64,000 nt of DNA from Candidatus Omnitrophota bacterium. Lineage in GTDB: Bacteria; Omnitrophota; Gorgyraeia; Zapsychrales; Fredricksoniimonadaceae. Under the pieces are notes generated by a model that saw only the letters and a program-made list of their open reading frames with translations, was not told the origin of the DNA and did not search any database. The translations under genes and the position numbers were made by a program. Of this stretch, positions 1-64,000 are shown piece by piece (the first letter of the stretch is position 1; every line of letters begins with the position of its first letter). The stretch covers positions 815 to 64,814 of the forward strand of contig JAKFXC010000058.1 of the NCBI GenBank assembly GCA_021731625.1. Direction: 5' to 3'.

Positions 1-239
1 GCATCATGCTGCGCAAGGCCGACCTGATTTTCGTGATGACCAAGGGTCACCGGGCCCAGGTGCTGGATCTGGTCCCTTCCGTCGAGAAACGCGTGTACCT
101 GCTCAAAGAATTTGCCGACGACCGCGGGCATGAGACCGACCTGGATGTGCCGGACCCCATCGGCCGCGGCCATGCGGAATACCAGGAATGCCTGACGACC
201 ATTAAGGAGGCGGTGGATAAAATCGTGGATTTGCTATGA
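1..239 (+). CDS. C-terminal fragment of a low-molecular-weight protein tyrosine phosphatase (gene starts upstream of the window)
   Basis: The ORF is open to the window edge. The C-terminal DPIGRGHAEYQE-type motif with an LKEF region is typical of the LMW-PTP/ArsC-fold family. Confidence 0.5.
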   Translation, partial: IMLRKADLIFVMTKGHRAQVLDLVPSVEKRVYLLKEFADDRGHETDLDVPDPIGRGHAEYQECLTTIKEAVDKIVDLL

Positions 240-691
240 ACATTTATGTCGGTGCCGACCACCGCGGGTTTGATTTAAAGAAAAAGACCGTTGCGTTGCT
301 TAAAGCCCTGGGCCATGCCGTGATCGACGTAGGCTCGCACACGCCAGACCCCTGTGATTATCCGCTCATTGCGTTGGCGGTGGCACAGCAAGTGGCCAAG
401 GATCCGCGGGCCCGCGGCATACTGTTGTGCCTGAGCGGTGTGGGCCATGCGATTGCCGCCAATAAAGTCCCCGGGGCTTATGCGGCCTTGGCCTACAATA
501 AGGAAGCCGCGATCTTGTCCCGGCAGCACAACGATGCCAACATTCTGGTGCTGGGATCAAAATTTGTCGACGAGAATGAAATCGGGGAAATCATCGAGGT
601 TTGGTTGGCGACCGCATTTGAGGGCGGCAGGCACCAGCCCCGCGTGGACCAAGTCAAAAACATCGAACAAAAATATATGAAGGGGTTATGA
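236..691 (+). CDS. rpiB: ribose-5-phosphate isomerase B
   Basis: 151 aa. The [17 protein letters not shown]-terminus and the [17 protein letters not shown] motif are characteristic of RpiB/LacAB. Confidence 0.85.
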
Positions 692-1929
692 GCCACATTC
701 AAAAATTTGATCCGGAGCTTTTTTTGGCCATACAAGCAGAGCTCAAACGCCAGCGCAACAATCTGGAGCTTATTGCCTCGGAGAACATTGTTTCTGCGGC
801 GGTGCTAGAAGCTGCCGGCAGCGTACTCACGAATAAGTATGCCGAGGGATACCCGGGGGCCCGTTGGTACGGAGGTTGCGAGCACGTCGACGTAGCCGAG
901 AACCTGGCCATTGAGCGCGCCAAAAAATTGTTCCGGGCGGAGCATGTCAATGTGCAGCCGCATTCCGGATCACAGGCGAACATGGCCGTGTATATGTCGG
1001 TGTTAAAGACGGGGGACACGATTTTGGCCCTGGATCTCGCGTGTGGGGGGCATCTTACCCACGGCTTGAAAATCAATTTTTCCGGACGTACCTATCAGGT
1101 GGTTTCCTATAAGGTGGACCCCAAGACCGAAGAACTCGATTACGGCCAGATCGAGCAGCTAGCATTGGAACACAAGCCGCAGATGATCGTCGCCGGGGCT
1201 TCCGCCTATTCGCGTTTTATGGATTTCCGGAGATTTCGGGCCATCGCCGATAAGGTCGGGGCATATCTGTTTGTGGACATGGCCCACATCGCCGGGCTGG
1301 TGGCGGCTGGCCTGCATCCCGATCCGGTGCCGCACGCGCATTTTGTGACCACGACCACGCATAAGACGTTGCGAGGCCCGCGGGCCGGCATGATCTTATG
1401 CAAAGCCGAGTTTGCCAAGAAAATAGACAGCGCCATTTTTCCAGGCATCCAGGGCGGACCGCTGATGCATGTCATTGCGGCCAAAGCTGTAGCGTTTCAG
1501 GAAGCTCTGGCACCGGCGTTTAAGCAATACCAAAAAAATATCTTGCAGAACGCCAAAGCCATGGCTGAGGCGCTGACGCAGAAGGGTTTTCGCATTGTCA
1601 CCGGCGGCACCGACAATCATTTGTTCATGGTGGACTTGCGCGCCAAGAACATCAGCGGTAGGGATGCGGCCGCCGTCCTCGACCACGTGCAAATCACCGT
1701 GAATAAAAATTTGATTCCTTTTGATCCGGCACCTCCGACGGTGACCAGTGGGATCCGCATCGGCACCCCAGCGGTGACCACCCGCGGTATGGGTGTGCCG
1801 CAAATGAGGGCTATCGCGGACTTAATTGAGCGGGCCATTGCCAGCCGCGCCGATGAGGCCGCCTTGCAAGACATCCGTCGGGATGTGCAAAAGCTGACGG
1901 ATGAGTTCCCTATATACAAAGAGGCCTGA
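688..1929 (+). CDS. glyA: serine hydroxymethyltransferase
   Basis: 413 aa with high-identity SHMT motifs ([33 protein letters not shown]). The start overlaps the rpiB stop. Confidence 0.95.
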
Positions 1930-2417
1930 TGCGCTGTCCTTCCTGCCGCTATAAAGACACCAGTGTGGTGGATTCGCGCCTAAGCAAAGACGGTACTTCG
2001 ATCCGTCGGCGGCGCAAATGCTCCAAATGTGAAGAGCGATTTACCACGTATGAATACATCGAGCAGCTGCCGCTCATGGTGGTCAAGCGGGACGGGCGGC
2101 GGCAGGCCTTTGACCGTACCCGCATTTTAAACGGCATCATGAAGGCTTGCGAAAAGAGGCCGGTATCAGTCGAACACGTTGAAGAGTTGGTCGACGACAT
2201 AGAGCACGGCGTACGCAAGAAATTTGACCAGGAGGTTTTTTCCAAAGACATCGGGGAAATGATCATGAAACGGCTGGCGGCCCTGGACGAAGTGGCTTAC
2301 GTGCGTTTTGCCTCCGTCTACCGCCAGTTCCGCGATGTCAATCAGTTCATGGACGAAATGCGGATGATCTTAGGTAAAAATAAATTGAAACGTAAAAAGA
2401 AAAAGAAGTTGGAGTAG
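1929..2417 (+). CDS. nrdR: transcriptional repressor NrdR, with a lysine-rich C-terminal tail
   Basis: [17 protein letters not shown] zinc ribbon followed by an ATP-cone. The start overlaps the glyA stop (TGATG). The tail is KNKLKRKKKKKLE. Confidence 0.9.
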   Translation: MRCPSCRYKDTSVVDSRLSKDGTSIRRRRKCSKCEERFTTYEYIEQLPLMVVKRDGRRQAFDRTRILNGIMKACEKRPVSVEHVEELVDDIEHGVRKKFDQEVFSKDIGEMIMKRLAALDEVAYVRFASVYRQFRDVNQFMDEMRMILGKNKLKRKKKKKLE

Positions 2418-2419
2418 CC

Positions 2420-2824
2420 ATGATTAGAGTAGAATTGTCCCGCATCATTATCGACGAGAAACGTCAGGACCAGGTGATCGTGCTTAAGGAAAAAGATGGG
2501 GAACGCCAGATCCCCATCGTCATTGGGTTTATGGAAGCCTCCAGCATCAAGATCAAAATTTCCGGCGTAGACGTGCCCCGGCCCATGACCCATGACTTGG
2601 TGGTGCAGATCTTAGAGGCCTTGGGCGCCCGCCTGGAGAAAGTCAGCATCGACAAACTCATCAACAATACGTTCCACGCCACGCTTGAGATCAAGAACAA
2701 GGACGGCGAATTAAAGTCCGTGGATGCCCGTCCGTCGGACAGCATAGCCCTGGCCGTGCGGTACAAAGCCCCCATTTTTGTGAGCGAAGAAGTGGCCCAG
2801 AAGTCCGCGACCAGTAATTTTTAA
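2420..2824 (+). CDS. bifunctional nuclease (BFN/DUF151) family protein
   Basis: 134 aa. The ...PIVIGFMEA...THDL pattern is typical of the BFN domain. Confidence 0.55.
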   Translation: MIRVELSRIIIDEKRQDQVIVLKEKDGERQIPIVIGFMEASSIKIKISGVDVPRPMTHDLVVQILEALGARLEKVSIDKLINNTFHATLEIKNKDGELKSVDARPSDSIALAVRYKAPIFVSEEVAQKSATSNF

Positions 2825-2825
2825 A

Positions 2826-4241
2826 ATGTCTTTGCGCCAGGATTTTCCCCAGCTTGGGACCATTGATGATTTAGCCAAGGCCCGCCGAAGAAAGGTTTAT
2901 TTAGTCGGTGGGTTTTTGCGTGATTTGGCGTTGGGCAAAACCGGCAGTGATTTTGATTTTGCCGTCAGCAGCCATTCCCTCGACCTGGCCCGGAGTTTTT
3001 CCCGTCGAGTGAAAGGGGCCTATGTGCTCTTGGACCAAGAGCGCGGCAGCGCCCGGGTGGTCAAAAAGGAGGGGGGCGTTGATTGGACCTATGACTTTAC
3101 GGATTTTCGGGGCAAAGGGATCAGCGGGGATTTGCGGCGGCGAGATTTTACCGTAAATACGTTGTGTGTGGACTTGTCGACGGGGAAAGACTATTCTCCC
3201 CGGCTGGCTCGTAAAGATTTAAAGGCCAGGATCATCCGGATGGTTTCCCCTAAAGTTTTTTTGGATGACCCGTTACGCTTGTTGCGCGCTTTTAGCTTAG
3301 AGGCTCAGACTGGATTCAAAATTGACGCCAAAACTCTCGCCCGCATCAAAAAGGAGGCCCATTTAATCAGAGCCCCGGCGATGGAGAGGATTAGGGAAGA
3401 GATCTTCAAGATTTTGCATACGCCGCGGGCGTTTAAGACGATCACGGCACTAGACCGCGTCGGATTGCTAACTAGGGTGCTGCCTCAGCTCTGCGTCATG
3501 CACGGCATTAAGCAGGGAGGCTTCCACCATCTGGATGTCTGGAAGCATTCACTGGAGGTCTTAAGCCAATTGGAACAGTTGCTTCCCGAATTTGAGAAAG
3601 ACCCCGCCATTAAGGGTTACTTCGACGAGGAAATCGGTGGCGGACATACCCGCATCTCCCTGATAAAATTGGCTGCTTTGCTCCACGATGTCGGTAAACC
3701 CGAGACCCGCAAAAAAGAAGGGGCCCGCATGACCTTTCATGGGCATGAGCACGCGGGCAAGGCCATTACCCGCCAGGCGGCCAAGCGTTTGAAATTGTCT
3801 GTCAAAGAGCGATATTGGCTGGAGAATGCGGTGCGCATGCATTTGCGGCCAGGCTACCTTTCCAATTTCAAACGCCCGACGGCTAAGGCGATGTTTCGCT
3901 ATATGCGCGATACCAAATCCGAGGCTGCGGCCATTGCGATTTTGGCCATGGGAGACCAGCGCGCCACGCGGGGGCCTTTGACCACAGCAGCCAAGGCTAA
4001 GCACCACGAGCGCATTTGCCGTATGATGATCGAGGAATATTTTACGGTGAAAGCCAAACCGGTCTTGCCGCGCTTGCTCACCGGGCATGATTTGATTAAG
4101 ACTTTAAAGCTTAAGCCCTCGCCGATGTTTGCCGAAATTCTGACGGCCGTGCAGGAGGCCCAGGCTTTAAAAACGATCACCACTAGAGCCCAGGCGCTGG
4201 CGCTTGCGCAAGACCTGGCGACCAAAAACCATGCTTTATAA
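2826..4241 (+). CDS. cca: CCA tRNA nucleotidyltransferase / poly(A) polymerase family protein with an HD domain
   Basis: The GGFLRDLALGKTGSDFDFAV pol-beta nucleotidyltransferase head and the later HHLDVWKHSLEV...LHDVGKP HD motif. Confidence 0.7.
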   Translation: MSLRQDFPQLGTIDDLAKARRRKVYLVGGFLRDLALGKTGSDFDFAVSSHSLDLARSFSRRVKGAYVLLDQERGSARVVKKEGGVDWTYDFTDFRGKGISGDLRRRDFTVNTLCVDLSTGKDYSPRLARKDLKARIIRMVSPKVFLDDPLRLLRAFSLEAQTGFKIDAKTLARIKKEAHLIRAPAMERIREEIFKILHTPRAFKTITALDRVGLLTRVLPQLCVMHGIKQGGFHHLDVWKHSLEVLSQLEQLLPEFEKDPAIKGYFDEEIGGGHTRISLIKLAALLHDVGKPETRKKEGARMTFHGHEHAGKAITRQAAKRLKLSVKERYWLENAVRMHLRPGYLSNFKRPTAKAMFRYMRDTKSEAAAIAILAMGDQRATRGPLTTAAKAKHHERICRMMIEEYFTVKAKPVLPRLLTGHDLIKTLKLKPSPMFAEILTAVQEAQALKTITTRAQALALAQDLATKNHAL

Positions 4242-4908
4242 AATGGACAAGACGGTTTTGCGGGTCAGCGGCAATGCCGCGGCCTTCTTAAACGGCCTGA
4301 CCTCCAATACCCTGGACTTGCCGCACAATGCGTTCCTGAATGTGCACGGCCGCATCATCACCACCTTTGACCAGGTGCAATCCGGACCGGACGAATTTTT
4401 GATTGTCATTTTTGCTGGTGCTTGGGAGGCACTGAAAGCACATACGGAAAGATTTTTGCGCCTAAACAAAACGTCGCTGGAACCGATAGAATGGAATGTG
4501 TATTTCGATGCCAGCGGCATGCATCCCGTCGAGGAAGGGGATTTCGTTATTCCCCAGCGGTCCGGCCGCATGATTGTGACCCCGCAATTCTGGGTCCCCA
4601 CCATGTCGGCGGATGCGTTTACCCTGTTTCGCCTACAACACCATATCCCATTACATGGCGTCGATTACCACGATGAAATGGTCTTAAACGTGCACGAGTA
4701 TGATTTTGTCTCCTACACCAAAGGGTGTTTTTTAGGTCAGGAGCCCATTGCCAAGGTTCACAACCGCGCCCGACCCACCTGGAAACTGGTGGTGGTGTCG
4801 GCCGATGACTTGCCGACAGAAGAACGCTCCCGTATGACTTCCAAAATCCTCGACCCTAAAACCCAGCGCGTGCAAGGGTTTAGCTTTGTGCCGAACCGCG
4901 AGGTTTAG
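4231..4908 (+). CDS. YgfZ/GcvT-like folate-binding protein (aminomethyltransferase fold)
   Basis: The track ORF starts at 4204 inside cca; likely ATG starts are 4231 or 4243. The C-terminal KGCFLGQEPIAKVHNRARPTWKLV region resembles YgfZ/GcvT barrel domains. Confidence 0.45.
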   Translation: MLYKMDKTVLRVSGNAAAFLNGLTSNTLDLPHNAFLNVHGRIITTFDQVQSGPDEFLIVIFAGAWEALKAHTERFLRLNKTSLEPIEWNVYFDASGMHPVEEGDFVIPQRSGRMIVTPQFWVPTMSADAFTLFRLQHHIPLHGVDYHDEMVLNVHEYDFVSYTKGCFLGQEPIAKVHNRARPTWKLVVVSADDLPTEERSRMTSKILDPKTQRVQGFSFVPNREV

Positions 4909-4997
4909 AGCAGCCCAGCCGGTTGTCCAAACTGGTAAAACAGCCCGCGTTGTTGTAGACTTCCTACATGCCCCCAGACTTAAACTTAAAATGTGTT

Positions 4998-7900
4998 ATG
5001 TTTTGTGCGCTGGTTTGCTTTGGGGCTATGCCGTGCCTGCCCGCCCCTTTCGTGGTGGCTCAGGAAATGGTCGCGCTGCCGGCCCCCGGGACCAGGGTAC
5101 ATTTAAGCCCCGCGTTTGCGCCGCCGGTGCTTAAGGGAATCAAAATCCATCCGGATAATCCTTTCCGCATTGAGTTTGTGTTGTCCCAGGGGGACGCTGT
5201 GTTCCCGGAAGTAGATGCACTTAACATGGAACTCAAAAGGGAATCCACCAAGCTCATCAAATATTTTCTTGCTGCGCTGACCATTCCCGAAAAAGACTTG
5301 TGGGTCAATTTGTCCCCCTATGAACAAGACCGTATTGTGCCGGAATTTTTTGGCCAGACCGAAATGGGTCGGGATTTATTGACCCAGGATTATATGCTTA
5401 AACAGATCACCGCCAGTTTGATTTATCCTGAAGATGAGATCGGCAAACAATTTTGGAAACGTGTGTATGAAGAAGCTGGTAAAGAGTTCGGCACCACAAA
5501 TATTCCGGTCAACACGTTTAACAAAATGTGGATTGTTCCGGAACAGGCAGTCGTATACGAAAATGCCAAGTCGGGATCGGCATATGTGGTCAGATCAAAG
5601 TTGAAAGTCATGCTGGAGGCGGATTACTTGGCCCTGAATAAAAATGGCAGCGGCGCCGTGCCTCCGAAGGATGTCAATTCTTTGGCATCAAAAATCGTGC
5701 GCGAAATTGTCCTTCCCCAGTTGACCAAGGAGGTGAATGAAGGCAGGAATTTTGCCATGTTGCGCCAGATATTTCATTCATTGATATTGGCAACCTGGTA
5801 TAAGAAAAAAATCAAGGAAAGTGTCTTAACTCAGGTGTACAGCGACCAGCAGAAAATAGCCGGCGTTGACACTGATGATCCGTCGGAGAAAGAACAAATA
5901 TACCAAGGGTATCTGCAATCCTTCAAAAAAGGCGTTTACAATTACATCAAAGAAGAACAAGACCCTTTCAATCATCAAAGCGTTTCCAGAAAATATTTTT
6001 CCGGAGGAATGCAGATGGCGACGCCGTTGACAGTGACAAATGATCTTGCACATGAAGACAGAAACCCGGTTTTTGCCGGAGAGAAAAGATTTTTGGTGAG
6101 GTCAGATTTGGCAATGGCCGCCAAAGCCGCGACGTCAGAGAAATCCGAGCGATCAGATCTGCAAGAAAGGATAAGACGATTCAGCCTGGAGGTGGAGAGT
6201 TACGGTTCCGGCATGATGGACCCTTATAGCGTGTTAGGACGACGGTATAGCCTTACCCGTTACCAAATTGTGGAAATTCTCAAGGAATACGGGTATGAAA
6301 GAAATCATCTCATCGCTGTGGCGGCTATACAAAAGCAAAAAAAAGCCGAGAAAAGAAAACAGCAAAGGCTAAAGGCCCGCGCGCTTCGGATCAAAGAGGC
6401 CGTGTATGCCGCTGTGGACCGCATTGAGGGTTTTTCCGAGGCCAGGCGGAAAAATAAATACGAACTGATGGCCCAATTGTTTAGAAAGCATATTAAAAAA
6501 TTTAGAGGAGGAGCAAGTGCGTTCTTTTATAAAAATGGCAGGGTGACTGGGCTTGATAAAACGGGCAGCCCGTATGCCCTTATGAAATTCGTTTTCCCCC
6601 AATGTTTCGATGACCATAATCCCAAGCTTCTAAGTTTAGCGGACTTCCCGGTCAAAATCCATTTTACAAAAACCATGGCCAAGGCGGTTATTTTAGATGC
6701 GCTGGATCAAATCGATGGATTTGCACAGGCCAGAGCGGACGGGAATGTCCGGGTCATGAAAGAAAAATACCTTGAACATGTGAGAGGTTTTAGAAGGAAA
6801 GTCCGCGGTGGGTTCATTGAGGGTGACCTCGCTTATTTTAAACAATTCCCATTGGTGCGCAGAGTGATGAATAAAAAGCGGCGGTATTTAACGAGAAGAG
6901 ACAGTCCGTTGGCCCTATTGAAATTCGCACTACCCGCATTGGTTAATGACAAAAACCCGGACGCATTGAAATTGGCGGATTTCCGGTATTTGCATTTAAC
7001 AAAAAGGAAGGCCGTAAAACTGATTAATGACGGGTTGTCCACTATCAGAGGGTTTCAACTGGCCAAGGTAAAGGGCGATATCAAGAAGATGCGAGAACTG
7101 TACATCGAACACGTCATCGGGTATTTAGAGATCATCGATGGAAGGGTAGAGAGCGGCCAGCAGGCGTTCTTTTTTCGATTTCCGGCCATAAAGCGGTTGG
7201 TGTTTGAGAAACATGCTTTCCTGGGGAATGCGCACAGCATTGTGGCCTTGGTGAAACTCGCCGTGCCGCAGTTATTTGATCCCAAAAATCAGGAGGCGCT
7301 GACGGTGGCAGATCTATACCATCGGAAGCATTCTCCTGTATCCAGGTTGAGGATAACCATCAGAAGCGAATTTTATAAAATTTGGGGATTCCGCGAAGCC
7401 CAAAAACAGGGCGATGCCAGAAAAATGAAAGAACTGTTTTTTACTCATATTAAAGGGTATGCGAGGAGACAGAAGGAAACAGTGGTGGGCGGAACTCTGG
7501 CTTTTTTTGACCAATTTCCGGAGGCCCGAAAGTTGATATCGCCAACGGCGGCTGACTCAGCAAATCAATTCGCCTGCTGGGTCCTGGCAGGGCTTCCTTT
7601 TCCGGAATTAACAGATAAAAAAAATCCGCACGCTTTGCGTCTTGGAGATTTTGATGGCCAGTTTATTGTTTACAAATTTTCGGAAGTGCGTCAGGCCATG
7701 CTAAAGGCCCTTTACACAATCAAAGGGTTTGATTCGGCGAGGCATCTTGCTAAAGTTGAGAGGATGCAATCATTATATCAAAGGCACGTGCACAACTTTG
7801 AATCGTACAGCGGGGTCCGAGGTGAAAGGGCATTTTTCCGGCAAGTCCCGTTGTTAAAGAAAATAATTCCCTTAGAGAATTCACGATTGAAAGGGAAAAT

Positions 7901-8183
7901 AGAGTTGAAAGATTTACTCATGATGGTTGCGCCGCAAGTGGTTACGAGAATGGGGGACAGCGCCCAAATGGGCGGTATCGATTTGCAAGCAGACAAAGTA
8001 AACCTTGAACTGCAGAACTCCGGTCAGACAATTCAATTTAAAACCGACCCGGCCATGCTTAAGCAGCTCCAAAACGCCCCCGGTTTTGTGCCGGTCATTA
8101 TTGATGTCCAGCCCATGACTGATCTTAGACTTTTCCTCGGCTTGACAGACGAAAAGTCTTCCATAAAAGCGGCCGCTTCGTAA
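4998..8183 (+). CDS. giant exported repeat protein, paralog A of a family sharing N- and C-terminal modules with 48509..54967
   Basis: Signal-peptide-like MFCALVCFGAMPCLPAPFVVAQE. An N-terminal ~300-aa domain (KYFLAALTIPEKDLWVNLSPYE, LKQITASLIYPE, NEGRNFAMLRQIFHSLILATWYKK, RKYFSGG) is shared with the 2165-aa protein. There are five tandem ~112-aa repeats. The C-terminal module is GGIDLQADKVNL...NAPGFVPVIIDVQPMTDLRLFLG. Confidence 0.6.
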   Translation: MFCALVCFGAMPCLPAPFVVAQEMVALPAPGTRVHLSPAFAPPVLKGIKIHPDNPFRIEFVLSQGDAVFPEVDALNMELKRESTKLIKYFLAALTIPEKDLWVNLSPYEQDRIVPEFFGQTEMGRDLLTQDYMLKQITASLIYPEDEIGKQFWKRVYEEAGKEFGTTNIPVNTFNKMWIVPEQAVVYENAKSGSAYVVRSKLKVMLEADYLALNKNGSGAVPPKDVNSLASKIVREIVLPQLTKEVNEGRNFAMLRQIFHSLILATWYKKKIKESVLTQVYSDQQKIAGVDTDDPSEKEQIYQGYLQSFKKGVYNYIKEEQDPFNHQSVSRKYFSGGMQMATPLTVTNDLAHEDRNPVFAGEKRFLVRSDLAMAAKAATSEKSERSDLQERIRRFSLEVESYGSGMMDPYSVLGRRYSLTRYQIVEILKEYGYERNHLIAVAAIQKQKKAEKRKQQRLKARALRIKEAVYAAVDRIEGFSEARRKNKYELMAQLFRKHIKKFRGGASAFFYKNGRVTGLDKTGSPYALMKFVFPQCFDDHNPKLLSLADFPVKIHFTKTMAKAVILDALDQIDGFAQARADGNVRVMKEKYLEHVRGFRRKVRGGFIEGDLAYFKQFPLVRRVMNKKRRYLTRRDSPLALLKFALPALVNDKNPDALKLADFRYLHLTKRKAVKLINDGLSTIRGFQLAKVKGDIKKMRELYIEHVIGYLEIIDGRVESGQQAFFFRFPAIKRLVFEKHAFLGNAHSIVALVKLAVPQLFDPKNQEALTVADLYHRKHSPVSRLRITIRSEFYKIWGFREAQKQGDARKMKELFFTHIKGYARRQKETVVGGTLAFFDQFPEARKLISPTAADSANQFACWVLAGLPFPELTDKKNPHALRLGDFDGQFIVYKFSEVRQAMLKALYTIKGFDSARHLAKVERMQSLYQRHVHNFESYSGVRGERAFFRQVPLLKKIIPLENSRLKGKIELKDLLMMVAPQVVTRMGDSAQMGGIDLQADKVNLELQNSGQTIQFKTDPAMLKQLQNAPGFVPVIIDVQPMTDLRLFLGLTDEKSSIKAAAS
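6427..7960 (+). repeat. five tandem ~336-nt (about 112-aa) coding repeats inside the 1061-aa protein, each starting GF(S/A/Q/R/D)
   Basis: Each unit reads GFxxA..., then (L/M)Y/F..H(V/I)(R/K)GF, AFF..FP, LxKxxxPxLxDxKNPxALxLADF. Boundaries are approximate. Confidence 0.55.
7968..8183 (+). repeat. dispersed ~180-nt C-terminal-module repeat, copy 1 (about 80% nt identity to copy 2 over the conserved core)
   Basis: caaaacgcccccggttttgtgccggtcattattgat... compared with caaaacgcccccggctttgtgccggtcatcattaat... Confidence 0.6.
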
Positions 8184-8241
8184 TACGGCACCATCTAACC
8201 CTCCCGCGGAAATATTTTCCATTTTCCAGAGTTGTGCTAGA

Positions 8242-9393
8242 ATGTTGGCACTTATGGACATCCGAACCAAGTCCGTGCACACGGGCGTCAATATCGACAA
8301 GACATTTAATTCGGTGATCACCCCGATCTACCCGACGTCCACCTTTTATTTTGACGAGGTCGGCAAAGGCAAGGGTTATGATTACACCCGCAGCGGCAAC
8401 CCCACCCGGGCCGCCCTGGAGGCCAACATTGCCGCCCTGGAAGAGGGTGTCAATTGCTCGGCCACGGCCACCGGCATGGCCGCCATCACAGCCGTCATGT
8501 TCTTCTTAAAACCCGGCGACCATATCATTGCCGGCGATGACATTTACGGTGGGACATACCGGCTGTTTAATGCGGTGCTTAAGCCCATGGGCTTTAAGTT
8601 TTCCTTCATCAATATGAGGGACTTGAAGGCGGTCAAAGACAGCGTCGGCAAAGACACCAAAATGATTTGGATCGAGACCCCGTCGAATCCGTTGCTAAAC
8701 ATCGTTGACATTGCCGCTGTTGTGGACATCGCGCACAAGAAAAAGCTGCTGACGGTTGCGGACAATACTTTTTTGTCTCCGTATTTTCAAAAACCGCTGG
8801 CGTTGGGTGTGGACATCGTTGTTCATTCCACCACCAAATATTTAAATGGCCACAGCGACGTGGTTGGTGGGGCCATCATCTATGGCAACAAAACCCTGCA
8901 GGAGCGCGGCCGTTATTTAGTCAACGCCTTAGGCGTTTCCCAGGCGCCGTACGATGCCTGGCTGGTCTTGCGTGGCGTCAAGACTTTGGCCCCGCGGATG
9001 GACGTGCATCAGGCCAATGCCCTCAAAGTCGCCCGCTTTTTAGAGGCTCACAAGAACGTTAAAAAAGTTTATTATCCGGGTCTTAAAAGCCACCCCCAGC
9101 AGGGTTTAATCAAAAAACAGATGAGCGGGTTTGGCGGGATGTTGGCGTTTGACTTAAACACTAAAAAAGTGACGCTCAACCAATTGTTTAGGAAATTAGA
9201 GTATTTTGCCCTGGCGGAATCATTGGGTGGGGTGGAATCTTTGATTGAGACGCCGTGGTTCATGAGCCACGTCTCCATGGGCGAGGCAGGCCTGAAAGCC
9301 TCCGGCATTACGCCGGAGACCGTGCGCGTCTCCGTCGGAATCGAAGGCGCCGAGGACTTGATTGCGGATTTAAACCAAGCGTTGAAAGGTTAA
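8242..9393 (+). CDS. Cys/Met-metabolism PLP-dependent enzyme (cystathionine gamma-synthase / beta-lyase family)
   Basis: 383 aa with TRSGNPTR, a STTKYLNGHSDVVGG PLP-lysine motif and the AESLGGVESLIE tail. Confidence 0.8.
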   Translation: MLALMDIRTKSVHTGVNIDKTFNSVITPIYPTSTFYFDEVGKGKGYDYTRSGNPTRAALEANIAALEEGVNCSATATGMAAITAVMFFLKPGDHIIAGDDIYGGTYRLFNAVLKPMGFKFSFINMRDLKAVKDSVGKDTKMIWIETPSNPLLNIVDIAAVVDIAHKKKLLTVADNTFLSPYFQKPLALGVDIVVHSTTKYLNGHSDVVGGAIIYGNKTLQERGRYLVNALGVSQAPYDAWLVLRGVKTLAPRMDVHQANALKVARFLEAHKNVKKVYYPGLKSHPQQGLIKKQMSGFGGMLAFDLNTKKVTLNQLFRKLEYFALAESLGGVESLIETPWFMSHVSMGEAGLKASGITPETVRVSVGIEGAEDLIADLNQALKG

Positions 9394-9394
9394 G

Positions 9395-10168
9395 TTGGAT
9401 CGCTCGCTCTCCACATATTGGTTTTTATCCCTTGTTGTGCTGGCCCTCGCTGCTGGCCCCCGGGATGCCTTTGCCGCTTTGCCGGACATCGAGGCCGCGG
9501 TCATGGACAAGAATTACACCCAGGCGAGATCTTTGGCGGCCAAAGTCTTGCAGGAGAGCACAAACTCAAAAGAGCGCACCGAGGCGGAATATTATTTGGG
9601 TTTAAGTCAATTGCGGTTGGGGGAATACGCGCAAGCCCGCAAGGCATTTCAGGTTGTCATGGCCGCGTCGTCGATCCCGGAACTGTATGACAAAGCTGGA
9701 CTCGGGATGGTCGAGAGCTATTATATGGCCGGGTTTTATAAAGATGCGCGTAAGGCCGGGGAGGCCTTGTTGCGCAAGAGTCCTGATTCGCAATCGAAGA
9801 GTCTGATTTATCTAAAACTCGCCCGGGCGCATTTAAAATTGATGCAATGGCAAAAAGCCAAAGAGTATTTGCTCAAAATCCTGGCCGAGTTTCCGCAGAG
9901 TTTCGAAGCGCCCATTGCCAAAGGCCTGCTGGAAGAAAAAGAATATTTTACCGTGCAGGTGGGGTCATTTTTGAATCAGGACAAAGCCGTCCGCTTGACC
10001 GAGGAATTAACAGCCAAAGATCAGTACGCGTACATCGTCGAGACCGTCTCTGCCGACGGGAGAAAATTTTACCGTGTGCGGGTCGGCCAAGTCACTTCTC
10101 TGGGCGATGCCCAGGCCCTTCAGACCACGCTGTCGCGGGAGGGATACCCCACCCTGATTTATCCTTAG
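9395..10168 (+). CDS. exported TPR-repeat protein with a C-terminal SPOR (peptidoglycan-binding) domain
   Basis: Signal peptide; TPR-like YYLGLSQLRLGEYAQARKAF; C-terminal FTVQVGSF...YRVRVGQ SPOR signature. Confidence 0.6.
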   Translation: MDRSLSTYWFLSLVVLALAAGPRDAFAALPDIEAAVMDKNYTQARSLAAKVLQESTNSKERTEAEYYLGLSQLRLGEYAQARKAFQVVMAASSIPELYDKAGLGMVESYYMAGFYKDARKAGEALLRKSPDSQSKSLIYLKLARAHLKLMQWQKAKEYLLKILAEFPQSFEAPIAKGLLEEKEYFTVQVGSFLNQDKAVRLTEELTAKDQYAYIVETVSADGRKFYRVRVGQVTSLGDAQALQTTLSREGYPTLIYP

Positions 10169-10169
10169 C

Positions 10170-11075
10170 ATGCCACCGAGGATCATTTTTATTGTCGGAC
10201 CCACCGGTGTCGGAAAGACCAACGCCGCCATCGATTTGGCGACGAGGGTGGGTGGCGAGATTGTTTCCTGCGATGCCATGCAAGTGTATCGGGAAGTGCG
10301 CATTGCCAGTGCCAAGCCCTCGCCACAGGAGCAGCGTCAAATTCCGCATCATTTGCTGGATGCGGCCAGTGTGACGGAAACCTTTGATGTGGCGCGCTAC
10401 CGACAATTGGCCAATGCCGCCATCGACGACATTTTAAAACGTGGGAAAGTTGCCATCGTTGCCGGCGGCAGCGGCATGTATATGTCCGTTCTGCTCGACG
10501 GGATCTTCCAATCGGCGGCCAAGGATGAGGGACTGCGTTTGGCACTGCAGGAGCAGGCCCAAGTCTTGGGCGCCGCGGCCCTGCATGAACAATTGCACCA
10601 GCTTGATCCGAAAGCTGCGGCCAAAATCCATCCGAATGACCAGAAACGATTGGTCCGCGCTTTGGAAGTCAATCTGTTGGTCGGCCGGCCGATTGCAGAA
10701 TTGCAGCAGACCCGCGCAGGGTTGTGGGCGAAAGAGAAAGACTATGGCATTGAGATTTTAGGTTTGAATTGTCCACGCGAGGTTTTGTACCGGCGGATTG
10801 AAGCGAGGGTGGAGCGGATGTTTGAGGCCGGGTTGGTTGAGGAAGTGAAGGGTTTGCTTAAGCTTCCCTTAAGCCGTACCGCCGCGACGTTGATCGGCAT
10901 TCCGGAAGTGGGCGGTTATCTGCGGGGGGAATACGATGTAGCCCGCGCCAAATATTTGCTCAAACGCAACACCCGGCATTATGCCAAACGCCAGTTAACC
11001 TGGTTCCACCGGGACGAGCGGATACAATGGAAAATAGGGGCCAGCCCCCTATTTCCTCACATCGAAAGGAAATAG
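10170..11075 (+). CDS. miaA: tRNA dimethylallyltransferase
   Basis: P-loop IFIVGPTGVGKT, DAMQVYR and HHLLD motifs. Confidence 0.9.
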   Translation: MPPRIIFIVGPTGVGKTNAAIDLATRVGGEIVSCDAMQVYREVRIASAKPSPQEQRQIPHHLLDAASVTETFDVARYRQLANAAIDDILKRGKVAIVAGGSGMYMSVLLDGIFQSAAKDEGLRLALQEQAQVLGAAALHEQLHQLDPKAAAKIHPNDQKRLVRALEVNLLVGRPIAELQQTRAGLWAKEKDYGIEILGLNCPREVLYRRIEARVERMFEAGLVEEVKGLLKLPLSRTAATLIGIPEVGGYLRGEYDVARAKYLLKRNTRHYAKRQLTWFHRDERIQWKIGASPLFPHIERK

Positions 11076-11094
11076 GGGGCTGGCCCCTATTTTT
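11037..11094 (+). terminator. intrinsic terminator with perfect 20-bp inverted-repeat arms plus a T-run; it overlaps the last codons of miaA
   Basis: GGGGCCAGCCCCCTATTTCC, loop tcacatcgaaa, GGAAATAGGGGGCTGGCCCC, then TATTTTT. Confidence 0.75.
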
Positions 11095-11100
11095 CTCCTT

Positions 11101-12342
11101 ATGAAAGAAAAAATTCTTTTATGTGTGGTTGAACTGCAAGGGCGCAGTGCTTGGACACCCCAGGACGATGCCCGCGAAATGCAGGAACTTATCATGTCCT
11201 GCGGCGGAGAAGTTGTGCACACGGTCTTTTGCAAAGCCATGCCGCCGACGGCGTCGCACTTGATCACCAAGGGTAAGGTCGAGGAGATTGCGGCATTGTG
11301 CGCTCTGGGCAATGTCGAAACGGTCATTCTGTCGGTCGATCTAAAAGGACGGCAGCAGCGCAACTTGGAGGAGGATTTTAAGGTCAAGACCCTCGACCGA
11401 ACCCAGGTCATTTTAGACATTTTTGCCAAGAACGCCTCGTCGATGGAAGGGAAGATGCAAGTGGAACTTGCCCAGCTGCAATACCAATTGCCGCGCCTCG
11501 TCGGAAGCAGTGAGCAATTGTCCCGGCAGGGCGGTGGCATCGGCACCTCCGGTCCCGGCGAAACCAAACTGGAAGTTGACCGCCGCCGCATCGGCACTCG
11601 CGTCGCTAAATTAAAAAAGGACCTCAAAGAAGTCGCCCAAAGCCGCCAAGTCAAACGTAGAAAACGCCATGAATTTGAAATCCCGACGGTGGCCTTGGTG
11701 GGCTACACCAATGCCGGCAAGTCCACGTTGCTCAATGCCATCACCGGCGCCGGGACCAAGACCCACGACGGGCTTTTTACCACGCTGGATATGTTGTCCA
11801 GGCAAGCCTTGCTCCCCAACCATCGTAAAGTGGTTTTCTCCGACACCGTCGGGTTCATGCACGATTTGCCCCACGGCTTGATCGAGGCCTTTAAAGCCAC
11901 CCTCGAGGAGGTGCAGCAGGCAGACCTGCTGCTGCATGTGCTGGACTTAAGCAATGACAACTTCCGCAATCTCTACAACGCCGTCAATGCGGTGTTGGAG
12001 GAGTTGGGCGTGCTTAAGAAACCCATGCTCATGGTGCTCAATAAAATCGATCGCTTGCAAGATCAATCGCGCCTGCAGGAATTTAAAAAAATTAGTCCCG
12101 ACTGCATCGGAGTATCCGCCGCCAAGGGGGAAAATATACAAACCCTGTTGCTCAAAATTGAACACGCTCTGAATAAGGACATTGTGGAGGTGGATGTGCT
12201 GCTGCCAGCCGGCCGCATGGATCTTATCAACCTCGCCCACACCCAGGGTCACGTGCAGGACGTGCAGTATTTACCCGAAGGAATTCGCCTCAAAGCCTCC
12301 TTGCCATCCAAAACCGCAGGCCTGATTACCCGCGCCAAGTAG
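11101..12342 (+). CDS. hflX: GTPase HflX
   Basis: The N-terminal HflX domain LQYQLPRLVGS...GPGETKLEVDRRRI, then the G-domain VALVGYTNAGKSTLLN. Confidence 0.9.
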   Translation: MKEKILLCVVELQGRSAWTPQDDAREMQELIMSCGGEVVHTVFCKAMPPTASHLITKGKVEEIAALCALGNVETVILSVDLKGRQQRNLEEDFKVKTLDRTQVILDIFAKNASSMEGKMQVELAQLQYQLPRLVGSSEQLSRQGGGIGTSGPGETKLEVDRRRIGTRVAKLKKDLKEVAQSRQVKRRKRHEFEIPTVALVGYTNAGKSTLLNAITGAGTKTHDGLFTTLDMLSRQALLPNHRKVVFSDTVGFMHDLPHGLIEAFKATLEEVQQADLLLHVLDLSNDNFRNLYNAVNAVLEELGVLKKPMLMVLNKIDRLQDQSRLQEFKKISPDCIGVSAAKGENIQTLLLKIEHALNKDIVEVDVLLPAGRMDLINLAHTQGHVQDVQYLPEGIRLKASLPSKTAGLITRAK

Positions 12343-12391
12343 ATAATTTATAAGATATACAGTTGTTGTGTTTTTTACACACCTTCCCAAG

Positions 12392-12421
12392 CCCGATCGT
12401 GCCATTTCGGGTGTTTTTTTC
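12392..12421 (+). terminator. rho-independent terminator after hflX
   Basis: CCCGA, loop tcgtgccatt, TCGGG, then TGTTTTTTT (an outer ACACC/GGTGT pair extends the stem). Confidence 0.6.
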
Positions 12422-12594
12422 ATTTTTCGTTTAGCGCTTTCCATCATTTAATATCAAGCGCTTACGTAATCTCCCCCTGATTATTCCTCCATTTTGGCAC
12501 CGCAATTGCTGCTTTGTATAGTAAGAGGTTGTACAGGATGTACCGGGACAATGACAGACAGCCACAAACAACAGGCTGTAACGAAAGGAACAAT

Positions 12595-15500
12595 ATGTTT
12601 TCCTCAATACGAACGATGATAACCATAACGCTGATCACCTTACTGATCGTGCCCCCGCAATATGCGTTGGCGCTCCCGCAAGGCGGGCAGGTGGTGGACG
12701 GCCAGGCCACTCTAACTTACGGGGCCGGCACCCTGGATGTCCTTCAACAAACCGATAAAGCCATTATTAACTATGACAGCTTCTCGATTGCGCAACCAGA
12801 GGCCGTGCATTTTCAACAGCCCAATTCTTCCAGTATTGCGTTAAACCGCGTCACCGGTGGCAATCCGTCCGAAATTTTAGGGACCTTGTCCGCCAATGGC
12901 CGGGTGTTTATTATCAATCCCAACGGCATTATGTTTGGCAGCGGGTCGCAGGTGGACACCGCTGGACTCGTGGCCTCTACTTTGGACATGGCCAACGCGG
13001 ATTTTATGTCCGGCAATTATCAGTTTGCCGGGCAGGGCGGCGCGGTCCTCGCCAATGGTCGGATCAATACGCCGGGCGGGTATGTGGCTTTATTGGGTTC
13101 GCATGTGGAAAATAATGGAGTGATCCAGGCGAATTTAGGAAGCATTGCCTTGGCATCCGGAGAGGCCATGACCCTCAACCTGGACGCGCAGGGATTTGTC
13201 AATGTGGTCGTCGATGCCGCCGCTTCAGTGAGTCCACCGTATCAAGCGGGAGTTGCCAATCGGGGGACGTTACAGGCCGATGGTGGACAGATTTTATTGA
13301 CCGCAAAAACACTGGATCATATTTTTGACCATGCCATTAACAATCAGGGCGTCCTTGAGGCCCGAAGCATTTCCGTTTCCCCCGGCCGGATTATCTTGTC
13401 GGCAGACAAAGACATTAAAGTGGGCGGCGACGTCAGCGGCGGGACAATCGATATCACTTCTACTGAAGAGGACGTGACCCATTTAACCGGAAACCGAACC
13501 ACAACGAGCGGGGAGAGTTTCACCGGTTCGGCGAAGAAAGATTATGTGCTCATGAATGACACTCAAATCAATGCCGGCGCGGGGGACATTGACATCCACG
13601 CCGGGCAAAATATTGAAATGGGTTCCCTGATCCCCACGACGTATGATGGAGCCAAGGTGACATCGACCCACAATGTCTTTCTGACCGCGGACCAGGGCCA
13701 CATCCGCCAGGCCAAGGGAGATATTTTTGCGGAAAATTTGATGCTCAATGCCAACTTAGGCATTTACGGCAGCAGCTGTATTCTAAATTGCTCCAGCCAA
13801 AATCTTGATATGTCCGGCATCCTGACAGCGGACAATCACTATGCTTTGTTTGTGGCGGACAGAGAAGGCAATGGCCTGAAATTCATCGGCCGCAATGAGC
13901 TAGGACCAGAGGGCAATCCGGGGGAGTTTAATTGGAATCTACCGGAAAGTTGGAATTTCGATGTCAATACCGGCGACCATCTGTATGTCCTGGCCTGGAA
14001 CACCAGTTTGCCTGGCATGTATATAGGTGATTTTACCTTGCCGGACACCAGTAAATTATTTAGCAATGCCACTCAATGGGAAAATTATGTCTCCGGGAAT
14101 ATTACTCCGGAAATCAACGGACTCCCGTCGTTCTCAAATCTCTCTGCCGAAATTGCGGCCGCAAAATGGAGTGCACCGCAGGCGTTCGTTGCTAATGGCT
14201 CACCGACCTGGGGCACGATTCCAGGAATCGACCCTGCCGCCCATCACATTTGGCACGACACGTTTGATTTGGGCACTCAGCAAGGGGGGCCAGAAGTCTC
14301 TTCCAGCTTTGGTCACTATGCCGTCTTTAGAACGGACGCAACGGTGTTATCTGGCCCGGCGCCGGTGATTGCCAACAGCGGATTGGTGGTGACAGCGGAC
14401 CACATCTCCGCCATCAATAAGTCCATCGGTGATATCAACCTCCACAATACGATTAGCGGAGAGGTGAATAATTTATCATCTCAAACAGGGACTAATCCCA
14501 CTGTGACGGGACAAAACGGCGTGACCAACAATGCTCCCGGAGGTTCCATCAACGTTACGGTCGACGGCGATCTGACTGTCAATGCCGACATTGTCGGTCA
14601 TGGCAACATCACTCTGACCACTGGCGATAATTTAGTGCAGAACAGCAATATCAACATTATCCAAAGCAATACCGTGATCCCGCCGCCCATCAATGTGCAC
14701 AGCACGTCGCACCAAACCGGTGTGTGGTCCAATGATGACACGATTGACTTGGAGTGGCAGTTAGCTCCTGAACAACCAGGCCGTTTCAGCTATACGGCGA
14801 ATACGACTGGCCAGTACACCATGAACACCGGTGCGGTGGTCAATACAACTAACGGGGACGCCACCATCACCAGCCAAGGGGATGTCACCCTGACCTTGGT
14901 CCATGCTGGCAATGGGGTGGCCACAGTCACCTCAACCCAAGGATCGATCATCGACGGTGATTTAAGTGTTTCCCCTGCCGACCAGGATGTGGCGGCACAC
15001 AGCATTCATTTAAACGCGCCTTTAGGTTCGGTGGGCAGCGTCGGACCTCAGCAAGAAATTGACTTAGGCATCCCGTACGGGTTCTCTCATTTACTCGATG
15101 AGAATACCTCTACCAATCCGGACGGCAGTATCGATTCCTTCACCTCCGCACTAAACGCACAGGGCGAATGGATCTACGCGACCTCGATCCACACTTTGTT
15201 AAACAGCGATCATTTGTGGTTCCATGTGGCCACCGTGGATCCGGTGTCGAGTCAGCAATCCACCTCTGCCCATGCCGGGCCTTACTTGATCGACACCATT
15301 GCTCCGGTGATTACAGCCGACTATGATCCCGCCAATCCATATGGTTGGTACAATTACGACGTGGATGTCCAATTCGACGCCACAGATAACTTGTCCGGAT
15401 TTGCGCCCCAGGGCAGTTTAGCCGCTAATCTTGGTTCACAGACAACCGCTGGGGAAGGTTTCGGATTGATGGTCACCTCGGCGGGAATTTTTGACCGCGC

Positions 15501-16329
15501 CGGCAATCAAGCCCTGCCGTTGTCGATCAGTCTCAACGTGGACAAGACGAAACCGATTATTACGGGCAGCAATGTTCCCACACCCAACCAATTCGGTTGG
15601 TTTAACCACGATGTGACGGTGGACTTTTCCGCGACCGATAATCTTTCCGGTTTTGCACCCAACGGGGCTTTAAGCAGCAATCTGTTATCGTCAACCACAA
15701 CCGGAGAAGGCGTAGGGTTGATCGTAAATTCAAGCGGGGTGGTGGTCGATCGCGCCGGCAACATCGCTGATCCTATTCAATACACGTTTAATGTGGATAA
15801 AACCGCGCCGATCATCACGGCAGGCAACCCCATCGGGCCTTTGAATCCCGATGGCACCTACCAATCGAGCGTGACGGTGCCGTTTTCCGCCACCGACAAT
15901 CTGTCCGGGTTTGCGCCCAATGGTTCGCAAAGCGAAAATCTAGCATCGAAAACCACCCCTAACTTCGGACAAAACTTGTTACTAACCTCCGACAGCACCG
16001 TGGATTTGGCCGGCAACCAGGCCTTACCGATCACGGTTGGTCCGTTTAACCTCGCGGCGGCGATACCGCCCATCGTGCCGCCGCCTACGAACCTAGTGGA
16101 TACTCTGGTATCATTTACCGACCGCCAGCCCGTCTACTACGAAATCCTGAGTCCCAGCCGTTTTGTCAGTTTCGAACCGGTGGTCAAGATTGGATTGCTG
16201 GCGTATCACCCGATAACGACGTTAGACACCACCGCGTTCGCGGAGGTGGATATGGACATTAGGGCCTTTGACTTTATCGATAATGCCATTGAGCAAAAGG
16301 GCAAAAAGTCGCCATATTTGGGATTTTAA
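12595..16329 (+). CDS. two-partner-secretion exoprotein TpsA (filamentous-haemagglutinin-like)
   Basis: Signal peptide MFSSIRTMITITLITLLIVPPQYALA. The TPS domain carries QTDKAIINYDSFSI, ALNRVTGGNPSEILGTL and RVFIINPNGIMFG (NPNG motif). A long repetitive beta-helix-like region follows, then three ~82-aa repeats near the C-terminus. The ATG at 12595 is preceded by AAAGGAAC. Confidence 0.75.
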   Translation: MFSSIRTMITITLITLLIVPPQYALALPQGGQVVDGQATLTYGAGTLDVLQQTDKAIINYDSFSIAQPEAVHFQQPNSSSIALNRVTGGNPSEILGTLSANGRVFIINPNGIMFGSGSQVDTAGLVASTLDMANADFMSGNYQFAGQGGAVLANGRINTPGGYVALLGSHVENNGVIQANLGSIALASGEAMTLNLDAQGFVNVVVDAAASVSPPYQAGVANRGTLQADGGQILLTAKTLDHIFDHAINNQGVLEARSISVSPGRIILSADKDIKVGGDVSGGTIDITSTEEDVTHLTGNRTTTSGESFTGSAKKDYVLMNDTQINAGAGDIDIHAGQNIEMGSLIPTTYDGAKVTSTHNVFLTADQGHIRQAKGDIFAENLMLNANLGIYGSSCILNCSSQNLDMSGILTADNHYALFVADREGNGLKFIGRNELGPEGNPGEFNWNLPESWNFDVNTGDHLYVLAWNTSLPGMYIGDFTLPDTSKLFSNATQWENYVSGNITPEINGLPSFSNLSAEIAAAKWSAPQAFVANGSPTWGTIPGIDPAAHHIWHDTFDLGTQQGGPEVSSSFGHYAVFRTDATVLSGPAPVIANSGLVVTADHISAINKSIGDINLHNTISGEVNNLSSQTGTNPTVTGQNGVTNNAPGGSINVTVDGDLTVNADIVGHGNITLTTGDNLVQNSNINIIQSNTVIPPPINVHSTSHQTGVWSNDDTIDLEWQLAPEQPGRFSYTANTTGQYTMNTGAVVNTTNGDATITSQGDVTLTLVHAGNGVATVTSTQGSIIDGDLSVSPADQDVAAHSIHLNAPLGSVGSVGPQQEIDLGIPYGFSHLLDENTSTNPDGSIDSFTSALNAQGEWIYATSIHTLLNSDHLWFHVATVDPVSSQQSTSAHAGPYLIDTIAPVITADYDPANPYGWYNYDVDVQFDATDNLSGFAPQGSLAANLGSQTTAGEGFGLMVTSAGIFDRAGNQALPLSISLNVDKTKPIITGSNVPTPNQFGWFNHDVTVDFSATDNLSGFAPNGALSSNLLSSTTTGEGVGLIVNSSGVVVDRAGNIADPIQYTFNVDKTAPIITAGNPIGPLNPDGTYQSSVTVPFSATDNLSGFAPNGSQSENLASKTTPNFGQNLLLTSDSTVDLAGNQALPITVGPFNLAAAIPPIVPPPTNLVDTLVSFTDRQPVYYEILSPSRFVSFEPVVKIGLLAYHPITTLDTTAFAEVDMDIRAFDFIDNAIEQKGKKSPYLGF
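15295..16050 (+). repeat. three tandem ~245-nt coding repeats (Ig-like ~82-aa units) in TpsA
   Basis: The units begin YDPANPYGWYNYDVDVQFDATDNLSGFAPQG, PNQFGWFNHDVTVDFSATDNLSGFAPNG and DGTYQSSVTVPFSATDNLSGFAPNG. Confidence 0.6.
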
Positions 16330-16413
16330 GGTGTTTTGAGCAGCATCGTAAGTGCTTGATATTTCACAAGATTTACTTGTGCTTAAAAACAAAAAAATAT
16401 TGTAACCCATTTA

Positions 16414-16443
16414 TTGGCAACGGTTTGCATTACATGCTATACT
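16414..16443 (+). promoter_or_regulatory. candidate sigma70-type promoter for tpsB (TTGGCA, 18-nt spacer, TATACT)
   Basis: Hexamers read by eye. The -10 element lies inside the left arm of the hairpin below. Confidence 0.3.
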
Positions 16444-16491
16444 CCCTTTGAGTGTAGGGCAGGTTAACGTGGCATCAAAAAGGGAGTATAG
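16437..16491 (+). promoter_or_regulatory. perfect 13-nt inverted repeat whose right arm contains the tpsB ribosome-binding site
   Basis: CTATACTCCCTTT, then a 29-nt loop, then AAAGGGAGTATAG; the tpsB ATG is at 16493. Confidence 0.5.
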
Positions 16492-16492
16492 A

Positions 16493-18205
16493 ATGAAAAA
16501 CATTCTTTTTGTTTTTTTAGGTGTTTCTGTGTTGGTCGCCGCCCCTTGGGGGGGAGCCCAGGCCCAAGTGAGCTCCGATACGGTGGGGGGTGTGATTCAA
16601 AGGGAATTAGATAAGGAAAAGTCGTTAGAATTCGAAGAACGCATCCGCACCAAGCAACCTCAACCGCAAGACGAAGAAATACAGCCTAAGAGCACTGCAG
16701 AAGCAGGCCCCAGCGTTCTCATTAAGGAAATCAAGGTGGAGGGCGCCACTCTGCTTTCAGATCACATCATTGATGACATAACCACACCATATAAGGGAAC
16801 AGAGCTGAGTCTGGCCCAAATCCAGGACATCGCGGAGAAACTCACCGCGGTGTACCGCACGAACGGGTATGTCACCTCGCGGGCATATATCCCTCCTCAA
16901 AATCTACAGGAGGGGACCTTAACCATTAAAGTCATCGAAGGCAAAATGGGGGAGCTAACGCTCAAGGGAAACAAATATTTTAGCAAAGCGGTGTATTTGA
17001 AATATTTGAAGCTAAGGCCCAATGAATATTTTGATTACAGCCAGCTGCAGAAGGACTTGACCTTCGTCAATGAGCAGGAAGACCGCAAACTCAAAGCCAC
17101 CTTGGTGCCCGGCCAGGAAGCCGGAGCGACGGATGTGATCCTGGAAGCCCAGGAGCAACTGCCCATCCACGCCACCGTCGAGTTTGACAATTGGGCGTCG
17201 CGCTACTTGAATCATTACCGCTATGCCCTAAGCTTGGAGCACAATAATATCACCGGCCATGACGACCGTATGCTGTTTAAGTATCAAACCAGCGATGGAC
17301 TAAACCTAAAATTGTATCAGGGCCGCTACCTCTATCCGCTGAGCAAGAAAACCACCGTCGGGGTGCATGGGTTATACACCACCACGCATTTGGGACGGGA
17401 ATTTAAGTCCCTGGGTGCGGAGGGCAAAGGCCAGGTGTATGGGATGTTTATGAGCCATGAGCTTGCCCGCACAAATAATGCCCAATGGCATTTTAATTTG
17501 GGGTATGATTATAAGGACATTAAGAACGATCTCTTGGGCATCGAAAATTCGCATGACCAACTCAGCATCTTCAAGGCGGGCATGGACCTGGATGTGGCTG
17601 ACCCTTGGGGGCGCAATATTTTGACCGGGGAAGGGGACTTTGGGGTGCCGGAATTTTTAGGGGCTATGGAGGCCAAGAACGATCGGCACGCCTCCAGGAC
17701 CGGGGCCGGCGGGCAGTTTCAAAAAGGCGTGTTTAACTACTATCGTCTTCAACCCATGCCGCTGGACACCCAGATCCTGCTTAAAAACAGCGCCCAGATC
17801 AGCAACCAGGCCTTGGTGTCCGCCGAGCAGTTTCAGATCGGCGGCCCCACCAGCGTTCGCGGCTATGCGCCGGGGGAGTTTTCCGGCGACAAAGGACTTT
17901 ATTCCGCGGTGGATTGGTCGGTGCCCTTGTATTTCGTCCCCAAACATTGGAAAGTTCCCCTGCGCAAGGAAACCGTGTATGATGCCATGCGCCTGGTGGC
18001 CTTCTACGATTTTGGGTTTACCAATATTAAGAACGTCACCGCCGGGGAACGGGAAAACCGCACCTTGAAGGGTTACGGGTTCGGGGCCCGGTTTAATCCT
18101 GATCCGAATTTAGAAGTCCGTTTTGAAATGGGGATGCCGATCGGGACCGCTTCGGCCGACGGCAAGCGGGCCCATCCGTGGGTGCAGTTTAAATATAAGT
18201 ATTAA
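16493..18205 (+). CDS. TpsB outer-membrane transporter (ShlB/FhaC/HecB family, Omp85 superfamily)
   Basis: Signal peptide MKNILFVFLGVSVLVAAPWGGAQAQ. POTRA-like IKEIKVEGATLLSD...LTIKVIEGKMGELTLKGNKYF. Beta-barrel with a C-terminal ...WVQFKYKY. The track ORF starts at 16448 with TTG; the ATG at 16493 has an AAGGGAG RBS. Confidence 0.75.
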   Translation: MKNILFVFLGVSVLVAAPWGGAQAQVSSDTVGGVIQRELDKEKSLEFEERIRTKQPQPQDEEIQPKSTAEAGPSVLIKEIKVEGATLLSDHIIDDITTPYKGTELSLAQIQDIAEKLTAVYRTNGYVTSRAYIPPQNLQEGTLTIKVIEGKMGELTLKGNKYFSKAVYLKYLKLRPNEYFDYSQLQKDLTFVNEQEDRKLKATLVPGQEAGATDVILEAQEQLPIHATVEFDNWASRYLNHYRYALSLEHNNITGHDDRMLFKYQTSDGLNLKLYQGRYLYPLSKKTTVGVHGLYTTTHLGREFKSLGAEGKGQVYGMFMSHELARTNNAQWHFNLGYDYKDIKNDLLGIENSHDQLSIFKAGMDLDVADPWGRNILTGEGDFGVPEFLGAMEAKNDRHASRTGAGGQFQKGVFNYYRLQPMPLDTQILLKNSAQISNQALVSAEQFQIGGPTSVRGYAPGEFSGDKGLYSAVDWSVPLYFVPKHWKVPLRKETVYDAMRLVAFYDFGFTNIKNVTAGERENRTLKGYGFGARFNPDPNLEVRFEMGMPIGTASADGKRAHPWVQFKYKY

Positions 18206-18222
18206 CGCACAGGGGGGAAGGT

Positions 18223-18762
18223 ATGCCTAAAATTCTGTTGTTCATTCTGCTGCTCGGGGTTTGTTACGGCTGCGGTCAAAGACCGCCGGCGGCCATTCAA
18301 ATCGGCACCATTGCCATCACCAAGGACGAATTCGAGCGTGCTTTTTTGAATTCCCCGCTGGACCATGGATCTCTCCAGGCCCGCCGTCAATTTTTGGAAT
18401 TAATGATCAATAAGAAGCTGGTCCTTAAGGAAGCGGAGCGCAGGGGAATGGACAAGGACCCTAAATTATTACAGGACCTGCAAATGTTCTGGGAAACCAA
18501 CTTGATGAAGCTGGCGCTCAGTGCAGAGAATCAACGCATTGCCCGGCAGATCACCGTCACTCCGGCGGAGATTGAGGCCTATTACAGCCAGCACGCCCAA
18601 TCCCAGTTCATGGGCAAACCATTGCAGGCAGTCCAGGGTGAGATTAAAGTGGTGCTGCTTAAGAGCAAACAGAGCCGGATGTTTAAAGATTGGGTGGAGG
18701 CCTTAAGACAAAAATCCGCCATTGTCATAGACTACCCAGCGTTAGGGATACCGGAACAATAA
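18223..18762 (+). CDS. lipoprotein with a SurA-N-like chaperone domain
   Basis: Lipobox LLGVCYGCG. A helical segment resembling the SurA/PpiD N-terminal domain. It sits immediately downstream of tpsB. Confidence 0.4.
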   Translation: MPKILLFILLLGVCYGCGQRPPAAIQIGTIAITKDEFERAFLNSPLDHGSLQARRQFLELMINKKLVLKEAERRGMDKDPKLLQDLQMFWETNLMKLALSAENQRIARQITVTPAEIEAYYSQHAQSQFMGKPLQAVQGEIKVVLLKSKQSRMFKDWVEALRQKSAIVIDYPALGIPEQ

Positions 18763-18774
18763 AGGAGAGTTTGT

Positions 18775-19347
18775 ATGCAACCAAACCGACGACGAAAAAA
18801 GATGCTCCTCAACAAGGCGTTTCAATTAAGGTTCATCGTCCGATTCGCCCTCATCACTTTTTGTTCCTCTTTGCTGTTTGGCGGGCTGGTGTATTTCTTG
18901 TCCAGCAGCTCAACGACGGTGGCCATCGAAAACACCAAAGTGTTCGTGAAACCGACGTCGGATTTTATTCTGCCCAGCTTAGGGTTGACCATGCTGATGG
19001 TGCTGGCGGTGTCCTGCTTGGCCATGGTGGCCATGCTGATGTACGTCTCGCACACCATTGCCGGTCCGGAATACCGCTTGAACCAGGAAATCCTGAAAAT
19101 CAAAGAGGGGCGTTTCGACGGCAATTTCATCCTCCGCAAGAATGACCAATTGAAGGCCTTGGCCGACAATTTGAAGGAATGCGAGATCGTTTTGCGTGAG
19201 AAGCACATCGGGCTTAGGCGTCAATGGGACGAACTGGCGTTTTATCTTAAGGATCGCAATTATAAACTCGCGGACGACGACATCGCCCGCGTCAAGAAAA
19301 TCATGGATGGGGTAAATACCAAGATCAAATTTTTTAAATGCCAATGA
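18775..19347 (+). CDS. membrane protein with two TM helices and a HAMP-like domain only
   Basis: TM1 and TM2, then SHTIAGPEYRLNQEILKIKEGRFDGNF...NDQLKALADNLKE (HAMP-like). No output domain. Confidence 0.4.
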   Translation: MQPNRRRKKMLLNKAFQLRFIVRFALITFCSSLLFGGLVYFLSSSSTTVAIENTKVFVKPTSDFILPSLGLTMLMVLAVSCLAMVAMLMYVSHTIAGPEYRLNQEILKIKEGRFDGNFILRKNDQLKALADNLKECEIVLREKHIGLRRQWDELAFYLKDRNYKLADDDIARVKKIMDGVNTKIKFFKCQ

Positions 19348-19907
19348 TACGATTCTTAGTTTCTTTATTATTGATCTGCGGCCTCTGGGGGCCGGATCCG
19401 GGAGCGGCGGAAGAGCACTTGCCCCTGCTGACGGAGAGCAAATATTTTACGATTTATGCCGAAGCTGATTGTGATGTTACGCGTTTGACCACCATTTTGG
19501 ATTTTAACCGCGCCCCTTCGCTTGAAAGTGTCATGTCGCAGCCAGCCGCGGATGTCCAAGGCGTGCTCGCCGACAGCGTTGATGCCATCTTTAATGAAGC
19601 GAGCGAGATTCTGGGTACGCCGGTGCAGAATTACAAGGGTAAGATCATGGTGTTTAGTTCGGAAAAGAGCATGAATGCGGCCTTCAGGCGCCTGTACGGG
19701 GTCACTTTACCGGAAAAAGGTTATTATGATTTTGAACGCCATACCGTTTTTGTCGCTTTGGATGTGTTGACACTGGGAGTTTTCTCCCACGAAATCGCCC
19801 ACGCCCTGGTCTCGCATTATTTTGTGGTACCGCCCCCACCCAAACTCCAGGAAGTGCTGGCTGGCTATGTGGAATTCAAATTTCGTAAGAAAACGGGCGA
19901 CTTGTAG
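19338..19907 (+). CDS. exported hypothetical protein with an HEIAH (HExxH) motif
   Basis: Signal peptide MPMIRFLVSLLLICGLWGP; FSHEIAHALVSHYF. Confidence 0.35.
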   Translation: MPMIRFLVSLLLICGLWGPDPGAAEEHLPLLTESKYFTIYAEADCDVTRLTTILDFNRAPSLESVMSQPAADVQGVLADSVDAIFNEASEILGTPVQNYKGKIMVFSSEKSMNAAFRRLYGVTLPEKGYYDFERHTVFVALDVLTLGVFSHEIAHALVSHYFVVPPPPKLQEVLAGYVEFKFRKKTGDL

Positions 19908-19978
19908 GAAGCGGGCACCGCAGCTTACTACCGCCGCTGTCAATTGACATTCTCCAGCAACTATGTTAGATTGACCAA

Positions 19979-20929
19979 ATGACCCGCCGGCAAAAATCCC
20001 TTGTTTTTCTGCTGGTTTTTCTGTTTGGTCTTCCGCAATTTTCCCACGCGGTCTGGATTTGGACCCCGGAAACCGGCAAGTTCATCAACCCCAAAATGGC
20101 GGTCAAATCGACGCCCCGCGAGCAATTGGAATATGCCCTGGCATTTTGGGACGGTAAAAAATACGCCCAGGCCCAGGCGGAACTTAAGAAACTCATCAAG
20201 AATTATCCCCGCGCCAAAGAAGCCCCCGAAGCCCAATACTATATAGGCCAAGTTTATGAAGAACTCAACCGGCCCTACGAGGCGTTTAAGGCCTATCAGG
20301 TGGTCATTGATAAATACCCTTTCAGCGAACGGGCCGCTGAGATTGTGGAAATCCAATACCAGATCGCCAACCAGATGTTGGGAGGCAAAAATAGACAGGG
20401 CAAATGGGTGGAAGCCATTGTCGGGGGGGACGACCGTATCACTGAAATTTTCCGGGCCGTCATCAAGAACGCGCCTTATGGAAAATATGCCCCGGTGTCC
20501 CAATATAAAATCGGGCTGTATTTGAAAGAACGGGGCCTGCTGCAGGAGGCCCGGGATGAGTTTGAAAAAACCATCAATGATTATCCGACCAGCGAATGGG
20601 CCAAGGCCGCCAAATTCCAGACCGCCATGACCGACACTCAGCGTTCCGGTGATGTTCAGCGGGAGCAAAAAGTCACCGCTGTGGCATTGGATGAATTCAA
20701 GGATTTTGTCAAGAACCACCCCGATAGTGAATTGACGGAACAGGCCAAGGAGCAAATTGACCGGCTGCGCTTTAAAGAAGCGGAGAACACCTTCCTCATC
20801 GCGCAATTTTATGAGAAACAAAAGAACTTTAAGTCTGCCGGAGTGTATTACAAATCCATTTGGAACAAATACGCGGACACCATATGGGGGCCCAAAGCCT
20901 TGGGCCGCCTGAAAGCGCTGGGCCAATGA
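19979..20929 (+). CDS. BamD-like TPR outer-membrane assembly lipoprotein
   Basis: Signal peptide; TPR units with an AQAQAELKKLIKNYPRAKEAPEAQYYIGQVYEE-type helix pattern. Gene order is bamD-like, lptE, holA. Confidence 0.5.
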   Translation: MTRRQKSLVFLLVFLFGLPQFSHAVWIWTPETGKFINPKMAVKSTPREQLEYALAFWDGKKYAQAQAELKKLIKNYPRAKEAPEAQYYIGQVYEELNRPYEAFKAYQVVIDKYPFSERAAEIVEIQYQIANQMLGGKNRQGKWVEAIVGGDDRITEIFRAVIKNAPYGKYAPVSQYKIGLYLKERGLLQEARDEFEKTINDYPTSEWAKAAKFQTAMTDTQRSGDVQREQKVTAVALDEFKDFVKNHPDSELTEQAKEQIDRLRFKEAENTFLIAQFYEKQKNFKSAGVYYKSIWNKYADTIWGPKALGRLKALGQ

Positions 20930-21474
20930 TCAGGACATCATTCAAATCTTTATTTGTACTTCTTGGGGTTGGCATTGGGATCACTTTGACGGGCGGCTGC
21001 GGGTACAGCACCGGTTCCTTGCTGCCTAGCAATTACCGCACCATTTCCGTCGAGCCATTTAAAAACAAAGTCGGTTATTTGAATGAGAACATCCGCGGGC
21101 TGTATGTGCCGCTTCTAGAGGCTAAAGTGCACGATGCGGTGGTCAGCCGTTTTCAAACCGATGGACATTTGAAGGTTACCCGCTCTGAGCAGGCAGACCT
21201 GGTGCTTAAAGGAAGTTTAATTGGTTTTGACCGGGAAGAATTGCGTTTAAGCGACAACCAGGACGTGACCGAATACCGTCTGCGCATCACCGTGGCCATC
21301 ACCCTCTTTGATGGGACAGGGGGCGGACAGGAACTCTGGGACGAACCCTCATACTCGGGGGAAGCCACGTATTATATCAGCGGCCCGCAGGCCAAGTCCG
21401 AGGCCCAGGCCTTGGACGATGCCTTGAAGGACATATCCCGCCGCATCGTCGAGCGAACCCTTGAGAATTGGTGA
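20926..21474 (+). CDS. lptE: LPS-assembly lipoprotein LptE
   Basis: MIRTSFKSLFVLLGVGIGITLTGGCGY lipobox. LptE-like YRLRITVAITL core. ATGA overlap with the upstream stop. Confidence 0.55.
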   Translation: MIRTSFKSLFVLLGVGIGITLTGGCGYSTGSLLPSNYRTISVEPFKNKVGYLNENIRGLYVPLLEAKVHDAVVSRFQTDGHLKVTRSEQADLVLKGSLIGFDREELRLSDNQDVTEYRLRITVAITLFDGTGGGQELWDEPSYSGEATYYISGPQAKSEAQALDDALKDISRRIVERTLENW

Positions 21475-22121
21475 TGGTTTATCTGCTGCTCGGCGAAGAT
21501 TTAAAATCGAAAGACGCCAAAATTTCCCAAATCAAGTCGGTATGTTTTAAAGACCCCCAGGCTTTGCATTTTGATTTTGAGGCCTTGGACGCGCATGGCC
21601 TGCCCGCCGACACTTTAAAAAAAGCATTGCTCATTTTGCCGGTTCTGTCCGCTAAGCGGCTGGTGCTGTTGCGCAATGCCCATCAGATCAAAGCCGCCGA
21701 CGCGGCGGTGTTGCGGCAATTCCTCAAACAGCCGGCCGCGCACATCGACCTCGTTCTTGAAGCGAAGGAATTAAAAAGTGAATTTAAAGACATTGCCGCT
21801 CTGTGCACCGTCAGTAAATTCGGTGTTGCCGAGCCGGACAATGTTTTTGACATGACGAGGTTAATGGCGGCGGGACGGGCCAAGGATGCGTTAAAGATGT
21901 TGCACACCTTTTATGAAGGCGGTACCCATCCCTTGCAGATCATGGGGGGGTTGGTGTGGTTTTGGGGCAAAGAAGGCCGGTCCTTAAGGAAAGAAAAATT
22001 TGAACGTGGCTTGAAGGCCCTGGAAGACGCGGACTTAAATATTAAACGCAGCCGGATCGATCCGGAATATGCGGTGGAAAAAGCCGTGGTGGAATTGACC
22101 GGACTACTTAACACCCGTTAA
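21474..22121 (+). CDS. holA: DNA polymerase III delta subunit (short form)
   Basis: MVYLLLGEDLKSKDAK..., a delta-subunit N-terminal fold pattern. It follows lptE as in the conserved lptE-holA pair. Confidence 0.55.
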   Translation: MVYLLLGEDLKSKDAKISQIKSVCFKDPQALHFDFEALDAHGLPADTLKKALLILPVLSAKRLVLLRNAHQIKAADAAVLRQFLKQPAAHIDLVLEAKELKSEFKDIAALCTVSKFGVAEPDNVFDMTRLMAAGRAKDALKMLHTFYEGGTHPLQIMGGLVWFWGKEGRSLRKEKFERGLKALEDADLNIKRSRIDPEYAVEKAVVELTGLLNTR

Positions 22122-22364
22122 CAGTTTGGCGAAACGGGCTTTGCGGCGGGCAGCGGTTCTTTTGTGCAGGACATTGCGTTTGGCGGCTTTGTCCAGTTTC
22201 TTGTAAACCGTTTTGAGCAGGTCTTGGGAATCTGCTTTTTTGTCCTTGGCCGCGCTAAGGAACGATTTAATGGTTTTCTTTAAATCGGTCTTGATGTCCA
22301 GGTTATGCATGTGCCTGGTGTAGTTTTTGCGGTGTTCTTTTATGGATGTTCGTCTCTGCGGCAT
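22104..22364 (-). CDS. rpsT: 30S ribosomal protein S20
   Basis: 86 aa. MPQRRTSIKEHRKNYTRHMHN...RTAARRKARFAKLL. Confidence 0.9.
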   Translation of the reverse strand: MPQRRTSIKEHRKNYTRHMHNLDIKTDLKKTIKSFLSAAKDKKADSQDLLKTVYKKLDKAAKRNVLHKRTAARRKARFAKLLTGVK

Positions 22365-22395
22365 AAGGCCGATAATATAGCAAAGAGCCCCCAGG

Positions 22396-23748
22396 ATGTC
22401 AAATAGTAAATCCCCCAGCCATCATAAGTCGTTACTTAAAGCCGGAGGCGTGGTTTCGTTGGGGGTGCTGTGCTCGCGATTCTTAGGGTTTGTGCGGGAC
22501 ATGGTGATGGCGCATTTTATGGGCACGGGCCTCGCGGCCGAGGCTTTTTTTGTGGCCCAGCGCATCCCCAATGTGATGCGGGATTTGGTCGGGGAGGGCG
22601 CTGCCAACGCGGCGATTGTGCCGGTGCTGTCCGAATACCAACAGCAACGGTCCCGGCCAGAATGGCAGGCCTTGATCAATGTGATCATGGCGTGGGGCTT
22701 GCTGGTTTTAGGGGGCATCACCGTCGTGGGCCTTTTGGCGGCGCCTTGGATCGTGCAGGTGATGGCGCCTGGCTTCCGGGAAGACCCGCAGAAATTCCAG
22801 CTGACCGTCGAGTTGACCCGCATCATGTTCCCGTATCTTATCCTGATTGCCCTGGCGGCTTTTCAATCCGGAATTCTTTTTTCCATCAATTCTTTTGTGG
22901 CGCCGGCGTTTGGGCCGTGCTTATTGAATGTGGTGATGATTGGCAGCGGCTTTGCCGCCGTGTGGTTTGGCTGGCCGTTTGTGTACGTGCTGTCGCTGGC
23001 GGTGGTCTTGGGCGGCATGGCCCAGTTTTGGGTGCAGTGGCTGGCCCTGCGTGCCAAAGGTGTGCAGGTCACTTGGCCCCGGACTTTTCAGAATGAGGGG
23101 GCCCGCAAAGTCCTCTCCCTTTTGATCCCGCGGATTTGGGGGTCCGGTGTATACCAAATCAATGTTTTGGCCGACACCTTGTGCGCGTCCTTGGCCTTCA
23201 TCGTAGGTCCCGGCGGCGTGGCAGCCCTCTATTATGCCACCCGCATCATCCAGTTTCCGTTGGGCGTGTTTGGATATGCGCTATCGTCGGTGAGTTTGCC
23301 GGTGCTGTCTAAAATTGCCGCCGACGGGGATATGCGCGCTTTTAAACAAACGCTGCTGTTTTCCCTGCGCAACTTGCTGCTGGTCCTGGTCCCTTGCGCC
23401 GCGCTGCTGGCCGTGGGGGCGCCTTGGATCATCAGGGTTGTTTTCGAGCGCGGGGCGTTCGGGGCTTACTCGACGGAGATAACCGCGCAGGCCTTGTTTT
23501 TTTCCAGTCTCGGGCTGCCGTTTTACGGGGCGTCGCGCCTCTTGGCCGGCGCCTTCTACGCCCTGCAGGACTCCAAAACTCCGGCAAAATCTGCTACAAT
23601 ATGTCTGATTGTCAATATTGTTTTGAATGTGCTTTTGATGTTTCCTCTAAAGATCGGCGGGATCGCCCTTGCCAGCAGCATCGCCAGCCTGGTAAATACC
23701 CTCATGCTATGGACCAGCTTAAAGAAAAAATTAAATCGCTCCCAGTGA
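22396..23748 (+). CDS. murJ: lipid II flippase MurJ
   Basis: FLGFVRDMVMAHFMGTGLAAEAFFVAQRIPNVMRDLVGEGA; multiple TM helices. Confidence 0.9.
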   Translation: MSNSKSPSHHKSLLKAGGVVSLGVLCSRFLGFVRDMVMAHFMGTGLAAEAFFVAQRIPNVMRDLVGEGAANAAIVPVLSEYQQQRSRPEWQALINVIMAWGLLVLGGITVVGLLAAPWIVQVMAPGFREDPQKFQLTVELTRIMFPYLILIALAAFQSGILFSINSFVAPAFGPCLLNVVMIGSGFAAVWFGWPFVYVLSLAVVLGGMAQFWVQWLALRAKGVQVTWPRTFQNEGARKVLSLLIPRIWGSGVYQINVLADTLCASLAFIVGPGGVAALYYATRIIQFPLGVFGYALSSVSLPVLSKIAADGDMRAFKQTLLFSLRNLLLVLVPCAALLAVGAPWIIRVVFERGAFGAYSTEITAQALFFSSLGLPFYGASRLLAGAFYALQDSKTPAKSATICLIVNIVLNVLLMFPLKIGGIALASSIASLVNTLMLWTSLKKKLNRSQ

Positions 23749-24980
23749 CCAGCGGCGTTTATATTTATAAAGATGCCGACGGCAATGTCATTTACATCGG
23801 CAAGGCCGTGAATTTGCGTAAGCGCGTGGAGTCCTACCTGCGTGCAAAGGACAGTTTAAAGACCGGTATGCTGGTGGCCCGCGTGGCCGACATCGAAACC
23901 ATCCCTACGCTCTCGGAAGCGGAGGCGCTGCTGCTGGAGGCGGGCCTGATTAAAAAACACCAGCCGCGCTACAACGTTGAACTCAAAGATGGCAAGACCT
24001 ATCCGTTTATCCAGATCACCAAAGAAGAGTTTCCGTTAGTGTCCGTGGTGCGGGTGAGCAGCCGCCAGAATGAGGGAAAGTCGAAGGGGGATTTGTATGG
24101 GCCGTATGTCGAATCCCGTTTGATCCGCGAGGCCCTGCAAATCATCCGCCGGATCTTTCCTTTCCGCAGCTGCTCGCCGTTTGCTCATAAACTTTGCTTG
24201 GATTACCACATTGGTTTGTGCGCCGGGCCGTGCGAAGGGAAAATCAGCAAAGCAGAGTACGCCCGCAACATCCGTCACGTGCGCTTGATTCTCGACGGCA
24301 ACAAAGACGGCCTATACCGCCAGCTGCGCAAGGAAATGGAAGAGTTTTCCCGCGTCAAAGAGTTTGAGAAGGCCGGCACCGTGCGGGACCAGATGAGGGC
24401 CATCGGCGCGCTCTATTCCAGCTCCGCCGACATCAATTATTTTAAGGAAGCGGAGCAGCTGCAGCGGGCGTTGCATTTGCCCAAGGAGCCCCTGCGCATC
24501 GAATGCTTTGACATCTCCAACATCATGGGCACTCATTCGACAGGGTCGATGGTCTCTTTTTTAAACGGCAAACCGGATAAGAATAATTACCGGCGGTTTA
24601 AGATCAAAACCGTCAAAGGCATCGACGACGTGCAAATGATGGGGGAAGTGGTGCGTCGTCGGTACACCCGGCTCAAAAAAGAAGGCGCCGCGTTCCCTGA
24701 CCTCATTTTAATCGACGGCGGCAAAGGCCAGTTGGGGGGCGCGGTCAAGGAACTTAAAGAACTGGACGTGAGCATCCCAATTGCAGCCCTGGCCAAACGC
24801 GAGGAAGAGATATTTTTGCCCACCCGCCGCCTGCCGGTGATTTTGCCGCCGGATTCGCTGGGCCTGAAACTGGTCATGCGCGTGCGCGACGAGGCGCATC
24901 GGTTTGCCCTCAAATATCACCGTTTCCTCCGTGGCAGAGAGGCGCTAGACAAGGACGAAACGCGGATTAATCCAAATTGA
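23709..24980 (+). CDS. uvrC: excinuclease ABC subunit C homolog, short form lacking the C-terminal tandem HhH
   Basis: GIY-YIG SGVYIYKDADGNVIYIGKAVNLRKRV. The UvrC-type C-terminal nuclease region LILIDGGKGQLGGAV is present. 423 aa. The start overlaps the murJ end. Confidence 0.7.
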   Translation: MDQLKEKIKSLPVTSGVYIYKDADGNVIYIGKAVNLRKRVESYLRAKDSLKTGMLVARVADIETIPTLSEAEALLLEAGLIKKHQPRYNVELKDGKTYPFIQITKEEFPLVSVVRVSSRQNEGKSKGDLYGPYVESRLIREALQIIRRIFPFRSCSPFAHKLCLDYHIGLCAGPCEGKISKAEYARNIRHVRLILDGNKDGLYRQLRKEMEEFSRVKEFEKAGTVRDQMRAIGALYSSSADINYFKEAEQLQRALHLPKEPLRIECFDISNIMGTHSTGSMVSFLNGKPDKNNYRRFKIKTVKGIDDVQMMGEVVRRRYTRLKKEGAAFPDLILIDGGKGQLGGAVKELKELDVSIPIAALAKREEEIFLPTRRLPVILPPDSLGLKLVMRVRDEAHRFALKYHRFLRGREALDKDETRINPN

Positions 24981-25035
24981 GGGGCTTGCGATTGCGTACA
25001 CATTATGGTACACTTACTTCAGGAGGTGATCGTTT

Positions 25036-25308
25036 ATGGTGAACACTATTTCGGTGCGTGAATTGCGTCCAAGACTTTCCAACGTGATCGATCGGATCCA
25101 TGACCGGTTTGATCGTTACGTTGTTACTAAGCGCGGTAAACCGGAAGTCGTCATGATGAGTATTGAGGATTACGAGGGGCTTTTAGAAACCTTGGAAATT
25201 CAATCAGATAAGATGCTTATGAAACGCATCAAAAAAGCGGAAAAAGATTTAACTTTAGGAAAAGGCGTGGCTTTGGAAGACTTTTATAGGAAATTGAAAA
25301 TTGTATAA
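25036..25308 (+). CDS. Phd/YefM-family antitoxin
   Basis: MVNTISVRELRPRLSNVIDRI...VVTKRGKPEVVMMSIEDYEGLLETLEI; AGGAGG RBS. Confidence 0.8.
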   Translation: MVNTISVRELRPRLSNVIDRIHDRFDRYVVTKRGKPEVVMMSIEDYEGLLETLEIQSDKMLMKRIKKAEKDLTLGKGVALEDFYRKLKIV

Positions 25309-25564
25309 AGTTATTTTGCTGCCTGAGGCTGAAAAAAGTCTTGAGCAGATTTATTATGGCGATCGGTCGCATTTCCAGCGCATCAAACATGCCATTGACT
25401 CGTTAAAAGTTGACCCCTCTCAGGGAAAACTACTGAAGAATGGACTTAAAGGTAAATTATCCTTACGGGTCGGTTTTTACAGAGTCATTTATTCCGTTGA
25501 TCACAAAGTAGTGACAGTGTACATTTTCGATGTTGGTCACAGAAGCGGAGTTTATAAGCGTTGA
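25301..25564 (+). CDS. RelE/ParE (YoeB-like) toxin
   Basis: KGKLSLRVGFYRVIYSVDHKVVTVYIFDVGHR. TTG start overlapping the antitoxin stop. Confidence 0.7.
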   Translation: MYKVILLPEAEKSLEQIYYGDRSHFQRIKHAIDSLKVDPSQGKLLKNGLKGKLSLRVGFYRVIYSVDHKVVTVYIFDVGHRSGVYKR

Positions 25565-25733
25565 ATCAGGGGTTGAATTGCGTGCCGCCCACCCCAACCG
25601 GACTTAATTTTGGTGGATCATTGGCGGTCTCTCCAAACCCGCTCTCTAAGTTAACCCCCGAATAGATTTCTATCGACAGTATTTAGATTTAAGATTATTA
25701 TAATTACTTTTACGGCGCTGGAGGTGTTTGTCG

Positions 25734-26825
25734 ATGGAGATCGGAATTGTCGGTTTGCCCAATGTGGGCAAATCGTCGTTGTTTAATGCGTTGACCGGCG
25801 CCCAGGCGGCGGCTGAAAATTTTCCGTTTACGACCATCGAACCGAACATCGGCGTGGTACCGTTACCGGACCCACGCCTGGAAGTTTTTGCCAAAGAGTG
25901 GGAATCGCAAAAAGTGGTCCCTTCAGGGATCCGGTTTGTGGACATTGCCGGCATTGTCAAAGGCGCCAGCGAAGGCCAGGGATTAGGGAATAAGTTCCTG
26001 GCGCACATCCGTTCCGTCGACGCCATCGCCCACGTGGTGCGCTGTTTTAAAGACGACAATGTGGTCAATGTCATGCAGGATTTGGACCCTAAGTCCGCGG
26101 CGGACATCATTGAGACCGAGCTTTTATTGGCGGACATTCAGCAGGCCCAGAAAGCTTTAGAAAAATGGATGAAAACAGCCAAGGGCGGGGACAAGGACGC
26201 CAAGGAGCGCTGCGAGACACTGGACACCTTGCTTAAAGGTTTTAACGACGGCAAGCCGGCTCGCAGCCAGGCCTCCCGTACGGAGAACCCGTTGCCAGCA
26301 GAAAGTTTTGCGGAATACCAGTTTTTGACCGCCAAGCCGTTACTGTATGTGGCCAACACCGACGAGGGAGATCCGGATCCGGCATTGCTTAAGCCTTTGC
26401 AGGAACGGGCCGCCAAAGAAGGCGCGGCCTTGATTGCGCTGTGCACGAAGCTTGAGGCGGAGATCGTGCAATTGCCGCAGGAAGAACGCAAAGGGTATTA
26501 TGAATCCGCCGGCATCGCCACCCCGGGTCTGGCCCGTTTGGCGCAGGCGGGTAAAGATTTATTGGGGCTGGTCTGTTTTTTTACCGCTGGGCCGCAAGAA
26601 ACACACGCCTGGCTGATTCCCAAAGGCACCCGCGCGGTCAAAGCCGCCGGAAAGATCCACAGCGACATCGAACGCGGGTTTATCCGGGCGGAAATTTATA
26701 CGTATGACGATTTGGCCAAACACGGCTCTTATAAAGCCCTGCAAGAAAAAAATTTAGTGCGGCTCGAAGGAAAAGATTACGAAATCAAAGACGGCGACGC
26801 CGCGTATTTTAGGTTTAGTGTATGA
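25734..26825 (+). CDS. ychF: ribosome-binding ATPase YchF
   Basis: MEIGIVGLPNVGKSSLFNALT G1 motif. TGS-like C-terminus. GGAGG RBS 9 nt upstream. Confidence 0.9.
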   Translation: MEIGIVGLPNVGKSSLFNALTGAQAAAENFPFTTIEPNIGVVPLPDPRLEVFAKEWESQKVVPSGIRFVDIAGIVKGASEGQGLGNKFLAHIRSVDAIAHVVRCFKDDNVVNVMQDLDPKSAADIIETELLLADIQQAQKALEKWMKTAKGGDKDAKERCETLDTLLKGFNDGKPARSQASRTENPLPAESFAEYQFLTAKPLLYVANTDEGDPDPALLKPLQERAAKEGAALIALCTKLEAEIVQLPQEERKGYYESAGIATPGLARLAQAGKDLLGLVCFFTAGPQETHAWLIPKGTRAVKAAGKIHSDIERGFIRAEIYTYDDLAKHGSYKALQEKNLVRLEGKDYEIKDGDAAYFRFSV

Positions 26826-27956
26826 TCGACGACATCAGTAAACATTTGGATGAACTTGCCCAGAGGCTGGCTGGCCTAAGGGGGTATCTTTGACATTGCC
26901 TCAAAAGAACAACGCATCGCCGAAATACAAGATTTGATGTCGCAGGCCGGGTTTTGGGACGACCAAAGCAAGGCCAATAAGGTCATGCAGGAACTTAAAA
27001 GTTTAAAGACCATCGTCGAGCCTTATTACGATGGCCTTAAACGCGCGACGGAATCACAGGAACTTTTGGAAATTTCCGGCGGGGACGAACACATGCAGCA
27101 GCAACTGGATGTCGAGGCCAAGGCCTTAGAGAAGACCATCGCCGGCATTGAAATGGCGGCCCGGCTGTCCGGCCCATTCGACAACAACAACGCGCTGCTT
27201 AGCATCAATCCCGGCGCCGGCGGCACCGAGTCTTGCGATTGGGCCAGCATGCTCTTTCGCATGTACGCCCGCTGGTGCGACATCCGCGGTTTTAAATATG
27301 AAGTGATCGACTACTTAGACGGTGAAGAGGCGGGCCTCAAAAGCGTCACCTTGCGCATCGAGGGAGAAAAGGCCTACGGGTATTTAAAATCGGAAAAAGG
27401 GGTGCACCGGCTGGTGCGCATTTCGCCTTTTGATGCCAATAAAAGGCGGCACACCTCGTTCGTGTCCGTCGAGGTGATCCCGGAAATCGAAGAAGACATC
27501 CCGCTGGACATTGACCCGTCGCAACTGCGCATTGATGTCTACCGTGCTTCCGGTCCCGGCGGCCAAGGGGTCAACACCACGGATTCTGCGGTGCGCATCA
27601 CCCACGTTCCGACCGGATTGGTGGCGCAGTCGCAAAAAGAGCGTTCGCAGCTGCAAAACAAGATGCAGGCCATGAAGGTGTTGCGGGCTAGGCTTTATGA
27701 ACTCAAGCGCCGTGAACAGGAAGAAGTGTTAAACAAAGAGGCCGGCGACAAACAGAAAATTGAATGGGGCAGCCAAATCCGCTCCTATGTGCTGCATCCG
27801 TATCTGATGGTCAAAGACCACCGCACCGGCGCCGAGACCGGCAATGCCCAAAAGGTGCTCGACGGTGAGATTGACCTTTTCATCGAGGGGTATTTAAGCA
27901 CGCGGCCAGAAGACCGGGACAAACGTTTAAAGAATAAAGGAAATGACGATGTTTGA
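26822..27956 (+). CDS. prfB: peptide chain release factor 2 with a programmed +1 frameshift at 26888-26894
   Basis: Frame 0 reads [23 protein letters not shown] then TGA. The site AGG GGG TAT CTT TGA C matches the canonical SD-like element plus CUU UGA C. Frame +1 continues [15 protein letters not shown]... into the RF2 body, with SPF/GGQ-type motifs present. ATGA overlap with the ychF stop. Confidence 0.9.
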
Positions 27957-30924
27957 TTTTTTGATCCGTAAGAGCGCTGTCAGTTCCGCCCAAAGCCATA
28001 TCGACCGGTTAAATCCCAAGGTGCAGATCCATATCCATCCGGAAGCGCCGCTGCCATCCATCGGTTTGGTCAAGCGCCTCTCCGGGCGCGCCGCGGCCAT
28101 CTGCGCGTTGGAACCCGCCATCAGCGCCTTGTCCGACGAGCAACTGAAGGCCAAGACCGCGGAATTTAAAGCCAAAATAACCCAGACCATTGCCAAGTCC
28201 AAGGCCCAGAACGATGATCTGCAGGAGCGGTACCGCCGGGCCCAGTCTGCCCAGGAACGCGAAGATCTGGGCGTGGAACTTAAAAAAATTGGCGAAGAAC
28301 TCTTCGACATCAAGCAGAAAGTTTTAGATGACATCTTAAACGAGGCATTCGCCGTCGTGCGCGAGGCGGGGAAACGCGTCCGCAACATGCGCCATTTCGA
28401 CGTGCAGCTCGTCGGCGGCATGGTCCTGCACGAAGGCAATATTTCAGAAATGACCACCGGCGAAGGCAAGACCTTAGTCGCCACGCTGCCTGCCTATTTA
28501 AACGCCTTGACCGGCGATGGGGTGCACATCGTCACCGTCAATGATTACCTGGCCCTGCGCGACCGCAACTGGATGGGGCCGATTTTTGAATCGTTGGGTT
28601 TGACGGTCGGCTGCATACAGCACGACATGAGCCCGCCGCAGCGCCAGCAGTCCTACAATTGCGACGTTACCTACGGCACCAACAATGAATTCGGTTTCGA
28701 TTATTTGCGCGACAATATGGTCTCCGCCAAGGAAGAAATGGTGCAACAACTCGGCCATGCGTATGCCATCGTCGACGAGGTGGACAGCATTTTGGTGGAT
28801 GAGGCCCGCACGCCGCTGATTATTTCCGGTCCGGCGGAAGAAAGCACGGACAAGTATTACAAGGCCAATCAGATTTCCCGCGAACTTAAAGGGCGATTGG
28901 TGACCGAGGCCCAGGAGGTCGATGCCAAACACAAGGGCGAGGACCTCTCGACGGGGTTTGATTATGTGGCGGATGAAAAAAATAAGACCATTGCCATGAC
29001 CGAGCAGGGTGAAGCCAAGGCCGCCCAGCTCTTCGGCGTCAAGAATTTGCACGACATTGAGACCGTCGAGTACCGCCACCACGTGGTCTGCAGCCTTAGG
29101 GCCAAGGAGTTTTTCCGGCGCGACGTGGATTATGTGGTCAAAGAGGGCAAAGTCATTATCGTGGATGAGTTTACCGGGCGCATGATGCCCGGCCGCCGCT
29201 GGTCGGACGGGTTGCACCAAGCCGTCGAGGCCCGCGAAGGCATCAAGATCGAGCGCGAGACCCAGACTTTGGCCACCATCACCTTCCAGAATTATTTTCG
29301 CATGTACGACAAGCTCTCCGGCATGACCGGCACCGCCTACACCGAGGCCAATGAATTCAAGCAGATCTACAACTTGGATGTGGTGGTCATCCCCACCAAT
29401 CGTCCGCTCATCCGCCAAAATTATCCGGACTGCATTTATAAGACCCAGGAGGGCAAATACAAAGCGGTGGTGGCAGACATCGAAGCCGCGCATCAAAAAG
29501 GCCAGCCGGTGTTGGTCGGCACGATTTCCATTGAGCGCTCGGAAATCATTTCCGGCCTGCTGCGCAGCAAAGGCATTCCGCACCAGGTTTTAAACGCCAA
29601 GTTCCATGAAATGGAGGCCCACATCATCGCCCAGGCCGGCCGCCATAAGCAGGTGACCATTGCCACCAACATGGCCGGACGCGGCACCGACATCATGCTC
29701 GGCGGCAACGCCGAATATCTGGCCCGGGCCCTGGCCGCTGAAAAAAATAAAAATGCCGAGGGGGAAGAGCACCAGGCCATGGTGGAAAAATTCATCAGCC
29801 AGTTCAAAGACCAGGTCGCCAAAGAAAAAGAGCAGGTCTTGGCCGCCGGGGGTTTATATGTCATGGGCACCGAACGCCACGAATCCCGCCGCATCGATAA
29901 TCAGTTGCGCGGCCGCTGCGGCCGTCAAGGAGACCCGGGCGCCACGCGTTTTTACGTTTCCCTACAGGATGATTTGATGCGCCTGTTTGCCTCCGACCGC
30001 ATCATGCTGGTCATGGACAAGTTAGGATTGGAAGAAGACCAGGTCATTGAATCGCGCATGGTCTCGGGGGCGCTGGAAGTTGCGCAAAAACGGGTGGAGA
30101 ATTACAACTTTGAAATCCGCAAACAATTGCTGGAATACGACAATGTGATGAACAAGCAGCGCGAGGTCATTTACTCGTTGCGCCGTTCCATCCTCGAGGG
30201 CGAAAACCTTAAAGACGTGGTGCTCGATGCGATCGCCTCTGCGTGCGACGATGTGCTGACCCAGCATTTAGAACTGACCACCGAGGGAGAGCGCAACCTG
30301 GAGACGCTGGCGGTGGACTTGCTGTCGCGTTTTTCCGTGGACATCCGCCCGCTCATGGAGCAACTTACAGGCAACACCTCCCAGCAAATCAAGGACGATG
30401 TCCAGGACCTGCTGATGAAGGCCTATGAATTTAAAGAACAGCAAATCACGCCGGACATGATGCGGCGTCTGGAGCGGATGGTGCTTTTGCATGTGATCGA
30501 CAATAAGTGGAAAGACCATTTGCATGCCATGGACCATATCAAAGACGGCATCAGCCTGCGGGCGCTGGGGCAGCGCGATCCTTTGGTGGAATACAAAAAG
30601 GAAGGGTTCGCCATGTTCAAAGGCATGTACGCGTCCATCAATCAGGAAGTGGCCACGCTGATGTTTAAACTGGAACCCTCGCCGGACATGAATCGCCCGC
30701 GTTCCATATTTAGCGATATAGATCAAAAGGCCGTGCATCAGGAATTTTCCGGACTGCCTACGGGCCAGCCCGGTCCTCCCGGAGTTCCTCCGGGGCTCAG
30801 GCCGCCAACAACCGGTGCCCCGCCGGCGTCCACGCCTCTACGCAGCAACACCCCCAAAGTCGGACGCAACGACCCCTGCCCCTGCGGCAGCGGTAAAAAA
30901 TACAAAAAATGCTGCGGCCAATAA
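27943..30924 (+). CDS. secA: preprotein translocase ATPase SecA
   Basis: DEAD motor motifs [17 protein letters not shown]...[20 protein letters not shown]-terminal zinc finger [14 protein letters not shown]. Confidence 0.95.
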
Positions 30925-32387
30925 CCAGTGTCATTGCCTCGGCGGCGGCGTTGGTGTTGGCCTATCCTCAAATCGAATGGGCGCCGCTGGTGTGGGTGGC
31001 TTTGGTGCCGTTGTTATTGATCTTCGACGGAAAAAGCCCGCGACGCCCGCGCGCTGCTTTTGGCTGGTTTTACCTGTGCGGCTTGCTTTTTTTCTTTAGC
31101 ACCGTGGGCTGGTTTGTGTATGTGACGTGGGTGGGGGCGGTGGCGCTCATTGCCTATTTAGCCGTGTATTTTGGTCTGTTCGGCCTGGCGGTCAAATTTT
31201 TTCAACCCCTGCCGTTTTGTTGCCGCTTGCTGGTGTTACCGTCGGTGTGGGTGGGCCTGGAATACGCGCGCAGCCATGTGATCACCGGATTCGGGTGGGT
31301 GGGCTTAGGCCACAGCCAGTATAAAAATCTGCTGCTCATCCAAATTGCCGATTTGACCGGCGCCTATGGCGTGTCCTTCTTAATCGTCCTGGTCAATGTG
31401 CTTATTGCCGGAAGCATTAAGCATCCGGCTTTAAATCTCCGTAAAGCCCAGATCGCGGTCATTGGAGTTTTATTGTGCGCCTTCGGGTATGGATTTTGGC
31501 GCCTGGCCTACTTTCCGCAATATCCGACGGTAACGGTCGGCGTGGTGCAGCCCAACATTCCGCAGGAACTCAAATGGGACAATCGTTTGCAGCCGCTGAT
31601 TGTGGACAAGACCATTGCAGTGACCAAACTGCTGCGTAATTCTAAAGCCGATCTGATTGTATGGCCGGAAACCGCGCTTCCCGGCGTGACCAGCGAAGTG
31701 CCGCATCTGATGAGTGCTATAGAGCGCACCGCCCAGGATCTGCACTTGCCGCTGCTCGTCGGCGCCATTACCGACGAGAAAAAACATTATTTTAACTCGG
31801 CATATTTGGTTTCCGCCAAGGGAGAGCTCAGCGGACGCTACGACAAGATCCATTTGGTCCCGTTTGGCGAATACATGCCCCTGCATCCTTGGCTGGATTG
31901 GTTGAATAATTTTGTGGGCTTGGAGGATTTCACCTCGGGCAGCAAGTACACCATTTTGCAGGCGGGGCCAGGCAAACCCTTCGGCGTTTTGATTTGTTTT
32001 GAAGACACCCTGGGTTATCTGTGGCGCAATTTTACCAATGCGGGGGCAGGGTTTTTGGTGAACATGACCAATGACGCCTGGTTTAAGGACACCAAAGCCC
32101 CGTTTTTGCATTTGCAGCCGGCGGTGTTCGGATGCGTGGAGAATAAGCGCAGTCTGGTGCGCGCCGCCAATACCGGCTTTAGCGGCTTCATCGATCCGTT
32201 GGGCCGCGTCCTTGCCGCTGTGCATGATGGGCATGGCAAAATGACCTTTGTCCAGGGCGTGTCTCTGGCGCGGGTTCCGGTGGCGACCGAAAAGACCTTT
32301 TATACAAAATATGGAGATGTTTTTACTTGGGCCTGTTTCTTGGTTATACTATGGGGGATGGCCCAAAGGAGAAGAACATATGTCTAA
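30909..32387 (+). CDS. lnt: apolipoprotein N-acyltransferase
   Basis: N-terminal polytopic TM region plus a CN-hydrolase domain ([13 protein letters not shown]...VWPETALP...ICFED). Confidence 0.85.
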
Positions 32388-32745
32388 AAAAATTCTGATT
32401 GTCGACGATGATGCCGGTGTCCATTTGATTGCCACACCCATCTTGACCCAAAAGGGGTATGAGGTGGTGTCCGGGAAGAGCGGAGAACAGGGCCTGCAGC
32501 TGGCGCTTTCCCAGAGGCCGAACTTGATTATTTTGGACGTCATTATGCCTGGCATTAAGGGGCGCGATTTATGCACCAAGATCAAGTCCTATGAAGTGCT
32601 GCGCAAAATCCCCGTCGTGTTCTTGACCGCCAAGAGTTCACCCGATGACTTGCAGGCCGAAATGATGGCCGGCGGCGTTGCGCATTTGACCAAACCCATC
32701 GATCCCCAGCAATTGCTGAAAACTGTCCAATTGCTCCTCGGATGA
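32380..32745 (+). CDS. single-domain response regulator (CheY-like receiver)
   Basis: [15 protein letters not shown]...LIILDVIMPGIKG...LTAK. AAAGGAG RBS. Confidence 0.7.
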   Translation: MSKKILIVDDDAGVHLIATPILTQKGYEVVSGKSGEQGLQLALSQRPNLIILDVIMPGIKGRDLCTKIKSYEVLRKIPVVFLTAKSSPDDLQAEMMAGGVAHLTKPIDPQQLLKTVQLLLG

Positions 32746-33665
32746 ACAAAGAAGTCAATAAAAAGACAAAGCGGGCCTTCACCCGGTGGGCCTACTATGG
32801 ATTCTCCTGGCTGTTTAAGGTTTTGCCTTATTCCGTCATCCAGGGCATGACCGGTGTGCTTTTGCCGACGGGATATATGGTCCTGAAAGGCATGCGCAAA
32901 TCCGCCAAAGACACCTTGCGCATGGCTTTGGGTCAGGAAAAATCAGCCGCCGAATTGGAGGAAATTTGCAGGGAATGTTTTTATAACGCCGGCCGCGGGG
33001 CCATTGAACTGGGCACGTACAACACCCGGCCGCACATGATTGCGGAAAGATTCCGTTTTGACGGTGACTCGCGCAGACACCTCGATGCTGCGCTTAAAGA
33101 GGGCAAGGGGGTGCTGGGCGTGTCGGCGCATTTTGGCAATTTTCCGCTCATGCTTTTGTATTTGTCCCAACTGGGTTATCCCACCAATGCCATCATCCGT
33201 CCCAGCCGCGACCCAAAAATCGAAGAGCACTTTCAGGAATCCCGCACCCGTTTGGGTCTTAAAACCATTCTTAGTTACCCACGGGAAACCTGCGTCTCCC
33301 AATCGATCAAGTGTTTGCGGGATCAGGAGCTTTTGGTTGTGCTGTTGGACCAAAACACGGGCAGCAAAAGCGGGATATATGTGGATTTTTTTGGACAGAA
33401 GGCAGGGACCGCCACGGGCCCCATCATTTTTGCCTTGCGCACGGGGGCGCCGCTGTTGCCGATGTTCACCATACGGGAGAACGCAACTCACCATAAGCTC
33501 GTGATTGAGCCGCATTTTTACCTTGAGAAAAAGGCCACCGATGAGGAGACCTTGCAGTATAATGTGCAAAGAATCACCAACATCATCGAGGGGTACATCC
33601 GTCGCTATCCCAGCGAATGGGGATGGATGCACCGGCGCTGGAAGAGCAAACCTAAAAATGGATAA
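32742..33665 (+). CDS. lipid A biosynthesis acyltransferase (LpxL/HtrB family)
   Basis: LABLAT-family pattern HFGNFPLM...DQNTG...PTGPIIFALRTGAPLLPM. Confidence 0.65.
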   Translation: MNKEVNKKTKRAFTRWAYYGFSWLFKVLPYSVIQGMTGVLLPTGYMVLKGMRKSAKDTLRMALGQEKSAAELEEICRECFYNAGRGAIELGTYNTRPHMIAERFRFDGDSRRHLDAALKEGKGVLGVSAHFGNFPLMLLYLSQLGYPTNAIIRPSRDPKIEEHFQESRTRLGLKTILSYPRETCVSQSIKCLRDQELLVVLLDQNTGSKSGIYVDFFGQKAGTATGPIIFALRTGAPLLPMFTIRENATHHKLVIEPHFYLEKKATDEETLQYNVQRITNIIEGYIRRYPSEWGWMHRRWKSKPKNG

Positions 33666-33825
33666 GAAAATATTGTTTACCTTGGGGTTCTTGTTGGTCG
33701 TGCTTGGCATAACGCTGGTCTTGCGCAATTGGCCGGCCGCTGTCATCGTTTTTAAAGGCGTTGTCCCGGCCGCCATCGCCGTGGCAGGACTGGTGATGAT
33801 GTTTGCCGCTTCCTTGAAAGCCTAA
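33658..33825 (+). CDS. small two-TM membrane protein (about 55 aa)
   Basis: MDKKILFTLGFLLVVLGITLVLRNWPAAVIVFKGVVPAAIAVAGLVMMFAASLKA, wedged between lpxL and the HAD gene. Confidence 0.3.
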   Translation: MDKKILFTLGFLLVVLGITLVLRNWPAAVIVFKGVVPAAIAVAGLVMMFAASLKA

Positions 33826-34478
33826 TGGTTGGCCTCGTGATTTTTGATTTGGACGGGACCTTGGTCAATGCCTACCCTGCCGTCAGCCAGAGCATCAATT
33901 TTACTTTAAAAAGGTTAGGGTTGCCGCTCCGTTCTAACGAGGAGATCAAGCGTTCGGTCGGATGGGGCGACCGGCATTTGTTGACTGGTTTTGTGGGCCA
34001 ATCCCTGGCAGCTCAAGCCCTGCGCATTTACCGCCGGCATCACACTCAGGCTTTGCGCAAAACCGGCGGGGTCACGTTCCTTCCCGGCGCCAAAGCCCTG
34101 ATCGAATATTTAAAAAAGAAGGGGTTTCGTTTGGCCATCGCTAGCAACCGCCCGACGAAGTTTACCTTAATTATTTTGAACGGCCTCAAAGCCCGGGGCT
34201 GTTTTGACAAAGTTTTGTGCGCCGATCGAGTGCCGCGGCCTAAACCTGCGCCCGATCTGGTAAATACCATATTGCGCCAATTGAAGGTCCCCCGGGACCA
34301 GGCCTTGTACGTGGGGGACATGACCATTGATGTGCATACCGGCCGCCGGGCGCGCGTCCGCACCATTGCCGTGGCCACTGGCTCCAGCACCGTCAAAGAG
34401 TTGAAGGCCTTGAAACCTCTCCGGGTCATTAACAAAATTACTCAATTGAAAAGCATTATTGATGTGCTAGCATATTAA
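33825..34478 (+). CDS. HAD-superfamily hydrolase (phosphoglycolate-phosphatase-like)
   Basis: VIFDLDGTLVNAY motif I; AIASNRP motif II; YVGDMTIDVHTGRRA motif IV. Confidence 0.7.
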   Translation: MVGLVIFDLDGTLVNAYPAVSQSINFTLKRLGLPLRSNEEIKRSVGWGDRHLLTGFVGQSLAAQALRIYRRHHTQALRKTGGVTFLPGAKALIEYLKKKGFRLAIASNRPTKFTLIILNGLKARGCFDKVLCADRVPRPKPAPDLVNTILRQLKVPRDQALYVGDMTIDVHTGRRARVRTIAVATGSSTVKELKALKPLRVINKITQLKSIIDVLAY

Positions 34479-34479
34479 T

Positions 34480-34884
34480 ATGCGTTGCGGCACCTGCAAA
34501 TATCTTCAGTCAATGGTTCTGGCTCTGGTTATCTCCATCGGAGTCAGTGGTTGCGCGGCAGGGATTATGGTGGCGGTGGGGGCAGGTGCTGTGGGCGGAT
34601 ACGCTGTCAGCCGCGACTCGGTGGAAGGGGTCAGTGCCAAATCCCAGGACGAGCTTTGGGACGCCGCCCAAAGAGTCGCATCCATTATGGGGAACATCGA
34701 TGACAGCGACCGCCGCCGCAGCCAAATCGCCGCCCGCATCAACGGCGCCAATGTCGATATCACCATCCTTCCGGTCAATCTCACCAACACCAAACTGCGC
34801 ATCAAAGCCCGCAAAGGCATCTTTCCCAGCATCGGCGTAGCCCAGGAAGTCTACGCCAAGATCCTCAACCAACTAGAAGAGTAA
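34480..34884 (+). CDS. hypothetical lipoprotein
   Basis: LALVISIGVSGCAAG lipobox; small soluble domain. Confidence 0.4.
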   Translation: MRCGTCKYLQSMVLALVISIGVSGCAAGIMVAVGAGAVGGYAVSRDSVEGVSAKSQDELWDAAQRVASIMGNIDDSDRRRSQIAARINGANVDITILPVNLTNTKLRIKARKGIFPSIGVAQEVYAKILNQLEE

Positions 34885-34930
34885 TTATGTGCTAGCCAGT
34901 GTAACCCGAATTAAAGTGGGGCCATCGTTG

Positions 34931-34959
34931 TTGACATTCCGGGAAGAATAATGTAAATT
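34931..34959 (+). promoter_or_regulatory. sigma70-type promoter upstream of tRNA-Phe (TTGACA, 17-nt spacer, TAAATT)
   Basis: Consensus-like hexamers with 17-bp spacing, about 110 nt upstream of the tRNA. The leader contains a 9-bp hairpin (GCCCTTGCT...AGCAAGGGC). Confidence 0.45.
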
Positions 34960-35070
34960 GGTGCGCTGTTGCACGTCGCCGCCCTTGCTTTCCTAGAAAT
35001 TACTCATGAGCAAGGGCAGGCTCGATCTTCTCTAGAAGAATTTGAAATAGTAACATTGTGGTAGATCTTC

Positions 35071-35143
35071 GCCGAGTTAGCTCAGGTAGTAGAGCGCAGG
35101 CCTGAAAAGCCTGGCGTCCCCAGTGCAAGTCTGGGACTCGGCA
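35071..35143 (+). tRNA. tRNA-Phe(GAA)
   Basis: Cloverleaf by eye: acceptor GCCGAGT/ACTCGGC; anticodon loop CTGAAAA; T-arm CCCAG TGCAAGT CTGGG. Note A18 and G55 (see findings). Confidence 0.8.
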
Positions 35144-35374
35144 CTTTTTCTTCTTGGCACAATTTCACTTGGCTGGCCTGGGTTTACACGGTGAGTGCCG
35201 CCCGCCTTCGACTCCTAGCCAGACCTTCTGCTCTTACACCAAACCCCAGCCGGGCCCAGCATGTACATCCCGTCGTTTGAGACCATCCACAATAGTATAT
35301 AGATACTAAAGCTTCCCGTCCGGGGCTCTTTTTTTGGTCTTTTCCTCGAGGATATGGTATATTTCCATTACTCT

Positions 35375-35995
35375 ATGAAAAAGAACCCGTTACAGGCTTT
35401 TATCATTTTAGTCGTTTCGGCAGGGCTCATGTATGCCCTTTATGCTCTTGCTGTAACGGCGTGGCAGCTGTATGTGCGCCAGACCGAGATGATTGTTCAT
35501 CTGGACAATCTAAACACCAAATTGGATGGTATAGAGGCCGCTATCAAAGAGCTTGGAGCTTCGCAAAAAAGTTTAAAGGAAGCTCTGGTCCTGGAAAAAA
35601 AAGTCAAGGACAAGAAAATCTTGGACCTGGCGTCGTACCTGCGCAAACGTTCGGCCCAAGAGGGCCGCGCCTTTCGTCTGTTGGAAACCCAGACCCGCAA
35701 CGTGTCCGCGTCCATGGGCTCCCTGGAAGGCAAGACCAAACGATGGGTGAATGACAGTGTCATTGCCATGTCTTCCCTGGAGCTTGGCATCAGGTCCTTA
35801 AATGATAAGCTGACCCCGGTGCTGGATTCCCGTTTGCCCCAACTTGAGCACGCCTACGAAGACCTTTACCGCGAGCACATGCGGTATCTGGCCTTGACCA
35901 AGTCGTTGACCCGCGACCTGGATCAAAAAGTCCAACAACTCCGCGAAGACGTTACCCGCCAGCAAGACCAAGTCCTCGACGTTATTGCAAAATAA
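35375..35995 (+). CDS. membrane-anchored coiled-coil hypothetical protein
   Basis: One N-terminal TM helix followed by heptad-rich sequence. Lies between two tRNA genes. Confidence 0.35.
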   Translation: MKKNPLQAFIILVVSAGLMYALYALAVTAWQLYVRQTEMIVHLDNLNTKLDGIEAAIKELGASQKSLKEALVLEKKVKDKKILDLASYLRKRSAQEGRAFRLLETQTRNVSASMGSLEGKTKRWVNDSVIAMSSLELGIRSLNDKLTPVLDSRLPQLEHAYEDLYREHMRYLALTKSLTRDLDQKVQQLREDVTRQQDQVLDVIAK

Positions 35996-36064
35996 TCTTG
36001 CCGCAGACTTACCTTGACGCTGTTGTGAAAATCCGCTATAAAAGAGCTTTAATGCATCATCTGT

Positions 36065-36137
36065 GCCGACGTAGCTCAGTTAGTAGAGCAGCTGTTTCGT
36101 AAACAGCAGGCCGGAGGTGCAATTCCTCTCGTCGGCT
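36065..36137 (+). tRNA. tRNA-Thr(CGU)
   Basis: Acceptor GCCGACG/CGTCGGC; anticodon loop TTCGTAA; T-arm GGAGG TGCAATT CCTCT; followed by a T-run. Confidence 0.8.
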
Positions 36138-36170
36138 TTTTGTCAGCTCCATTCTTAACCTGGAGGAACA

Positions 36171-36638
36171 ATGCGTGTTGCGCTGCTGGTGTGTTGTGTG
36201 GTTTTGGTGGCCGGCCACAGCTTTGCGGAAACGGTCAAAGAACGTCTCCGTCGGGCCCAGAGGGGGGAAGCGGCCCCTCAACCGCAAACGGGATTGCCTC
36301 AACCGACTGCGATCGCAGACCTGCCGCAGGCAAAACGGGCGGCGAACAATGCCTTGGCACGAGCCACCTTGCGTTCCATGTCCAAGGCGGCGGAAGCTTA
36401 CGCAAGAAAGAATAATGGGGCCTACCCTACATCAGCCCAAGACCTGACAGAGGGCAAGCGGCCGTATTTAAACACGACCTACTGCGGCCAAACCATCGCG
36501 GGCTATATTTACGAATGTTTTTTTAGTGCCGAGACTTATAAATTTAGCGCCACCCCGGTCCAGGTGGGGGTCACCGGCACCAAGGCATATACGATATTGC
36601 CCGGTGGCGTGTTTGAGCGCCCAGCCGCAGCAGGTTGA
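36171..36638 (+). CDS. exported protein with a pilin/pseudopilin-like globular domain but a Sec signal peptide
   Basis: MRVALLVCCVVLVAGHSFA signal peptide; ANNALARATLRSMSKAAEAYARKNNGAYPTSAQDL resembles type IV pilin heads. Confidence 0.3.
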   Translation: MRVALLVCCVVLVAGHSFAETVKERLRRAQRGEAAPQPQTGLPQPTAIADLPQAKRAANNALARATLRSMSKAAEAYARKNNGAYPTSAQDLTEGKRPYLNTTYCGQTIAGYIYECFFSAETYKFSATPVQVGVTGTKAYTILPGGVFERPAAAG

Positions 36639-36713
36639 TTTTCTCCCCGAGACAGGTGTAAAAATTTCCGCATATTTGCTTGGCGCCTTTTTTCCCCATG
36701 CTATACTGCTTTT

Positions 36714-37916
36714 ATGCGGTCTTTATTTTGCTTTTTTATTTTATTTTTGCTCGGCAGCTCGTCCTCTGATGCCTCCCTCGGAAATTTCGCCCATGCCCGG
36801 CCATCGGGGTGCAGCGTTAAGCACCAGTCCATGGGCTGGGATGATATTTGTTGCACCAGCTACCGGGAGGAGACCCTCAAGGCCGTCGAGAGTGCCCTGG
36901 ACGAAGCGGAGGATGTCCTTGCGGAACGGCGCGAACCTGTGATGGCGAAGTCCTCCCCTTCAAAGTCCAAAGTTCCTAGAGAGGCTGAGGTTGTGGACGA
37001 GGGATACGACTTTAACGATTCGGAGACCGATGTGGAATCGCCGGCCGTTGAGGTGTATGCCAATTCCGACCCGAAACCTAAAAAGCTTAAGAAACCCTCC
37101 AGACCTTTTTGGCACCGACCGACCCGGACCACGGAACCCAGCCCCCGCCACGTGCATACCTTTTCCTTCGACGCGGAACCTTTTTATTACAACTATAAAG
37201 ACCAGGACCAGATCAGCAGTAAGGGTTATATGCTCGGGTATAATGCCGAATATGCGTACCGGCCGCTGGAAGGTTCTCTCATGAACACGGGGATCGTGGA
37301 CGTGTACGGCGTCAGCTTTCACTATGCTTCCGGCGATTTAGATTTCAAAACATCCAGCTTCGGGAGCATCCCTGATAAACGAAACAGCATGTTTGAAGTC
37401 CGGGGGCTGCTCGGCAAAGACATTGCGCTCAGCGAAGAGGTGTCGATGACCCCATACCTGGGCATAGGTTACCGGTCGTTGCTTGATGAAGGTAATCTGC
37501 GCGTCACCACCTCGAGTTTTTATTATTACGACCGGCATTCTCGATATACGTATCTTCCTTTGGGCATCAACGCCTCCGCGCCCCTCGGGCCGCTGTCCGC
37601 AGATGTCAACCTGGAATGGGACATATTTCTTAAAGGCACCCATGTCAGCGATTGGAGCATCGGCAAACAATTCTCCAGCATCACTAATCCAAATGTCAGC
37701 AACAAGCAGAAAGATGGTTTTGGCTTGCGCGGCTCCATAAGGTTCTCTTATATGTTGCCGAATAAATTGAATATTTATGCCGAGCCGTTCGTCCGTTATT
37801 GGAAAATCAAGGCGTCCGATACGAAACGAGTCTCCATCGACGGATCCTTAACGAATATCAGCGTCCCTACCAACCGAACCACGGAAATCGGTTCCAAATT
37901 CGGGCTTATCTTCTAA
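36714..37916 (+). CDS. putative outer-membrane beta-barrel protein
   Basis: Hydrophobic N-terminus; alternating amphipathic strands; C-terminal ...SKFGLIF ending in Phe. Confidence 0.4.
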   Translation: MRSLFCFFILFLLGSSSSDASLGNFAHARPSGCSVKHQSMGWDDICCTSYREETLKAVESALDEAEDVLAERREPVMAKSSPSKSKVPREAEVVDEGYDFNDSETDVESPAVEVYANSDPKPKKLKKPSRPFWHRPTRTTEPSPRHVHTFSFDAEPFYYNYKDQDQISSKGYMLGYNAEYAYRPLEGSLMNTGIVDVYGVSFHYASGDLDFKTSSFGSIPDKRNSMFEVRGLLGKDIALSEEVSMTPYLGIGYRSLLDEGNLRVTTSSFYYYDRHSRYTYLPLGINASAPLGPLSADVNLEWDIFLKGTHVSDWSIGKQFSSITNPNVSNKQKDGFGLRGSIRFSYMLPNKLNIYAEPFVRYWKIKASDTKRVSIDGSLTNISVPTNRTTEIGSKFGLIF

Positions 37917-37938
37917 TTCCCGTGTTATAATTCTTTTT

Positions 37939-39354
37939 GTGTCCGTAACTAGAATTGCCACGATCGCGCTGTTGGTCTTTGCCGCCTACGGGTGCATGTT
38001 GTTTGCGCCGTTTAAGACCTTGGACGATCAGTATTCCATCGTCCGCAATCCTCTCCTGAGAGAATCCTCTCACCCTGCCGAAATATTCAAGCAAGGCTAT
38101 TTCCGCGACCATTCGTATTACCGTCCGCTGGTCAATTTGAGTTTCCGCATCGAGTATCAATTATTCGGGTTAAAATCTTTTTTTTACAACTTGGACAATG
38201 TGCTCTTGCACATTATGAATGCGCTCCTGGTGTGGGCCGTGGTGGCGGCGCTGGTCAATCTGGAAGTGGGCTTCTGGACCGCCTTGCTGTTTGCTATCCA
38301 TCCGGTGCAGTGGGAGGCGGTGGCCAATATTTCCGGCCGGGCCATTTTAATGGGTACGTTTTTTTCTTTGATCAGTTTTTGGGCTTATTTAAGGGAATTG
38401 CGCTGGCTGGCGGTGGTTGGTTTTGCCCTGGCCCTCTTGTGCAAGGAATCCTCGGCGGTGCTGCCCGGCATTTTATTTTTGCATTCCTTAATTTTTCATC
38501 GCCGGGTGTGGGCGCTATGGCCGTGGGCGGTGGTGCTCGGCCTGTATGTTTGGCTGCGGCACGCGCTGCACATCACGGAATTTTTCCCCTGGCGCAACAC
38601 CCAGGAACATGCTTTGGGGATCTTGACGTTTGCACGTTCCATGATCACGCACATACGCCTGTTTTTTGCACCGGTGGATTTGCATTTTGACCGTTCGCTG
38701 AAATTGTTTGATCATTTTTGGCAGGCCGGGGCGCTCTTGACCATGGGATTTTGGTTGGCGGTGGCTGGCAGCTTGGCAGCAGCCCGTAAAAAAATAACTG
38801 GGCTGCAATGGCTGGCCCTGGGCTGGTTTGGTTTGTGTTTTTTGCCGGTGTCGCAGATTGTCACCACGATCGGGGTGCAGCCGGGATACATGTCCACGGC
38901 GGAGCACTTCTTGTATTTTGCCTCGGTGCCGGTGCTTATGCTGGCCGTGCAGGCCTTGCTGCCCATGCGTAACCTGATTGTCAAAGTTGCCCTAGTCGGG
39001 TTTTTGGGCTTTTTGTTTGTCACCACCATCGAGCAGAATTTTTATGCCACCAGCGAATTGGCCATGATGGAACGCTCTTTGCGTTATCAACCCAACAATG
39101 CCCGCTTGCAATGCTCGGTGGGTCTGGTGTATGCTTTGGCGGGCCGTTTCCCGCAGGCGGAGGCGCATTTTAGGGCCGCGGTGGCCAGCGAGCCGTTTAA
39201 CCCGCGGTATCTGATTGCTTTGGGCAAGTCGGTGTGTGACCAGGGCCGCATTGAGGAGTGCCTGCGCATTTATGATGCGATCCCTGACCCCGGAGGGTTT
39301 GCGACGCTGCTTGAAGGCAATCGCAAGGCTGCCCTGGCACAGTCGAAAAGATAA
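37939..39354 (+). CDS. PMT/ArnT-like (GT39/GT83-type) polytopic glycosyltransferase with C-terminal TPR repeats
   Basis: About 11 TM helices with LFAIHPVQWEAVANISGR; C-terminal TPR-like YQPNNARLQCSVGLVYALAGRFPQAEAHF. Confidence 0.5.
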   Translation: MSVTRIATIALLVFAAYGCMLFAPFKTLDDQYSIVRNPLLRESSHPAEIFKQGYFRDHSYYRPLVNLSFRIEYQLFGLKSFFYNLDNVLLHIMNALLVWAVVAALVNLEVGFWTALLFAIHPVQWEAVANISGRAILMGTFFSLISFWAYLRELRWLAVVGFALALLCKESSAVLPGILFLHSLIFHRRVWALWPWAVVLGLYVWLRHALHITEFFPWRNTQEHALGILTFARSMITHIRLFFAPVDLHFDRSLKLFDHFWQAGALLTMGFWLAVAGSLAAARKKITGLQWLALGWFGLCFLPVSQIVTTIGVQPGYMSTAEHFLYFASVPVLMLAVQALLPMRNLIVKVALVGFLGFLFVTTIEQNFYATSELAMMERSLRYQPNNARLQCSVGLVYALAGRFPQAEAHFRAAVASEPFNPRYLIALGKSVCDQGRIEECLRIYDAIPDPGGFATLLEGNRKAALAQSKR

Positions 39355-39370
39355 AAGGAGATAAAATACC

Positions 39371-39931
39371 ATGAGAAGTGTATGCACCGTCTGGTTCCTA
39401 TTGTGTTTTACCGCATCAGCTTTTGCCTTTGGGTTGGGGAGCTTGGAAATAACGCCCGTCGAGCCGTCTCTGTGTGGTGAACACAGCATGGTGGTGGTCA
39501 GCGGCCAGTCCGTGCGACTGACCGCACGCAGCTTTGCGCCATCATCTCCCGTGGAAATCCACTATCAAGTGGGCATTAACACGCCCCATGAGAAGATCGC
39601 CGATGCCACCGCCGACCCTGAGGGCAATGTGGACGTGACGGTCACGGTGCCGGAGAGCCAGGGTCTTCGAACGATAGGCGCATTTTATGTCCAAGGGAAG
39701 GACTCTTCGGGCGTTGACAGAATCCCCAGCATGGGAATGGTTGTGCAGACTTCGTTGCCCCAACAGGATATTGACAGTGATGGGATTCCCGACCTTTGTG
39801 ATAATTGCCCGGATGTCGCGAATACTGATCAAGCCGACCGCGATCAAGCTGGCGCCGGCGATGTGTGCGATGCCAACCCAGATGAATTGAGTTCGGATGA
39901 TAATACAGTTATGCAGCAGTTATTGAAATAA
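39371..39931 (+). CDS. exported protein with thrombospondin type-3 calcium-binding repeats
   Basis: Signal peptide; DIDSDGIPDLCDNCPDVANTDQADRDQAGAGDVCDANPDE. Confidence 0.5.
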   Translation: MRSVCTVWFLLCFTASAFAFGLGSLEITPVEPSLCGEHSMVVVSGQSVRLTARSFAPSSPVEIHYQVGINTPHEKIADATADPEGNVDVTVTVPESQGLRTIGAFYVQGKDSSGVDRIPSMGMVVQTSLPQQDIDSDGIPDLCDNCPDVANTDQADRDQAGAGDVCDANPDELSSDDNTVMQQLLK

Positions 39932-39957
39932 GCGAGCGGAGAAATGCGCACCTCTCT

Positions 39958-40692
39958 ATGAGCAATTATAAAAGACTTGTCTTTTTTATAATTCTAACGG
40001 GCTGGCCAAATTTAACGTTCGCCGCCGATGCATTTCAACAACAATTGCAAGCACAAGCTGCCAAGGGATGGTCTGTAGATCAGCTTCCTGAAGCAGAGAG
40101 GGACTTTGTCCAGAAATACATGGAGGCCATCAATTCCAGAAATGAGGCCGCTCTTAGAGAGTTAGTACATCCAAATGTCCAGCTATACATGAATGGAGAA
40201 AACTCCGATTATTTCGACTATGCGTTTTCGCCTAACTGGGGAGATTCCATTCCTGTCAATGCGCGGATATCCCTGTCCGCCATAACAGTTCCCGGCTTGG
40301 TTGAACGCTACCAGCGAGCCAAAGAGGCCGGCATGGAATACCCTGCCAGGCCTACACACCAGCTGGAGATTATTAGTTCGTCCCGGCGAGAGGTCAGTGT
40401 TTCCGACTATAGCGACTCTGTATCTATCTGGACCATTTACTTGGTAAAAGAAGGAGACGGCTTTTTTATGACTATGCCCTGTCCAACCGATGAGGGCCTT
40501 AGCAAATGGCGGCAAAGCACCGCGCCGATGATTAAATTTTTGGTCTCCGCATTGAAGGATCCTTTGCGTGCAGAGCTCAAAGACCTGATAGAGAGGGGAA
40601 TGGACGATCTGGCGTATCGAAAGTACAGTCAGGAATTCAAACGGAGCATATTCATCGCTAAACAGGTTTTATCGGAGTTTGAACCACCGTAA
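39958..40692 (+). CDS. exported hypothetical protein
   Basis: Signal peptide FIILTGWPNLTFAADA; no recognisable motif. Confidence 0.3.
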   Translation: MSNYKRLVFFIILTGWPNLTFAADAFQQQLQAQAAKGWSVDQLPEAERDFVQKYMEAINSRNEAALRELVHPNVQLYMNGENSDYFDYAFSPNWGDSIPVNARISLSAITVPGLVERYQRAKEAGMEYPARPTHQLEIISSSRREVSVSDYSDSVSIWTIYLVKEGDGFFMTMPCPTDEGLSKWRQSTAPMIKFLVSALKDPLRAELKDLIERGMDDLAYRKYSQEFKRSIFIAKQVLSEFEPP

Positions 40693-41948
40693 TGGTTAAA
40701 TTTTTTTCCAACAAAGACAATTGGCCGTTTTTGCGTTTCGGCCTGGCCCAACTGGTGTCCCAGTTCGGAGACCGGGTGCATCAAATGGCGTTGGTGGGTT
40801 TGATTGCCTCGCGTTATCCCGGCTCTTCCTTCGAACTTGCCAAACTCCTGGCTTTTACCATCATCCCGGTTTTTATCATCGGGCCCATCGCCGGGGTGTA
40901 TGTCGACCGCTGGGACCGCAAGCGCACGCTGTTTATCTGCGATTTTCTGCGCGGGTTGCTGGTCCTTTCCATTGCTTTTTATTTCATGGATCTATCGTCG
41001 CTGTGGCCGCTGTACGGCATGGTGTTTTTGATTTTTACCTTAAGCCGTTTTTACGTGCCGGCCAAAATGTCTTTCATTCCCGAAATAGTCAAAGAGAAGG
41101 ATTTGCACATCGCGAACTCCTTAGTCACCGTCACCGGCATGGTGGCGCTGGTATTGGGCGCGCTCTTTGGCGGCATTTTGGTTGAGCATTTTGGCGCCCG
41201 CGGCGGTTTTGTTTGGGACGCGCTGACATTTTTTTTGTCCGGGATCTTGGTGTTTACCGTATTTACCACTTCTAAAACTTGGACCCTTAACCACACAAGG
41301 CTTTTGCGCACCAGCCGGGAAATGATGCAGACCCAGAAAAACATCTGGAGAGAGATCCTCGACGGCATCCATTACATCGGCAACCAAAGGCAAATCTTAT
41401 CTACGTTTGTTATGATGTCAGTGCTGTTTGCCGCGGCCGGGGCCGTGTATGTGGTCATCATTGTTTTTATCCAGCAGTCTTTTAACAGCGTGACCAAAGA
41501 TTTGGGCTTTCTGGCTGTGCCGCTGGGCGCGGGCTTGTTTTTAGGCAGTTTGAGTTACGGCAAGTGGGGAGGACGGCTTTCCAAATGGCACGCTATGTGC
41601 TGGGCCTTGGTCTTAGGCGGGATCATGGTGGCGGTCTTTGCCGCGACGGTGCACGCCACGCACGACCGTTCGCTGGCCGCGATCATGGCGTTTGCCTTAG
41701 GGTTTGTGGTCGGCCCGACGGTCATTGCCGCCAACACCGTCATCCACACCGTTTGCGTCGAGGAAATGCGCGGCAAGGTTTTTAGCGCCTTGGAGTTTGT
41801 CATGCATTTGGCGTTCTTGCTGGCCATGCTCATCAGCGCTTACGCGGCGGAAAAAGTCAACCGCGTCTGGATTTTGATAACGGTGGGTGTTATATTTTTG
41901 ATTGTGGGCGCGATCGGGTTAACCATGAAACGAAAAGAGTTTAAATGA
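40692..41948 (+). CDS. MFS transporter
   Basis: 12-TM pattern with GVYVDRWDRKRTL (MFS motif A-like). Confidence 0.7.
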   Translation: MVKFFSNKDNWPFLRFGLAQLVSQFGDRVHQMALVGLIASRYPGSSFELAKLLAFTIIPVFIIGPIAGVYVDRWDRKRTLFICDFLRGLLVLSIAFYFMDLSSLWPLYGMVFLIFTLSRFYVPAKMSFIPEIVKEKDLHIANSLVTVTGMVALVLGALFGGILVEHFGARGGFVWDALTFFLSGILVFTVFTTSKTWTLNHTRLLRTSREMMQTQKNIWREILDGIHYIGNQRQILSTFVMMSVLFAAAGAVYVVIIVFIQQSFNSVTKDLGFLAVPLGAGLFLGSLSYGKWGGRLSKWHAMCWALVLGGIMVAVFAATVHATHDRSLAAIMAFALGFVVGPTVIAANTVIHTVCVEEMRGKVFSALEFVMHLAFLLAMLISAYAAEKVNRVWILITVGVIFLIVGAIGLTMKRKEFK

Positions 41949-42520
41949 AATTTGCGGTGTTTGCTTCCGGGTATGGTGGGAACTTGCAGGCCTTAATCGA
42001 TGCGGTCAAGCGCAAGAAACTCAAGGCCCAGCTGGCGTTTGTTTTTAGCGACAAACCCGAGAGCATGGCCTTGACGCGGGCCCGCAAAGCTAAAATTCCA
42101 TCGCTGTTCCTGGATCCCAAAGGCTATGCCGGCCGGGAAGAGTTTGACTGGGCCGTGCTTAAGAGTCTAAAAGAGCGGAGCATTGATTTTATCGTTTTGG
42201 CCGGATACATGCGCCTTTTAAGCAAAGACTTTATTGACGCTTACAAGAATAAAATTCTCAATATCCATCCGTCGCTGCTGCCGGCCTTTAAAGGCACCTC
42301 GGCCATCCGTGATGCTTTCGACTACGGCGTTAAAGTCACCGGTGTGACCGTGCATCTGGTGACTTTAGACATGGATTCAGGCCCCATCCTGGCCCAAAGC
42401 GCCGTGTCGGTCATGCCCAAAGACACCCGGGCCACCCTCGAGGCCAGGATACACAAGGCCGAGCATCTGCTTTATCCTAAAATCGTTGATTTATTTGCCC
42501 GGGGGAAATTACCCCATTAA
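41945..42520 (+). CDS. purN: phosphoribosylglycinamide formyltransferase
   Basis: MKFAVFASGYGGNLQALID...NIHPSLLPAFKG. Confidence 0.85.
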   Translation: MKFAVFASGYGGNLQALIDAVKRKKLKAQLAFVFSDKPESMALTRARKAKIPSLFLDPKGYAGREEFDWAVLKSLKERSIDFIVLAGYMRLLSKDFIDAYKNKILNIHPSLLPAFKGTSAIRDAFDYGVKVTGVTVHLVTLDMDSGPILAQSAVSVMPKDTRATLEARIHKAEHLLYPKIVDLFARGKLPH

Positions 42521-43635
42521 TTGGCGGGTTCTGTGGTCTTTTCTTTGGCGTCGGTCTGAGCGGCGGGTTTTTCTTCCGGCATTAATTTCACATTGCCTTT
42601 GTCGAAGCGGATGCGGATCAATTTGCCTTGCGGCTTCGTGCGTTCCTCATCGACATCCTCACTGAAACTTTCCAGTTGGTTCTTCTCAAAGATGTACTTC
42701 ACATTTTGCCGAGGCGGGGACAGGGGCCGTAAGTTGTTCAGCTGCACCGTGGTAAAATCCTTGAAGTCATAATAGCGCAGGGTGTCGGCGATGATCCCCA
42801 CGATGGTGTTGTCAAAATCATTCGGCGGCTCGAAATCGCTGTGTTGGAACTTGAAATTGATGCGGTTGACGATCTGTTTGGCTAGAAAATCCGGCATCTC
42901 GACGTTGGTGTAGGTAATGTGGGTGCCCGTCTCGTCGCCAATAAAGTCCTGCCCGCCCTTGGTGTCGGCCAGAAATCTCTTCATATATTCTTCGTAAGGC
43001 AAATCTCCGGTCATATAGCGCTTAAAATCCTCCAGGTACAGCGTGGCCCGCATTTCAATGCCTTTTTTGATGTCGGTGATGATGATCACAAAAAACAACG
43101 GCTGGGTGCTGGCTTCCTTGACCTCGACGTTGAAAAATACGTCGCTGATGGCGGTGTACAAATTGTTTTGCTGTTTGACGTAGCTGTCGGTGTAGGAGCT
43201 GTTGTAGCCATAATCTTCTTTTTTGGCTTTGGTGCGGGGGACGATGTCGTATTCAAACAGGAAGCGGCCGGCTTTATAACTGCCGTCGGCAAACTGCACC
43301 GCAAATTTGGACGGCTTTTTATTGGCATCGGCGCTGTTGGCTTTTTGGGCCTCGTAGTCGAAGATGGGTTCCTGGGTGGGCAGGTAAATGTAGAGGGTGT
43401 GCCCGACCATGCGGGTTTTGACATGCATGTCAAACTCGTCGCGGCATTTTTTTTCGAATTTCTTCTGGGCCTCGGTCAGAGGGATCTTGGGCGCGGGCTT
43501 CTCCTGCGAGCAGCCGCCGGCGGCGAAAACACCGGCGAGCACCAGAAGAAGGACAGCGTGGGCAAATTTAGACAATCGGAGGCCGGGTAAGGGGTTTGAG
43601 TCCGAATTTTTGGAAAATCGCTTCAATTTCATCAT
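42517..43635 (-). CDS. hypothetical lipoprotein
   Basis: VLLLVLAGVFAAGGCSQ lipobox. The start is uncertain (the track ORF extends to 43671). Convergent with purN. Confidence 0.4.
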   Translation of the reverse strand: MMKLKRFSKNSDSNPLPGLRLSKFAHAVLLLVLAGVFAAGGCSQEKPAPKIPLTEAQKKFEKKCRDEFDMHVKTRMVGHTLYIYLPTQEPIFDYEAQKANSADANKKPSKFAVQFADGSYKAGRFLFEYDIVPRTKAKKEDYGYNSSYTDSYVKQQNNLYTAISDVFFNVEVKEASTQPLFFVIIITDIKKGIEMRATLYLEDFKRYMTGDLPYEEYMKRFLADTKGGQDFIGDETGTHITYTNVEMPDFLAKQIVNRINFKFQHSDFEPPNDFDNTIVGIIADTLRYYDFKDFTTVQLNNLRPLSPPRQNVKYIFEKNQLESFSEDVDEERTKPQGKLIRIRFDKGNVKLMPEEKPAAQTDAKEKTTEPAN

Positions 43636-45259
43636 ATTCCAATTCTTCTTTTTTAAATAATTCCTGGGCAAAATAATCCAAGAGTTCTCTTTGTTCCAGG
43701 AGGATTTTTTCCACGTCCTTAATGCAGACCTGCAGGATTTGCTGCACGTCCTTGTCCAAAAGCTCTTTGGTCTTCTCCGAGATGGGTTGGTCGCCGTACC
43801 AGCGGCTGCCGGAATAGTAAAGGAAATCGCCGATCAAACCGGATTCGCCCATGCCGTAACTGCGCACCATGTAACTGGCCACCCGGATGGCGGTAAAGAA
43901 ATCAGCCCCCGGTCCGCCGCCAACACCGGCGGAGGTGAAGCCGAATTTGATCCGTTCGGCCACATAGGCGGCTACGCTGAGCTTAATGTCGGCCATCAGA
44001 TCGTCACGGGTCGAGGAATACCATTCTTCCTGCGGCCGGTGCGCGACCATGCCCAGCATGCCTTTGCGGGGGATGATGGTGGCTTTGATGACGTCGTCGG
44101 TGGGGTGCAGCAAATAGCCGATGATGGCATGGCCGGCTTCGTGGTACGCGGTCCACAGCCGTTCCTTTTCATTCATTTTGATGTTGGACTTCATGCCGAA
44201 GGCAATGCGGTCGTAAGCCTCGGAGAGGTCTTTCATGCTGATCTCATCGCGGCTGGCGCGCAGGGCAATCAAACTGGCTTCGCGCACCATGTAGTCAATG
44301 TCCGCCGGCGAGAACCACAGGGTCCGGCGGGCCAGCACGGAAGAATTCACCCCATCCGGGACGGTCTTAATTTTTTTGAGGTAAAAATCAAAAAGGTCTT
44401 TGCGTTCTTTCAAGTTGGGGCGGGAGACGTAAATTTTGCGCTCAAAACGGCCGGCCCGCATGATGGCCTCGTCCATGTCCTTCTCATCGACGTTGGTGGC
44501 GGCAATGACGATGATATTGTTCTCAGCTTTCCGCAAGCCGTCGAGTTCGGTCAAAAATTGGTTGATGGTGGCGTTGTTGCTGGTGGTGCCGCCAAAGCCC
44601 ATGTCCGCGGCCCGCGGCCGGGCAAAGGAATCGATTTCGTCGATGAAAATGATGCAGCCGCCTTCCAAACTGGCTAAGGCCCGGGCTTGTTTAAAGAGGG
44701 ACTTCATGCGCGCGGCGCCTTGGCCCACGAACATACCGACGAACTCCGAACCGACCGAGGAGAGGAACGGTAGGCCAGCCTCGGTGGCGATGGCCTTGGC
44801 CAAATAGGTCTTGCCGCATCCCGGGGGGCCGATCATGATGGTGCCCTTAACGATCTTGCCGCCGATTGCTTTGATCATGGTGCGGTCTTTGAGCAATTTG
44901 ACCAATTCCCAGGCCTCGCGTTTGGGTTCATCCATGCCGATAACTTCATCCATCTTGACATTGACTTTGATTTTCTTTAAGTCCAGGGTGCCCATTTTGC
45001 CGACGGCGCCGCCGGACATCAGCCAATAATAAAACCCGAAGGAAAGCGGGACCTGGATCAAGGTGACAAAGATAAACATGATGAGACTTTGCCCCATTTG
45101 GGCAGAGATATTGCGGCGAGAGAACGATTCCAATTGCTCGTAGTTGGCGTTGCCGATAATCATGAAGCTGATCATCCAGCCGACCATCACCACTGAAATC
45201 GAAATTAGGATGAGGCGGATCCAATACAACCTTATGAAAACAATCAATTTACGAAACAT
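43568..45259 (-). CDS. FtsH-family AAA+ zinc metalloprotease (compact paralog)
   Basis: Two N-terminal TM helices; Walker A IGPPGCGKTYLAKA; SRH; M41 HEAGHAIIGYLL. Confidence 0.7.
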   Translation of the reverse strand: MFRKLIVFIRLYWIRLILISISVVMVGWMISFMIIGNANYEQLESFSRRNISAQMGQSLIMFIFVTLIQVPLSFGFYYWLMSGGAVGKMGTLDLKKIKVNVKMDEVIGMDEPKREAWELVKLLKDRTMIKAIGGKIVKGTIMIGPPGCGKTYLAKAIATEAGLPFLSSVGSEFVGMFVGQGAARMKSLFKQARALASLEGGCIIFIDEIDSFARPRAADMGFGGTTSNNATINQFLTELDGLRKAENNIIVIAATNVDEKDMDEAIMRAGRFERKIYVSRPNLKERKDLFDFYLKKIKTVPDGVNSSVLARRTLWFSPADIDYMVREASLIALRASRDEISMKDLSEAYDRIAFGMKSNIKMNEKERLWTAYHEAGHAIIGYLLHPTDDVIKATIIPRKGMLGMVAHRPQEEWYSSTRDDLMADIKLSVAAYVAERIKFGFTSAGVGGGPGADFFTAIRVASYMVRSYGMGESGLIGDFLYYSGSRWYGDQPISEKTKELLDKDVQQILQVCIKDVEKILLEQRELLDYFAQELFKKEELEYDEIEAIFQKFGLKPLTRPPIV

Positions 45260-45385
45260 AACCGTCCTTTGGTTAAAGCCATTATTCTATAGAAGAAAGG
45301 TAACATAGGCAAACGCAATAGTCAAATGCCCTGGCATAATCTTGACGCTCCCGGCAAACTATGTTATCTTACCGCTCTACATTAA

Positions 45386-46681
<1,296 letters not shown>

Positions 46682-46691
46682 GAGATCACAA

Positions 46692-47204
46692 ATGAGAAAC
46701 GCCATTTGGCTGTTTATCCTGACGGTCGGCATTTTGGCGGTGTTTATCCCGTCGTACAGCAAGATGCAGGATTTGCGGGCCAAGAACAATGAGTACGCCC
46801 AGCGCATTGAATCGCTGCGGAAGCGCAATGTGTTCCTGGAGCAGGAGCGTTACCTTCTGAAAACCGATCCCTTTTATTTGGAGAAAGTTGCGCGCCAGAA
46901 AATGGGCTTGATCCGGGATGGCGAGAAGGTGTATCACATGGTGCCGGAGGGGACGGTGGTAGCGAATGTCCCGGTGCCTGCGGTTCCGATGGTCCCGGGG
47001 GCGATGACAGCACCAAAGCCGGCTGTTGTGGCGGCTCCTGTACCGGCTGCCCCGGTGAAGAAAGTAACAGCGACCAAGACTCCTGCCACTAAAACAGTTG
47101 TGAAGAAGCAGAAGACCAAGAAAGCCCGGCCTGAGCGAAAGCCAAAGTCAAAGCCGAAACCAAAACCAAAACCAAAACCAAAACCAAAAGTCGCCACATC
47201 ATAG
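46692..47204 (+). CDS. FtsB/DivIC-like cell-division protein with a Pro/Lys-rich (KP)n C-terminal tail
   Basis: TM helix plus coiled coil (LRAKNNEYAQRIESLRKRNVFLEQE), the eno-ftsB arrangement, and a KPKPKPKPKPKPK tail. Confidence 0.5.
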   Translation: MRNAIWLFILTVGILAVFIPSYSKMQDLRAKNNEYAQRIESLRKRNVFLEQERYLLKTDPFYLEKVARQKMGLIRDGEKVYHMVPEGTVVANVPVPAVPMVPGAMTAPKPAVVAAPVPAAPVKKVTATKTPATKTVVKKQKTKKARPERKPKSKPKPKPKPKPKPKVATS

Positions 47205-47283
47205 ATTTCCGTTGCGGATTTTGGGCTTTATGTCATACTAATTGCCTGGAATTTCAAGAGGGCGGTTAATTTAAGAAGATATA

Positions 47284-47330
47284 GCGGGGCAGCCAAAAAT
47301 GCTTTTTATTTTTGGCAGTCCCGCGTTTTC
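47284..47330 (+). terminator. long imperfect hairpin plus T-run (terminator after the ftsB-like gene)
   Basis: GCGGGGCAGCCAAAAAT, loop gcttttt, ATTTTTGGCAGTCCCGC, then GTTTTC. Confidence 0.5.
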
Positions 47331-47360
47331 TACAAAGGTTTATAGAACAACAAGAGATAA

Positions 47361-47664
47361 CGCGGGGTGGAGCAGCCCGGTAGCTCGCTAGGCTCAATAT
47401 GGGCGACCGATTGAGAAATCAATCGGCAGATGACCTGTCAAATTCGGGGGAGCCCGCAAAGGTAATCCCGAGCCAAGTCCGCCGAAGTTCCGATTTATCG
47501 GAACGAAGGTGGAAAGGTGTAGAGACTAGATGGCAGGTACCCGACCTGAAAAGGTGGGTAAAGGTATAGTCCAGACCACAAATCTCGTCGGAAAATGAGA
47601 GCGGCGAAAGCCGTAGCTGGTACGCATAACCTAGAGGTCGCAGGTTCAAATCCTGTCCCCGCAA
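47361..47664 (+). tRNA. initiator tRNA-fMet(CAU) interrupted by a group I intron (exons 47361..47394 and 47625..47664)
   Basis: The spliced sequence CGCGGGGTGGAGCAGCCCGGTAGCTCGCTAGGCT|CATAACCTAGAGGTCGCAGGTTCAAATCCTGTCCCCGCAACC is near-identical to E. coli tRNA-fMet, including the C1xA72 mismatch. Confidence 0.85.
47395..47624 (+). ncRNA. group I self-splicing intron (230 nt) inserted 5' of the anticodon between U33 and C34
   Basis: The 5' exon ends in U and the intron ends in G. The conserved core segments CCCGAGCCAAGUCCGCCGAAG and GGUGUAGAGACUAGAUGGCAGGUACCC...GGGUAAAGGUAUAGUCCAG resemble the cyanobacterial tRNA and Tetrahymena group I cores (GCCAAGUCC; AGACUA). Confidence 0.8.
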
Positions 47665-47876
47665 CCCGTGCAGATTAGGACGTTGTCCGAAAGGATAGCG
47701 TCCTTTTCTGTTTACTGGGTATTTAGTGTTTTAAATTTGACTTTATAAAATAAATATGCAAAATAATTAAAGAAGCATTTCTCTCGTTCCACTCCCGCCG
47801 CTTCTACTCCGTGTCTTTCTTTGTAAATCCTTTTGATGCGACATAACCTTGATAGTATCGTGATTGATTTTTTGGA

Positions 47877-48338
47877 ATGGATACAAAACTCAAAGCTGAT
47901 ATAGCTGAATCAGCAGTAACTACTGAACTATTAAGCAGAGGGTTTAATGTTCTTAAGCCCATTGGTGATCGACTATGTTACGATCTAGCTATTGACATAA
48001 AAGGAAAATTAACGCGTATTCAAGTTAAACATGCTTGGTTCAATTATCGAGATAAAGCATATTTGGTAGATGTTAGAAGAACAAATACTAATAGACGACG
48101 GATGCTAAGAAAAAGATATTGCAATGAAGATTTTGAATTTGCAATTATTTATTTAGACGCCAAGGTTTATTATGTCATGCCCGCATGTATTTTTAATTCT
48201 TTTGGCAGCAACATTTCTTTTGTGGAAGATTCAAAAAGACAAAGACTTCCAAAATCTGTCAATTATCGCGAAAGATGGGATTTATTGAGTGAGTCAGTTT
48301 TTAATGTTACGGAAGGACCATGCCGCACACATGGATAA
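47877..48338 (+). CDS. small AT-rich ORF with a PD-(D/E)xK nuclease-like motif
   Basis: E...D(x)n...CYDLAIDIKGKLTRIQVKH (D..DxK..Q.K pattern). GC content is visibly much lower than the surrounding genes. Immediately downstream of the tRNA. Confidence 0.35.
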   Translation: MDTKLKADIAESAVTTELLSRGFNVLKPIGDRLCYDLAIDIKGKLTRIQVKHAWFNYRDKAYLVDVRRTNTNRRRMLRKRYCNEDFEFAIIYLDAKVYYVMPACIFNSFGSNISFVEDSKRQRLPKSVNYRERWDLLSESVFNVTEGPCRTHG

Positions 48339-48508
48339 CAGTTTGTACCGGAGACGTGGGTGACACAATCTCCGGTGCGATGAACGAGGCCGCCCAGACC
48401 CAGCCAAATGGCGGGGTCTTCTAAGAGCCGCACATAGCCCCACATAGCCTTGAATAGCATCTAAATATAGTGCATACTCTATACTGTATCCGTAAACTCA
48501 TCACACGT

Positions 48509-51500
48509 ATGCGCACTGACTTTAAAAGCCTCCTTTTTTCCAGAACCCTATGCCTTGGATTATGCCTTTTAATAGCCATAGGCCAAGGGCCGGTCTATGC
48601 CCAGACTTTGTTTATCAACAGTCTGCCTCCCCCGGGGGACATGCTATCTTTGTCAGCAGACTTTACGCCTGTGGTACTTAGAGGTGTGGTGGTTCATCCT
48701 GACAAACCGTTGAATTTTGATTTCGTTATCGACGCGGGTAATCATACGACTGATCCAAAGATTCTCAGGACCGAAGGCGAGCGCATGGTTAAGTATTTTT
48801 TGGCGGCGTTAACCGTACCCTCCAAGGATTTATGGGTCAACTTATCACCTTATGAGCATGAGCGCATTATTTCTAAGGAGCTTGGTGACACTGAGCTTGG
48901 TCGAGACATGTTGGCGCAGGATTATGTGCTTAAGCAGCTGACCGCCTCGCTTATTTATCCTGAGAGAGGTTTGGGTAAGAAGTTTTGGGACAAGGTATAT
49001 GATCAGGCAAGAACAAGGTATGGCGTCACCAATATTCCCATGCAAACATTTAACAAAGTTTGGATTACTCCAGCCTCCGCTGAGATCTATGAAAAAGATA
49101 ATACGGTCTATGTGACTAAGGCAAGGCTCAAGGTCAAGTTGGATGAGGATTTCCGGTCGTTGACAAGAAATAAAATAAACACAACAGGAGCTCACGCTTT
49201 AACTCCCCAAGTCTTAAGACAAGTTATCATTCCCGCTCTTGAAAAAGAAGTCAACGAGGGAAAGAATTTCGCCTCGTTGCGTCAGATTTACCATGCCACT
49301 ATTTTGGCCAAATGGTATCGTCAAGCCATCACAAAATCCCTGCTTTCTCGTTTTTATATCGACAAGAATAAGATCAAGGGCATTGACCTCGATGATAAGA
49401 CGATCAAGGAGCAAATTTACGAACGTTATATAAGGGCTTATAAAAAAGGGGTCTTTAATTATATTAAAGAAACTCCCATGCCCAATGGCCAACTGGCACC
49501 AAGAAAATATTTTTCAGGCGGAATCTCTCAACTTGATCAAATTCCATTTGATCATGCACAAACAGTGGAGATTCCTACTCAACCTCATTTTGTTATGAAT
49601 GTGGAATTAGATGCACCTGCCATTGCAAACCCAGCCATGACCCCCGATCTTAATTTTGCTATGACTTCTTTTTGGGATGATTTCGCATTGGATCGACCCG
49701 TCGACTCGTTGGTCCAGGGAATTCTTTATATGGAGAGTCGGCTGATACCCGGTCCTCATTATGAAATGGAGTGGGGAATGCGGCAAAGGATCATCGACGC
49801 ACTTGGTATTTTGAATCAAAGGCTGAAAAAGAAAGGAGGGAAGAGAACAGTAGATTTTTTGAAGGCCCTTCTTCGGGAAAATAGTCCCGTTTATGAGAAG
49901 AACCCCGATGTCCAAGAAACGATCGGCCGTGTATTGGTGTTTCTCGACCAAGAGGCGGGAAAGCAAGTAACTGAGGACCATCGTTTATTGAAGGAGGCTC
50001 TGCAGATCATTTACCCTAACCTGCCCAAGAAGAGTATAGATCAGATCTACGGCAATCTAGAACGCGAGGACAGTCAGGTTTCAGAGAACGATATGAAGAT
50101 ATATACTCTCTTTAAAAATCGGAAATCGGATTTGCTTTTACGTAATCAATTTGTTTTGGACAGAATTTTTTCTTTACCTGGTGAGGAATTGGAAAACTTA
50201 ATCAAAAATTTTAAGGAGATTGACAGTCTGTTTGCGCACAGCGGTCTTGTGGATCCTTTGGGAGAGTATGTGCAGCTGGCGTATTTAATGGAAATGATTT
50301 TGCCTGATGTTGCGGTCAACTATCTGAAAGGTTTATATTTCAAAAATGGTGGAATAAAGGTTGTGATGAGATTTTTGGACAGCAAGAGGTCCTTTTTGCT
50401 CAATGATGGAGCATGGATGGAACTTAGAAAGCTGCTGAGAAAGATGAAAGAACTTAACGGTAAAAGCCGAACCTATAAGCTGGATACGAATTTCTATAAA
50501 ATGTTGAATTTAGCTTCTGCATTTTTGGACCTGGGAGGACCGGAAAAATTAAGCGCTGCTTTAGAATCGGTTGTCCCTTCAAAGAATCAAATAGACGTAG
50601 CTAAACAAATGGAAAGTATACTGCTCAAACAAATGGCTGAATTTTTGAACATCACATCAATTTCTATAAAACCGAATATCCAGGAAAAACTCTACATGCC
50701 ATATTTGTCGAGGATCCGGGTTGCCCTAAAGTATATAAAGGATGAAAAACCTTGGAAGCTCGACAGATTTAAGGCTTTGATTAGAGCCACGTTAGAAGAT
50801 CGCTTTTGGAATTTTATTGAAGACGAGAGTCAATCTGATGAAGAAGGAGCAGAGATTGCCCAGCATAACAAAGGCGTCCGGAAGGCTTTAGCGAAGGTGG
50901 GTATCAATGTGGACCGTTGGCTGGGCAAACAATTGGAGTCCAGGTTACCGGAGGAGAGGTTTACCTTTGGCCAGAATTCATTTATCATCCGGCCTATATT
51001 CCGCAGACCTGGTTATGATGTCTTTCTAGGGGATTTTACAAATTGTTCGGTAGGTATGAGTTCCAATCAGTATCCGGACGGGATGATGGAAAGGCTCATC
51101 GATGAGGGACTCAATACAATTGAAGTTATTGATGAAAGCACACAGAAACCTACGGCTGCAGCTTGGTTATTTGTTGCCGAGGATGGGAGTGTTGTCATTC
51201 AAAATTTGGAAGCCAATACCAATTATGAAAGTGATCCATCGTTAAAGAATTATCTAGGTGAGCAAATGGTGGCTTATACGATGAAATTCGCGAATCATGT
51301 AGGTACGAACCTCCTCCTAATAGGAGATGCGGTACACGGAAAATACTGGGAACAACGTGGGAAAGCCGGGTTTGTCATTGACCATTACGGCAAGAACAAA
51401 GTTAAGTTTGGCTTGGAGAAAATAGGCGGCTATCTTGGAGAGAAATATTACCTTACATCAGCCGGAGAGGAATATGCTTATCTCGTTACTGATTTTGCCA

Positions 51501-54500
51501 TGTACGTTGAGAAAGTTTCAGCCATGCAGGCCGTATCAAAAGCTGCCAGTCCAGCTATGGTAGTTTTCGAAGGCGCTCAGAAAATCACCCCTGAGGAAAT
51601 GGAGGGAGACAGCAAGATTTTAAGCACTTATCTGAAAAAAGAGAACATGGGAGATGTTGACGAAGCTATGAAGTCCAAGGAAACTCAATTGACCCAAATT
51701 ATCAGGGAAAACATTACTGGCAATGTCTCTATCACTTTAAACGAATTGGCTGTAGAGGCGGGGTTTGACGACCCTGCTAATAAAACTTTTCAACGGGTTC
51801 TTCTCAAATACCTTCAAACGATACCTAAAACTATTCTTCATGAACATGTTTCCGGCGTTATTTTCCCGGAAGATTTAATTAGATACTTTTTGGATGATGA
51901 ACCCTCCAAAGAAGAATTTACTGCTGATGAACGTCAAAACAGATTGGAAGCCCGCCGTGAAGCCAGACGGCGATTTGTTTTAACCGTTGATTCCCGCAGA
52001 AGCGGGATCGATTTGCAAGCCAACCCAGTGAATCCCAATAATAGTCAAGAAGAAGCAGACCGTGCTTTTCGAGAGATTTTGGAACTGCCCCAGAAAGTTC
52101 CACTAACTTTAAACGACATTAATTTGCCTAATACCGTTAAAAAACTGAAAATTTTTGTAACCTATAAAGATAAAAATGTCGATTGGAATAACTTTGAACG
52201 CGCTTTTGCTGTTATTAAAACTGTAACAGATGCGCACCCAAGATTTCGCTATGAACTCTTAAGAGAAGGTGTATTGCGGCATTTTAATCAAGACAATGTC
52301 CGTAATCTTGAATTAACCGATTTTCATAGCCAGTCGCTGGGAGAGCTCTTGAAAGAATTGGTTTCCATTGAACAGCAGCTTCATGGGGCAATGACATTGT
52401 CGGTTTTGAAAGCTTTTCGGAAAGATTATTTGGAACGGGTTTTAAAGCAGGCTGAAAAAAATGAGGACTATAGACAAGAAGTGTTTAAGCGGTATCAGGG
52501 GCAGTCATTGGATGAGGTTAAAGAAAGCATTTTCAGAGAAACTTTAAAAATGGACCAACAGTATTTTAAATTGGATCGGGAGAAAATAAAAAAAGAATTC
52601 GAGGAGGCCATCGAGCAGATCAAAGAGAATCTTAACATAGAAAAGAAGGAACAAGTCACTTTAGAAGATTTACGCAATCGGCTTATATTTGCCCTTGAGG
52701 CCCGTAAGTTAGCTTTGAAAGAAGCCAAAGATTTCGAGACAGATCTTAATCGACTAGAACTTAACGAGCCGCTCTTGCGTAAGCGTATCGGCGGTATCAG
52801 CAGCATCGGAAATGAAACAGGCTATATCAATTGGGTCGGCTCTCCTATTTTGCGTAACGCCCGCCGGATTGGGTTAAAGATTTCTTCCCATATGGGAGAA
52901 GTTTGGGAACCGAGCCAGTATGTGACGTCTTTAAAACGCATTAAATATGAAATTGAAAATGGGGTTAACCGACTCGCTCACGTGACGGTATTAGGATTGG
53001 ACTATGGACCATCAACGCGCATCCCAATATCTGAACCGGAGCGAATCGACGCTCAAAAACTTCAGGAAGAAATATTTAGTCTCCTGCTGCGGAATAATAT
53101 TCATATTGAACTTCAGCCAACCAGTCAAATCATTACCTCTGCCGATTTTAACGATTACAAAGGTCACATCATTAGGAAATTTTTTAAAATGAACAAAAAT
53201 GGCAGTGGTCTAAGTTTTTCTATTAATCCTGATGACAGCAGCATCTTCGATACCTCTTCCTCGCAAGAAGAACTTGCTGTTTGGCTCGCCAACCCGGAAC
53301 TTCCCTATTCAGTTCTGAGTCAAACGTTTCTTATGGCTAATGATGCCAGATTTTATGAGTCACCCCGCCGGGTCAAAAGACGATTGAGGAATGAACGGCG
53401 AAAGGTTTGGGCAGCGATCAAAGGTTTTAATAAACCCATTCAACGTCCCGCTATCGTAGTCATTGGGAGCGCGCGTATCCCTGATGGCGGTCCACAAGAA
53501 GAGACAGGACGAGAAATTGGGAAATTGGCTTGGGAAAATAGTACAGCGATCAAAACCGGAGGCGGTCCGGCAGCTATGAAGTGGCCTTTGGAAGAGTTCA
53601 TTAAGTCTAGAGAAGACCGTTTCAGAGCCCTGCGCAAACGAGGCTTATCTATACCTGACAACGTTCCAGTTCAGTCCATTAATGTGTTGGTGAATACGTT
53701 CGAACCCGAAAATAAATCTCTGGAACAAAATTATATGTTTCGCCATTTTGTATTCCGGAAATTAGGGCTACATTTAAACGCGCTAGGGCTTATCGGCATT
53801 CATGGCGGTCTAGGAACATGGGATGAAATTTTTGAAGGCTGGCGGCGTCGACGGGAAATATCGTTGATCGGAGAAAGTTACTATAAGCCTATTCTTGATG
53901 TGTTAAAAGATCGCTGGGAATTTGCGGGATTACTAGATCGTGTGGACTACTGGCCATTTGTGACTAACAGCAGCGAGGAAGCCTTTTATCACATCCTTGA
54001 CCATGCCGATAAACACAGAGTCATAATTCCAACTCAGAAACAAACAATGGCAGTCATCAAAGAAATGGAAAACGGCATCGACAAATTATCCGCGCTACCA
54101 CGGGCGGTCGTTATTCTGGGAAAGCCGGAAGATAATGCGTATGGACGGACGGTTCTTAATCAACTCAATGGTATTATTTCTCCGATTTTTAAGATGAAGG
54201 TTCCTGTCCGTATTGCTAGCCGTGGAATTATTTTGGGATCGGTTCTTAAGCAGGCACAGCAGCTTCGAGCGGAGTCGGTTTTGCAAGCTGTTCTGTATAA
54301 GAAAGAGGAAGTCGAGGGGCTTGTCCCAAGCGAACAGTATGTCAAACAGCATTTACCAGGGCAAACCCTATTTCTCGAAGATGATTCTAATCACCAGCTG
54401 CTGCTGACGTATGATGCGCGTGGTTATATTGTTTTGCCTGGGGTAGTTGGAATATTCAATAAACTTTTTGATATTGTGGTGGCCATGCAAACCGGCAGTA

Positions 54501-54967
54501 TACGCCGTAAACCAATTATTTTGGTGGGGCGTGAATTTTGGGAACCGATTTTAAAAATTTTGAAACAAACAATGGAGAATTATGACCCACCTTTAGTGTC
54601 TAAAGGCGATTTTGAATTGATGACAATTATTGATACACCTCAAGAGGCCACTGAAGAATTGGCCTTAAACGGCATTGGTGAAAGGACCGATGCCGCGATG
54701 ATGGGGACAGGAAACCGGGCCATGAACGACACCATCCATACAGGCCGAAAGCAAGACTTTGGCGGTATTGATCTTCAGGCGGACAAAATAAATCTGCACC
54801 GCCAAAATGATGGGCAAGAAATCAACGTTCATGCTGACCCAGCCATGATCGAGCAATTTCAAAACGCCCCCGGCTTTGTGCCGGTCATCATTAATATTCG
54901 CCCCCTGACAGATATTCGTATGTTCCTTGGCATCAATAAAGATCAGACCCACCCTAAAACAGGGTAA
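48509..54967 (+). CDS. giant exported multi-domain protein, paralog B (2152 aa from M14): shared N-domain, adenosine/AMP-deaminase-like domain, two LOG-like domains, shared C-terminal module
   Basis: Signal peptide MRTDFKSLLFSRTLCLGLCLLIAIGQGPVYA. The N-domain is homologous to 4998..8183. ADA-like motifs with correct spacings: LHEHVSG (HxH), SSHMGE (HxGE), RLAHV, ITSADF. LOG-like 1: VVIGSARI...TGGGPAAM...LIGIHGGLGTWDEI. LOG-like 2: LPGVVGIFNKLFD...KPIILVG.EFWEPI. C-terminus GGIDLQADKINL...NAPGFVPVIINIRPLTDIRMFLG. Confidence 0.6.
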   Translation: MRTDFKSLLFSRTLCLGLCLLIAIGQGPVYAQTLFINSLPPPGDMLSLSADFTPVVLRGVVVHPDKPLNFDFVIDAGNHTTDPKILRTEGERMVKYFLAALTVPSKDLWVNLSPYEHERIISKELGDTELGRDMLAQDYVLKQLTASLIYPERGLGKKFWDKVYDQARTRYGVTNIPMQTFNKVWITPASAEIYEKDNTVYVTKARLKVKLDEDFRSLTRNKINTTGAHALTPQVLRQVIIPALEKEVNEGKNFASLRQIYHATILAKWYRQAITKSLLSRFYIDKNKIKGIDLDDKTIKEQIYERYIRAYKKGVFNYIKETPMPNGQLAPRKYFSGGISQLDQIPFDHAQTVEIPTQPHFVMNVELDAPAIANPAMTPDLNFAMTSFWDDFALDRPVDSLVQGILYMESRLIPGPHYEMEWGMRQRIIDALGILNQRLKKKGGKRTVDFLKALLRENSPVYEKNPDVQETIGRVLVFLDQEAGKQVTEDHRLLKEALQIIYPNLPKKSIDQIYGNLEREDSQVSENDMKIYTLFKNRKSDLLLRNQFVLDRIFSLPGEELENLIKNFKEIDSLFAHSGLVDPLGEYVQLAYLMEMILPDVAVNYLKGLYFKNGGIKVVMRFLDSKRSFLLNDGAWMELRKLLRKMKELNGKSRTYKLDTNFYKMLNLASAFLDLGGPEKLSAALESVVPSKNQIDVAKQMESILLKQMAEFLNITSISIKPNIQEKLYMPYLSRIRVALKYIKDEKPWKLDRFKALIRATLEDRFWNFIEDESQSDEEGAEIAQHNKGVRKALAKVGINVDRWLGKQLESRLPEERFTFGQNSFIIRPIFRRPGYDVFLGDFTNCSVGMSSNQYPDGMMERLIDEGLNTIEVIDESTQKPTAAAWLFVAEDGSVVIQNLEANTNYESDPSLKNYLGEQMVAYTMKFANHVGTNLLLIGDAVHGKYWEQRGKAGFVIDHYGKNKVKFGLEKIGGYLGEKYYLTSAGEEYAYLVTDFAMYVEKVSAMQAVSKAASPAMVVFEGAQKITPEEMEGDSKILSTYLKKENMGDVDEAMKSKETQLTQIIRENITGNVSITLNELAVEAGFDDPANKTFQRVLLKYLQTIPKTILHEHVSGVIFPEDLIRYFLDDEPSKEEFTADERQNRLEARREARRRFVLTVDSRRSGIDLQANPVNPNNSQEEADRAFREILELPQKVPLTLNDINLPNTVKKLKIFVTYKDKNVDWNNFERAFAVIKTVTDAHPRFRYELLREGVLRHFNQDNVRNLELTDFHSQSLGELLKELVSIEQQLHGAMTLSVLKAFRKDYLERVLKQAEKNEDYRQEVFKRYQGQSLDEVKESIFRETLKMDQQYFKLDREKIKKEFEEAIEQIKENLNIEKKEQVTLEDLRNRLIFALEARKLALKEAKDFETDLNRLELNEPLLRKRIGGISSIGNETGYINWVGSPILRNARRIGLKISSHMGEVWEPSQYVTSLKRIKYEIENGVNRLAHVTVLGLDYGPSTRIPISEPERIDAQKLQEEIFSLLLRNNIHIELQPTSQIITSADFNDYKGHIIRKFFKMNKNGSGLSFSINPDDSSIFDTSSSQEELAVWLANPELPYSVLSQTFLMANDARFYESPRRVKRRLRNERRKVWAAIKGFNKPIQRPAIVVIGSARIPDGGPQEETGREIGKLAWENSTAIKTGGGPAAMKWPLEEFIKSREDRFRALRKRGLSIPDNVPVQSINVLVNTFEPENKSLEQNYMFRHFVFRKLGLHLNALGLIGIHGGLGTWDEIFEGWRRRREISLIGESYYKPILDVLKDRWEFAGLLDRVDYWPFVTNSSEEAFYHILDHADKHRVIIPTQKQTMAVIKEMENGIDKLSALPRAVVILGKPEDNAYGRTVLNQLNGIISPIFKMKVPVRIASRGIILGSVLKQAQQLRAESVLQAVLYKKEEVEGLVPSEQYVKQHLPGQTLFLEDDSNHQLLLTYDARGYIVLPGVVGIFNKLFDIVVAMQTGSIRRKPIILVGREFWEPILKILKQTMENYDPPLVSKGDFELMTIIDTPQEATEELALNGIGERTDAAMMGTGNRAMNDTIHTGRKQDFGGIDLQADKINLHRQNDGQEINVHADPAMIEQFQNAPGFVPVIINIRPLTDIRMFLGINKDQTHPKTG
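54758..54967 (+). repeat. dispersed C-terminal-module repeat, copy 2
   Basis: About 80% nt identity to 7968..8183 over the core. Confidence 0.6.
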
Positions 54968-55214
54968 AGTTAGCGGCAAGTCCTGGCCCTTCTTACCGTA
55001 AGTCCTTTAAATTCAATAGGCATCAAAGTCGCCCGGTAGGTCGCAAGGATCATATTCCCTGGCTGACATTGCTTTGAGGCATGTTCTTACTCGTAGTAAG
55101 AAAGTAACGAGGTAAGGAATGGCAGAAGGTACAGAAATTAGCTTCGGCTAGCAGCCCTCGCAGGGTCGGATTTTGCTATAACAAAATCCGGGAACACAGA
55201 TTCTTAAATTAAAT

Positions 55215-55248
55215 ACGGGCAGTCCTTAAGTGGGCTGCCCGTTTTTTT
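55215..55248 (+). terminator. rho-independent terminator downstream of the 2152-aa gene
   Basis: ACGGGCAG, loop tccttaagtggg, CTGCCCG, then TTTTTTT. Confidence 0.6.
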
Positions 55249-55353
55249 GTGTAAAAGAATTGCTTAAAAGGTTGAATCCAGTTTCAAACGATACTAGGAT
55301 GATTATAGTTCAAAGTCTTTAATAGAATATTTTAATTTCTTTTGGAGAAAACA

Positions 55354-58300
55354 ATGTTCAAATTTCTTCTTATTGTATTATTCTGGGTGGTCAATTTTTC
55401 GAATGTTAATACTTATGCCCAGAGTACCACGTCACCGCTTGCCATTGAGGAGCAAGAAGTTAAAAAGATCAATAATGAATTGATCAATGACCGAAAAGTA
55501 TATAAGAGGAACCCTAGAAATAAGGACCATAAAAAACGCATGGAGCGTAAGTTGCACAAACGAAGAGAAAAGATTCTAAGACTCATGCAAGAGAATCCCG
55601 ATTTACTTAAGAGAATTGCTATGAGTGATCAAGAATCAGCGGATTTGCCCCCGGATTTTCAAAATTTGGTTGAGCGTCGTGTCAAAGAAGAAGGCGCTAT
55701 GGAAGTGATTGTTGAGGATCGCAATGACGGGGCAGTTGTGCATCAGTTTTTAAGGACCCGCAAAGGCCGGAAATTTAAAATGTTTTTGCCTAAAAATATG
55801 AAGTCAAAATTTCTTTCAGGGACCAAGGTGCGTTTTGAAGCCTATCAATTGGATGATCATATGGCCTATAGTGGAAGTCCTGATCAATCGGTTCAAGTTC
55901 TATCAACTCCAGATTCAAAAGTGTTGGGAGAGCAACGGTTATTGGTTGTTATGGCTAATTTTATAGATGGAGGTCCTCAAGGTTGGCAACCGGATGTGGT
56001 CAACAATATCGTTTTTAACGAAGTTAATAATTTTTTTAAAGAAGTATCTTATAATAAAATATGGTTAACTGGTGAGACTAAAGGTTGGATAACATTGCCG
56101 ATGACCTATGAACAAGGTAAATGTCGATTGACAAGTGATGGAAGGGTAGATGAAAATTATAATCGCACAATCCGGAACAAAATTATTAATGAAATTATTC
56201 GAATCATAGATCCCCAGGTGAATTTTCATGATTTTTCACGTATTTTAATAATTTATCCGTATGAAGCTTATGTTTGTGGTTATGCGGGGATTTCCTCATT
56301 AGGTAAAGCTGATCTTGAAACAGCAGATGGTTGGGTCAAGGCTTCTTTGGCTATTGTGTTGACGCAAGCGCCATCGACATCTCTGATTGCACATGAGTTA
56401 GGGCATAGTTTTGGGGTAATGCATGCAAATAACTTAGAATGTGATAATGTCAGTATTGGCACAAGCCCGCCTTGTTATAACATTGAATATGGAGATACCG
56501 GGGATATCATGGGTAGATCAGGTATTTTTCACTTTAATGCAGCGCATAAGGATACATTAGGTTGGTTTTCTCCTTCAAATTTAGCATTGTTTGATACGGT
56601 TGGGACAAATCATTACACGATTAAACCTATAGAAATACCCACCAATGAGCTTCAAGCTTTAAAAATATTACGAGGGCAAGGTTCTCACTTTTATATAGAA
56701 AATCGAAAACCTATTGGTTTTGATATGACCAATAGATTAAATGGTGCTGCTATACATATGGCCTCAGATGTTGTTTTAGGCTCGCATTTATTAGATATGA
56801 CCCCAAAATCTCAAGGGAGTCTGGAAGATTTAAATGATGCTGTATTAAATGTTGGAAAAGTTTTTTATGATCCGGTGGGTCAAATTACGATGGAAACCTT
56901 AAGTGACACATTCCAAGATCTTCAAGTTCAAGTTAAGGTAGATCCTGACACTAATCCGCCGCAAGTTGCTATTGACACGGAAAATACAAAAAGAATGGAC
57001 TATGACCTAAATGCCGTGCAAGTACAAGTTAATTTTTTTGAAAACAGGGGTTTAAAACAAATCGAATTATTTATTGATGATCAATTGTATCAAACCTCAA
57101 CGAATTTTAGTCCTACTAGTGATCAAGTTTCAGAAAGGTTTTATTGGCAAACAACTCAATATAACGAAGGCCCGCATCGATTGGTTGCAAAAGCAACAGA
57201 TTTAGTAGGCAATCAAGCCGTGTCAGCACCAATGATTTTTCAACTTAGTAAAGCCAATACGAATCATGATCCAATAGTACGGGTGTCGGGAAATACAACG
57301 GCGTCCGTTGGCCAGTGGATTTCATTGTTTGCCATCCCAGAAGATGCTGATGTTAACGATTTTCCTTTTGTATCGTATGAGATATCCAAAGAAGGAATTC
57401 AACCATCCACGAATTTAGGTGATGAAATATTTTATTCATTATTAGGGGATGTTGATGCCAGCCAGTTATTGGACAATCGGGATGAAGAGTTTCTAGCCAA
57501 ACATTTAAGTAATCCAGTACAATTTCCTTTGACGGAAAAGCAAAAAATATTAGCAGATGTTACCCAAGATGGGTTCATTAATCAAGCTGATTTGGATTTA
57601 ATCCATAAACTTAGTACATATGAAATTATACAAGATGTTCATGTTTTTTTAGCTAAATTAAATCGGACAGGATACTACAAGGTGAATTTCATTGTATCAG
57701 ATAGAAAAAGCTTTGTTTCTAAATTGGTGGATCTTGAAATTACCAATTCATCGGGTGTTTCTACCAATACGCCTCCGGAATTTCAACCAATCGGTGCCCA
57801 ACACGTTCAAGTAGGATCGACATTAACATTTCCTTTGTTGGCAACAGATAGAGATAATGATGCCTTGTTTTATGCGTTGGAAACACCGGTGCCCAATGGA
57901 GCTCTTCTAAACGGGAATATTTTTGCTTGGACCCCGCGTCCTGAGCAAGCGCTTGCTCCTACCAATGTTTATTCTTTGGTGTTTAAAGTGACAGATCAAA
58001 AATCTTCACCCGTTTCGCAACAAATAACCATTACTGTCAACCAGATACCAAATATTCCCAAAAAATCAACTAAAACAACGTTGGCCCTGTTGTCCAATAT
58101 AAATGTGACAGCTGGAGACCCGATAGACATTGTTGCGATCGTTGGTGAAGGCCAAAACCCAACAGGCCATGTTGATTTTTATGAATCAAGTGTTGCCATT
58201 CCTTCTTGTGTTGGCTTGAGATTAAGGGCAGAATCTATTGCCTGCCATCTGCATTCGTTAAATACCGGCGATTATTTTATAACAGCCCAATATTTGGGTG

Positions 58301-61197
58301 ATCCGTTGAATGAAAATTCAACAAGTCAGGTGTTAGGAATTAAAGTAGAGAAAAAACAGAGTCAAACAAACTTGACATTATCCCCGCCGAGTGGCAATGA
58401 GTTAGGCCAATTGATCACTTTGGAAGCCACAGTCACAGGATTTTTACCATCAGGAACAGTTAGTTTTACTGATCAAGACAATTTTATCACCAACTGTGCT
58501 GCGTTGATACTCAATGGCCAAGGAAAAGTTCAATGCCAGACCAGTACCCTTGGGGTGGGGAATCACGTGATACGGGCTCGATACAACGGGGATTCAAACA
58601 ATACCGAGAGTATAACCTCCGAGCCAATCAATCTGCAGATCAATGCTAAACCCCAAGTAGCAGCCCCAAGTTTTAGCGTGCCAGAGGGAGTATATAATAG
58701 TGAGCAACTTGTTTATTTAAGTACCACAACAATGGGTGCAGAAATCCGCTATACATTAGACGGCAGCTTGCCGACTTCTAGTTACAGTCTGTATCATGGC
58801 ACAGCAATTAATGTGGCCACACAGGCAACCATTAAAGCTGTAGCATTCAAAGATGGCATGGTTGATAGTCTCGTTGCGGTGGCGAATTATACAATCCAAA
58901 TACCTCCACCACCGATCGTAGACCCGCCAATTGTTTTGCCTCCAGTTAATAGATCAATGCCCATGGCGTTTTGGTTGCTGGATGGGAATGGTTATGATGC
59001 GGTGGGTGACAATCATCTAACTTTGGCTGGAACAACGTTTGTCACAGACACAGAGCGTCAACAAGTTTATAGCCTAAACGGCAGCACGGACAAAGCAATA
59101 TCGTATCTGACGGGCCCGTCAGAGAAACTCACCATTGCCACATGGTTTAAACAGACAGCTAGTAGTCCACAGCAGGTGATTTTACAAGGAGGGAACCAAT
59201 ACAACCATGATTTTTATTACCGCTTACAAGTAGTACTTAATCAAGCAAGAAAAGTGCATTATTTGAGTGGAGGGGTAGGCAGCGGTAATGGTCAAGGTTT
59301 TGCCTGGGATGAAAACATTATTTATAAAGAAGGGTGTCCAGTATCTTTGAATGTTTGGCATTTGGGTGTACTGACCCATGATAATGCAACGCATGAGACT
59401 ATTTTGTATCTTGATGGTAATCAATGCTTCAAGGAAAAAAGCAAAAAAGATTTAGCGCCAGCACCAGGATTGACGGTTGGCGCTTTTACAAATCCTGGAT
59501 TTAACTTTTCTGGATTGTTGGATGATGTGCGCATTTATAATAGAGTGCTAAGCCCTGAAGAAATCATCATGTTATATCATTCAACGACACGCCCAGTAAA
59601 CAAAATGAGTACAACGACAACGGTTGTTAGCCATTTCAATCCAGCTACTATTGGTAGCAGCATCACATTTCTGGCGACTGTTGGTAATAATACGAATAAT
59701 GTTCCAACCGGAACTGTGACCTTCTTGGACAACGGGCAGATTATAAATGCTTGTGCTCTTGTGCCTCAAGCTAATGGCATAGCCAGTTGTACAAGTACAA
59801 TCAGTGGATTAGAAGAAATGAACCATATCATTACTGCAAGTTACGGTGGAGATGGCAACAATAGCTCTTCCGTAAGCGCGCCTATGACACAAACAGTAAC
59901 CCCTAACGTTCAAGAGAATCTAACCGCCATTTTATACGGTAGCTCAGAGTGGACGCTTGCCAAGGACCGCGTGGGCCAACAACAAGCAACAGCCATACCA
60001 GATAATGTACGCGACATTCATATTCGATTAAATAATGTGCCAAAGGCGATACAAAAAATAACCATCAAATCCCTAGGTGATGTGGGGGTGTGGGAGTGGC
60101 CGTTCAATGGCCAAAATTGGTATATCGTACGCGAACCCAACAATGGCCCTGGACAAGTAGATCTGTATTTTGATTATTGGAAGGACGTAAACACGTATAC
60201 GATTGATTTGATTTATGATGATGGAAGCTCGAAATCCGTGACCACGGTTCCAGGAATACCAGATCAGGATATAATTCCACCTAACCTGCAAGTAGCAACA
60301 CCAACTTTTAATGTCTCCGAGGGGACATATGATAGTCCACAAAGTGTTTATTTAAATACAACAACAGCGGGGGCAGAAATCCGCTATACATTAGACGGTA
60401 GTTTGCCGACTTCTAGTTCTAATCTTTATAGTGGTGCTGTAATTCAAGTGACGACAAACACAACGATCAAAGCTTTTGCGTTTAAAAATGGTATGACCGA
60501 TAGCCCTATAGCAAGTGCAACGTATACAATCAACATGCCACCAATCAATACACCGCCAGCTGGACTTAAGCTTTGGCTTAAATTTGATGAGGGCACCGGT
60601 ACAACTGTTTCGGATACATCAGGATTGTTGGGTCAACCCGTACGTCATTTTTCCTTTAGTGGAAGCCCAAGATGGGAAGCGGGAAGAATAGGAGCTTATT
60701 CAGGATTCTTTAATGGAACAAATTATCTTAGTTCTAGTGGAGTGAACCTTGGGACCTTTGCTAATTCGTTTGATAATACACAAACAGCTTGGGTTTATCC
60801 CATAAAGCCAGGAAATTCATGCGCCATTTCTTATAACTGTGACGCCATTTTTGGAGATCAACCAGGAACAGGGTATTGGGCCCTTAGTTATGATAACAAG
60901 AATTTTGTGGTTTATAATTGGGATGGCGATGAAGATCAATGCCGGGGCAAGACAGCGTATAACCTCAACGCATGGTATCATGTGGCCAGGGTGCATACGG
61001 GTGGGAAAATTTATTTATATGTTAACGGCAAGGAAGAATGCTCTGTGGCAACAGGAAGTACGCAAAAGATAACGGGAGAGTTTCGTATAGGAAATGGCTA
61101 TTATGGCAGGGGCTTTAAGGGTCGGATCGACGACGCTCGGGTGTACGACCGCGGTTTAAATGCCGATGAGATTAGTAAAATTTTTAATAGTCACTAG
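55354..61197 (+). CDS. giant secreted metzincin-type zinc metallopeptidase with Ig-like, CHB_HEX_C-like and two LamG-like (concanavalin-A-type) domains
   Basis: Signal peptide MFKFLLIVLFWVVNFSNVNTYAQ. HELGHSFGVMH matches HEXXHXXGXXH. Two GAEIRYTLDGSLPTSS...IKA(V/F)AFK(D/N)GM units. LamG signatures LDDVRIYNRVLSPEEI and IDDARVYDRGLNADEI. AT-rich. The track ORF begins at a TTG at 55342. Confidence 0.65.
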   Translation: MFKFLLIVLFWVVNFSNVNTYAQSTTSPLAIEEQEVKKINNELINDRKVYKRNPRNKDHKKRMERKLHKRREKILRLMQENPDLLKRIAMSDQESADLPPDFQNLVERRVKEEGAMEVIVEDRNDGAVVHQFLRTRKGRKFKMFLPKNMKSKFLSGTKVRFEAYQLDDHMAYSGSPDQSVQVLSTPDSKVLGEQRLLVVMANFIDGGPQGWQPDVVNNIVFNEVNNFFKEVSYNKIWLTGETKGWITLPMTYEQGKCRLTSDGRVDENYNRTIRNKIINEIIRIIDPQVNFHDFSRILIIYPYEAYVCGYAGISSLGKADLETADGWVKASLAIVLTQAPSTSLIAHELGHSFGVMHANNLECDNVSIGTSPPCYNIEYGDTGDIMGRSGIFHFNAAHKDTLGWFSPSNLALFDTVGTNHYTIKPIEIPTNELQALKILRGQGSHFYIENRKPIGFDMTNRLNGAAIHMASDVVLGSHLLDMTPKSQGSLEDLNDAVLNVGKVFYDPVGQITMETLSDTFQDLQVQVKVDPDTNPPQVAIDTENTKRMDYDLNAVQVQVNFFENRGLKQIELFIDDQLYQTSTNFSPTSDQVSERFYWQTTQYNEGPHRLVAKATDLVGNQAVSAPMIFQLSKANTNHDPIVRVSGNTTASVGQWISLFAIPEDADVNDFPFVSYEISKEGIQPSTNLGDEIFYSLLGDVDASQLLDNRDEEFLAKHLSNPVQFPLTEKQKILADVTQDGFINQADLDLIHKLSTYEIIQDVHVFLAKLNRTGYYKVNFIVSDRKSFVSKLVDLEITNSSGVSTNTPPEFQPIGAQHVQVGSTLTFPLLATDRDNDALFYALETPVPNGALLNGNIFAWTPRPEQALAPTNVYSLVFKVTDQKSSPVSQQITITVNQIPNIPKKSTKTTLALLSNINVTAGDPIDIVAIVGEGQNPTGHVDFYESSVAIPSCVGLRLRAESIACHLHSLNTGDYFITAQYLGDPLNENSTSQVLGIKVEKKQSQTNLTLSPPSGNELGQLITLEATVTGFLPSGTVSFTDQDNFITNCAALILNGQGKVQCQTSTLGVGNHVIRARYNGDSNNTESITSEPINLQINAKPQVAAPSFSVPEGVYNSEQLVYLSTTTMGAEIRYTLDGSLPTSSYSLYHGTAINVATQATIKAVAFKDGMVDSLVAVANYTIQIPPPPIVDPPIVLPPVNRSMPMAFWLLDGNGYDAVGDNHLTLAGTTFVTDTERQQVYSLNGSTDKAISYLTGPSEKLTIATWFKQTASSPQQVILQGGNQYNHDFYYRLQVVLNQARKVHYLSGGVGSGNGQGFAWDENIIYKEGCPVSLNVWHLGVLTHDNATHETILYLDGNQCFKEKSKKDLAPAPGLTVGAFTNPGFNFSGLLDDVRIYNRVLSPEEIIMLYHSTTRPVNKMSTTTTVVSHFNPATIGSSITFLATVGNNTNNVPTGTVTFLDNGQIINACALVPQANGIASCTSTISGLEEMNHIITASYGGDGNNSSSVSAPMTQTVTPNVQENLTAILYGSSEWTLAKDRVGQQQATAIPDNVRDIHIRLNNVPKAIQKITIKSLGDVGVWEWPFNGQNWYIVREPNNGPGQVDLYFDYWKDVNTYTIDLIYDDGSSKSVTTVPGIPDQDIIPPNLQVATPTFNVSEGTYDSPQSVYLNTTTAGAEIRYTLDGSLPTSSSNLYSGAVIQVTTNTTIKAFAFKNGMTDSPIASATYTINMPPINTPPAGLKLWLKFDEGTGTTVSDTSGLLGQPVRHFSFSGSPRWEAGRIGAYSGFFNGTNYLSSSGVNLGTFANSFDNTQTAWVYPIKPGNSCAISYNCDAIFGDQPGTGYWALSYDNKNFVVYNWDGDEDQCRGKTAYNLNAWYHVARVHTGGKIYLYVNGKEECSVATGSTQKITGEFRIGNGYYGRGFKGRIDDARVYDRGLNADEISKIFNSH

Positions 61198-61216
61198 AAT
61201 AATTACGGCTGACAGA

Positions 61217-61351
61217 ATGAATATCGAAACCCGAATGGATTCTCGCTTGCGTGGCATTAACGGTAAGGGTATTAAATTTAAACTCGACCCAGCCATGGTT
61301 GAGCAATTGCAAAAGCCGACCGATATCCAGATGTTCCTTGGTATTTTATAG
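61217..61351 (+). pseudogene. degenerate orphan copy of the shared C-terminal module (remnant, different frame from the upstream gene)
   Basis: ...RGINGKGIKFKLDPAMVEQLQKPTDIQMFLGIL compared with the paralog C-termini ...DPAMIEQFQNAPGFVPVIINIRPLTDIRMFLGI. Nucleotide-level similarity with an internal deletion. Overlaps the lexA 3' end. Confidence 0.4.
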
Positions 61352-61942
61352 TTTCCGCACCACGGACACAACCACGCCGATGATGGAGGCGGAGTCGTTT
61401 AAGGGAATTGGATTGTAACGAGGATTGGCAGGTTTTAAAAAGTACCCGTCATTTTCTTTCTGCAGATATTTAACAGTTGTTTCTTCTCCTATTAAAGCCA
61501 CTACGATTTGACCCACTTCCGCAAATGATTGTTGCCGCACGATCACCAAATCGCCGGGCAAAATGCCGGCATCGATCATGCTGTCGCCTTTGACCCGCAA
61601 ACCGAAGGTGGTATTGGAAAGCACCAATCGATCCAAATTCAGGTATTCGTCGATATTCTCCACCGCCAACACCGGCGACCCGGCTTGGACCGTGCCCACA
61701 ATGGGGATGGAAAAGAGATTTTCGCGAATGATTTCAATGGCCCGGGATTTTTTTTCGGAAATGCGGATGAACCCTTTTTTGACCAGGGCTTTTAAATGGT
61801 CTTGGGCCGAGCGGGGGGAAGCAAAGGCAAAACGCGCCGCAATCTCCCTGATGCTGGGGGGCAATTGATTGTGTTTAATTTCTTCGTAAATAAATTTGAA
61901 AATTTCCTGCTGTTTTGGGGTCAAACGGTCGAGTTTAGTCAT
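61346..61942 (-). CDS. lexA: LexA repressor
   Basis: N-terminal wHTH (EIAARFAFASPRSAQDHLKALVKKGFI). C-terminal S24 peptidase with GDSM...K dyad (VKGDSMIDAGILPGDLVIV). Confidence 0.85.
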   Translation of the reverse strand: MTKLDRLTPKQQEIFKFIYEEIKHNQLPPSIREIAARFAFASPRSAQDHLKALVKKGFIRISEKKSRAIEIIRENLFSIPIVGTVQAGSPVLAVENIDEYLNLDRLVLSNTTFGLRVKGDSMIDAGILPGDLVIVRQQSFAEVGQIVVALIGEETTVKYLQKENDGYFLKPANPRYNPIPLNDSASIIGVVVSVVRKL

Positions 61943-61946
61943 GCGC

Positions 61947-62026
61947 CTATACTACTATTCATGCGTATAGTATGTCAAGCAAAAATTCAACTTGTCATGC
62001 TATACAAATGTATGGTATAAAGCATG
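61947..62026. promoter_or_regulatory. divergent lexA/polB-operon control region with two palindromes sharing TATAC/GTATA half-sites (candidate SOS operators)
   Basis: CTATAC-N12-GTATAG at 61947..61970. CATGCTATAC-N8-GTATAAAGCATG at 61996..62026. Confidence 0.3.
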
Positions 62027-62515
62027 CGGGAGCAAAATATGGCATTAAATGGGTTCGTCGGCAATGATTTTCACCAGGTCAACACGGCGCTGTTTTATCA
62101 CGCAGCCGAGCATTTGCCGACCTTGATTGTGGACTGCGCCAATTTTGCCGACCCGTATAAATTTTATCCCGCCATCGACGTGTGGGCCCTGCAGAACATG
62201 TATGTGTTTGAGCTGGAGCTGCTGCATAAGTTCCGGGACGTGCTGCGCCATCTGCCGGTTTACGCGCGGCAGTTAAACGTCCAGAGTATTATTGTGACCA
62301 CGGCGGATCATCTGATCAATTATCACGATGAAGATGAGAATGCCGGTATTTATCGGCACGCCTGGCAGTTGATGAAAAAAATCAGCCGCACCTCTGAGGT
62401 GACTGCCGGGGTTTTGCGCGGCTCCAAGCAATACGCATTGGCGTGGAAATACTGCGATCAACTTTGGGAGATGGATCATGGGACACACCGTCCGGTCACA
62501 GCGCATGGCGATTGA
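62024..62515 (+). CDS. hypothetical protein, first gene of the lexA-divergent operon
   Basis: 163 aa with no recognisable motif. Overlaps the next ORF. Confidence 0.4.
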   Translation: MREQNMALNGFVGNDFHQVNTALFYHAAEHLPTLIVDCANFADPYKFYPAIDVWALQNMYVFELELLHKFRDVLRHLPVYARQLNVQSIIVTTADHLINYHDEDENAGIYRHAWQLMKKISRTSEVTAGVLRGSKQYALAWKYCDQLWEMDHGTHRPVTAHGD

Positions 62516-62747
62516 CATTGTCTTAAGCGAACTGCAGGGATTTGCCGGGGCGTTGCGTCAAGAAGACCGCCGGTTATTGGAACGTTTGCTGCAAGAGCCG
62601 CTCAAACATGTTGGGGCGGTGTCGAATGCCGGCAGCATCAACATCTGGGCCATGATTTTGTTGTCGATTTTGATCGAACAAGAAAGGCGGTTAACGGCCT
62701 TGGAGAAAAAATATGATCGGCTGGCTGATCGACTGCTACCGCAGTGA
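62478..62747 (+). CDS. hypothetical protein, second gene of the operon
   Basis: 89 aa. Overlaps both neighbours (about 38 nt with upstream, about 35 nt with polB). Confidence 0.35.
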   Translation: MGHTVRSQRMAIDIVLSELQGFAGALRQEDRRLLERLLQEPLKHVGAVSNAGSINIWAMILLSILIEQERRLTALEKKYDRLADRLLPQ

Positions 62748-64000
62748 CAACCACATCGTGGTGTGGTTAAAGACGCTCGACGGAAAAGATGTGCGGTGCC
62801 AATATCCGTATCAGGTTTTTATTTATGCCCACCTGGATGCGATGCCTGATCTTAAGGCCTACGCCATTTCTTTCGAGGTCATTCAAAAGAAGACGTACGC
62901 GCATTGCCGGACCGTGCTCAAAATAGCCGTGCCCAGTCTGGACCGCTTCGAGGCATTTGTGAAGCACCTGGAACAGATCACCTCTTACCGCGTCACCCTC
63001 TATAACGCGGACATCAAGCCCGAGCAATCTTTTCTTTACGAGTATGATTTATGTCCTTTCACGAAAGTGCAGGCAGAGCGCGCACAGCCCCGCATCCAGC
63101 CGTTCATCGACGAAGAAAAGGCACCCCTGAAACAACTTGATCTGGAAGTTGTGCCGGGCGTACAAATCCGGCAGGAGTTTAATTTTCCGGTTCGCTCCAT
63201 TTTATTTAACGGTGAGGTTTTAAAAGGCCCGGAAGCAGCGGTCCTTAAAGAATTCGCCGCACTCTTTCACGCCTATGACCCCGACGTGGTTTCCATCCAT
63301 CGGGCCTACGCCGTCGTTCCTTATCTGGCGTCGCGACTAAAGAAACATAACATTGCTTTTAAATTTGACCGTTGGGACAGCCGATTGTTGAAATACCGAG
63401 GAGGGCGTTCCTATTGGAGTTATAACCAGGTGCGTTACCAGGATTATTCGGTGCGCCTGCGCGGGCGTTTATTGATCGATCGCAGCACAATGATCGGTTC
63501 CGAATGCGACCTGGAGGGAATCATCGAAATGGTCCGGCTTTCGGGGACATTGTTTCAGCAAACCGTGGCCCGCAGTTTCGGAGCTGTTTTTCAATCAGCG
63601 CTGGTGCGGTTGATGGTCAGCGAGGGGATGGTCATTCCTTATAAAGAAAAACCCATTGAGCCGCCGTTGTCGATGTTTCATTTGCTCAAAGCCGATCGCG
63701 GAGGACTCACCATCGACCCCAAAATCGGCTTTCATCAAAATGTCGCGGAGTTAGATTTTATCAGCATGTTTCCTTGGCTCATCTACAACCATAACATCTC
63801 CGCCGAGTGCATTTTGTCTAACGAGGGGCCGTTTGAGCAGGTGCCGGATTTGCCGATCAAGGCTTCCTTAAAAATCAAAGGCCTTATCCCTAGGGCTTTA
63901 AAACCTTTTATTGACCGCCGGATGTTCTATAAACAAAATCCGTCGGAGGAGCATAGCCGCCGGGCCCGGGGGCTTAAATGGATTTTAGTCAGCTGTTACG
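62713..64000 (+). CDS. polB: family B DNA polymerase (Pol II), N-terminal part; continues beyond the window
   Basis: MIGWLIDCYRSDNHIVVWLKTLDG...TLYNADIKPEQSFLYEYDL parallels E. coli Pol II (VYEADVRPPERYLMERFI). LDFISMFPWLIYNHNIS matches polymerase motif A (DxxSLYPS). Not in the ORF track because no stop codon occurs within the window. Confidence 0.8.
   Translation, partial: MIGWLIDCYRSDNHIVVWLKTLDGKDVRCQYPYQVFIYAHLDAMPDLKAYAISFEVIQKKTYAHCRTVLKIAVPSLDRFEAFVKHLEQITSYRVTLYNADIKPEQSFLYEYDLCPFTKVQAERAQPRIQPFIDEEKAPLKQLDLEVVPGVQIRQEFNFPVRSILFNGEVLKGPEAAVLKEFAALFHAYDPDVVSIHRAYAVVPYLASRLKKHNIAFKFDRWDSRLLKYRGGRSYWSYNQVRYQDYSVRLRGRLLIDRSTMIGSECDLEGIIEMVRLSGTLFQQTVARSFGAVFQSALVRLMVSEGMVIPYKEKPIEPPLSMFHLLKADRGGLTIDPKIGFHQNVAELDFISMFPWLIYNHNISAECILSNEGPFEQVPDLPIKASLKIKGLIPRALKPFIDRRMFYKQNPSEEHSRRARGLKWILVSCY

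Follow-up and report, generated by a model that had tools for sequence, protein, structure and literature searches.

Constant N- and C-terminal modules around unrelated cargo in a multi-copy protein family of Omnitrophota

Two long open reading frames in a 64,000-nucleotide stretch of DNA from an Omnitrophota bacterium (the window; all features below lie on its + strand) raise the question of why proteins with unrelated interiors should begin and end alike. An initial annotation had described them as giant paralogous proteins with swapped middles and had suggested an analogy to polymorphic effectors. Judged by sequence similarity, the two frames, ORF A and ORF B, are members of a very large, multi-copy and hitherto undescribed protein family, and the taxon of this family is, by the labels of its matches, almost exclusively Omnitrophota.

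Two open reading frames with shared ends

ORF A (4968..8183) encodes 1071 aa from the ATG at 4968, with alternative starts at 4998 and 5028. The start first assigned to it, 4998, does coincide with an in-frame ATG but is ambiguous, the public gene call (P0197, 1051 aa) beginning at 5028. ORF B (48509..54967) encodes 2152 aa from the ATG at 48509, the start originally chosen and identical to that of the public call P0277; the mechanical ORF opens at a GTG at 48470 (2165 aa), and the ATG suits a signal peptide better. BLASTP reproduces the shared ends that the initial annotation had proposed, with every quoted motif present, as an N-terminal block (A 9-348 against B 28-352; 160/341 identities, 47%; E 1e-100) and a C-terminal block (A 996-1069 against B 2092-2165; 41/74 identities, 55%; E 2e-23). 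No further significant alignment between A and B was found outside these blocks; the interiors are unrelated, as claimed. The nucleotide identity of about 80% attributed to the C-terminal module applies to a 65-nt core running from DPAM to PVII (80%) but not to the module overall (69.5%).

ORF A opens with a hydrophobic window predicted to be a Sec-type leader (MPPDLNLKCVMFCALVCFGAMPCLPAPFVVAQ; 4968..5063). This is followed by the N-module (5064..6008; BLASTP), which ends in RKYFSGG and for which AlphaFold2 gives a model with pLDDT 80.2 and pTM 0.81. Downstream (3′) of the N-module is a short junction motif, DLAM (6105..6116), and the cargo beyond it (6357..7949) comprises five tandem repeats without a family match. 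These repeats, noted initially, are real, with units of 96-113 aa and pairwise identities of 22-36%. The frame closes with the C-module (DSAQM-GGIDL...DPAMLKQLQNAPGFVPVIIDVQPMTDLRLFLG; 7950..8162; hmmsearch 116 bits), and a Kyte-Doolittle scan gives no strongly hydrophobic segment past the leader.

The same parts recur in B, where the predicted Sec-type leader (MRTDFKSLLFSRTLCLGLCLLIAIGQGPVYAQ; 48509..48604) was assigned by hydrophobicity scan and sequence inspection and the N-module (48605..49522; BLASTP and tblastn) again ends in RKYFSGG. Junction motifs NPAM and NFAM (49628..49663) follow. The cargo contains a weak adenosine-deaminase-like stretch, under the Pfam cut-off (52853..53269), and a LOG or "lysine decarboxylase"-like Rossmann domain matched in two stretches, the better of which (54284..54658) scores E 1.3e-18 with PF03641 and E 1.6e-15 with TIGR00730. 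Upstream (5′) of the C-module (54740..54952; hmmsearch 110 bits) are the motifs DAAM and NRAM (54689..54724). Past its leader, B has one borderline hydrophobic segment by the Kyte-Doolittle scale. A second, internal C-module (SGIDLQANPVN, aa 1175-1191) was considered and rejected, its score of -1.8 bits not being significant.

A decayed remnant of a third C-module (GINGKGIKFKLDPAMVEQLQ-KPTDIQMFLGI) resides at 61202..61345, directly 3′ of the stop of a 1951-aa ORF and in a different frame from it. The remnant has neither GGIDL nor the invariant APGFVPVII core, and is detected by tblastn (E 1.7e-5), by hmmsearch (22.7 bits, profile positions 28-47) and by DNA alignment. The neighboring 1951-aa ORF has a sub-threshold match to Dockerin_1.

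Extent, gene plan and cargo of the family

Homologues of the N-module number more than 1,166; of the 17 named matches, 16 bear an Omnitrophota or Omnitrophica label. For the C-module, a search of 1.84 billion representatives gives 3,198 matching clusters (50% identity level). Family genes occur at 79 genome loci, several per genome and some in tandem. A and B are not a private pair of paralogues; members are spread across the phylum. The strings GGIDL, PGFVPVI, RKYFSGG and WVNLSPYE are absent from the relevant literature.

The order of parts is a Sec-type leader, an N-module of ~320 aa, the cargo and a C-module of ~65 aa. At the genome loci, 61 complete ORFs carry an N-module at the start and a C-module at the end, and full-length N-modules score E of 1e-129 or better with the family HMM. 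Sampling by way of the C-module only gives 59 ORFs whose 5′ end is intact; of these, 47 contain the N-module, and two further ORFs of that sample are genes split into N and C parts. The leaders are predicted from Kyte-Doolittle hydrophobic windows and the family consensus: most members have an N-terminal hydrophobic segment and then an AQ-type site, the consensus being a hydrophobic region, AQ and then LPAPG. Cargo length ranges from 0 to more than 2,600 aa, the lower extreme being P0067, a cargo-less member of 438 aa whose neighbors are other family genes. Across the neighborhoods of the 79 loci there is no conserved partner gene (the best neighbor family occurs in 5 of 79) and no linked secretion-system or ABC, MFP or TolC gene.

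Exchange of the interior, as first proposed, is borne out by 63 family proteins, in which the cargo is unrelated in 1,943 of 1,953 member pairs (10 have cargo similarity), even where the N-modules are ~80% identical. Recognizable cargo consists mostly of cytoplasmic-type enzymes, with Pfam matches to methyltransferases, GGDEF, sugar transferase, PLD, PPDK_N, HAD, GNAT, NDK, DnaJ, starch synthase with GT1, AAA_5 and LOG; TPR and HEAT also occur, whereas nuclease or deaminase toxins are not what the cargo comprises by Pfam. A strongly hydrophobic segment is absent from 48 of the 63 cargos. Much of this cargo requires cytoplasmic cofactors (SAM, ATP or GTP, Hsp70) and would therefore be ill suited to the periplasm or the surface unless it acts inside another cell.

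Both sides of the cargo are marked by D-x-A-M, a protein-level motif enriched ~17-27-fold, with 1.69 occurrences per 1,000 aa in the family versus a background-ORF rate of 0.06 and a compositional expectation of 0.10. Its hot spots lie 1-60 aa past RKYFSGG and 0-25 aa ahead of GGIDL, and within the window it is confined to A and B, where the flanking motifs, including N/Q variants, are DLAM and DSAQM, and NPAM, NFAM, DAAM and NRAM, respectively. It also occurs between blocks in long cargos and, as DPAM, inside the C-module; its position is variable, and it is sometimes repeated at a spacing of 8-12 aa. The methionine of the motif is often the cargo's own start methionine, and it is directly followed by intact-looking Tat or Sec leaders in L020, L052, P0012, L030 and L011. 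The initial annotation had overlooked this motif. Several nucleic-acid-level explanations were rejected: codon usage at synonymous positions is normal and upstream positions carry no information, contrary to a DNA or RNA signal; words resembling Shine-Dalgarno sequences are no commoner than at other internal Met codons, contrary to an internal start; and there is no DNA-level signal of a recombination site. Programmed readthrough or splitting at the junction was likewise discarded, as a stop inside the motif occurs only in L007, a single gene split exactly there (D-stop-A-A-M), and the in-frame stops or frameshifts in L133, L053 and L121 lie away from the junction and look like errors or decay.

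Neither module has a match in Pfam, NCBIfam, PHROGs, PADLOC or PDB sequence searches, by single sequence or by profile, in agreement with the original impression that no recognized domain is involved. The N-module, which directly follows the leader and closes with RKYFSGG, is predicted to be alpha/beta, and its modelled fold is unrecognized; no protease fold or family was found in it. Its best-conserved stretch, DLWVNLSPYE.DRI...LKQ, is polar and resides in a loop modelled with lower confidence. The C-module (~65 aa, GGIDL...DPAMLKQLQNAPGFVPVIINIQP...FLG) was aligned from a restricted sequence set; MAFFT misplaces short C-module fragments amid cargo-bearing sequences. In all 291 instances (144 + 65 + 82) no more than 29 aa, and as few as 0, separate its end from the stop, with a median of 3-5. 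In the AlphaFold2 model of P0067, it forms one short helix and coil at low confidence (pLDDT about 38-68) and is not docked onto the N-module. By the Kyte-Doolittle scale the C-terminus has no hydrophobic 19-mer, the hydrophobic run FVPVIINI being only 8 residues long. A minority of C-module genes have neither N-module nor signal peptide, among them a HIT-like enzyme (L159:580-1635) and L005:13259-15262. Of the 55 proteins in the representative library that bear the C-module and reach 600 aa or more, 14 are without the N-module, and many of these may be fragments.

Candidate functions of the constant parts

The strict C-terminal position of the C-module is what would be expected of a position-dependent signal, and the module may, as first suggested, act in secretion or anchoring. 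We tentatively favor, at somewhat less than an even chance, a family of Sec-dependent cargo-carrier cassettes whose C-module serves as a recognition tag that depends on its position; the order of parts is read directly from the genes, and the mechanism would run as follows. The N-terminal leader would send the whole chain through Sec, and the N-module, as the constant domain, would carry or handle it. One conserved partner, encoded elsewhere, would then read the C-module, which is nearly invariant (LQNAPGFVPVII) and probably for the most part unstructured, and would retain the protein at the surface or pass it on. The D-x-A-M flanks may be recognition or cleavage sites that delimit, and possibly release, the cargo, although cleavage there is purely conjectural. 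New members could arise by capture of a whole ORF between the constant ends, as suggested by the frequent identity of the motif M with the cargo's start Met and by the intact-looking Tat or Sec leaders directly after it. The leaderless C-only genes argue against a simple periplasm-to-outer-membrane signal; if their products are functional, the tag would be read in the cytoplasm, or would serve for docking rather than as a periplasmic sorting tag.

Such a cassette has partial counterparts in known systems. T9SS cargo of Bacteroidota likewise comprises dozens of unrelated proteins per genome, each with a Sec leader at its N-terminus and, at its very C-terminal end, a conserved module (CTD) that serves as a sorting tag for machinery encoded elsewhere. 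The T9SS CTD, however, is a folded beta-sandwich of 70-100 aa, whereas the C-module is shorter and modelled, at low confidence, as coil; T9SS cargo also lacks a constant 320-aa N-module and D-x-A-M flanks and belongs to another taxon, and CTD profiles (Por_Secre_tail and related; Pfam and NCBIfam, E<=0.1) match nothing over the last 80 aa of A and B. Cellulosomal enzymes resemble the family in being many secreted enzymes that share one conserved C-terminal docking module of ~65-70 aa, the dockerin. This is a duplicated calcium-binding fold (PF00404) that tolerates internal positions, which the C-module does not; Pfam gives no Dockerin_1 match in A or B, and we know of no cohesin-like partner for the C-module. 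Sortase- or exosortase-type signals (LPXTG, PEP-CTERM, GlyGly-CTERM, PGF-CTERM), which combine a short motif, a hydrophobic helix of transmembrane length and a basic tail, were not found, the C-terminal helix and an NCBIfam match both being absent, and the C-module, at ~65 aa and without a Pfam match, is far from an autotransporter (T5SS) barrel of at least ~250 aa.

It could instead be that the N- and C-modules form one functional unit, for instance a surface-coat or envelope protein, on which inserted cargo is displayed as a passenger while the constant parts do the work; the ancestral form would be the cargo-less P0067. The existence of this minimal protein next to other family genes, the coupling of both modules in ~80-95% of genes and the high conservation of both ends are consistent with such a scaffold, which we nevertheless consider unlikely, given that the C-module, modelled at low confidence as mostly coil, is not docked onto the N-module by AlphaFold2, that C-only genes occur and that an obligatory extreme C-terminal position is more signal-like than half-domain-like.

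Rather unlikely, in our estimation, is a polyprotein cleaved at D-x-A|M, whether the N-module acts in cis or a dedicated protease preferring Ala at P1 is involved, so that cargo is freed with its native N-terminus, working Tat or Sec leaders included, and fusion would mean co-expression rather than co-export. Proteases that prefer Ala at P1 include signal peptidase I, LexA and birnavirus VP4. The recurrence of the motif on both sides of the cargo and between blocks of long cargos would fit such processing, as would the leaders that begin at its M, the polar conserved stretch in a lower-confidence loop of the N-module and the split gene L007. Yet the N-module matches no protease fold or family, cutting at the DPAM inside the C-module would ruin the conserved tag, a linker motif would account equally well for the variable positions and the 8-12-aa repeats, and L007 is a single case, other in-frame stops being elsewhere. 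A comparable layout exists in the MARTX toxins of Vibrio and relatives, whose constant ends surround variable cytoplasmic-type effector domains freed by inter-module processing; unlike the family, these have long glycine-rich repeat ends, are exported by T1SS with no Sec leader and are processed by a cysteine protease domain of their own, located internally, and neither the glycine-rich A/B/C repeats nor that domain has a Pfam or NCBIfam match in A or B.

One-step secretion resembling T1SS appears improbable. In this scheme an ABC exporter would recognize the C-module, in the cytoplasm, as an uncleaved secretion signal, and the N-module would serve for retention or anchoring. The scheme would spare cytoplasmic-type cargo from folding in the periplasm and would suit a tag confined to the last ~65 aa and modelled as unstructured, the leaderless C-module proteins and the C39 and ABC-related domains reported in giant Omnitrophota proteins (10.1101/2023.11.21.568195). 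LapA-type RTX adhesins offer a similar arrangement, with an N-terminal retention module, a variable middle, a C-terminal secretion signal and release via cleavage at a short Ala-containing motif, but they have RTX repeats and no Sec leader, and their TAAG motif is cut by LapG encoded nearby. Most family members, in contrast to T1SS substrates, possess a canonical N-terminal hydrophobic leader, RTX repeats are absent (no HemolysinCabind match in Pfam) and ABC, MFP and TolC genes are not linked.

A family of polymorphic toxins or effectors, as suggested initially, each with its cognate immunity gene, is very improbable and largely refuted by the absence of immunity-like neighbors. Conserved trafficking ends around enzymatic payloads of high variability, the presence of several copies in a genome plus a remnant and the supposedly predatory or parasitic habit of Omnitrophota (PMC10066038) might speak for it. 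However, the variable part lies in the middle and not, as in CDI, Rhs, LXG and other such systems, at the C-terminus, no conserved or small gene lies downstream (top neighbor family, 5/79 loci), PADLOC gives no match and the cargo (TPR, HEAT, DnaJ, methyltransferases, glycosyltransferases) is not toxin-like.

Significance for Omnitrophota

The plan of the family suggests a general protein export or display route in tiny, host-dependent bacteria. Omnitrophota are widespread, uncultured and ultra-small, and presumably live on other cells or prey on them. A more far-reaching version of the cargo-carrier reading, doubtful at present, is that N-module, D-x-A-M flanks and C-module constitute a new phylum-wide sorting and processing system: a universal cassette for the export, surface display or delivery to host or prey of almost any protein, captured ORFs with their own leaders included. 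On this view the C-module would represent a novel type of C-terminal sorting signal, D-x-A|M would be a processing site not recognized before, and the same grammar may underlie giant multi-enzyme proteins. The giant Omnitrophota proteins ("Archaeovorins" and relatives) come from the same phylum and, like the family, have N-terminal leaders, behind which the same cytoplasmic-type domains are strung together: methyltransferase, GNAT, HAD, LOG, PPDK_N, GGDEF, AAA_5 and starch synthase with GT1. They comprise 10,000-147,000 aa with many transmembrane helices, and published descriptions mention neither of the modules nor D-x-A-M (10.1101/2023.11.21.568195, 10.64898/2026.06.07.730766). Against that scale (at least 10,000 aa and many transmembrane helices), A (1071 aa) and B (2165 aa) are giant only in a relative sense.

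Since current annotation labels all family proteins hypothetical, the N- and C-modules deserve profile models. The family gives the question of how Omnitrophota handle their unusual exported and giant proteins a concrete handle, in the form of a tag to mutate, a motif to seek in proteomes and a profile for finding the cognate machinery. Should the flanks prove to be cleavage sites, the family would consist of bacterial polyproteins of a previously undescribed kind; should the tag prove to be a sorting signal, the few bacterial systems for C-terminal sorting would gain a new member, and a candidate effector list for Omnitrophota would follow.

Two proteins with constant ends and exchanged middles

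Two forward-strand ORFs in the window, A (4968-8183, 1071 aa) and B (48470-54967, 2165 aa), match by BLASTP only in their two end regions: residues 9-348 of A with 28-352 of B (47% identity, E 1e-100), and 996-1069 with 2092-2165 (55% identity, E 2e-23). Between these regions there is no alignment; the middle of A comprises five tandem repeats (96-113 aa, pairwise identity 22-36%), and that of B contains two stretches that resemble LOG (PF03641, E 1e-18) and one with a sub-threshold resemblance to adenosine deaminase. The shared terminal blocks, unrelated interiors and five repeats described in the initial annotation are thereby reproduced, as is its start for B, which is most likely ATG 48509, the same position as in the public gene call P0277; for A, 4968, 4998 and 5028 are all possible starts. 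The figure of about 80% DNA identity between the C-terminal modules holds for a 65-nt core (80%) and fails over the whole module (69.5%). Within B, SGIDLQANPVN (51992-52033, residues 1175-1191) resembles the start of the C-terminal module without reaching significance (-1.8 bits). In the C-module profile search, a few database members have a second, internal partial match, in two stretches.

HMMs built for the head (N-module) and tail (C-module) and run on all ORFs of the family loci reveal a fixed plan, with the N-module first and the C-module at the extreme end of 61 complete ORFs, separated by 259-2,609 aa. An independent sample of metagenome contigs picked by the C-module contains 47 genes with both modules, two in which a frameshift or stop separates them, and some 10 pieces with the C-module only, mainly short remnants. 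The C-module obeys a positional rule, lying 0-29 residues (median 3-5) from the stop in 291 of 291 instances. One member, P0067 (438 aa), consists of leader, N-module and C-module, with no variable middle, or cargo. Genuine C-only genes also occur, at L005:13259-15262 and directly 5′ of P0067. The latter belongs to three successive C-module genes (L159:580-7425), which encode a 351-aa HIT/GDPGP1-like enzyme with neither leader nor N-module, P0067, and a 1110-aa member with N-module, cargo and C-module; all three share a divergent form of the tag, GFNGFTPVI.

Searches with the N-module yield more than 1,166 homologues (E<=1e-3); identity is 50-68% in the top 120, and 16 of 17 named homologues are labelled Candidatus Omnitrophota or Omnitrophica. 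Among 1.84 billion cluster representatives, the C-module profile has 3,198 matches at E<=1e-3 and 1,561 at E<=1e-10. On contigs from one genome per species there are 79 N-module loci, labelled in their records as Omnitrophota/Omnitrophica (51), "uncultured Planctomycetales" (25) or other (3, including one Phenylobacterium and one Candidatus Elulimicrobium). The Planctomycetales-labelled loci come from third-party MAGs and contain close members (50-70% identity); mislabelling or misbinning of Omnitrophota contigs probably explains these and the Phenylobacterium and Elulimicrobium loci. Several genomes each account for four to nine of the loci, and members often lie in tandem, as pairs or triplets. 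The window proteins are unnamed in the public record of the 68.9-kb NCBI contig.

Cargo and the D-x-A-M junction

Cargo is freely exchanged: in 63 family proteins, the N-module is common to all 1,953 pairs and cargo similarity is confined to 10, a dissimilarity that persists at ~80% N-module identity and between tandem neighbours. A minority of cargos are recognised by Pfam (methyltransferases, GGDEF, sugar transferase, PLD, PPDK_N, HAD, GNAT, NDK, DnaJ, TPR, starch synthase with GT1, AAA_5), and this repertoire overlaps the domains reported for giant multi-enzyme Omnitrophota proteins. A strongly hydrophobic segment is absent from 48 of the 63 cargos.

The cargo is flanked by a protein-level motif, D-x-A-M, with 1.69 occurrences per 1,000 aa in family proteins versus 0.06 in background ORFs of the same loci and 0.10 predicted by composition. 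It clusters 1-60 aa past the N-module end, RKYFSGG, and 0-25 aa ahead of GGIDL, forms part of the C-module itself (DPAM), and is repeated within long cargos; in the window it occurs only in A and B, plus one spurious antisense ORF. At the DNA level, synonymous positions follow ordinary codon usage and there is no conservation upstream, and Shine-Dalgarno-like words precede 10% of these sites, compared with 11% of other internal Met codons and 26% of likely true starts.

In several members, the M of D-x-A-M directly precedes an intact-looking twin-arginine or Sec leader (MSSDMGRRQFLSKLGIAIAG, MKRVVSRRKFLKTASLGG, MLAFMNRSTLAITFMVSVLINVSGDAYA), suggesting that whole ORFs were captured at the start codon. 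Such internal Tat (RRxFLK) or Sec leaders are found at the cargo starts of L020, L052, L030 and L011 and in P0012. A 2026 preprint on giant proteins (10.64898/2026.06.07.730766) dismissed internal signal-peptide calls as chunking artefacts; these calls may be real features like those following D-x-A-M. In a single case (L007:2251-2295), a family gene is split exactly at the motif (D-stop-A-A-M): the ORF for the N-module terminates in ...GKEGEKD-TAA, after which come, in the same frame, GCC GCG ATG and an ORF for cargo and C-module, with an AAGGAG-like word upstream. Other in-frame stops of family genes (L133, L053) lie outside the junction motif.

Module structure and genomic surroundings

At the N-terminus of most members, a positively charged stretch is followed by a hydrophobic segment, an AQ-type site and LPAPG, the anatomy of a putative Sec leader. 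The N-module is confidently modelled by AlphaFold2 (pLDDT 80.2, pTM 0.81, 122-sequence alignment) as two long β-hairpins and several long helices, with its most conserved stretch, EKDLWVNLSPYEKDRI, in a lower-confidence loop. The C-module consensus is GGIDL-x(~20)-IKFH-x-DPAMLKQLQNAPGFVPVIINIQP-x3-L-x2-FLG, in which ten successive residues, NAPGFVPVII, are invariant across the alignment; the P0067 model shows it, at low confidence, as a short helix plus coil, undocked from the N-module.

A two-partner secretion pair (12514-18205, forward strand), consisting of a 1271-aa TpsA-like protein (TPS secretion domain, E 6e-40) and, after it, a 585-aa TpsB (ShlB/FhaC with POTRA), together with Lnt (30909-32387), indicates a diderm envelope. 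Family genes are surrounded by housekeeping genes, in the window those for a CCA-adding enzyme, a Cys/Met-metabolism PLP enzyme, enolase and LexA. Directly 5′ of B, between it and housekeeping genes, is a PD-(D/E)XK endonuclease gene (47877-48338, forward strand; PF11645, E 3e-37). There are no linked partners: each neighbouring gene family occurs at 5 of the 79 loci at most, so any partner must be encoded elsewhere. A six-frame search of the window located a third, decayed C-module (61202-61345, forward strand) that lacks GGIDL and the APGFVPVII core. Because this remnant lies just past the stop of a 1951-aa ORF and in a different frame, this may be where a family gene was lost or displaced. 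The ORF (55342-61197, forward strand) encodes an exported protein with M6/M11-like metalloprotease, Big_3_5, CHB_HEX_C and two LamG domains; a dockerin match is sub-threshold, and the N-module is absent.

A possible carrier system

From this architecture we infer, tentatively and in every mechanistic step, a Sec-dependent carrier system. In it, the chain would be handled or anchored by the constant N-module; one conserved partner, unlinked to the family genes, would read the invariant and apparently unstructured tag at the C-terminus; and D-x-A-M would set the bounds of the cargo, with release there possible. The main difficulties for this scheme are the leaderless C-only genes and the cytoplasmic cofactor needs of much cargo, and these keep three alternatives alive: a display scaffold in which the N- and C-modules form one unit, a polyprotein cut between the A and M of D-x-A-M, and a one-step route like that of T1SS. 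A polymorphic-toxin reading, close to the polymorphic-effector analogy of the initial annotation, is largely excluded.

In its logic the family comes closest to T9SS cargo with its C-terminal domain, MARTX toxins, dockerin-tagged cellulosomal enzymes and LapA-type adhesins, and every defining feature of these for which the tests were decisive is absent. In the literature that could be searched, three Omnitrophota genomics papers among it, the N-module, C-module and D-x-A-M are undescribed. We therefore place the family outside known kinds, with the reservation that it may prove to work on the well-known principle of a C-terminal sorting tag.

Follow-up and report, generated by a model that had tools for sequence, protein, structure and literature searches.

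The locus described here lies in a 64,000-nucleotide stretch of a Candidatus Omnitrophota genome, referred to below as the window, and it comprises an initiator tRNA gene split by a group I intron together with a homing-endonuclease gene that stands free of the intron a short distance downstream on the same strand. The tRNA-fMet gene is read from the plus strand in two pieces, exon 1 (47361 to 47394; 34 nt from C1 to U33, including 17a) and exon 2 (47625 to 47666; C34 to A73 at 47664, then CC); the CC is followed by C, so that the gene does not supply the last A of CCA. In its default mode ARAGORN reports only tRNA-Phe and tRNA-Thr, both elsewhere in the window, and misses the split gene, but once introns are allowed it finds tRNA-Met(cat) and places an intron of 230 nt at position 35. 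Given the joined exons (GCTCGCTAGGCTCATAACCTAGAGGTC), it folds them into a normal cloverleaf in which C1 and A72 are mismatched. The spliced sequence bears the marks of an initiator, namely C1xA72, the CAU anticodon and an A11:U24 pair in the D stem, whereas the elongator CAU tRNAs of related loci have C11, and it is identical at 65 of 77 positions to the tRNA-fMet of E. coli. An earlier sequence-only reading had proposed an initiator tRNA split by a 230-nt intron on the strength of the mismatch, the anticodon and the closeness to E. coli tRNA-fMet, and the gene finder, the cloverleaf and the initiator marks all agree with it. Standard tRNA finders overlook split genes of this type, and the genomes that contain them then seem to be without an initiator tRNA.

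The anticodon stem has two of the three canonical G:C pairs (G30:C40 and G31:C39) and an A:U pair at 29:41. This departure, and the unencoded terminal A of CCA, would fit a dead tRNA pseudogene, or a gene with a splicing-defective intron, in a genome that encodes its functional initiator tRNA elsewhere, and the visible sequence is 64 kb of that genome, so further copies are possible. We consider such a reading highly improbable. The syntenic gene is the initiator tRNA in relatives whether the intron is present or absent, the cloverleaf and the initiator marks are undamaged, the core positions and helices of the intron are all conserved, and the A29-U41 variant occurs with compensatory changes in uninterrupted orthologs too. 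Indeed, because most of the Omnitrophota orthologs share this variant, including those that are uninterrupted, it looks like a lineage trait rather than decay.

The intron itself (47395 to 47624, plus strand, with its terminal G at 47624) is 230 nt long and contains no ORF. Rfam model Intron_gpI (RF00028) matches 47385-47590 over the full model (1-253) with a score of 77.6 bits, the gathering threshold being 50 (E 5.6e-18), and a second group I intron match was found nowhere in the window, a permissive Rfam scan included. The IC3 assignment is by alignment throughout with three tRNA-fMet introns that were classed as IC3 in a 2026 survey (PMC13011429). A hand-drawn IC3-type structure consists of P2 (47407-14/47419-26), P3 (47433-39/47532-38), P4 (47443-48/47467-72), P5 (47452-54/47461-63), P6 (47473-74/47516-17), P6a (47478-83/47508-13), P6b (47487-93/47498-504), P7 (47524-28/47567-71), P8 (47539-47/47552-59), P9.0 (47575-78/47618-21), P9 (47583-88/47595-600) and P9a (47601-05/47610-14), in which P3 and P7 form the pseudoknot and P2, P8 and P9a each end in a GAAA tetraloop. 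The group I core elements that had been suspected in the intervening 230 nt are thus borne out by both the covariance model and a fold that runs from P1 to P9a and includes the P3-P7-P8 pairings. The strings quoted for them had been placed correctly except for one of the two that were labelled as P7 strands: AGACUAGAUGG does hold the 5' strand of P7 (GACUA, 47524-47528) and continues through J7/3 into the beginning of P3', but GCCAAGUCC is the 3' end of P4, P6 and the start of P6a.

Support for this fold comes from relatives. The endonuclease was used as a query on reference genomes and gave 80 related loci, in 73 of which a split tRNA-fMet could be mapped. In an alignment of the 73 ribozyme cores, standard pairs fill 86% of the cells, as against 30-45% when the 3' partners are slid, and both partners vary in 49 of the 67 pairs, P7 being essentially invariant. 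None of 500 shuffles reached the observed covariation values on any measure. The pairing count for P2 is too low, as MAFFT set the clade of the window one column out of register, and the P2 helix is obvious in each sequence. This same artefact of register accounts for the one position at which the window's intron departs from the columns that are at least 90% conserved, so that no genuinely conserved core column is affected.

In P1 (47392 to 47404, plus strand), as read from the sequence, exon nucleotides G31-C32-U33 and intron nucleotides c1-a2 pair with the guide u6-g7-G8-G9-C10 (47400-47404). The 5' splice site is marked by a U33·G8 wobble, and the loop measures 3 nt. The UGGGC guide is nearly invariant in the ribozyme-core alignment. 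An alternative P10 pairing can form between CAUA of exon 2 (47625-47628) and uaug of the intron (47398-47401), and because the guide is also able to pair with exon 2 in this way, CA is duplicated at the junction. The 2-nt ambiguity that was noted from this duplication is therefore real in the window, and relatives remove it. GGCU closes the 5' exon, and the final G of the intron precedes CAUAACC, in all 74 mapped genes (the window and 73 loci). Most of the introns begin with CA, but those of loci L007, L009, L038 and L047 begin with CG or UG, which leaves U33|C34, the junction proposed from group I rules, as the sole consistent site. Hence 47361-47664 is confirmed as an initiator tRNA-fMet gene split at U33|C34 by a group I (IC3) intron, and this intron is predicted to be able to self-splice from the pre-tRNA.

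Group I introns in the tRNA-fMet genes of cyanobacteria were reportedly the subject of work by Biniszkiewicz et al. in 1994, and the sequence-only reading had regarded such introns as classically cyanobacterial, with one in this organism consequently being a novelty. That view is out of date, as 33/34 IC3 introns are known in several phyla (PMC13011429). The 2026 survey, which covered 4,934 complete bacterial genomes and recorded group I introns in tRNA genes 333 times, across 18 phyla, treats position 33/34 of tRNA-fMet as a well-characterised insertion site, and its Table S5 includes ORF-less IC3 introns at this site in Desulfobacterota, Nitrospirota and one Omnitrophota genome (PMC13011429). 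By itself the window's intron is an ordinary further member of this documented group and is not new. The same survey concluded that endonucleases are absent from most tRNA introns and that the mobility of these introns is limited, and in it endonuclease genes were sought only within long introns (PMC13011429).

The endonuclease gene of the window (47877 to 48338, plus strand) begins 210 nt past the end of the tRNA gene and 252 nt past the 3' splice site, on the same strand, and is an intact gene for a 153-residue homing endonuclease of the PD-(D/E)XK family of I-Ssp6803I. The sequence-only reading stopped short of this gene, and of the two parts of the locus it is the one of greater interest. 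The protein matches Pfam PF11645 (E 3e-37; 128.2 bits against a cut-off of 26.1), residues 2-139 of it match PDB entry 2OST (E 1e-39; about 50% identity), and it matches the PADLOC 'HEase' model (E 6e-44); in NCBIfam it has no match. It has 494 homologs, many of them in Omnitrophota MAGs, and several carry the NCBI name 'group I intron-associated PD-(D/E)XK endonuclease'. Residues D36, Q49, V50 and K51, which form the D...QxK signature, are invariant in 22 homologs and identical in 2OST. The latter is I-Ssp6803I, a tetrameric homing endonuclease with a 23-bp target that is encoded within the tRNA-fMet intron of Synechocystis PCC 6803 (PMC3384342).

Between the tRNA and endonuclease genes there is a region that would allow the latter to be transcribed separately. 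A consensus scan places an intrinsic terminator after the tRNA gene at about 47677 to 47714 (12-bp stem, then a T-run) and a promoter-like site at about 47737 to 47765 (TTGACT, a 16-17 nt spacer and CAAAAT/AAAATA preceded by TG), both on the plus strand. Alignments then delimit a leader (47766 to 47876, plus strand) with the inverted repeat AGAAGC (47771-76)/GCUUCU (47800-05) and a window-specific stretch of ~57 nt that contains CATAACCTTGA (47842-47852). The promoter-like stretch and the leader are kept upstream of the free-standing endonuclease genes of L017 and L021, so that both features are recognised from a consensus match plus conservation in three sequences only (the window, L017 and L021). 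The idea that the leader is a structured regulatory RNA was set aside, as its hairpin is invariant in a mere three sequences and covariation evidence is absent. The coding sequence has dN/dS values of 0.04-0.14 between free-standing copies (0.12-0.14 for the window's copy against those of L017 and L021), with synonymous sites near saturation, and by this measure the free-standing endonuclease genes are under purifying selection.

Across the relatives the endonuclease is found in two arrangements. In the first, seen in 60 of the 73 mapped loci, the ORF lies within the P1 loop of the intron, starting 2-3 nt after the GGCU| splice site, running through the guide sequence (…GAU GGG C…) and usually stopping in the P2 tetraloop, and it is followed by a ribozyme of ~195 nt and then exon 2. 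The gene calls of some homologs open with GVEQPGSSQGS ahead of the MDTKLK start, and since this peptide is the tRNA 5' exon translated in frame, the ORF begins right at the 5' splice site in those genomes. In the second arrangement, which is that of the window and 13 loci (L001, L006, L011, L017, L021, L025, L045, L046, L059, L060, L061, L069 and L080, a Nostoc isolate), a short, ORF-less intron of 202-324 nt is combined with an endonuclease gene that lies downstream of the complete tRNA gene, always on the same strand, at a distance of 210 nt in the window and 53-2888 nt in the 13 others. Some copies in the family have decayed, that of L006 being frameshifted (22 aa) and those of L043, L056 and L078 truncated.

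Two other origins for a free-standing copy were considered and rejected. The gene might be a leftover of a second, degraded intron-containing tRNA, but it has no flanking exon fragments and no ribozyme relic (nhmmer and a permissive Rfam scan), and an exon-fragment search and an nhmmer profile found no exon or ribozyme relics beside the free-standing copies in general. It might also belong to an integrated island bounded by a repeat of the tRNA 3' end, but the window has no second tRNA 3' end when 3 mismatches are allowed. Second copies of the tRNA 3' end do occur at L011, L017, L193 and L008.

The free-standing arrangement is polyphyletic on a bootstrapped neighbour-joining tree of the endonucleases. 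The window groups with L001, L011, L021 and L017 (74% support), L059 with L069 (100%), L061 with the intronic L032 (95%) and the Nostoc copy L080 with I-Ssp6803I (62%), while L025 falls inside the intronic L002-L004 group (91%). On the ribozyme tree the window groups with L006, L017 and L021 (82%). The most recent switch of arrangement is that of L025. Its endonuclease gene is 90% identical to that of the intronic L004, while the ribozymes agree at only 75% and the host flanks at 70%, and the segment of high similarity extends from 4 nt before the ATG to the codon preceding the guide, which is exactly the P1-loop insert. The endonuclease therefore behaves as a discrete cassette that is movable independently of the ribozyme. 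As to the direction of change, we propose that the intronic state is ancestral, since intronic copies always occupy precisely the same place, and that the free-standing state was derived several times.

The host context shows a single orthologous locus. The gene order FtsH (minus strand), enolase, FtsB, tRNA-fMet is common to nearly all of the Omnitrophota loci recovered, and the window's enolase is 79-83% identical to the enolases of L006, L011, L017 and L021. A metagenome scan for uninterrupted tRNA-fMet genes with the anticodon stem and T-arm of this clade gave 120 stretches, and no endonuclease was found within the available flanks of the 15 among them that have the enolase/FtsB synteny. 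One of the relatives, L193, is a clean empty site, with enolase, FtsB, an uninterrupted tRNA and a terminator followed by a homolog of the large protein encoded downstream in the window. In a clade of the enolase tree with 100% support, loci with both elements (the window, L006, L011, L017 and L021) interleave with loci that have neither (L095, L138, L149 and L193), and the sister clade is interleaved likewise. The intron is present at every endonuclease locus that could be resolved, intron-bearing loci all having been collected via the endonuclease search. No endonuclease was seen next to an initiator gene that lacks the intron; where CAU tRNAs without an intron do lie near these loci, they are of the elongator type. 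Hence the intron and the endonuclease occur or are missing together across host relatives, which is a population-level proxy for co-inheritance, and the published Omnitrophota intron in GCF_004102945.1 may be a case in which the intron is present and the endonuclease is not. The patchy distribution could equally reflect repeated joint loss or homing.

In an alternative account the intron is a fixed, vertically inherited and immobile passenger and the endonuclease a displaced relic, which lies beside the tRNA for historical reasons only and has no current role in moving or stabilising the intron. In the clade of the window the trees of intron, endonuclease and host are broadly congruent, decay does happen (the frameshifted L006 and the truncated L043, L056 and L078), and the survey found most tRNA introns to be without endonucleases and limited in mobility (PMC13011429), all of which this account would accommodate. 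It sits poorly, however, with dN/dS values of 0.04-0.14 at near-saturated synonymous sites, with a conserved promoter and leader, with the repeated origin of the free-standing state and with the strict linkage of presence and absence among close relatives. In addition, the L025 endonuclease is nearer to an intronic copy than its flanks are, implying recent independent movement. We therefore regard a relic of this kind as unlikely.

The surroundings of the gene raise a different possibility. It lies at the border of a variable, GC-poor region, and the endonuclease gene of L025 adjoins genes for an HTH protein and an HNH nuclease. With these features, the PADLOC 'HEase' match (E 6e-44) and the I-Ssp6803I-like folds that are cited in papers on the SPARDA and Hna defence systems, the endonuclease could have been domesticated as a restriction-like nuclease for defence or competition, directed against incoming DNA (of a phage, a plasmid or a competitor's chromosome) that carries an uninterrupted tRNA-fMet, with the intron providing self-immunity only. 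Known defence partner genes are absent, however, two giant neighbouring ORFs have no PADLOC match, and in the great majority of cases (60 of 73 mapped loci) members of the family are carried by introns, as is characteristic of homing elements, and we judge domestication for defence to be quite improbable here. Such a role would be compatible with homing, as the enzymology is shared.

We propose instead that the locus is a two-part selfish element on the initiator tRNA gene, which works as a collaborative-homing, toxin-antidote pair, and we hold this to be fairly probable. The first part would be the ORF-less IC3 intron, which would excise itself with the help of its terminal G and of the wobble between U33 and G in P1, and so restore a functional initiator tRNA. 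The second would be the separately transcribed I-Ssp6803I homolog, which would recognise the pseudo-palindromic anticodon stem-loop of an uninterrupted tRNA-fMet gene and cut it there, with GCTCGCTAGGCT|CATAACCTAGAGGTC as the putative target. I-Ssp6803I is said to cleave on either side of the anticodon and to leave 3-nt 3' overhangs. The host's own gene would be immune, as the intron splits the target of roughly 23 bp, whereas an intronless allele would be cut and repaired from the donor, by which the intron and the adjacent endonuclease gene would be copied together (collaborative or trans homing). A cell that lost the intron would regain a target for cleavage within an essential gene, and the loss would thus be penalised, which is the toxin-antidote side of the proposal.

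Certain parts of this scheme are firmer than others. We infer that the target is the anticodon region of uninterrupted tRNA-fMet because of the about 50% identity to I-Ssp6803I, which is the sole basis for it, and the anticodon-stem sequence found here (A29-U41) differs from the Synechocystis target, which is a point against the proposal. The co-conversion of intron and endonuclease gene is likewise predicted from sequence, and as relatives do not share the sequence that follows the endonuclease gene, co-conversion would be limited to very close strains. What is found at the locus is the configuration by which collaborative pairs are recognised, that is, an ORF-less intron in a conserved gene and a free-standing endonuclease gene within co-conversion distance. 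Encoding inside the targeted intron, the usual mark of the I-Ssp6803I family, is not the state of the window's gene.

Collaborative homing by a free-standing endonuclease with an ORF-less intron is established in two phage systems, as set out in a 2014 review (PMC3984707), and mobE with the nrdB intron of T4 is related to this scheme (PMC2790892). In the literature searched we found no report of collaborative homing outside phages and no description of an ORF-less tRNA-fMet intron paired with a free-standing endonuclease of the I-Ssp6803I family. The novelty lies in the locus as a whole, that is, in the recurrent and patchy pairing of these two elements. We suggest more tentatively, in a claim that is perhaps slightly more apt to fail than to hold, that this is the first collaborative homing on a bacterial chromosome, in which a cassette has repeatedly moved between the P1 loop and a free-standing site and the intron is the antidote that guards the only initiator tRNA gene of the cell.

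If correct, this proposal would have several consequences. A partner gene outside the intron would alter the conclusion of the survey that tRNA introns are of limited mobility, and intron mobility may have been underestimated. The toxin-antidote logic would account for the persistence of an intron in an essential gene of very small genomes. According to the leading hypothesis on the origin of mobile introns, an ORF-less intron first comes to share one site with a free-standing endonuclease, and the two fuse later (PMC3984707). In the literature searched this hypothesis rests on two phage systems. Within the I-Ssp6803I family both states occur many times, and the breakpoints (L025 and L004) fall exactly at the borders of the P1-loop insert. 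Hence the assembly and dismantling of mobile group I introns would be open to direct study by way of many independent transitions.

Among characterised systems, the published tRNA-fMet 33/34 IC3 introns are the closest to the window's intron, as they have the same host gene, the same insertion site (U33|C34) and the same IC3 architecture. The introns from Omnitrophota, Nitrospirota and Desulfobacterota align with it helix for helix at 68-70% identity, and it differs from the published set only in peripheral, lineage-specific features, namely the short 3-nt P1 loop and the extended P6a/P6b. The intron of the Azoarcus pre-tRNA-Ile(CAU) likewise interrupts an anticodon loop and is an IC3 ribozyme of small size (~200 nt). 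As in the window, P2 and P9 carry GAAA tetraloops, and the sequences of J3/4, J6/7 and P7 are closely similar. It differs in its host tRNA and in its insertion site, which is 36/37 rather than 33/34, and we know of no endonuclease partner for it.

I-Ssp6803I is a nearly full-length homolog of the window's protein (151 vs 153 residues), with the D...QxK signature in both, and the two enzymes are tied to the same intron family and the same host gene. Unlike that of I-Ssp6803I, the window's gene lies outside both the intron and the tRNA gene, behind its own terminator, promoter-like site and leader, and it is without the C-terminal codons by which the intronic copies extend over the guide and P2.

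In its organisation the locus is closest to two phage pairs. One joins F-CphI to the psbA intron of cyanophage S-PM2 and was reportedly described by Zeng, Bonocora and Shub in 2009; the other joins mobE to the nrdB intron of T-even phages and was described by Wilson and Edgell in 2009 (PMC2790892), and reportedly also by Bonocora and Shub in that year. In both the phage pairs and the window an ORF-less intron, predicted to be self-splicing in the window, lies in a conserved gene and is accompanied by an endonuclease gene within a few hundred bases, the presumed target of the endonuclease being the insertion site of the intron. In the window, as in the phage pairs, the intron would confer immunity and the two would be inherited jointly. 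The phage pairs involve a phage and a protein gene, whereas the window involves a bacterial chromosome, a tRNA gene and a PD-(D/E)XK enzyme. Unlike the phage pairs, moreover, the I-Ssp6803I family presents the intronic and free-standing states many times over within one family, so that the transitions between them can be studied.

The split initiator tRNA gene of the window, at 47361-47667, was detected neither by ARAGORN with default settings nor by the Rfam tRNA model when the window was scanned, and since both are blind to the split gene, routine annotation would list this genome as being without an initiator tRNA. The 3' end of the tRNA is encoded as ACC-C rather than ACCA in the window, unlike the free-standing-endonuclease loci L011, L017 and L021, in which CCA is encoded. 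When anticodon stems were compared, most Omnitrophota initiator tRNAs, intron-bearing or intronless, were found to have A29:U41 in place of the canonical third G:C pair, and positions 27-28:42-43 vary with compensatory changes (CUAGG, CCAGG, CAAGG, and UCAGG). Between FtsB and the tRNA is a long AT-rich hairpin (gcggggcagccaaaaatgc...atttttggcagtcccgc, window 47272-47336), for which miRNA models give weak chance matches; the simplest reading of this hairpin is as the terminator of FtsB.

An insert of ~130-170 nt follows tRNA-fMet in L011 (3739-3909), L017 (1783-1954) and the empty site L193 (reverse complement, 2866-3028), and it terminates in a repeat of the last 18-20 nt of the tRNA, plus a terminator. 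Such inserts are found in intron-bearing as well as intronless relatives, and in L008 (4420-4436) and L017 the endonuclease stop codon is followed by sequence resembling the tRNA 3' end. All this looks like traces left where elements inserted site-specifically into the 3' end of the tRNA gene; the window has no such insert carrying a second tRNA 3' end.

L008 (4001-5479) is oddly arranged: an intact endonuclease gene lies directly 5' of a tRNA 3'-end fragment, and ~950 nt past this fragment the ribozyme is represented by its 3' third only, plus exon 2. Neither exon 1 nor the enolase/FtsB synteny was found, and the locus may be rearranged or mis-assembled. In L025 two ORFs (3003-3949) separate the free-standing endonuclease gene from the tRNA: one of 68 aa is helix-turn-helix-like, and the other, of 233 aa, carries an HNH-nuclease-like motif (DHIIPFSKGG...N...H). 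This pairing hints at a small mobile- or defense-gene cluster. The window itself has a GC-poor region downstream of its endonuclease gene (48470-61197; GC ~0.40-0.42 versus ~0.52 upstream) with two giant ORFs, the first encoding 2165 aa and the second 1951 aa. The 2165-aa ORF has weak domain matches to LOG (Lysine_decarbox) and adenosine-deaminase-like proteins and was unmatched in PADLOC, and homologs are located directly 3' of tRNA-fMet in L193 (54% over 161 aa) and in the related locus L026 (31% over 380 aa).

Three of the free-standing endonuclease genes are preceded by a conserved promoter-like element (TTGACTTTATAAAATAAATATGCAAAAT) and leader (window 47737-47815; L017 2010-2075; L021 3920-3985). 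The leader contains an inverted repeat, AGAAGC...GCTTCT, which has no covariation support because it is invariant in all three sequences. At 47842-47852 in the window, 25 nt before the ATG of the endonuclease gene, is CATAACCTTGA. In many relatives exon 2 begins with these same 11 nt (CATAACCTTGAGG), and CATAACCTTGA shares 8 nt with the window's own exon 2. The ~57-nt stretch that contains it is present in the window and missing from L017 and L021. Operator-type autoregulation is known for I-TevI, and by analogy CATAACCTTGA could be a half target site acting as an operator; it could also be a relic or a chance match.

[quoted passage not shown] Introns in tRNA-fMet that still contain the endonuclease occur in MAGs labeled Saccharibacteria/Patescibacteria, Melainabacteria, Bacteroidota, Kapaibacterium, Margulisiibacteriota, 'Deltaproteobacteria' and 'Gammaproteobacteria' (loci L015, L028, L035, L042, L053, L058, L066, L067, L070, L074, L076, L077, and L079), and relatives of the endonuclease are encoded in 108 reference-genome stretches in total. 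In the 2026 survey of complete genomes, PF11645 was confined to two cyanobacterial introns (PMC13011429). Hence, taking the MAG labels at face value, endonuclease-bearing tRNA-fMet introns are much more common in uncultured lineages than the published record indicates.

What the first reader, a model, noticed from the sequence alone, without database searches (positions are those of the whole stretch)
47670..61350. AT-richer ~13.7-kb block bounded by the tRNA-fMet gene and lexA: candidate tRNA-associated island carrying the two largest genes
Everything between the 3' end of the tRNA and lexA is visibly AT-richer than the flanking housekeeping genes: the PD-(D/E)xK-like small ORF, the 2152-aa ADA/LOG protein, a structured intergenic region, and the 1947-aa metzincin/LamG protein. 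The small ORF and the metzincin gene are especially AT-rich. tRNA 3' ends are classical island insertion sites. No integrase or obvious direct repeat of the tRNA 3' end is visible inside the window, so it may be an old, decayed insertion. The intron-bearing tRNA next to a nuclease-fold ORF is also suggestive of mobile-element activity.
Basis: partly seen in the sequence, partly recalled or inferred. Interest (0 to 1): 0.55.

Follow-up and report, generated by a model that had tools for sequence, protein, structure and literature searches.

The report
Mosaic AT-rich region beside intron-split tRNA-fMet
The AT-rich 13.7-kb block in this Omnitrophota genome is real, but it is best read as a patchwork of three unrelated pieces (a homing-endonuclease gene serving the self-splicing intron in the neighbouring initiator tRNA, one member of a very large Omnitrophota protein family, and an orphan giant protease gene) and not as one integrase-type tRNA island.

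Summary
Observation confirmed. Window 47670-61350 has GC 0.414 against 0.522 elsewhere, and the deficit sits at third codon positions.

Interpretation only partly supported. The window comes from a Candidatus Omnitrophota genome. In nine relatives the ftsH-eno-ftsB-tRNA-fMet synteny stops at the tRNA, and the block is absent from the DNA held downstream in two relatives with 82% identical enolase. But there is no integrase, no copy of the tRNA 3' end, and the block is compositionally heterogeneous.

It has three units:
1. The PD-(D/E)XK ORF is a full-length homolog of I-Ssp6803I, the homing endonuclease of the cyanobacterial tRNA-fMet group I intron. Here it is free-standing, with its own promoter-like leader, about 210 nt downstream of a tRNA-fMet split by a 230-nt ORF-less intron. 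Other Omnitrophota carry the same gene inside the intron, a deleted copy, or no intron.
2. Giant A (adenosine-deaminase-like plus LOG domains) belongs to an uncharacterised Omnitrophota family of about 8,000 clusters. Members have low GC3 in every genome tested. A paralog lies at 4968-8183.
3. Giant B is an orphan secreted metzincin. It lies between giant A's C-terminal tail and a decayed copy of that tail next to lexA.

Best reading: a mosaic variable region, not a tRNA-integrated island.

The parts
47361..47394 (+). tRNA-fMet exon 1 (CGCGGGG...GGCT; C1:A72 initiator mismatch)
   Evidence: Read directly from the sequence and aligned to intron-less tRNA-fMet genes of relatives and of E. coli.
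47395..47624 (+). ORF-less group I intron (230 nt) in the anticodon loop, between U33 and C34 by the U(-1)/omega-G rule
   Evidence: Rfam RF00028, 77.6 bits, full model 1-253. Homologous to the introns of L081, L002, L083 and L084. Exact splice-site assignment is inferred.
47625..47666 (+). tRNA-fMet exon 2 (CATAACC...CCCCGCAACC)
   Evidence: The spliced sequence is a canonical 77-nt initiator tRNA.
47677..47714 (+). Intrinsic terminator of the tRNA gene (12-bp stem plus T-run)
   Evidence: L081 has a terminator-like hairpin at the matching place.
47715..47876 (+). Leader of the free-standing endonuclease gene: promoter-like site TTGACT-16-CAAAAT (47737-47764), hairpin AGAAGC/GCTTCT (47771-47776 / 47800-47805), and an 11-nt exon-2-like half site CATAACCTTGA (47842-47852)
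   Evidence: Promoter scan. The leader aligns with that of L081, including the TTGACT box and the hairpin. The 11-mer equals the exon-2 start of the L083/L084-type tRNAs.
47877..48338 (+). Free-standing I-Ssp6803I-family PD-(D/E)XK homing endonuclease gene (153 aa, GC3 0.21)
   Evidence: PDB 2OST E=1e-39, aligned end to end. Pfam PDDEXK_5 3e-37. PADLOC 'HEase' 6e-44. E11, D36, Q49 and K51 are invariant in 36 aligned sequences. 494 homologs, named by NCBI 'group I intron-associated PD-(D/E)XK endonuclease' in Omnitrophota.
48509..54967 (+). Giant A (2152 aa): signal peptide, conserved N-module (about aa 12-372 from the annotated Met), adenosine-deaminase-like and LOG cargo domains, conserved 58-aa C-tail
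   Evidence: GC3 0.43.
55215..55250 (+). Intrinsic terminator after giant A (11-bp stem, 8 GC pairs, T7)
55354..61197 (+). Giant B (1947 aa): signal peptide, metzincin HELGHSFGVMH (aa 347), dockerin-like segment, Big_3_5 x3, CHB_HEX_C/Fn3_assoc x2, LamG_3 x2. An orphan gene with GC3 0.34.
61202..61348 (+). Decayed relic of a family C-tail (..GINGKGIKFKLDPAMVEQLQKPTDIQMFLGIL*), lacking the GFxPVIINIxP core. It forms a direct repeat with giant A's tail (54836-54933).
   Evidence: the repeat finder families D3 and D6; tblastn E=4e-5; family tail HMM E=3e-5 against noise near 1; blastn 88% over 33 nt to giant A's tail.
61346..61942 (-). lexA, the right-hand boundary. Composition is near host (GC3 0.56). 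It is divergent from orf163 and a B-family DNA polymerase.
4968..8183 (+). Paralog of giant A outside the block (1071 aa; N-module 48% and C-tail 55% identical), also AT-richer than its neighbours (GC3 0.52)

Best explanation
The block is a mosaic variable region at a synteny breakpoint, built from three independent units, and not one integrated element.

Unit 1 (47.36-48.34 kb) is a group I intron / homing-endonuclease system. The initiator tRNA gene carries a 230-nt ORF-less self-splicing intron in its anticodon loop. A free-standing I-Ssp6803I-type endonuclease gene with its own promoter-like leader sits about 210 nt downstream. By analogy with I-Ssp6803I, the enzyme should cut intron-less tRNA-fMet alleles at the anticodon-loop sequence. 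The resident intron splits that site and protects the host copy. Repair from this locus would then copy the intron and the linked endonuclease gene into the cut allele (collaborative or trans homing). This selfish element explains the extreme AT-richness next to the tRNA.

Unit 2 (giant A) is a resident member of a very large Omnitrophota family: signal peptide, conserved N-module, variable enzyme cargo, conserved C-tail. Its low GC3 is a property of the gene class in all genomes tested.

Unit 3 (giant B) is an orphan secreted metzincin/adhesin-like gene. It is the most foreign-looking large gene in the block and lies between giant A's tail and a decayed copy of that tail. That suggests it arrived later, by recombination into or beside a family gene that once abutted lexA.

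Shown: homologies, domain content, compositions, synteny, the repeat, and the alternative intron/HEG states in relatives. Inferred: endonuclease activity and target, the homing mechanism, and the order and mode of acquisition.
For: Composition: three GC3 levels (0.214, 0.430, 0.338) against host 0.642+/-0.043. Giant A versus giant B tetranucleotide r=0.55, while giant A versus its paralog gives r=0.80.

HEG: 2OST/I-Ssp6803I E=1e-39. The literature places I-Ssp6803I inside the 655-nt tRNA-fMet intron of Synechocystis, with a 23-bp target (PMC1995217, PMC3384342). The catalytic-motif positions are invariant.

Locus states in Omnitrophota:
- HEG embedded, with its ATG 2 nt after the 5' splice site, in L083 and L084, and in at least 25 of 120 homologs whose N-terminal extensions translate tRNA exon 1.
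- HEG-deleted intron in L002.
- Intron-less tRNA in L001 and L003-L007, L039, L043.
- ORF-less intron plus free-standing HEG in the window and in L081/L082, with a homologous leader. Homology stops at the HEG stop codon.

Collaborative homing is a documented pathway in two phage systems (PMC3984707).

Family: more than 2,200 word-filtered hits and 7,993 50%-identity clusters for the N-module; in all 150 listed matches the module is at or near the N-terminus. Members are at or below flanking GC3 in L165, L167, L169, L173 and in the window's paralog.

Giant B: only 7 weak non-self hits, <=32% identity over 9-22% of its length or up to 47% over about 5%.

Tail relic.

No integrase and no att repeat.
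Against: No close relative (same species or genus) could be found, so there is no empty-site comparison, and the order of events is inferred. 82% enolase identity is distant enough for ordinary rearrangement to explain different gene content downstream of the tRNA. About 4.9 kb of the source contig beyond the window was not examined and could hold a recombinase. The giant B homolog search pre-filters candidates by shared words, so distant homologs of a repetitive multidomain protein may be under-reported. Endonuclease activity, target and intron splicing are untested. The low GC3 of the family could itself reflect frequent lateral transfer, which would blur the distinction between 'resident family' and 'island cargo'.
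Confidence: 0.62

Rival explanations
1. It is a classical integrase-mediated genomic island. The island inserted into the 3' end of tRNA-fMet as one piece and is now old and decayed, with the integrase and attR lost.
For: The AT-rich block starts immediately after the tRNA and its terminator. Synteny breaks at the tRNA in all relatives. The block is absent from the DNA held downstream in L001 (about 2.1 kb) and L081 (10 kb). Relative L081 does carry a 19-nt direct repeat of the tRNA 3' end 145 nt downstream, showing that duplications of that end occur at this locus.
Against: No integrase, recombinase or transposase domain in any ORF of the block. No full or partial copy of the tRNA 3' end anywhere else in 64 kb, even allowing 3 mismatches. 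There are three distinct compositional classes. The gene adjacent to the tRNA is the intron's own homing endonuclease, and the DNA shared with L081 ends at its stop codon. Giant A's family is AT-skewed in other genomes at loci with no tRNA. No homologs of either giant occur next to tRNA-fMet in any relative.
Confidence: 0.12
2. There was no horizontal transfer. The whole block is native, and its AT-richness is a gene-class effect: long, weakly expressed secreted proteins plus a selfish nuclease drifting towards the AT-biased mutational equilibrium.
For: GC1 and GC2 are host-like, and only GC3 drops. N-module family members are at or below flanking GC3 in every genome tested, and the gap grows with host GC. 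In this window every AT-rich patch is an accessory gene: the paralog, the Phd/ParE pair, and the HEG.
Against: A 1271-aa secreted TPS protein in the same window has normal GC3 (0.61), so length and secretion are not sufficient. Giant B has essentially no homologs and the most deviant oligonucleotide signature of the large genes. The block is absent from the DNA held downstream of the tRNA in the two relatives at 82% enolase identity. The tail relic shows a rearrangement beside giant B. The intron/HEG is polymorphic among relatives.
Confidence: 0.2
3. The small PD-(D/E)XK gene is no longer a homing endonuclease. It has been domesticated, for example as a defence or repair nuclease, and its position beside the tRNA is a historical leftover.
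For: It lies outside the intron and has its own promoter-like leader, conserved between the window and L081. The PADLOC library lists this HEase model among proteins associated with defence systems. SPARDA effector nuclease papers also cite I-Ssp6803I.
Against: It remains tightly linked (about 210 nt) to an intron-occupied tRNA-fMet in both genomes where it is free-standing. It is 67-69% identical to the intron-embedded copies and has the identical MDTKLKADIAES start and the same invariant motif positions. Its extreme AT-richness is typical of selfish genes. No partner defence genes are adjacent.
Confidence: 0.06

Closest known systems
I-Ssp6803I and the tRNA-fMet group I intron of Synechocystis sp. 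PCC 6803 (PDB 2OST; Bonocora & Shub 2001; Zhao et al. 2007)
   Same: Same host gene (initiator tRNA) with the intron in the anticodon loop. Same endonuclease family: E=1e-39, aligned over the whole length, about 150 aa, with the D...QxK motif positions conserved. Group I ribozyme core present.
   Different: Here the intron has no ORF (230 nt against 655 nt), and the endonuclease gene lies outside the tRNA gene, behind its terminator, with its own promoter-like leader. The host is Omnitrophota, not a cyanobacterium. Activity, target and exact cleavage positions are untested.
[quoted passage not shown]
   Same: An ORF-less intron occupies the presumed target site, and a free-standing endonuclease gene lies immediately beside the interrupted gene. 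The intron would confer immunity and hitch-hike on the repair event.
   Different: The published cases are in phage protein-coding genes with other nuclease families. This one is a bacterial chromosomal tRNA gene with a PD-(D/E)XK enzyme. Both the embedded and the free-standing states of the same HEG family occur at the same locus in related genomes. Which state came first is unresolved.
tRNA-associated genomic islands / integrative elements (tyrosine-recombinase type)
   Same: AT-rich, lineage-specific DNA beginning at the 3' side of a tRNA gene, at a synteny breakpoint.
   Different: No integrase, no att direct repeat, heterogeneous composition, and the tRNA-proximal gene belongs to the intron system.
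Omnitrophota very large proteins ('Archaeovorin' and 'Dockerin-type' giants; bioRxiv 10.1101/2023.11.21.568195 and 10.64898/2026.06.07.730766)
   Same: Same phylum. Giant A's family carries the same cargo domain repertoire listed for Archaeovorins (PPDK_N, NUDIX, Lysine_decarbox, HEAT, methyltransferases). Giant B has a dockerin-like segment and carbohydrate-binding/adhesion domains. Both have signal peptides.
   Different: These are 2-kaa proteins, not >30 kaa. The N-module/C-tail bracket that defines giant A's family was not found in term searches of either paper or in the one section read in full. No SecA-like or C39 domains were detected here.

Membership tests
I-Ssp6803I-type PD-(D/E)XK homing endonuclease (Pfam PF11645 PDDEXK_5) | Full-length sequence similarity to I-Ssp6803I / PF11645 above the curated threshold | tested here: met
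   Pfam 128 bits against a cut-off of 26.1, covering profile positions 1-137 of 138. 2OST E=1e-39. PADLOC HEase 148 bits.
I-Ssp6803I-type PD-(D/E)XK homing endonuclease (Pfam PF11645 PDDEXK_5) | Conserved catalytic motif (E11, D36, Q49-x-K51; residue roles recalled from Zhao et al. 2007, paper not held) | tested here: met
   These four positions are invariant in 36 aligned sequences and present in the window protein. They align to the same residues of 2OST.
I-Ssp6803I-type PD-(D/E)XK homing endonuclease (Pfam PF11645 PDDEXK_5) | Encoded within the group I intron whose insertion site it targets | tested here: not met
   The ORF lies 210 nt downstream of the tRNA 3' end, beyond a terminator, and the intron has no ORF. 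The feature is met in relatives L083 and L084.
I-Ssp6803I-type PD-(D/E)XK homing endonuclease (Pfam PF11645 PDDEXK_5) | Site-specific cleavage of the intron-less tRNA-fMet gene | not testable with these tools
   Needs an in vitro cleavage assay. Candidate substrates are the intron-less alleles of L001, L003 and L005.
Group I intron (Rfam RF00028) | Covariance-model match above the gathering score over the full core | tested here: met
   77.6 bits against a gathering score of 50, model positions 1-253.
Group I intron (Rfam RF00028) | Exons that join into a functional gene; U before the 5' splice site and G at the intron 3' end | tested here: met
   Exon1 + exon2 give a canonical 77-nt initiator tRNA matching the intron-less orthologs. 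The GGCU|CA...ACG|CAUAACC boundaries fit the rule. Self-splicing itself was not tested.
Collaborative-homing pair (free-standing HEG plus ORF-less intron at one site) | An ORF-less intron occupies a conserved site, and a free-standing HEG is adjacent to the interrupted gene | tested here: met
   The same arrangement is seen in L081/L082.
Collaborative-homing pair (free-standing HEG plus ORF-less intron at one site) | [quoted passage not shown] | not testable with these tools
   Inferred from homology to I-Ssp6803I, whose 23-bp target spans the tRNA-fMet anticodon region (PMC3384342).
Integrase-type tRNA genomic island | Site-specific recombinase (integrase) gene within or at the edge of the island | tested here: not met
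   No recombinase, integrase or transposase domain in any ORF of 47.7-61.3 kb (Pfam, PADLOC, PHROGs). The 4.9 kb of the contig beyond the window were not seen.
Integrase-type tRNA genomic island | Direct repeat of the tRNA 3' end (attL/attR) bounding the island | tested here: not met
   Only the tRNA itself matches the 24-nt and 17-nt 3'-end probes at <=3 mismatches. No repeat family involves 47625-47668.
Integrase-type tRNA genomic island | Uniform foreign composition and presence/absence as one unit among close relatives | tested here: not met
   Composition is heterogeneous. The part shared with L081 ends at the HEG. A true empty-site test was impossible because no close relatives were found.
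Omnitrophota N-module/C-tail protein family (unnamed) | Signal peptide plus a ~330-aa conserved N-module at the N-terminus, and a ~58-aa GGIDL...DPAML..GFxPVIINIxP tail at the C-terminus | tested here: met
   Giant A: N-module HMM 530 bits, tail HMM 81 bits. Paralog: 542 and 83 bits. 108 of 119 retrieved relatives carry the tail.
Metzincin metalloprotease (giant B) | HExxHxxGxxH zinc-binding motif within a metalloprotease-like domain | tested here: met
   HELGHSFGVMH at aa 347. Peptidase_M11 26.3 bits against a cut-off of 21, plus weak Reprolysin hits. The Met-turn was not examined.

The most novel reading that the evidence does not exclude
The Omnitrophota tRNA-fMet locus would be the first bacterial chromosomal example of collaborative homing. 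It would also be a natural series capturing every stage of the life cycle of a composite mobile intron at one site: empty site, ORF-less intron plus free-standing HEG, HEG embedded 2 nt after the 5' splice site, and HEG-deleted intron. Endonuclease-induced breaks at the tRNA would also drive the turnover of downstream DNA, making the HEG, and not an integrase, the cause of the 'island-like' variable region. Separately, the N-module/C-tail family (about 8,000 clusters; signal peptide followed by cytoplasmic-type enzymes) could be a new delivery or display system for effector enzymes of these putatively predatory or parasitic bacteria.
Probability: 0.25. Interest if true: 0.75.

Novelty: new variant of a known kind. 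Interest (0 to 1): 0.48.

Why it matters
It corrects a tempting annotation. An AT-rich block next to a tRNA is not necessarily an integrase island. Here the tRNA link comes from a group I intron and its homing endonuclease, and most of the AT-richness comes from a gene family that has low GC3 wherever it was examined.

The locus is useful for intron biology. The proposed route to mobile introns (a free-standing endonuclease pre-adapted to an intron insertion site, later captured by the intron) rests on two phage systems. Omnitrophota offer the same endonuclease family in free-standing, embedded and deleted states at one orthologous chromosomal site, so the pathway and its direction become testable by phylogenetics and simple biochemistry.

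It also exposes a very large, unannotated Omnitrophota protein family. That family explains giant A, a second gene in the window, and a gene relic, and it deserves study in its own right.

Tried and rejected
1. Exact-sequence look-ups of four window proteins and of P0001 found no contig on record, so the source contig could not be retrieved or extended.
2. The single genome-contig scan (enolase) gave Omnitrophota relatives at 82% identity at best, so no empty-site comparison was possible.
3. The single metagenome scan (LexA) returned only relatives at <=45% identity, so lexA-anchored synteny is uninformative.
4. Searches for a tRNA 3'-end repeat found none.
5. Rfam scans of the HEG-to-giant-A and giant-A-to-giant-B spacers found nothing above noise.
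6. The giant B N-terminal half has no tblastn hit in plasmids. The only PDB sequence hit is a LamG-like arabinanase segment.
8. A viral-contig scan with the single HEG sequence found nothing. With a profile it found two relatives (52% and 29% identity). The former is free-standing beside an uninterrupted tRNA-Met, which is suggestive, but no close vector was identified.
9. The idea that the window's ORF-less intron is a recent HEG-deletion derivative was rejected. Unlike L002's intron, it shares no ORF remnants with the embedded type apart from the ORF's last ~30 nt at the core boundary, and it has its own P1-P2 region.
10. The Zhao et al. 2007 paper (target sequence and residue roles) is not held. 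Residue roles are therefore from memory.
Full report
**Source and observation**

Enolase relatives identify the window as Candidatus Omnitrophota. The best matches are Omnitrophota MAGs at 82% and about 70% identity.

The compositional observation is correct:
- Window 47670-61350 has GC 0.414 against 0.522 elsewhere. No 13.7-kb window to the left falls below 0.510.
- The contrast lies almost entirely at third codon positions. GC3 is 0.214 (small ORF), 0.430 (giant A) and 0.338 (giant B), against 0.642 +/- 0.043 for 39 other genes. GC1 and GC2 are ordinary.
- The left edge is sharp, just after the tRNA terminator. The right edge falls inside the 3' end of lexA.

**The tRNA and its neighbour**

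ARAGORN reports no tRNA here, but Rfam finds a complete group I intron at 47385-47590 (77.6 bits).
- Reading the sequence gives exon 1 at 47361-47394, a 230-nt ORF-less intron at 47395-47624, and exon 2 at 47625-47666.
- The spliced product is a canonical initiator tRNA that matches the uninterrupted orthologs in relatives.

The 153-aa ORF at 47877-48338 is not merely 'PD-(D/E)XK-like'.
- It aligns end to end with PDB 2OST (E=1e-39). From memory, that entry is I-Ssp6803I; the PDB record itself names it only 'Putative endonuclease'.
- I-Ssp6803I is the homing endonuclease encoded inside the 655-nt tRNA-fMet intron of Synechocystis. It recognises a 23-bp site (PMC1995217, PMC3384342).
- Positions E11, D36, Q49 and K51 are invariant across 36 aligned sequences and present here.
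- The database holds 494 homologs. NCBI names the Omnitrophota ones 'group I intron-associated PD-(D/E)XK endonuclease', and PADLOC's HEase model scores 148 bits.

**Four states of one locus**

The same eno-ftsB-tRNA-fMet locus in other Omnitrophota shows four states:
1. Intron-less tRNA: L001, L003-L007, L039, L043.
2. Intron with the endonuclease ORF embedded, its ATG 2 nt after the 5' splice site: L083 and L084. In addition, at least 25 of the 120 closest homologs have called N-termini that translate tRNA exon 1.
3. Intron with the ORF internally deleted: L002 aligns to positions 1-10 and then from position 414 onward of the L084 intron.
4. ORF-less intron plus a free-standing endonuclease gene downstream of the tRNA: the window and L081/L082.

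The window and L081 (enolase 82%) share the unit [tRNA 3' end - terminator - leader - HEG].
- The leader includes a TTGACT/-10 promoter-like pair and an AGAAGC...GCTTCT hairpin.
- Homology stops at the HEG stop codon.

L001 is equally related (82%) and has neither intron nor HEG. This presence/absence pattern is what a homing element produces.

[quoted passage not shown] I found no paper in the held library on group I introns in Omnitrophota tRNA genes.

A 52%-identical relative is free-standing beside an uninterrupted tRNA-Met on a viral contig.

The endonuclease's activity, its target and the direction of the embedded/free-standing transition are all inferred.

**Giant A**

Giant A has more than 2,200 relatives, but they share only its first ~370 residues (about 50-58% identity) and its last ~58 residues.
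- The architecture is: signal peptide, conserved N-module, variable cargo (here an adenosine-deaminase-like domain and LOG domains), then a C-tail (GGIDL...DPAML.QLQNapGFxPVIINIxP...LG).
- An exhaustive search finds 7,993 50%-identity clusters with the N-module, which is at or near the N-terminus in all 150 listed matches.
- Neither Pfam nor NCBIfam covers the N-module or the tail.
- An AlphaFold model (pLDDT 72) has no significant PDB match.
- The cargo repertoire of relatives (PPDK_N, NUDIX, HEAT, methyltransferases, Lysine_decarbox and others) echoes that listed for 'Archaeovorin' giants (10.1101/2023.11.21.568195). The bracket itself was not found in that paper or in 10.64898/2026.06.07.730766, going by term searches of both and one section read in full.

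Two facts bear on the island hypothesis:
- The window holds a second member at 4968-8183 (N-module 48%, tail 55% identical). It lies far from any tRNA-fMet and is also AT-richer than its neighbours (GC3 0.52).
- Family members in four other genomes lie at or below flanking GC3. The values are 0.56 against about 0.70 in L167, 0.35-0.40 against 0.42-0.50 in L165, 0.43 against 0.47 in L173, and 0.48-0.59 in the five-gene array of L169, whose few non-family genes span 0.44-0.64. Several of these members sit among housekeeping genes.

Low GC3 is therefore a property of the gene class. Giant A's deficit (-0.21) is the largest seen.

**Giant B and the tail relic**

Giant B has a signal peptide, HELGHSFGVMH, a dockerin-like segment, Ig-like domains, CHB_HEX_C and LamG domains.
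- It has only seven weak non-self hits: <=32% identity over 9-22% of its length, or up to 47% over about 5% (single shared domains). The named sources are Acidobacteriota and Myxococcota.
- It has no plasmid hit.
- Its oligonucleotide signature is the most deviant of the large genes (r=0.63 to host, r=0.55 to giant A).

Between its stop codon and lexA lies a 147-nt relic of a family C-tail. The tail HMM gives E=3e-5 against noise near 1, the relic lacks the GFxPVIINIxP core, and 33 nt are 88% identical to giant A's tail. Giant B plus its upstream spacer is therefore bracketed by direct repeats of tail sequence.

I infer that a family gene once abutted lexA. Giant B then arrived later, either by recombination within tail homology or with deletion of a third family member.

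**Island tests**

- No integrase or transposase is present.
- No copy of the tRNA 3' end occurs anywhere else in the window at <=3 mismatches.
- The composition falls into three classes.
- The ftsH-eno-ftsB-tRNA block is conserved in relatives, but the downstream genes differ in every one: two-component genes, HTH-PIN plus ankyrin, NadE/Amt/GS-III, GH94, lipase/Pho/Amt/T4SS and others. lexA is never nearby.
- LexA is genuine (TIGR00498) and pairs divergently with orf163 and a B-family polymerase. Its nearest relatives are 45% identical at best, so the right-hand side cannot be anchored.

The locus is thus a real synteny breakpoint and variable region, but the hallmarks of integrase-mediated insertion were tested and not met.

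**Verdict**

The block is a mosaic variable region: an intron/HEG selfish element, a resident member of an AT-skewed family, and a probably acquired orphan giant (confidence about 0.6). The rivals are a decayed classical island (about 0.12), a wholly native region showing a gene-class effect (about 0.2), and a domesticated nuclease (about 0.06).

The finding as framed is of moderate interest. Its most valuable by-products are the chromosomal collaborative-homing-like arrangement, with all life-cycle states at one locus, and the large uncharacterised N-module/C-tail family.

Noticed in passing
window 48509-49669 and 4968-6100 (N-modules); 54790-54964 and 7953-8174 (C-tails): An uncharacterised protein family whose named members are all Omnitrophota: signal peptide, ~330-aa conserved N-module, variable cytoplasmic-type enzyme cargo, ~58-aa C-tail. 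It comprises 7,993 50%-identity clusters. No Pfam or NCBIfam model covers either conserved part, and the AF2 model has no significant PDB match.
   Followed up: partly
window 25036-25564: The only other strongly AT-rich 1-kb bin in the window is a Phd/YefM antitoxin plus ParE toxin pair (Pfam 4e-17 and 6e-11).
   Followed up: yes
window 47842-47852: The 11-nt sequence CATAACCTTGA lies 25 nt upstream of the free-standing HEG start. It is identical to the exon-2 start of the tRNA-fMet alleles of L083, L084, L004 and L007, whereas the window's own exon 2 reads CATAACCTAGA. It may be a half homing site carried with the HEG. The chance expectation is about 1e-3 for this spacer.
   Followed up: partly
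L081 9727-9849: Between the functional intron-containing tRNA-fMet and the HEG cassette lies a degenerate second copy of the intron 3' end plus exon 2. It ends in the exact 19-nt tRNA 3' end (AATCCTGTCCCCGCAACCA). This looks like a scar of imprecise gene conversion or duplication at the locus.
   Followed up: partly
L002 11791-12027: The group I intron in this relative's tRNA-fMet is an internal-deletion derivative of the HEG-containing intron. It keeps the first 10 nt and the last ~70 nt of the ORF.
   Followed up: yes
L171 2875-3514 (IMG/VR viral contig): A 52%-identical relative of the endonuclease is free-standing between two tRNA genes on a viral contig. It ends where an uninterrupted tRNA-Met(CAT) begins.
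   Followed up: partly
window 61346-64000: lexA is divergently arranged with a 163-aa ORF of no known family and a B-family DNA polymerase gene (NF004416, 153 bits, partial at the window end). This is probably an SOS-type unit. The LexA protein has no relative above 45% identity among the metagenome contigs retrieved.
   Followed up: partly
window 12514-16329: A 1271-aa protein with a TPS (two-partner secretion) domain and normal host composition. It is a useful control showing that length and secretion alone do not lower GC3.
   Followed up: yes
window 58646-58908 and 60281-60543: A 263-nt internal direct repeat (73% identity) within giant B, consistent with duplication of a domain module.
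   Followed up: no
window 47387-47391 / 47632-47636 (anticodon stem): The initiator tRNA has only two of the three consecutive G:C pairs usual in bacterial initiator anticodon stems (CTAGG/CCTAG). Several Omnitrophota relatives share this (CAGG/CCTG, AAGG/CCTT).
   Followed up: no
L169 2285-25088: A tandem array of five N-module family genes interleaved with toxin-antitoxin pairs (Gp49/HTH_37; DUF6290/ParE) in another Omnitrophota genome. This suggests that family members cluster in plastic regions.
   Followed up: no
L081 7476-7567: A c-di-GMP-I riboswitch (Rfam, 64.8 bits) lies on the minus strand upstream of enolase in relative L081.
   Followed up: no

Follow-up and report, generated by a model that had tools for sequence, protein, structure and literature searches.

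The gene at positions 48509-54967 of the window (the whole 64,000-nucleotide stretch of Candidatus Omnitrophota DNA that was analysed) encodes a 2152-aa protein, predicted to be Sec-exported, in which a divergent adenosine/AMP deaminase-family domain is followed by two LOG-like domains. This deaminase+LOG+LOG unit is a conserved mobile cassette, and the protein carrying it belongs to a very large Omnitrophota family with unrelated cargo enzymes, a context that goes beyond the first-pass annotation of this DNA. The protein is best read as AMP-catabolic cargo that would be exported as part of a predatory or episymbiotic surface/effector machinery of Omnitrophota. Judging activity and site of action from sequence, we give this reading a probability of about 0.5.

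Export signal and family frame

The gene and the elements lying outside the enzyme cassette are as follows:

48509..54967, + strand: whole gene of the 2152-aa protein, with its stop codon (ORF list and translation)
48509..48601, + strand: predicted signal peptide, aa 1-31, MRTDFK...GQGPVYA/Q (assigned from sequence features)
48602..49624, + strand: family N-module, aa 32-~372, LPxPG...LWVNLSPYE...PRKYFSGG
49661..51490, + strand: cargo module M, aa 385-994, common only to a few Omnitrophota proteins (P0002-P0004, P0221, P0222)
51491..51670, + strand: linker with junction motifs TDFAM 995, SPAM 1014 and DEAM 1051
54758..54943, + strand: family C-module, aa 2084-2145, FGGIDL...DPAM...NAPGFVPVIINIRPL...FLGI

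The open reading frame spans 48470-54967, its ATG at 48509 yields 2152 aa, and a database search found an NCBI entry (P0001) identical to this protein. The first-pass proposal of an exported protein of this length agrees with these observations, export being predicted from Sec-type features. The N-terminus (MRTDFKSLLFSRTLCLGLCLLIAIGQGPVYA, followed by QT) shows the three regions (n/h/c) typical of Sec signal peptides, with a positively charged n-region, a hydrophobic core and a VYA/Q c-region, and no strongly hydrophobic transmembrane-like segment was found in the rest of the 2152 aa. A signal-peptide-like layout is present in 112 of 117 family N-termini, and 'AQ' directly precedes the N-module in 92 of the 117. 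The diderm markers SecA, BamD/YfiO, Lnt and TpsB are encoded in the window.

It is unlikely that the N-terminal segment is instead an uncleaved anchor, or mispredicted, and that the protein forms a membrane-tethered metabolon for purine nucleotide turnover on the cytoplasmic side of the producer. The positive charges before the hydrophobic core and the conserved small-x-small 'YAQ' c-region adjoining the N-module predict an N-in orientation, export of the remainder and cleavage; moreover, 109 of 120 family members have no second strongly hydrophobic segment. A cytoplasmic location would nevertheless suit the family cargo, which is dominated by enzymes needing ATP, DNA or cytoplasmic metabolites, and published work on Omnitrophota giant proteins has met this topology puzzle too and questions some of the predicted localisations. 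Against the exported-cargo explanation, the gene is not linked to any known device for translocation across the outer membrane or from cell to cell.

The ~340-aa N-module and the ~62-aa C-terminal module, which the target combines with its predicted signal peptide, both occur in 120/120 top family hits, and in all of these the C-module sits 0-34 residues from the C-terminus. Neither module has a Pfam or NCBIfam match, and the model of the N-module has no match in the PDB. The 2963 matches obtained at E≤0.001 are an upper bound on family size, since some may match via cargo domains. Source names are given for about 20 of the listed top 120 hits, and every one is Omnitrophica/Omnitrophota. The cargo between the two modules varies widely and consists mostly of cytoplasm-type enzymes, with hexokinase, PGK, NDK, MutS, SNF2, HTH and receiver domains as examples. 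The family is apparently very large, Omnitrophota-specific and undescribed. In the target, no Pfam or PDB sequence match was found for the 610-aa module M. The motif [DN]xAM occurs seven times, compared with 0.3 expected, six times at module borders and once inside the C-module.

Two other loci in the window carry parts of this frame:

4968..8183, + strand: 1071-aa paralogue of the N-/C-module family with different cargo (tblastn: N-module 47.5% identity, C-module 55%)
61199..61348, + strand: decayed C-module remnant (…KFKLDPAMVEQLQKPTDIQMFLGIL, then stop) without the NAPGFVPVIINI core (tblastn E 4e-5)

The paralogue, by sharing both modules (about 47% and 55% identity), bears out the earlier suggestion that they are family-specific. 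Its cargo has no Pfam domain, and its DLAM junction lies 37 aa after FSGG. The remnant is found directly past the stop of a 1951-aa ORF, in a different frame.

The deaminase and LOG domains

The enzyme cassette comprises four elements:

51761..53431, + strand: adenosine/AMP-deaminase-family (beta/alpha)8 domain, aa 1085-1641, catalytic set H1111, H1113, H1461, E1464, H1491, D1575, D1576
52508..52765, + strand: insert of three long helices, lying between strands 3 and 4 of the barrel, aa 1334-1419 (structure model)
53441..54013, + strand: LOG1, type-II LOG-like, aa 1645-1835, with GSAR 1653, TGGGPAAM 1683-1690, FRK 1749-1751 and HGGLGTWDE 1765-1773 (Pfam and PDB matches)
54092..54664, + strand: LOG2, pseudo-LOG, aa 1862-2052, with PGVVGIFNK in place of PGGxGTxxE and SRG in place of the GGG loop

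The evidence supports the assignment of the first domain, already made in the first-pass annotation, to the adenosine/AMP deaminase family, as a divergent member with an intact catalytic set. Its Pfam A_deaminase (PF00962) score of 24.1 bits does not reach the gathering cut-off of 27, a shortfall offset by transitive and profile-profile evidence. A search with a profile built on the region yields 99 relatives; of the remote ones, 9/9 that were tested score above the cut-off as true A_deaminase members. An hhalign comparison with a profile made from true members of the family gives a probability of 99.7% (E 9e-26). In the structure model of the cassette (pLDDT 86.4, pTM 0.84), the (beta/alpha)8 barrel is superimposable on solved adenosine deaminases.

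The motifs LHEHVSG (1110), SSHMGE (1459) and RLAHV (1488) had been rightly recognised beforehand. According to hhalign, SSHMGE, RLAH and INPDD (1572-1576) align with HAGE, RIGH and NTDD of deaminases and provide the HxxE motif (zinc His and catalytic Glu), the catalytic strand-6 His and the strand-8 Asp-Asp; the columns of H1461, E1464, H1491, D1575 and D1576 read H-E-H-D-D/N in most relatives. Because the hhalign alignment ends short of HxH, the assignment of this motif as zinc ligands rests on the model, which places H1111 and H1113 on strand 38-44 at the end of strand 1, and on a weak local HMMER match. HxH is retained in 7/7 cassette copies that cover its region. The segment ITSADF (1542), previously taken for the fourth motif, was ruled out, as it is INPDD that aligns with the LNTDD/SINTDD of adenosine deaminases.

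All seven catalytic residues are kept in the target, P0122-P0124 and P0126, at 37-64% overall identity, and the P0121 fragment retains all five that it covers. Several of them have been lost together in four of ten cassette copies (P0125, P0129, P0159 and P0196), in which the domain is kept; it can therefore persist without catalysis. The helical insert, noted earlier as unusual, is real: its three helices (265-284, 288-310 and 316-350 of the model) have a pLDDT of about 90, are conserved across cassette homologues (phmmer E 1e-12 to 6e-50) and correspond to nothing in canonical adenosine deaminases when these are aligned by hhalign. Compared with ADA1, the ADAL/MAPDA N6-mAMP deaminases and ADA2/ADGF (PF00962), the target deaminase is only 15-21% identical and adds this conserved insert of ~85 aa as well as extra helices after strand 1. 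In contrast to these enzymes, deaminases of the target type are never free-standing; they always form part of very large exported or giant proteins, fused with a pair of LOG domains.

The LOG assignment is based on a Pfam LOG (PF03641) score that passes the threshold and on the Rossmann-like fold of LOG proteins, the best-scoring stretch of the protein (1926-2050) being within LOG2. LOG1 gives a Foldseek TM of 0.85 to the type-II LOG 5wq3. Its signatures TGGGPAAM (GGGxxxM) and HGGLGTWDE, in which His replaces the first Pro of PGGxGTxxE, are kept as the first reading had stated, and the LOG1 signature, comprising GGxGTxxE, TGGGPAAM and FRK, is found in 10/10 cassette copies. The degeneracy ascribed to LOG2 was likewise evident: besides SRG, the Gly, Thr and Glu of the catalytic motif are all substituted in PGVVGIFNK, and 9/9 copies have K, R or L where the catalytic Glu would stand. 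As judged by these motifs, LOG1 looks like an active type-II LOG with an intact nucleotide 5'-monophosphate N-glycosidase signature, and LOG2 is predicted to be an inactive LOG fold that probably serves as a structural or regulatory partner of LOG1. The neighbours of the LOG domains are nucleotide nucleosidases (PpnN, YgdH, type-II LOG). The target differs from these PF03641 enzymes in having an intact and a dead copy in tandem on one chain, in the fusion of this tandem with a deaminase, and in its predicted export rather than cytoplasmic location.

The uniform inactivation of LOG2, the persistence of the cassette in the four copies devoid of the deaminase catalytic set, and the conserved insert, suggestive of a role in assembly or interaction, would fit domains whose main task is to bind nucleotides for sensing, regulation or scaffolding, with little or no turnover, like SLOG-type sensors and pseudoenzymes. 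We consider this improbable, since retention of the seven deaminase residues and the full LOG1 signature in the target and its closest relatives, at 37-64% identity, is the pattern expected from selection on catalysis. Among the structural neighbours that rank high for the deaminase part are the N6-mAMP deaminases ADAL 8qch and MAPDA 6iv5/6ijm, and the LOG matches carry a name related to cytokinin riboside monophosphate. LOG enzymes hydrolyse N6-substituted AMP (cytokinin riboside monophosphates). These likenesses are consistent with a cassette specialised for N6-methyl-AMP or isopentenyl-AMP from RNA/tRNA breakdown, which would detoxify such compounds or release cytokinin-like free bases as signals, a specialisation that we nonetheless think quite unlikely.

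Recurrence of the cassette and comparison with known systems

At least 12 further proteins, most of them Omnitrophota-type giants of 2.7-7.8 kaa, contain the deaminase with its three-helix insert, LOG1 and pseudo-LOG2 as a single ~1000-aa unit. The order deaminase-N, helical insert, deaminase-C, LOG1, LOG2 was found in P0121-P0126, P0129, P0159, P0196 and three GTDB loci, and the parts are arranged as LOG-LOG-deaminase in P0146.

According to West-Roberts et al. 2023 (10.1101/2023.11.21.568195), LOG ('Lysine_decarbox'), NUDIX, PPDK_N, HEAT and methyltransferases are among the commonest domains of the giant Omnitrophota 'Archaeovorins'; the paper names no deaminase, and its passages on N- and C-termini report no N/C frame in common. 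The target comes from the same phylum and shares the cytoplasm-type domain repertoire, including LOG, and the identical deaminase+LOG+LOG cassette lies inside 3.6-7.8-kaa proteins of that kind. However, the target has 2152 aa instead of >10-30 kaa, its only hydrophobic segment is N-terminal, with no internal transmembrane helices, and it combines the N-/C-module frame with [DN]xAM motifs at the junctions, where the giant cassette carriers have G-A-R-L-A.

One further element is found directly after the gene:

55215..55242, + strand: terminator-like hairpin with an 11 bp stem and a T-run (consensus scan)

Between the gene and the next large gene there is no ORF of ≥37 aa, and there is no adjacent immunity gene. 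The neighbours are of housekeeping type (a tRNA, a PD-(D/E)XK ORF, a secreted protease, LexA, enolase and FtsB). The likeness to effectors or toxins seen in the first-pass annotation holds in part: a nucleotide-depleting effector remains in keeping with the chemistry that the domains would perform, but classical toxin hallmarks are absent, as shown by the missing immunity ORF and the hairpin. Unlike in polymorphic toxins, the enzymes lie inside the chain, and a conserved family module, not a toxin domain, forms the C-terminus; the Pfam search revealed no RHS, TPS or PAAR-type domain. The suggested anti-phage logic did not hold up. That the protein is a nucleotide-depleting immune effector, using the deaminase logic of the ATP deaminases RADAR RdrB or the type III CRISPR-associated deaminase, is very improbable: no PADLOC defence-protein family matched the target at E≤0.1, and the target lacks a partner ATPase or CARF sensor, and has a predicted signal peptide, LOG fusions and housekeeping neighbours.

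MARTX toxins and T9SS cargo with a C-terminal sorting domain are mosaic secreted effectors in which conserved end regions frame interchangeable enzyme domains. The target may be likened to them in architecture, its short conserved domain at the extreme C-terminus being placed like a sorting signal. No sequence or fold relationship was found, and the target differs in having a predicted Sec signal peptide rather than T1SS and no linked secretion genes.

Proposed function

The protein is, on the evidence given above, not a standard metabolic enzyme. In the family layout, a predicted signal peptide is followed by the ~340-aa N-module, variable cargo and the ~62-aa C-terminal module, the cargo here being the 610-aa module and the ~1000-aa purine-nucleotide cassette, bounded by [DN]xAM junctions. 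The two putative active sites may jointly turn AMP-type nucleotides, possibly N6-modified AMP among them, into ribose 5-phosphate, ammonia and a free base, hypoxanthine (or adenine). Omnitrophota are ultra-small bacteria that depend on hosts or live as predators (PMC10066038). Given this lifestyle, and since the protein would leave the producer cytoplasm, the substrate pool most likely belongs to a neighbouring cell that has been attacked or lysed. The protein may work inside that cell and deplete its adenylates, or it may act in the periplasm or the contact zone, cutting the nucleotides set free into pieces that can be imported. Since there is little free AMP outside cells, an exclusively extracellular role would need lysed prey. 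PurN and SHMT are encoded in the window and give no clear sign of purine auxotrophy in the organism, which counts against exported AMP catabolism.

A broader idea, which we put forward tentatively and regard as possible though doubtful, is that the N- and C-modules form a new Omnitrophota-wide export/delivery frame. Up to thousands of Sec-exported mosaics would be processed at [DN]xAM and would reach the surface or the interior of host or prey cells, whose metabolism they would drain or reprogram. If this is true, the cargo would include the AMP-destroying deaminase+LOG cassette, kinases, glycolytic enzymes and DNA- or nucleotide-handling domains, and the frame would represent a new kind of effector system behind the predatory/parasitic lifestyle of Omnitrophota nanobacteria.

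Architecture and predicted export of the 2152-aa protein

The open frame at 48470-54967 (+ strand) contains an ATG at 48509, from which a protein of 2152 aa is read; an identical 2152-aa protein is present in NCBI (P0001). Its N-terminus, MRTDFKSLLFSRTLCLGLCLLIAIGQGPVYA followed by QT, has charged, hydrophobic and small-x-small regions in the manner of a Sec signal peptide, and export by this route is predicted from the sequence, with Q32 as the putative mature N-terminus. The sole further hydrophobic stretch lies within the fold of the second LOG domain (LOG2). A terminator-like hairpin was found 3' of the gene (55215-55242), and the DNA from there to the next large gene holds no ORF of at least 37 aa. 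A promoter scan of the DNA gave no more sites than shuffled sequence.

The protein was divided into blocks by BLAST comparison with its top 120 database hits.

Blocks of the protein and their occurrence among the top 120 hits
aa 1-~372: common to essentially all
aa 384-1008: common to three or four
aa 1009-1647: common to none of the 120 compared
aa 1648-2067: common to one, P0005
aa 2085-2145: common to many

Pfam identified LOG (Lysine_decarbox) in two stretches (E 1.3e-18) and left A_deaminase below threshold (24.1 bits versus a cut-off of 27); the NCBIfam result agreed. The 610-aa cargo module M (aa 385-994, window 49661-51490) has detectable relatives only in a handful of Omnitrophota proteins and gave no Pfam and no PDB sequence matches. 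It is best conserved in its C-terminal third (aa ~775-1008), with 50-52% identity to proteins P0003 and P0004, and a word-indexed homologue search with the M region returned two fragments.

A conserved cassette of deaminase, LOG and pseudo-LOG

The first-pass annotation, made from the sequence alone, had described a deaminase-like region and two LOG-like domains in this protein, which homology bore out with one motif corrected. As word-indexed searches gave few deaminase relatives (one partial orthologue with the deaminase region alone), exhaustive HMMER searching was needed. A profile of aa 1425-1636 yielded 99 relatives at E<=1e-3, and all nine remote relatives tested matched Pfam A_deaminase above the curated cut-off. 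When compared with PDB, a profile of the deaminase domain from six cassette proteins matched almost only adenosine/AMP deaminases. Its hhalign comparison with a profile of true family members gave a probability of 99.7% (E 9e-26), pairing IGGISSIGNE with GxDxxGxE, SSHMGE with HAGE, RLAH with RIGH, ELQPTSQ with ExCPTSN, and SINPDD with SINTDD. A confident AlphaFold model of aa 1070-2075, obtained from eight cassette sequences (pLDDT 86.4, pTM 0.84), contains eight strands, at whose ends the motif residues lie. Divergent as it is, the domain genuinely belongs to the adenosine/AMP deaminase family.

The catalytic set comprises H1111, H1113, H1461, E1464, H1491, D1575 and D1576. ITSADF, earlier proposed as the fourth motif, was wrongly placed: both HMMER and hhalign put INPDD at the strand-8 Asp-Asp position. 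The putative zinc-ligand histidines, whose retention in homologues the annotation had suggested checking, are not lost: H-E-H-D-D/N is what the great majority of relatives show in the columns of H1461, E1464, H1491, D1575 and D1576. The model also places three long helices (aa 1334-1419, pLDDT ~90) between barrel strands 3 and 4. This insert has no counterpart in canonical adenosine deaminases and is kept in the cassette homologues (phmmer E 1e-12 to 6e-50).

LOG1 retains GSAR, TGGGPAAM, FRK and HGGLGTWDE, the last being the PGGxGTxxE signature with His in place of Pro; all ten cassette copies keep GGxGTxxE. In the case of LOG2, the corresponding motif is PGVVGIFNK, the glycine loop reads SRG, and the catalytic Glu is replaced by K, R or L in nine of nine copies, making it a constitutive pseudo-LOG. 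LOG enzymes are dimers, so an active copy in tandem with a dead one, as in LOG1-LOG2, would form an intramolecular pseudo-dimer.

With each block used separately in phmmer, the order deaminase-N, helical insert, deaminase-C, LOG1, LOG2 was read in homologues P0121-P0126, P0129, P0159 and P0196. These include an Omnitrophica fragment named 'LOG family protein' (P0121), a 2859-aa protein that also has the N- and C-modules (P0122), and proteins of 6760 aa (P0123), 6608 aa (P0125) and 7836 aa (P0126). The parts of P0146 are ordered LOG-LOG-deaminase. Three further loci came from a pattern scan that covered one genome per GTDB species, each with a complete cassette in ORFs that extend beyond the retrieved DNA. 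Deaminase, LOG and pseudo-LOG are a conserved three-domain cassette.

All deaminase catalytic residues are present in the 2152-aa protein, P0122-P0124 and P0126; in the fragment P0121, which lacks the HxH region, the other five are retained. Several of them have been lost jointly in P0125, P0129, P0159 and P0196 (one such copy reads SSYVGG / RLVD / NPGM), all of which keep the LOG1 signature. The constant catalytic element of the cassette is therefore LOG1. The deaminase has become a pseudoenzyme in some copies, either by one loss in a subclade or by repeated losses. The parts of the cassette belong to known enzyme families and the variant is new; no description of a deaminase-LOG fusion, with or without the pseudo-LOG, was found in the literature searched.

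The N/C-framed family and its junction motifs

A search with the full-length protein gave 2963 hits at E<=0.001. This number sets an upper limit to the family, as some hits may match through cargo domains. The source names among the listed top 120 (about 20 proteins) were all Candidatus Omnitrophica or Omnitrophota. The hits have ~15% of the query in common, namely the N-module, at 45-60% identity. Hydrophobic cores were found in 112 of 117 family N-termini, and 'AQ' directly precedes the N-module in 92 of the 117. The C-module, with the consensus GGIDL..a..LqvqN.G.eIKFh.DPAMLqQLqNAPGFvPVIINIqPm.dl..FLGl, lies within 0-34 residues of the C-terminus in each of the top 120 hits. The precomputed Pfam domains of the cargo between these ends differ widely.

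Cargo domains of the family
Central and sugar metabolism: PEP/pyruvate-binding, hexokinase, PGK, phosphoglucomutase, glucanotransferase, glycosyltransferases, Glu dehydrogenase
Nucleotide handling: NDK, NUDIX, cytidine deaminase, phosphoribosyltransferase
DNA, signalling and chaperone: MutS, SNF2, DnaJ, HTH, receiver, PP2C
Others: YvcK, methyltransferases, LpxC, HEAT, ankyrin, TPR

Further family members sit amid housekeeping genes, at times in tandem. At one such locus (L005, 10001-19073), members of 1510 and 1482 aa are followed by a weak Zeta-toxin-like ORF, and the cargo of the 1510-aa member is a tandem LOG without deaminase. No description of the N/C frame was found in the literature searched; the family appears to be undescribed within these resources and is a more surprising result than the cassette.

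The motif [DN]xAM occurs seven times in the 2152-aa protein, compared to 0.3 expected, and is absent from its cassette.

Positions of [DN]xAM (aa)
374, 382: border of N-module and M
995, 1051: border of M and cassette
2061, 2069: border of cassette and C-module
2110: within the C-module

Across the family the dipeptide AM is in twofold excess (720 versus 339 expected). Usually in a D-x-A-M context, it lies a median of 21 aa past the FSGG of the N-module and 19 aa ahead of GGIDL, compared to an overall mean spacing of 293 aa. From this placement we infer that [DN]xAM would act as a module-boundary signal and possibly as a processing site. In giant proteins that do not carry the N/C frame (P0123, P0124, P0126, P0129) a recurrent G-A-R-L-A, not [DN]xAM, borders the cassette; it is possibly a second junction signal of giant Omnitrophota-type proteins.

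Genomic setting and possible function

The window is chromosomal and derives from a diderm organism. Its genes encode SHMT, MiaA, HflX, a TpsA/TpsB pair, BamD/YfiO, MurJ, UvrC, YchF, SecA, Lnt, PurN, an FtsH-like protein, enolase, FtsB and LexA.

Further features of the window
4968-8183: paralogue of the N/C-framed family
12514-18205 (+): two-partner secretion pair ~4 kb downstream of the paralogue, a 1271-aa TpsA-like protein with a TPS domain, then a ShlB/FhaC-type TpsB with POTRA domains
47361-47664 (+): tRNA-Met(CAU) with an initiator-like C1/A72 end, its anticodon loop split by an intron (47385-47590)
47877-48338: PD-(D/E)XK_5 endonuclease ORF
55342-61197 (+): 1951-aa ORF with a signal peptide ending in 'TYAQ', a motif as in the N/C-framed family
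61199-61348 (+): decayed C-module remnant (…KFKLDPAMVEQLQKPTDIQMFLGIL, then the stop) without the NAPGFVPVIINI core

The tRNA gene was not called by ARAGORN; its intron is of group I (Rfam RF00028, 77.6 bits). In another Omnitrophota member, a group I intron of the 23S rRNA gene is reported to accumulate in dead prey cells (PMC13153191). Right after this tRNA gene, GC content falls from ~0.52 to 0.37-0.43 in a stretch (~47700-61350) that ends at LexA and holds the endonuclease ORF, the gene for the 2152-aa protein, the 1951-aa ORF and the C-module remnant. Composition suggests a genomic island; neither an integrase nor a bounding repeat of the tRNA 3' end was found in the stretch. The 1951-aa ORF has an M11/reprolysin-like metalloprotease region, a dockerin-like segment, three Big_3_5 Ig, two CHB_HEX_C/Fn3_assoc and two LamG domains, and looks like a secreted adhesin-protease. 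The remnant adjoins its stop codon in a different frame, which suggests that a family member was once replaced or recombined there.

Omnitrophota, which are abundant and uncultured, are ultra-small bacteria thought to live on other cells or to prey on them. Their huge proteins carry a wealth of 'cytoplasmic' enzymes, seemingly in the wrong compartment. Published work describes Omnitrophota as ultra-small and host-dependent or predatory (PMC10066038). The cassette would convert AMP-type nucleotides, presumably from the pool of another cell, to hypoxanthine or adenine, ribose 5-phosphate and ammonia, by deamination and then N-glycosidic cleavage or in the reverse order. Action within a prey or host cell is a tentative reading, at a probability of roughly one in three; periplasmic or surface scavenging is only slightly less probable, and the remainder goes to rival readings. 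Purine auxotrophy cannot be invoked, as PurN and SHMT are encoded in the window. PADLOC defence models gave no matches and no immunity-like ORF was found beside the gene, which argues against an anti-phage system and a classical polymorphic toxin. The first-pass annotation is confirmed in what it observed, one motif apart, and partly supported in its interpretation. The layout of the protein, the conservation of its catalytic residues and the fusion of the three domains are shown.

Archaeovorins, giant Omnitrophota proteins, offer a comparison (West-Roberts et al. 2023, bioRxiv 10.1101/2023.11.21.568195). In the published descriptions LOG is among their commonest domains, and they pose a like puzzle of cytoplasm-type enzymes predicted outside the cell. 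These descriptions mention no deaminase, and the passages on their N- and C-termini describe no common frame such as that found here.

The 2152-aa protein is a tractable mid-sized example, with a predicted export signal, a frame common to up to ~2,900 relatives and a compact cassette. Cassette activity, if shown, would for the first time assign a function to this combination of domains, which is found repeatedly in giant proteins. Together with its site, it would tell whether Omnitrophota drain or harvest the nucleotide pool of their hosts, and would test the N/C frame and junction motifs as a new delivery or processing system.
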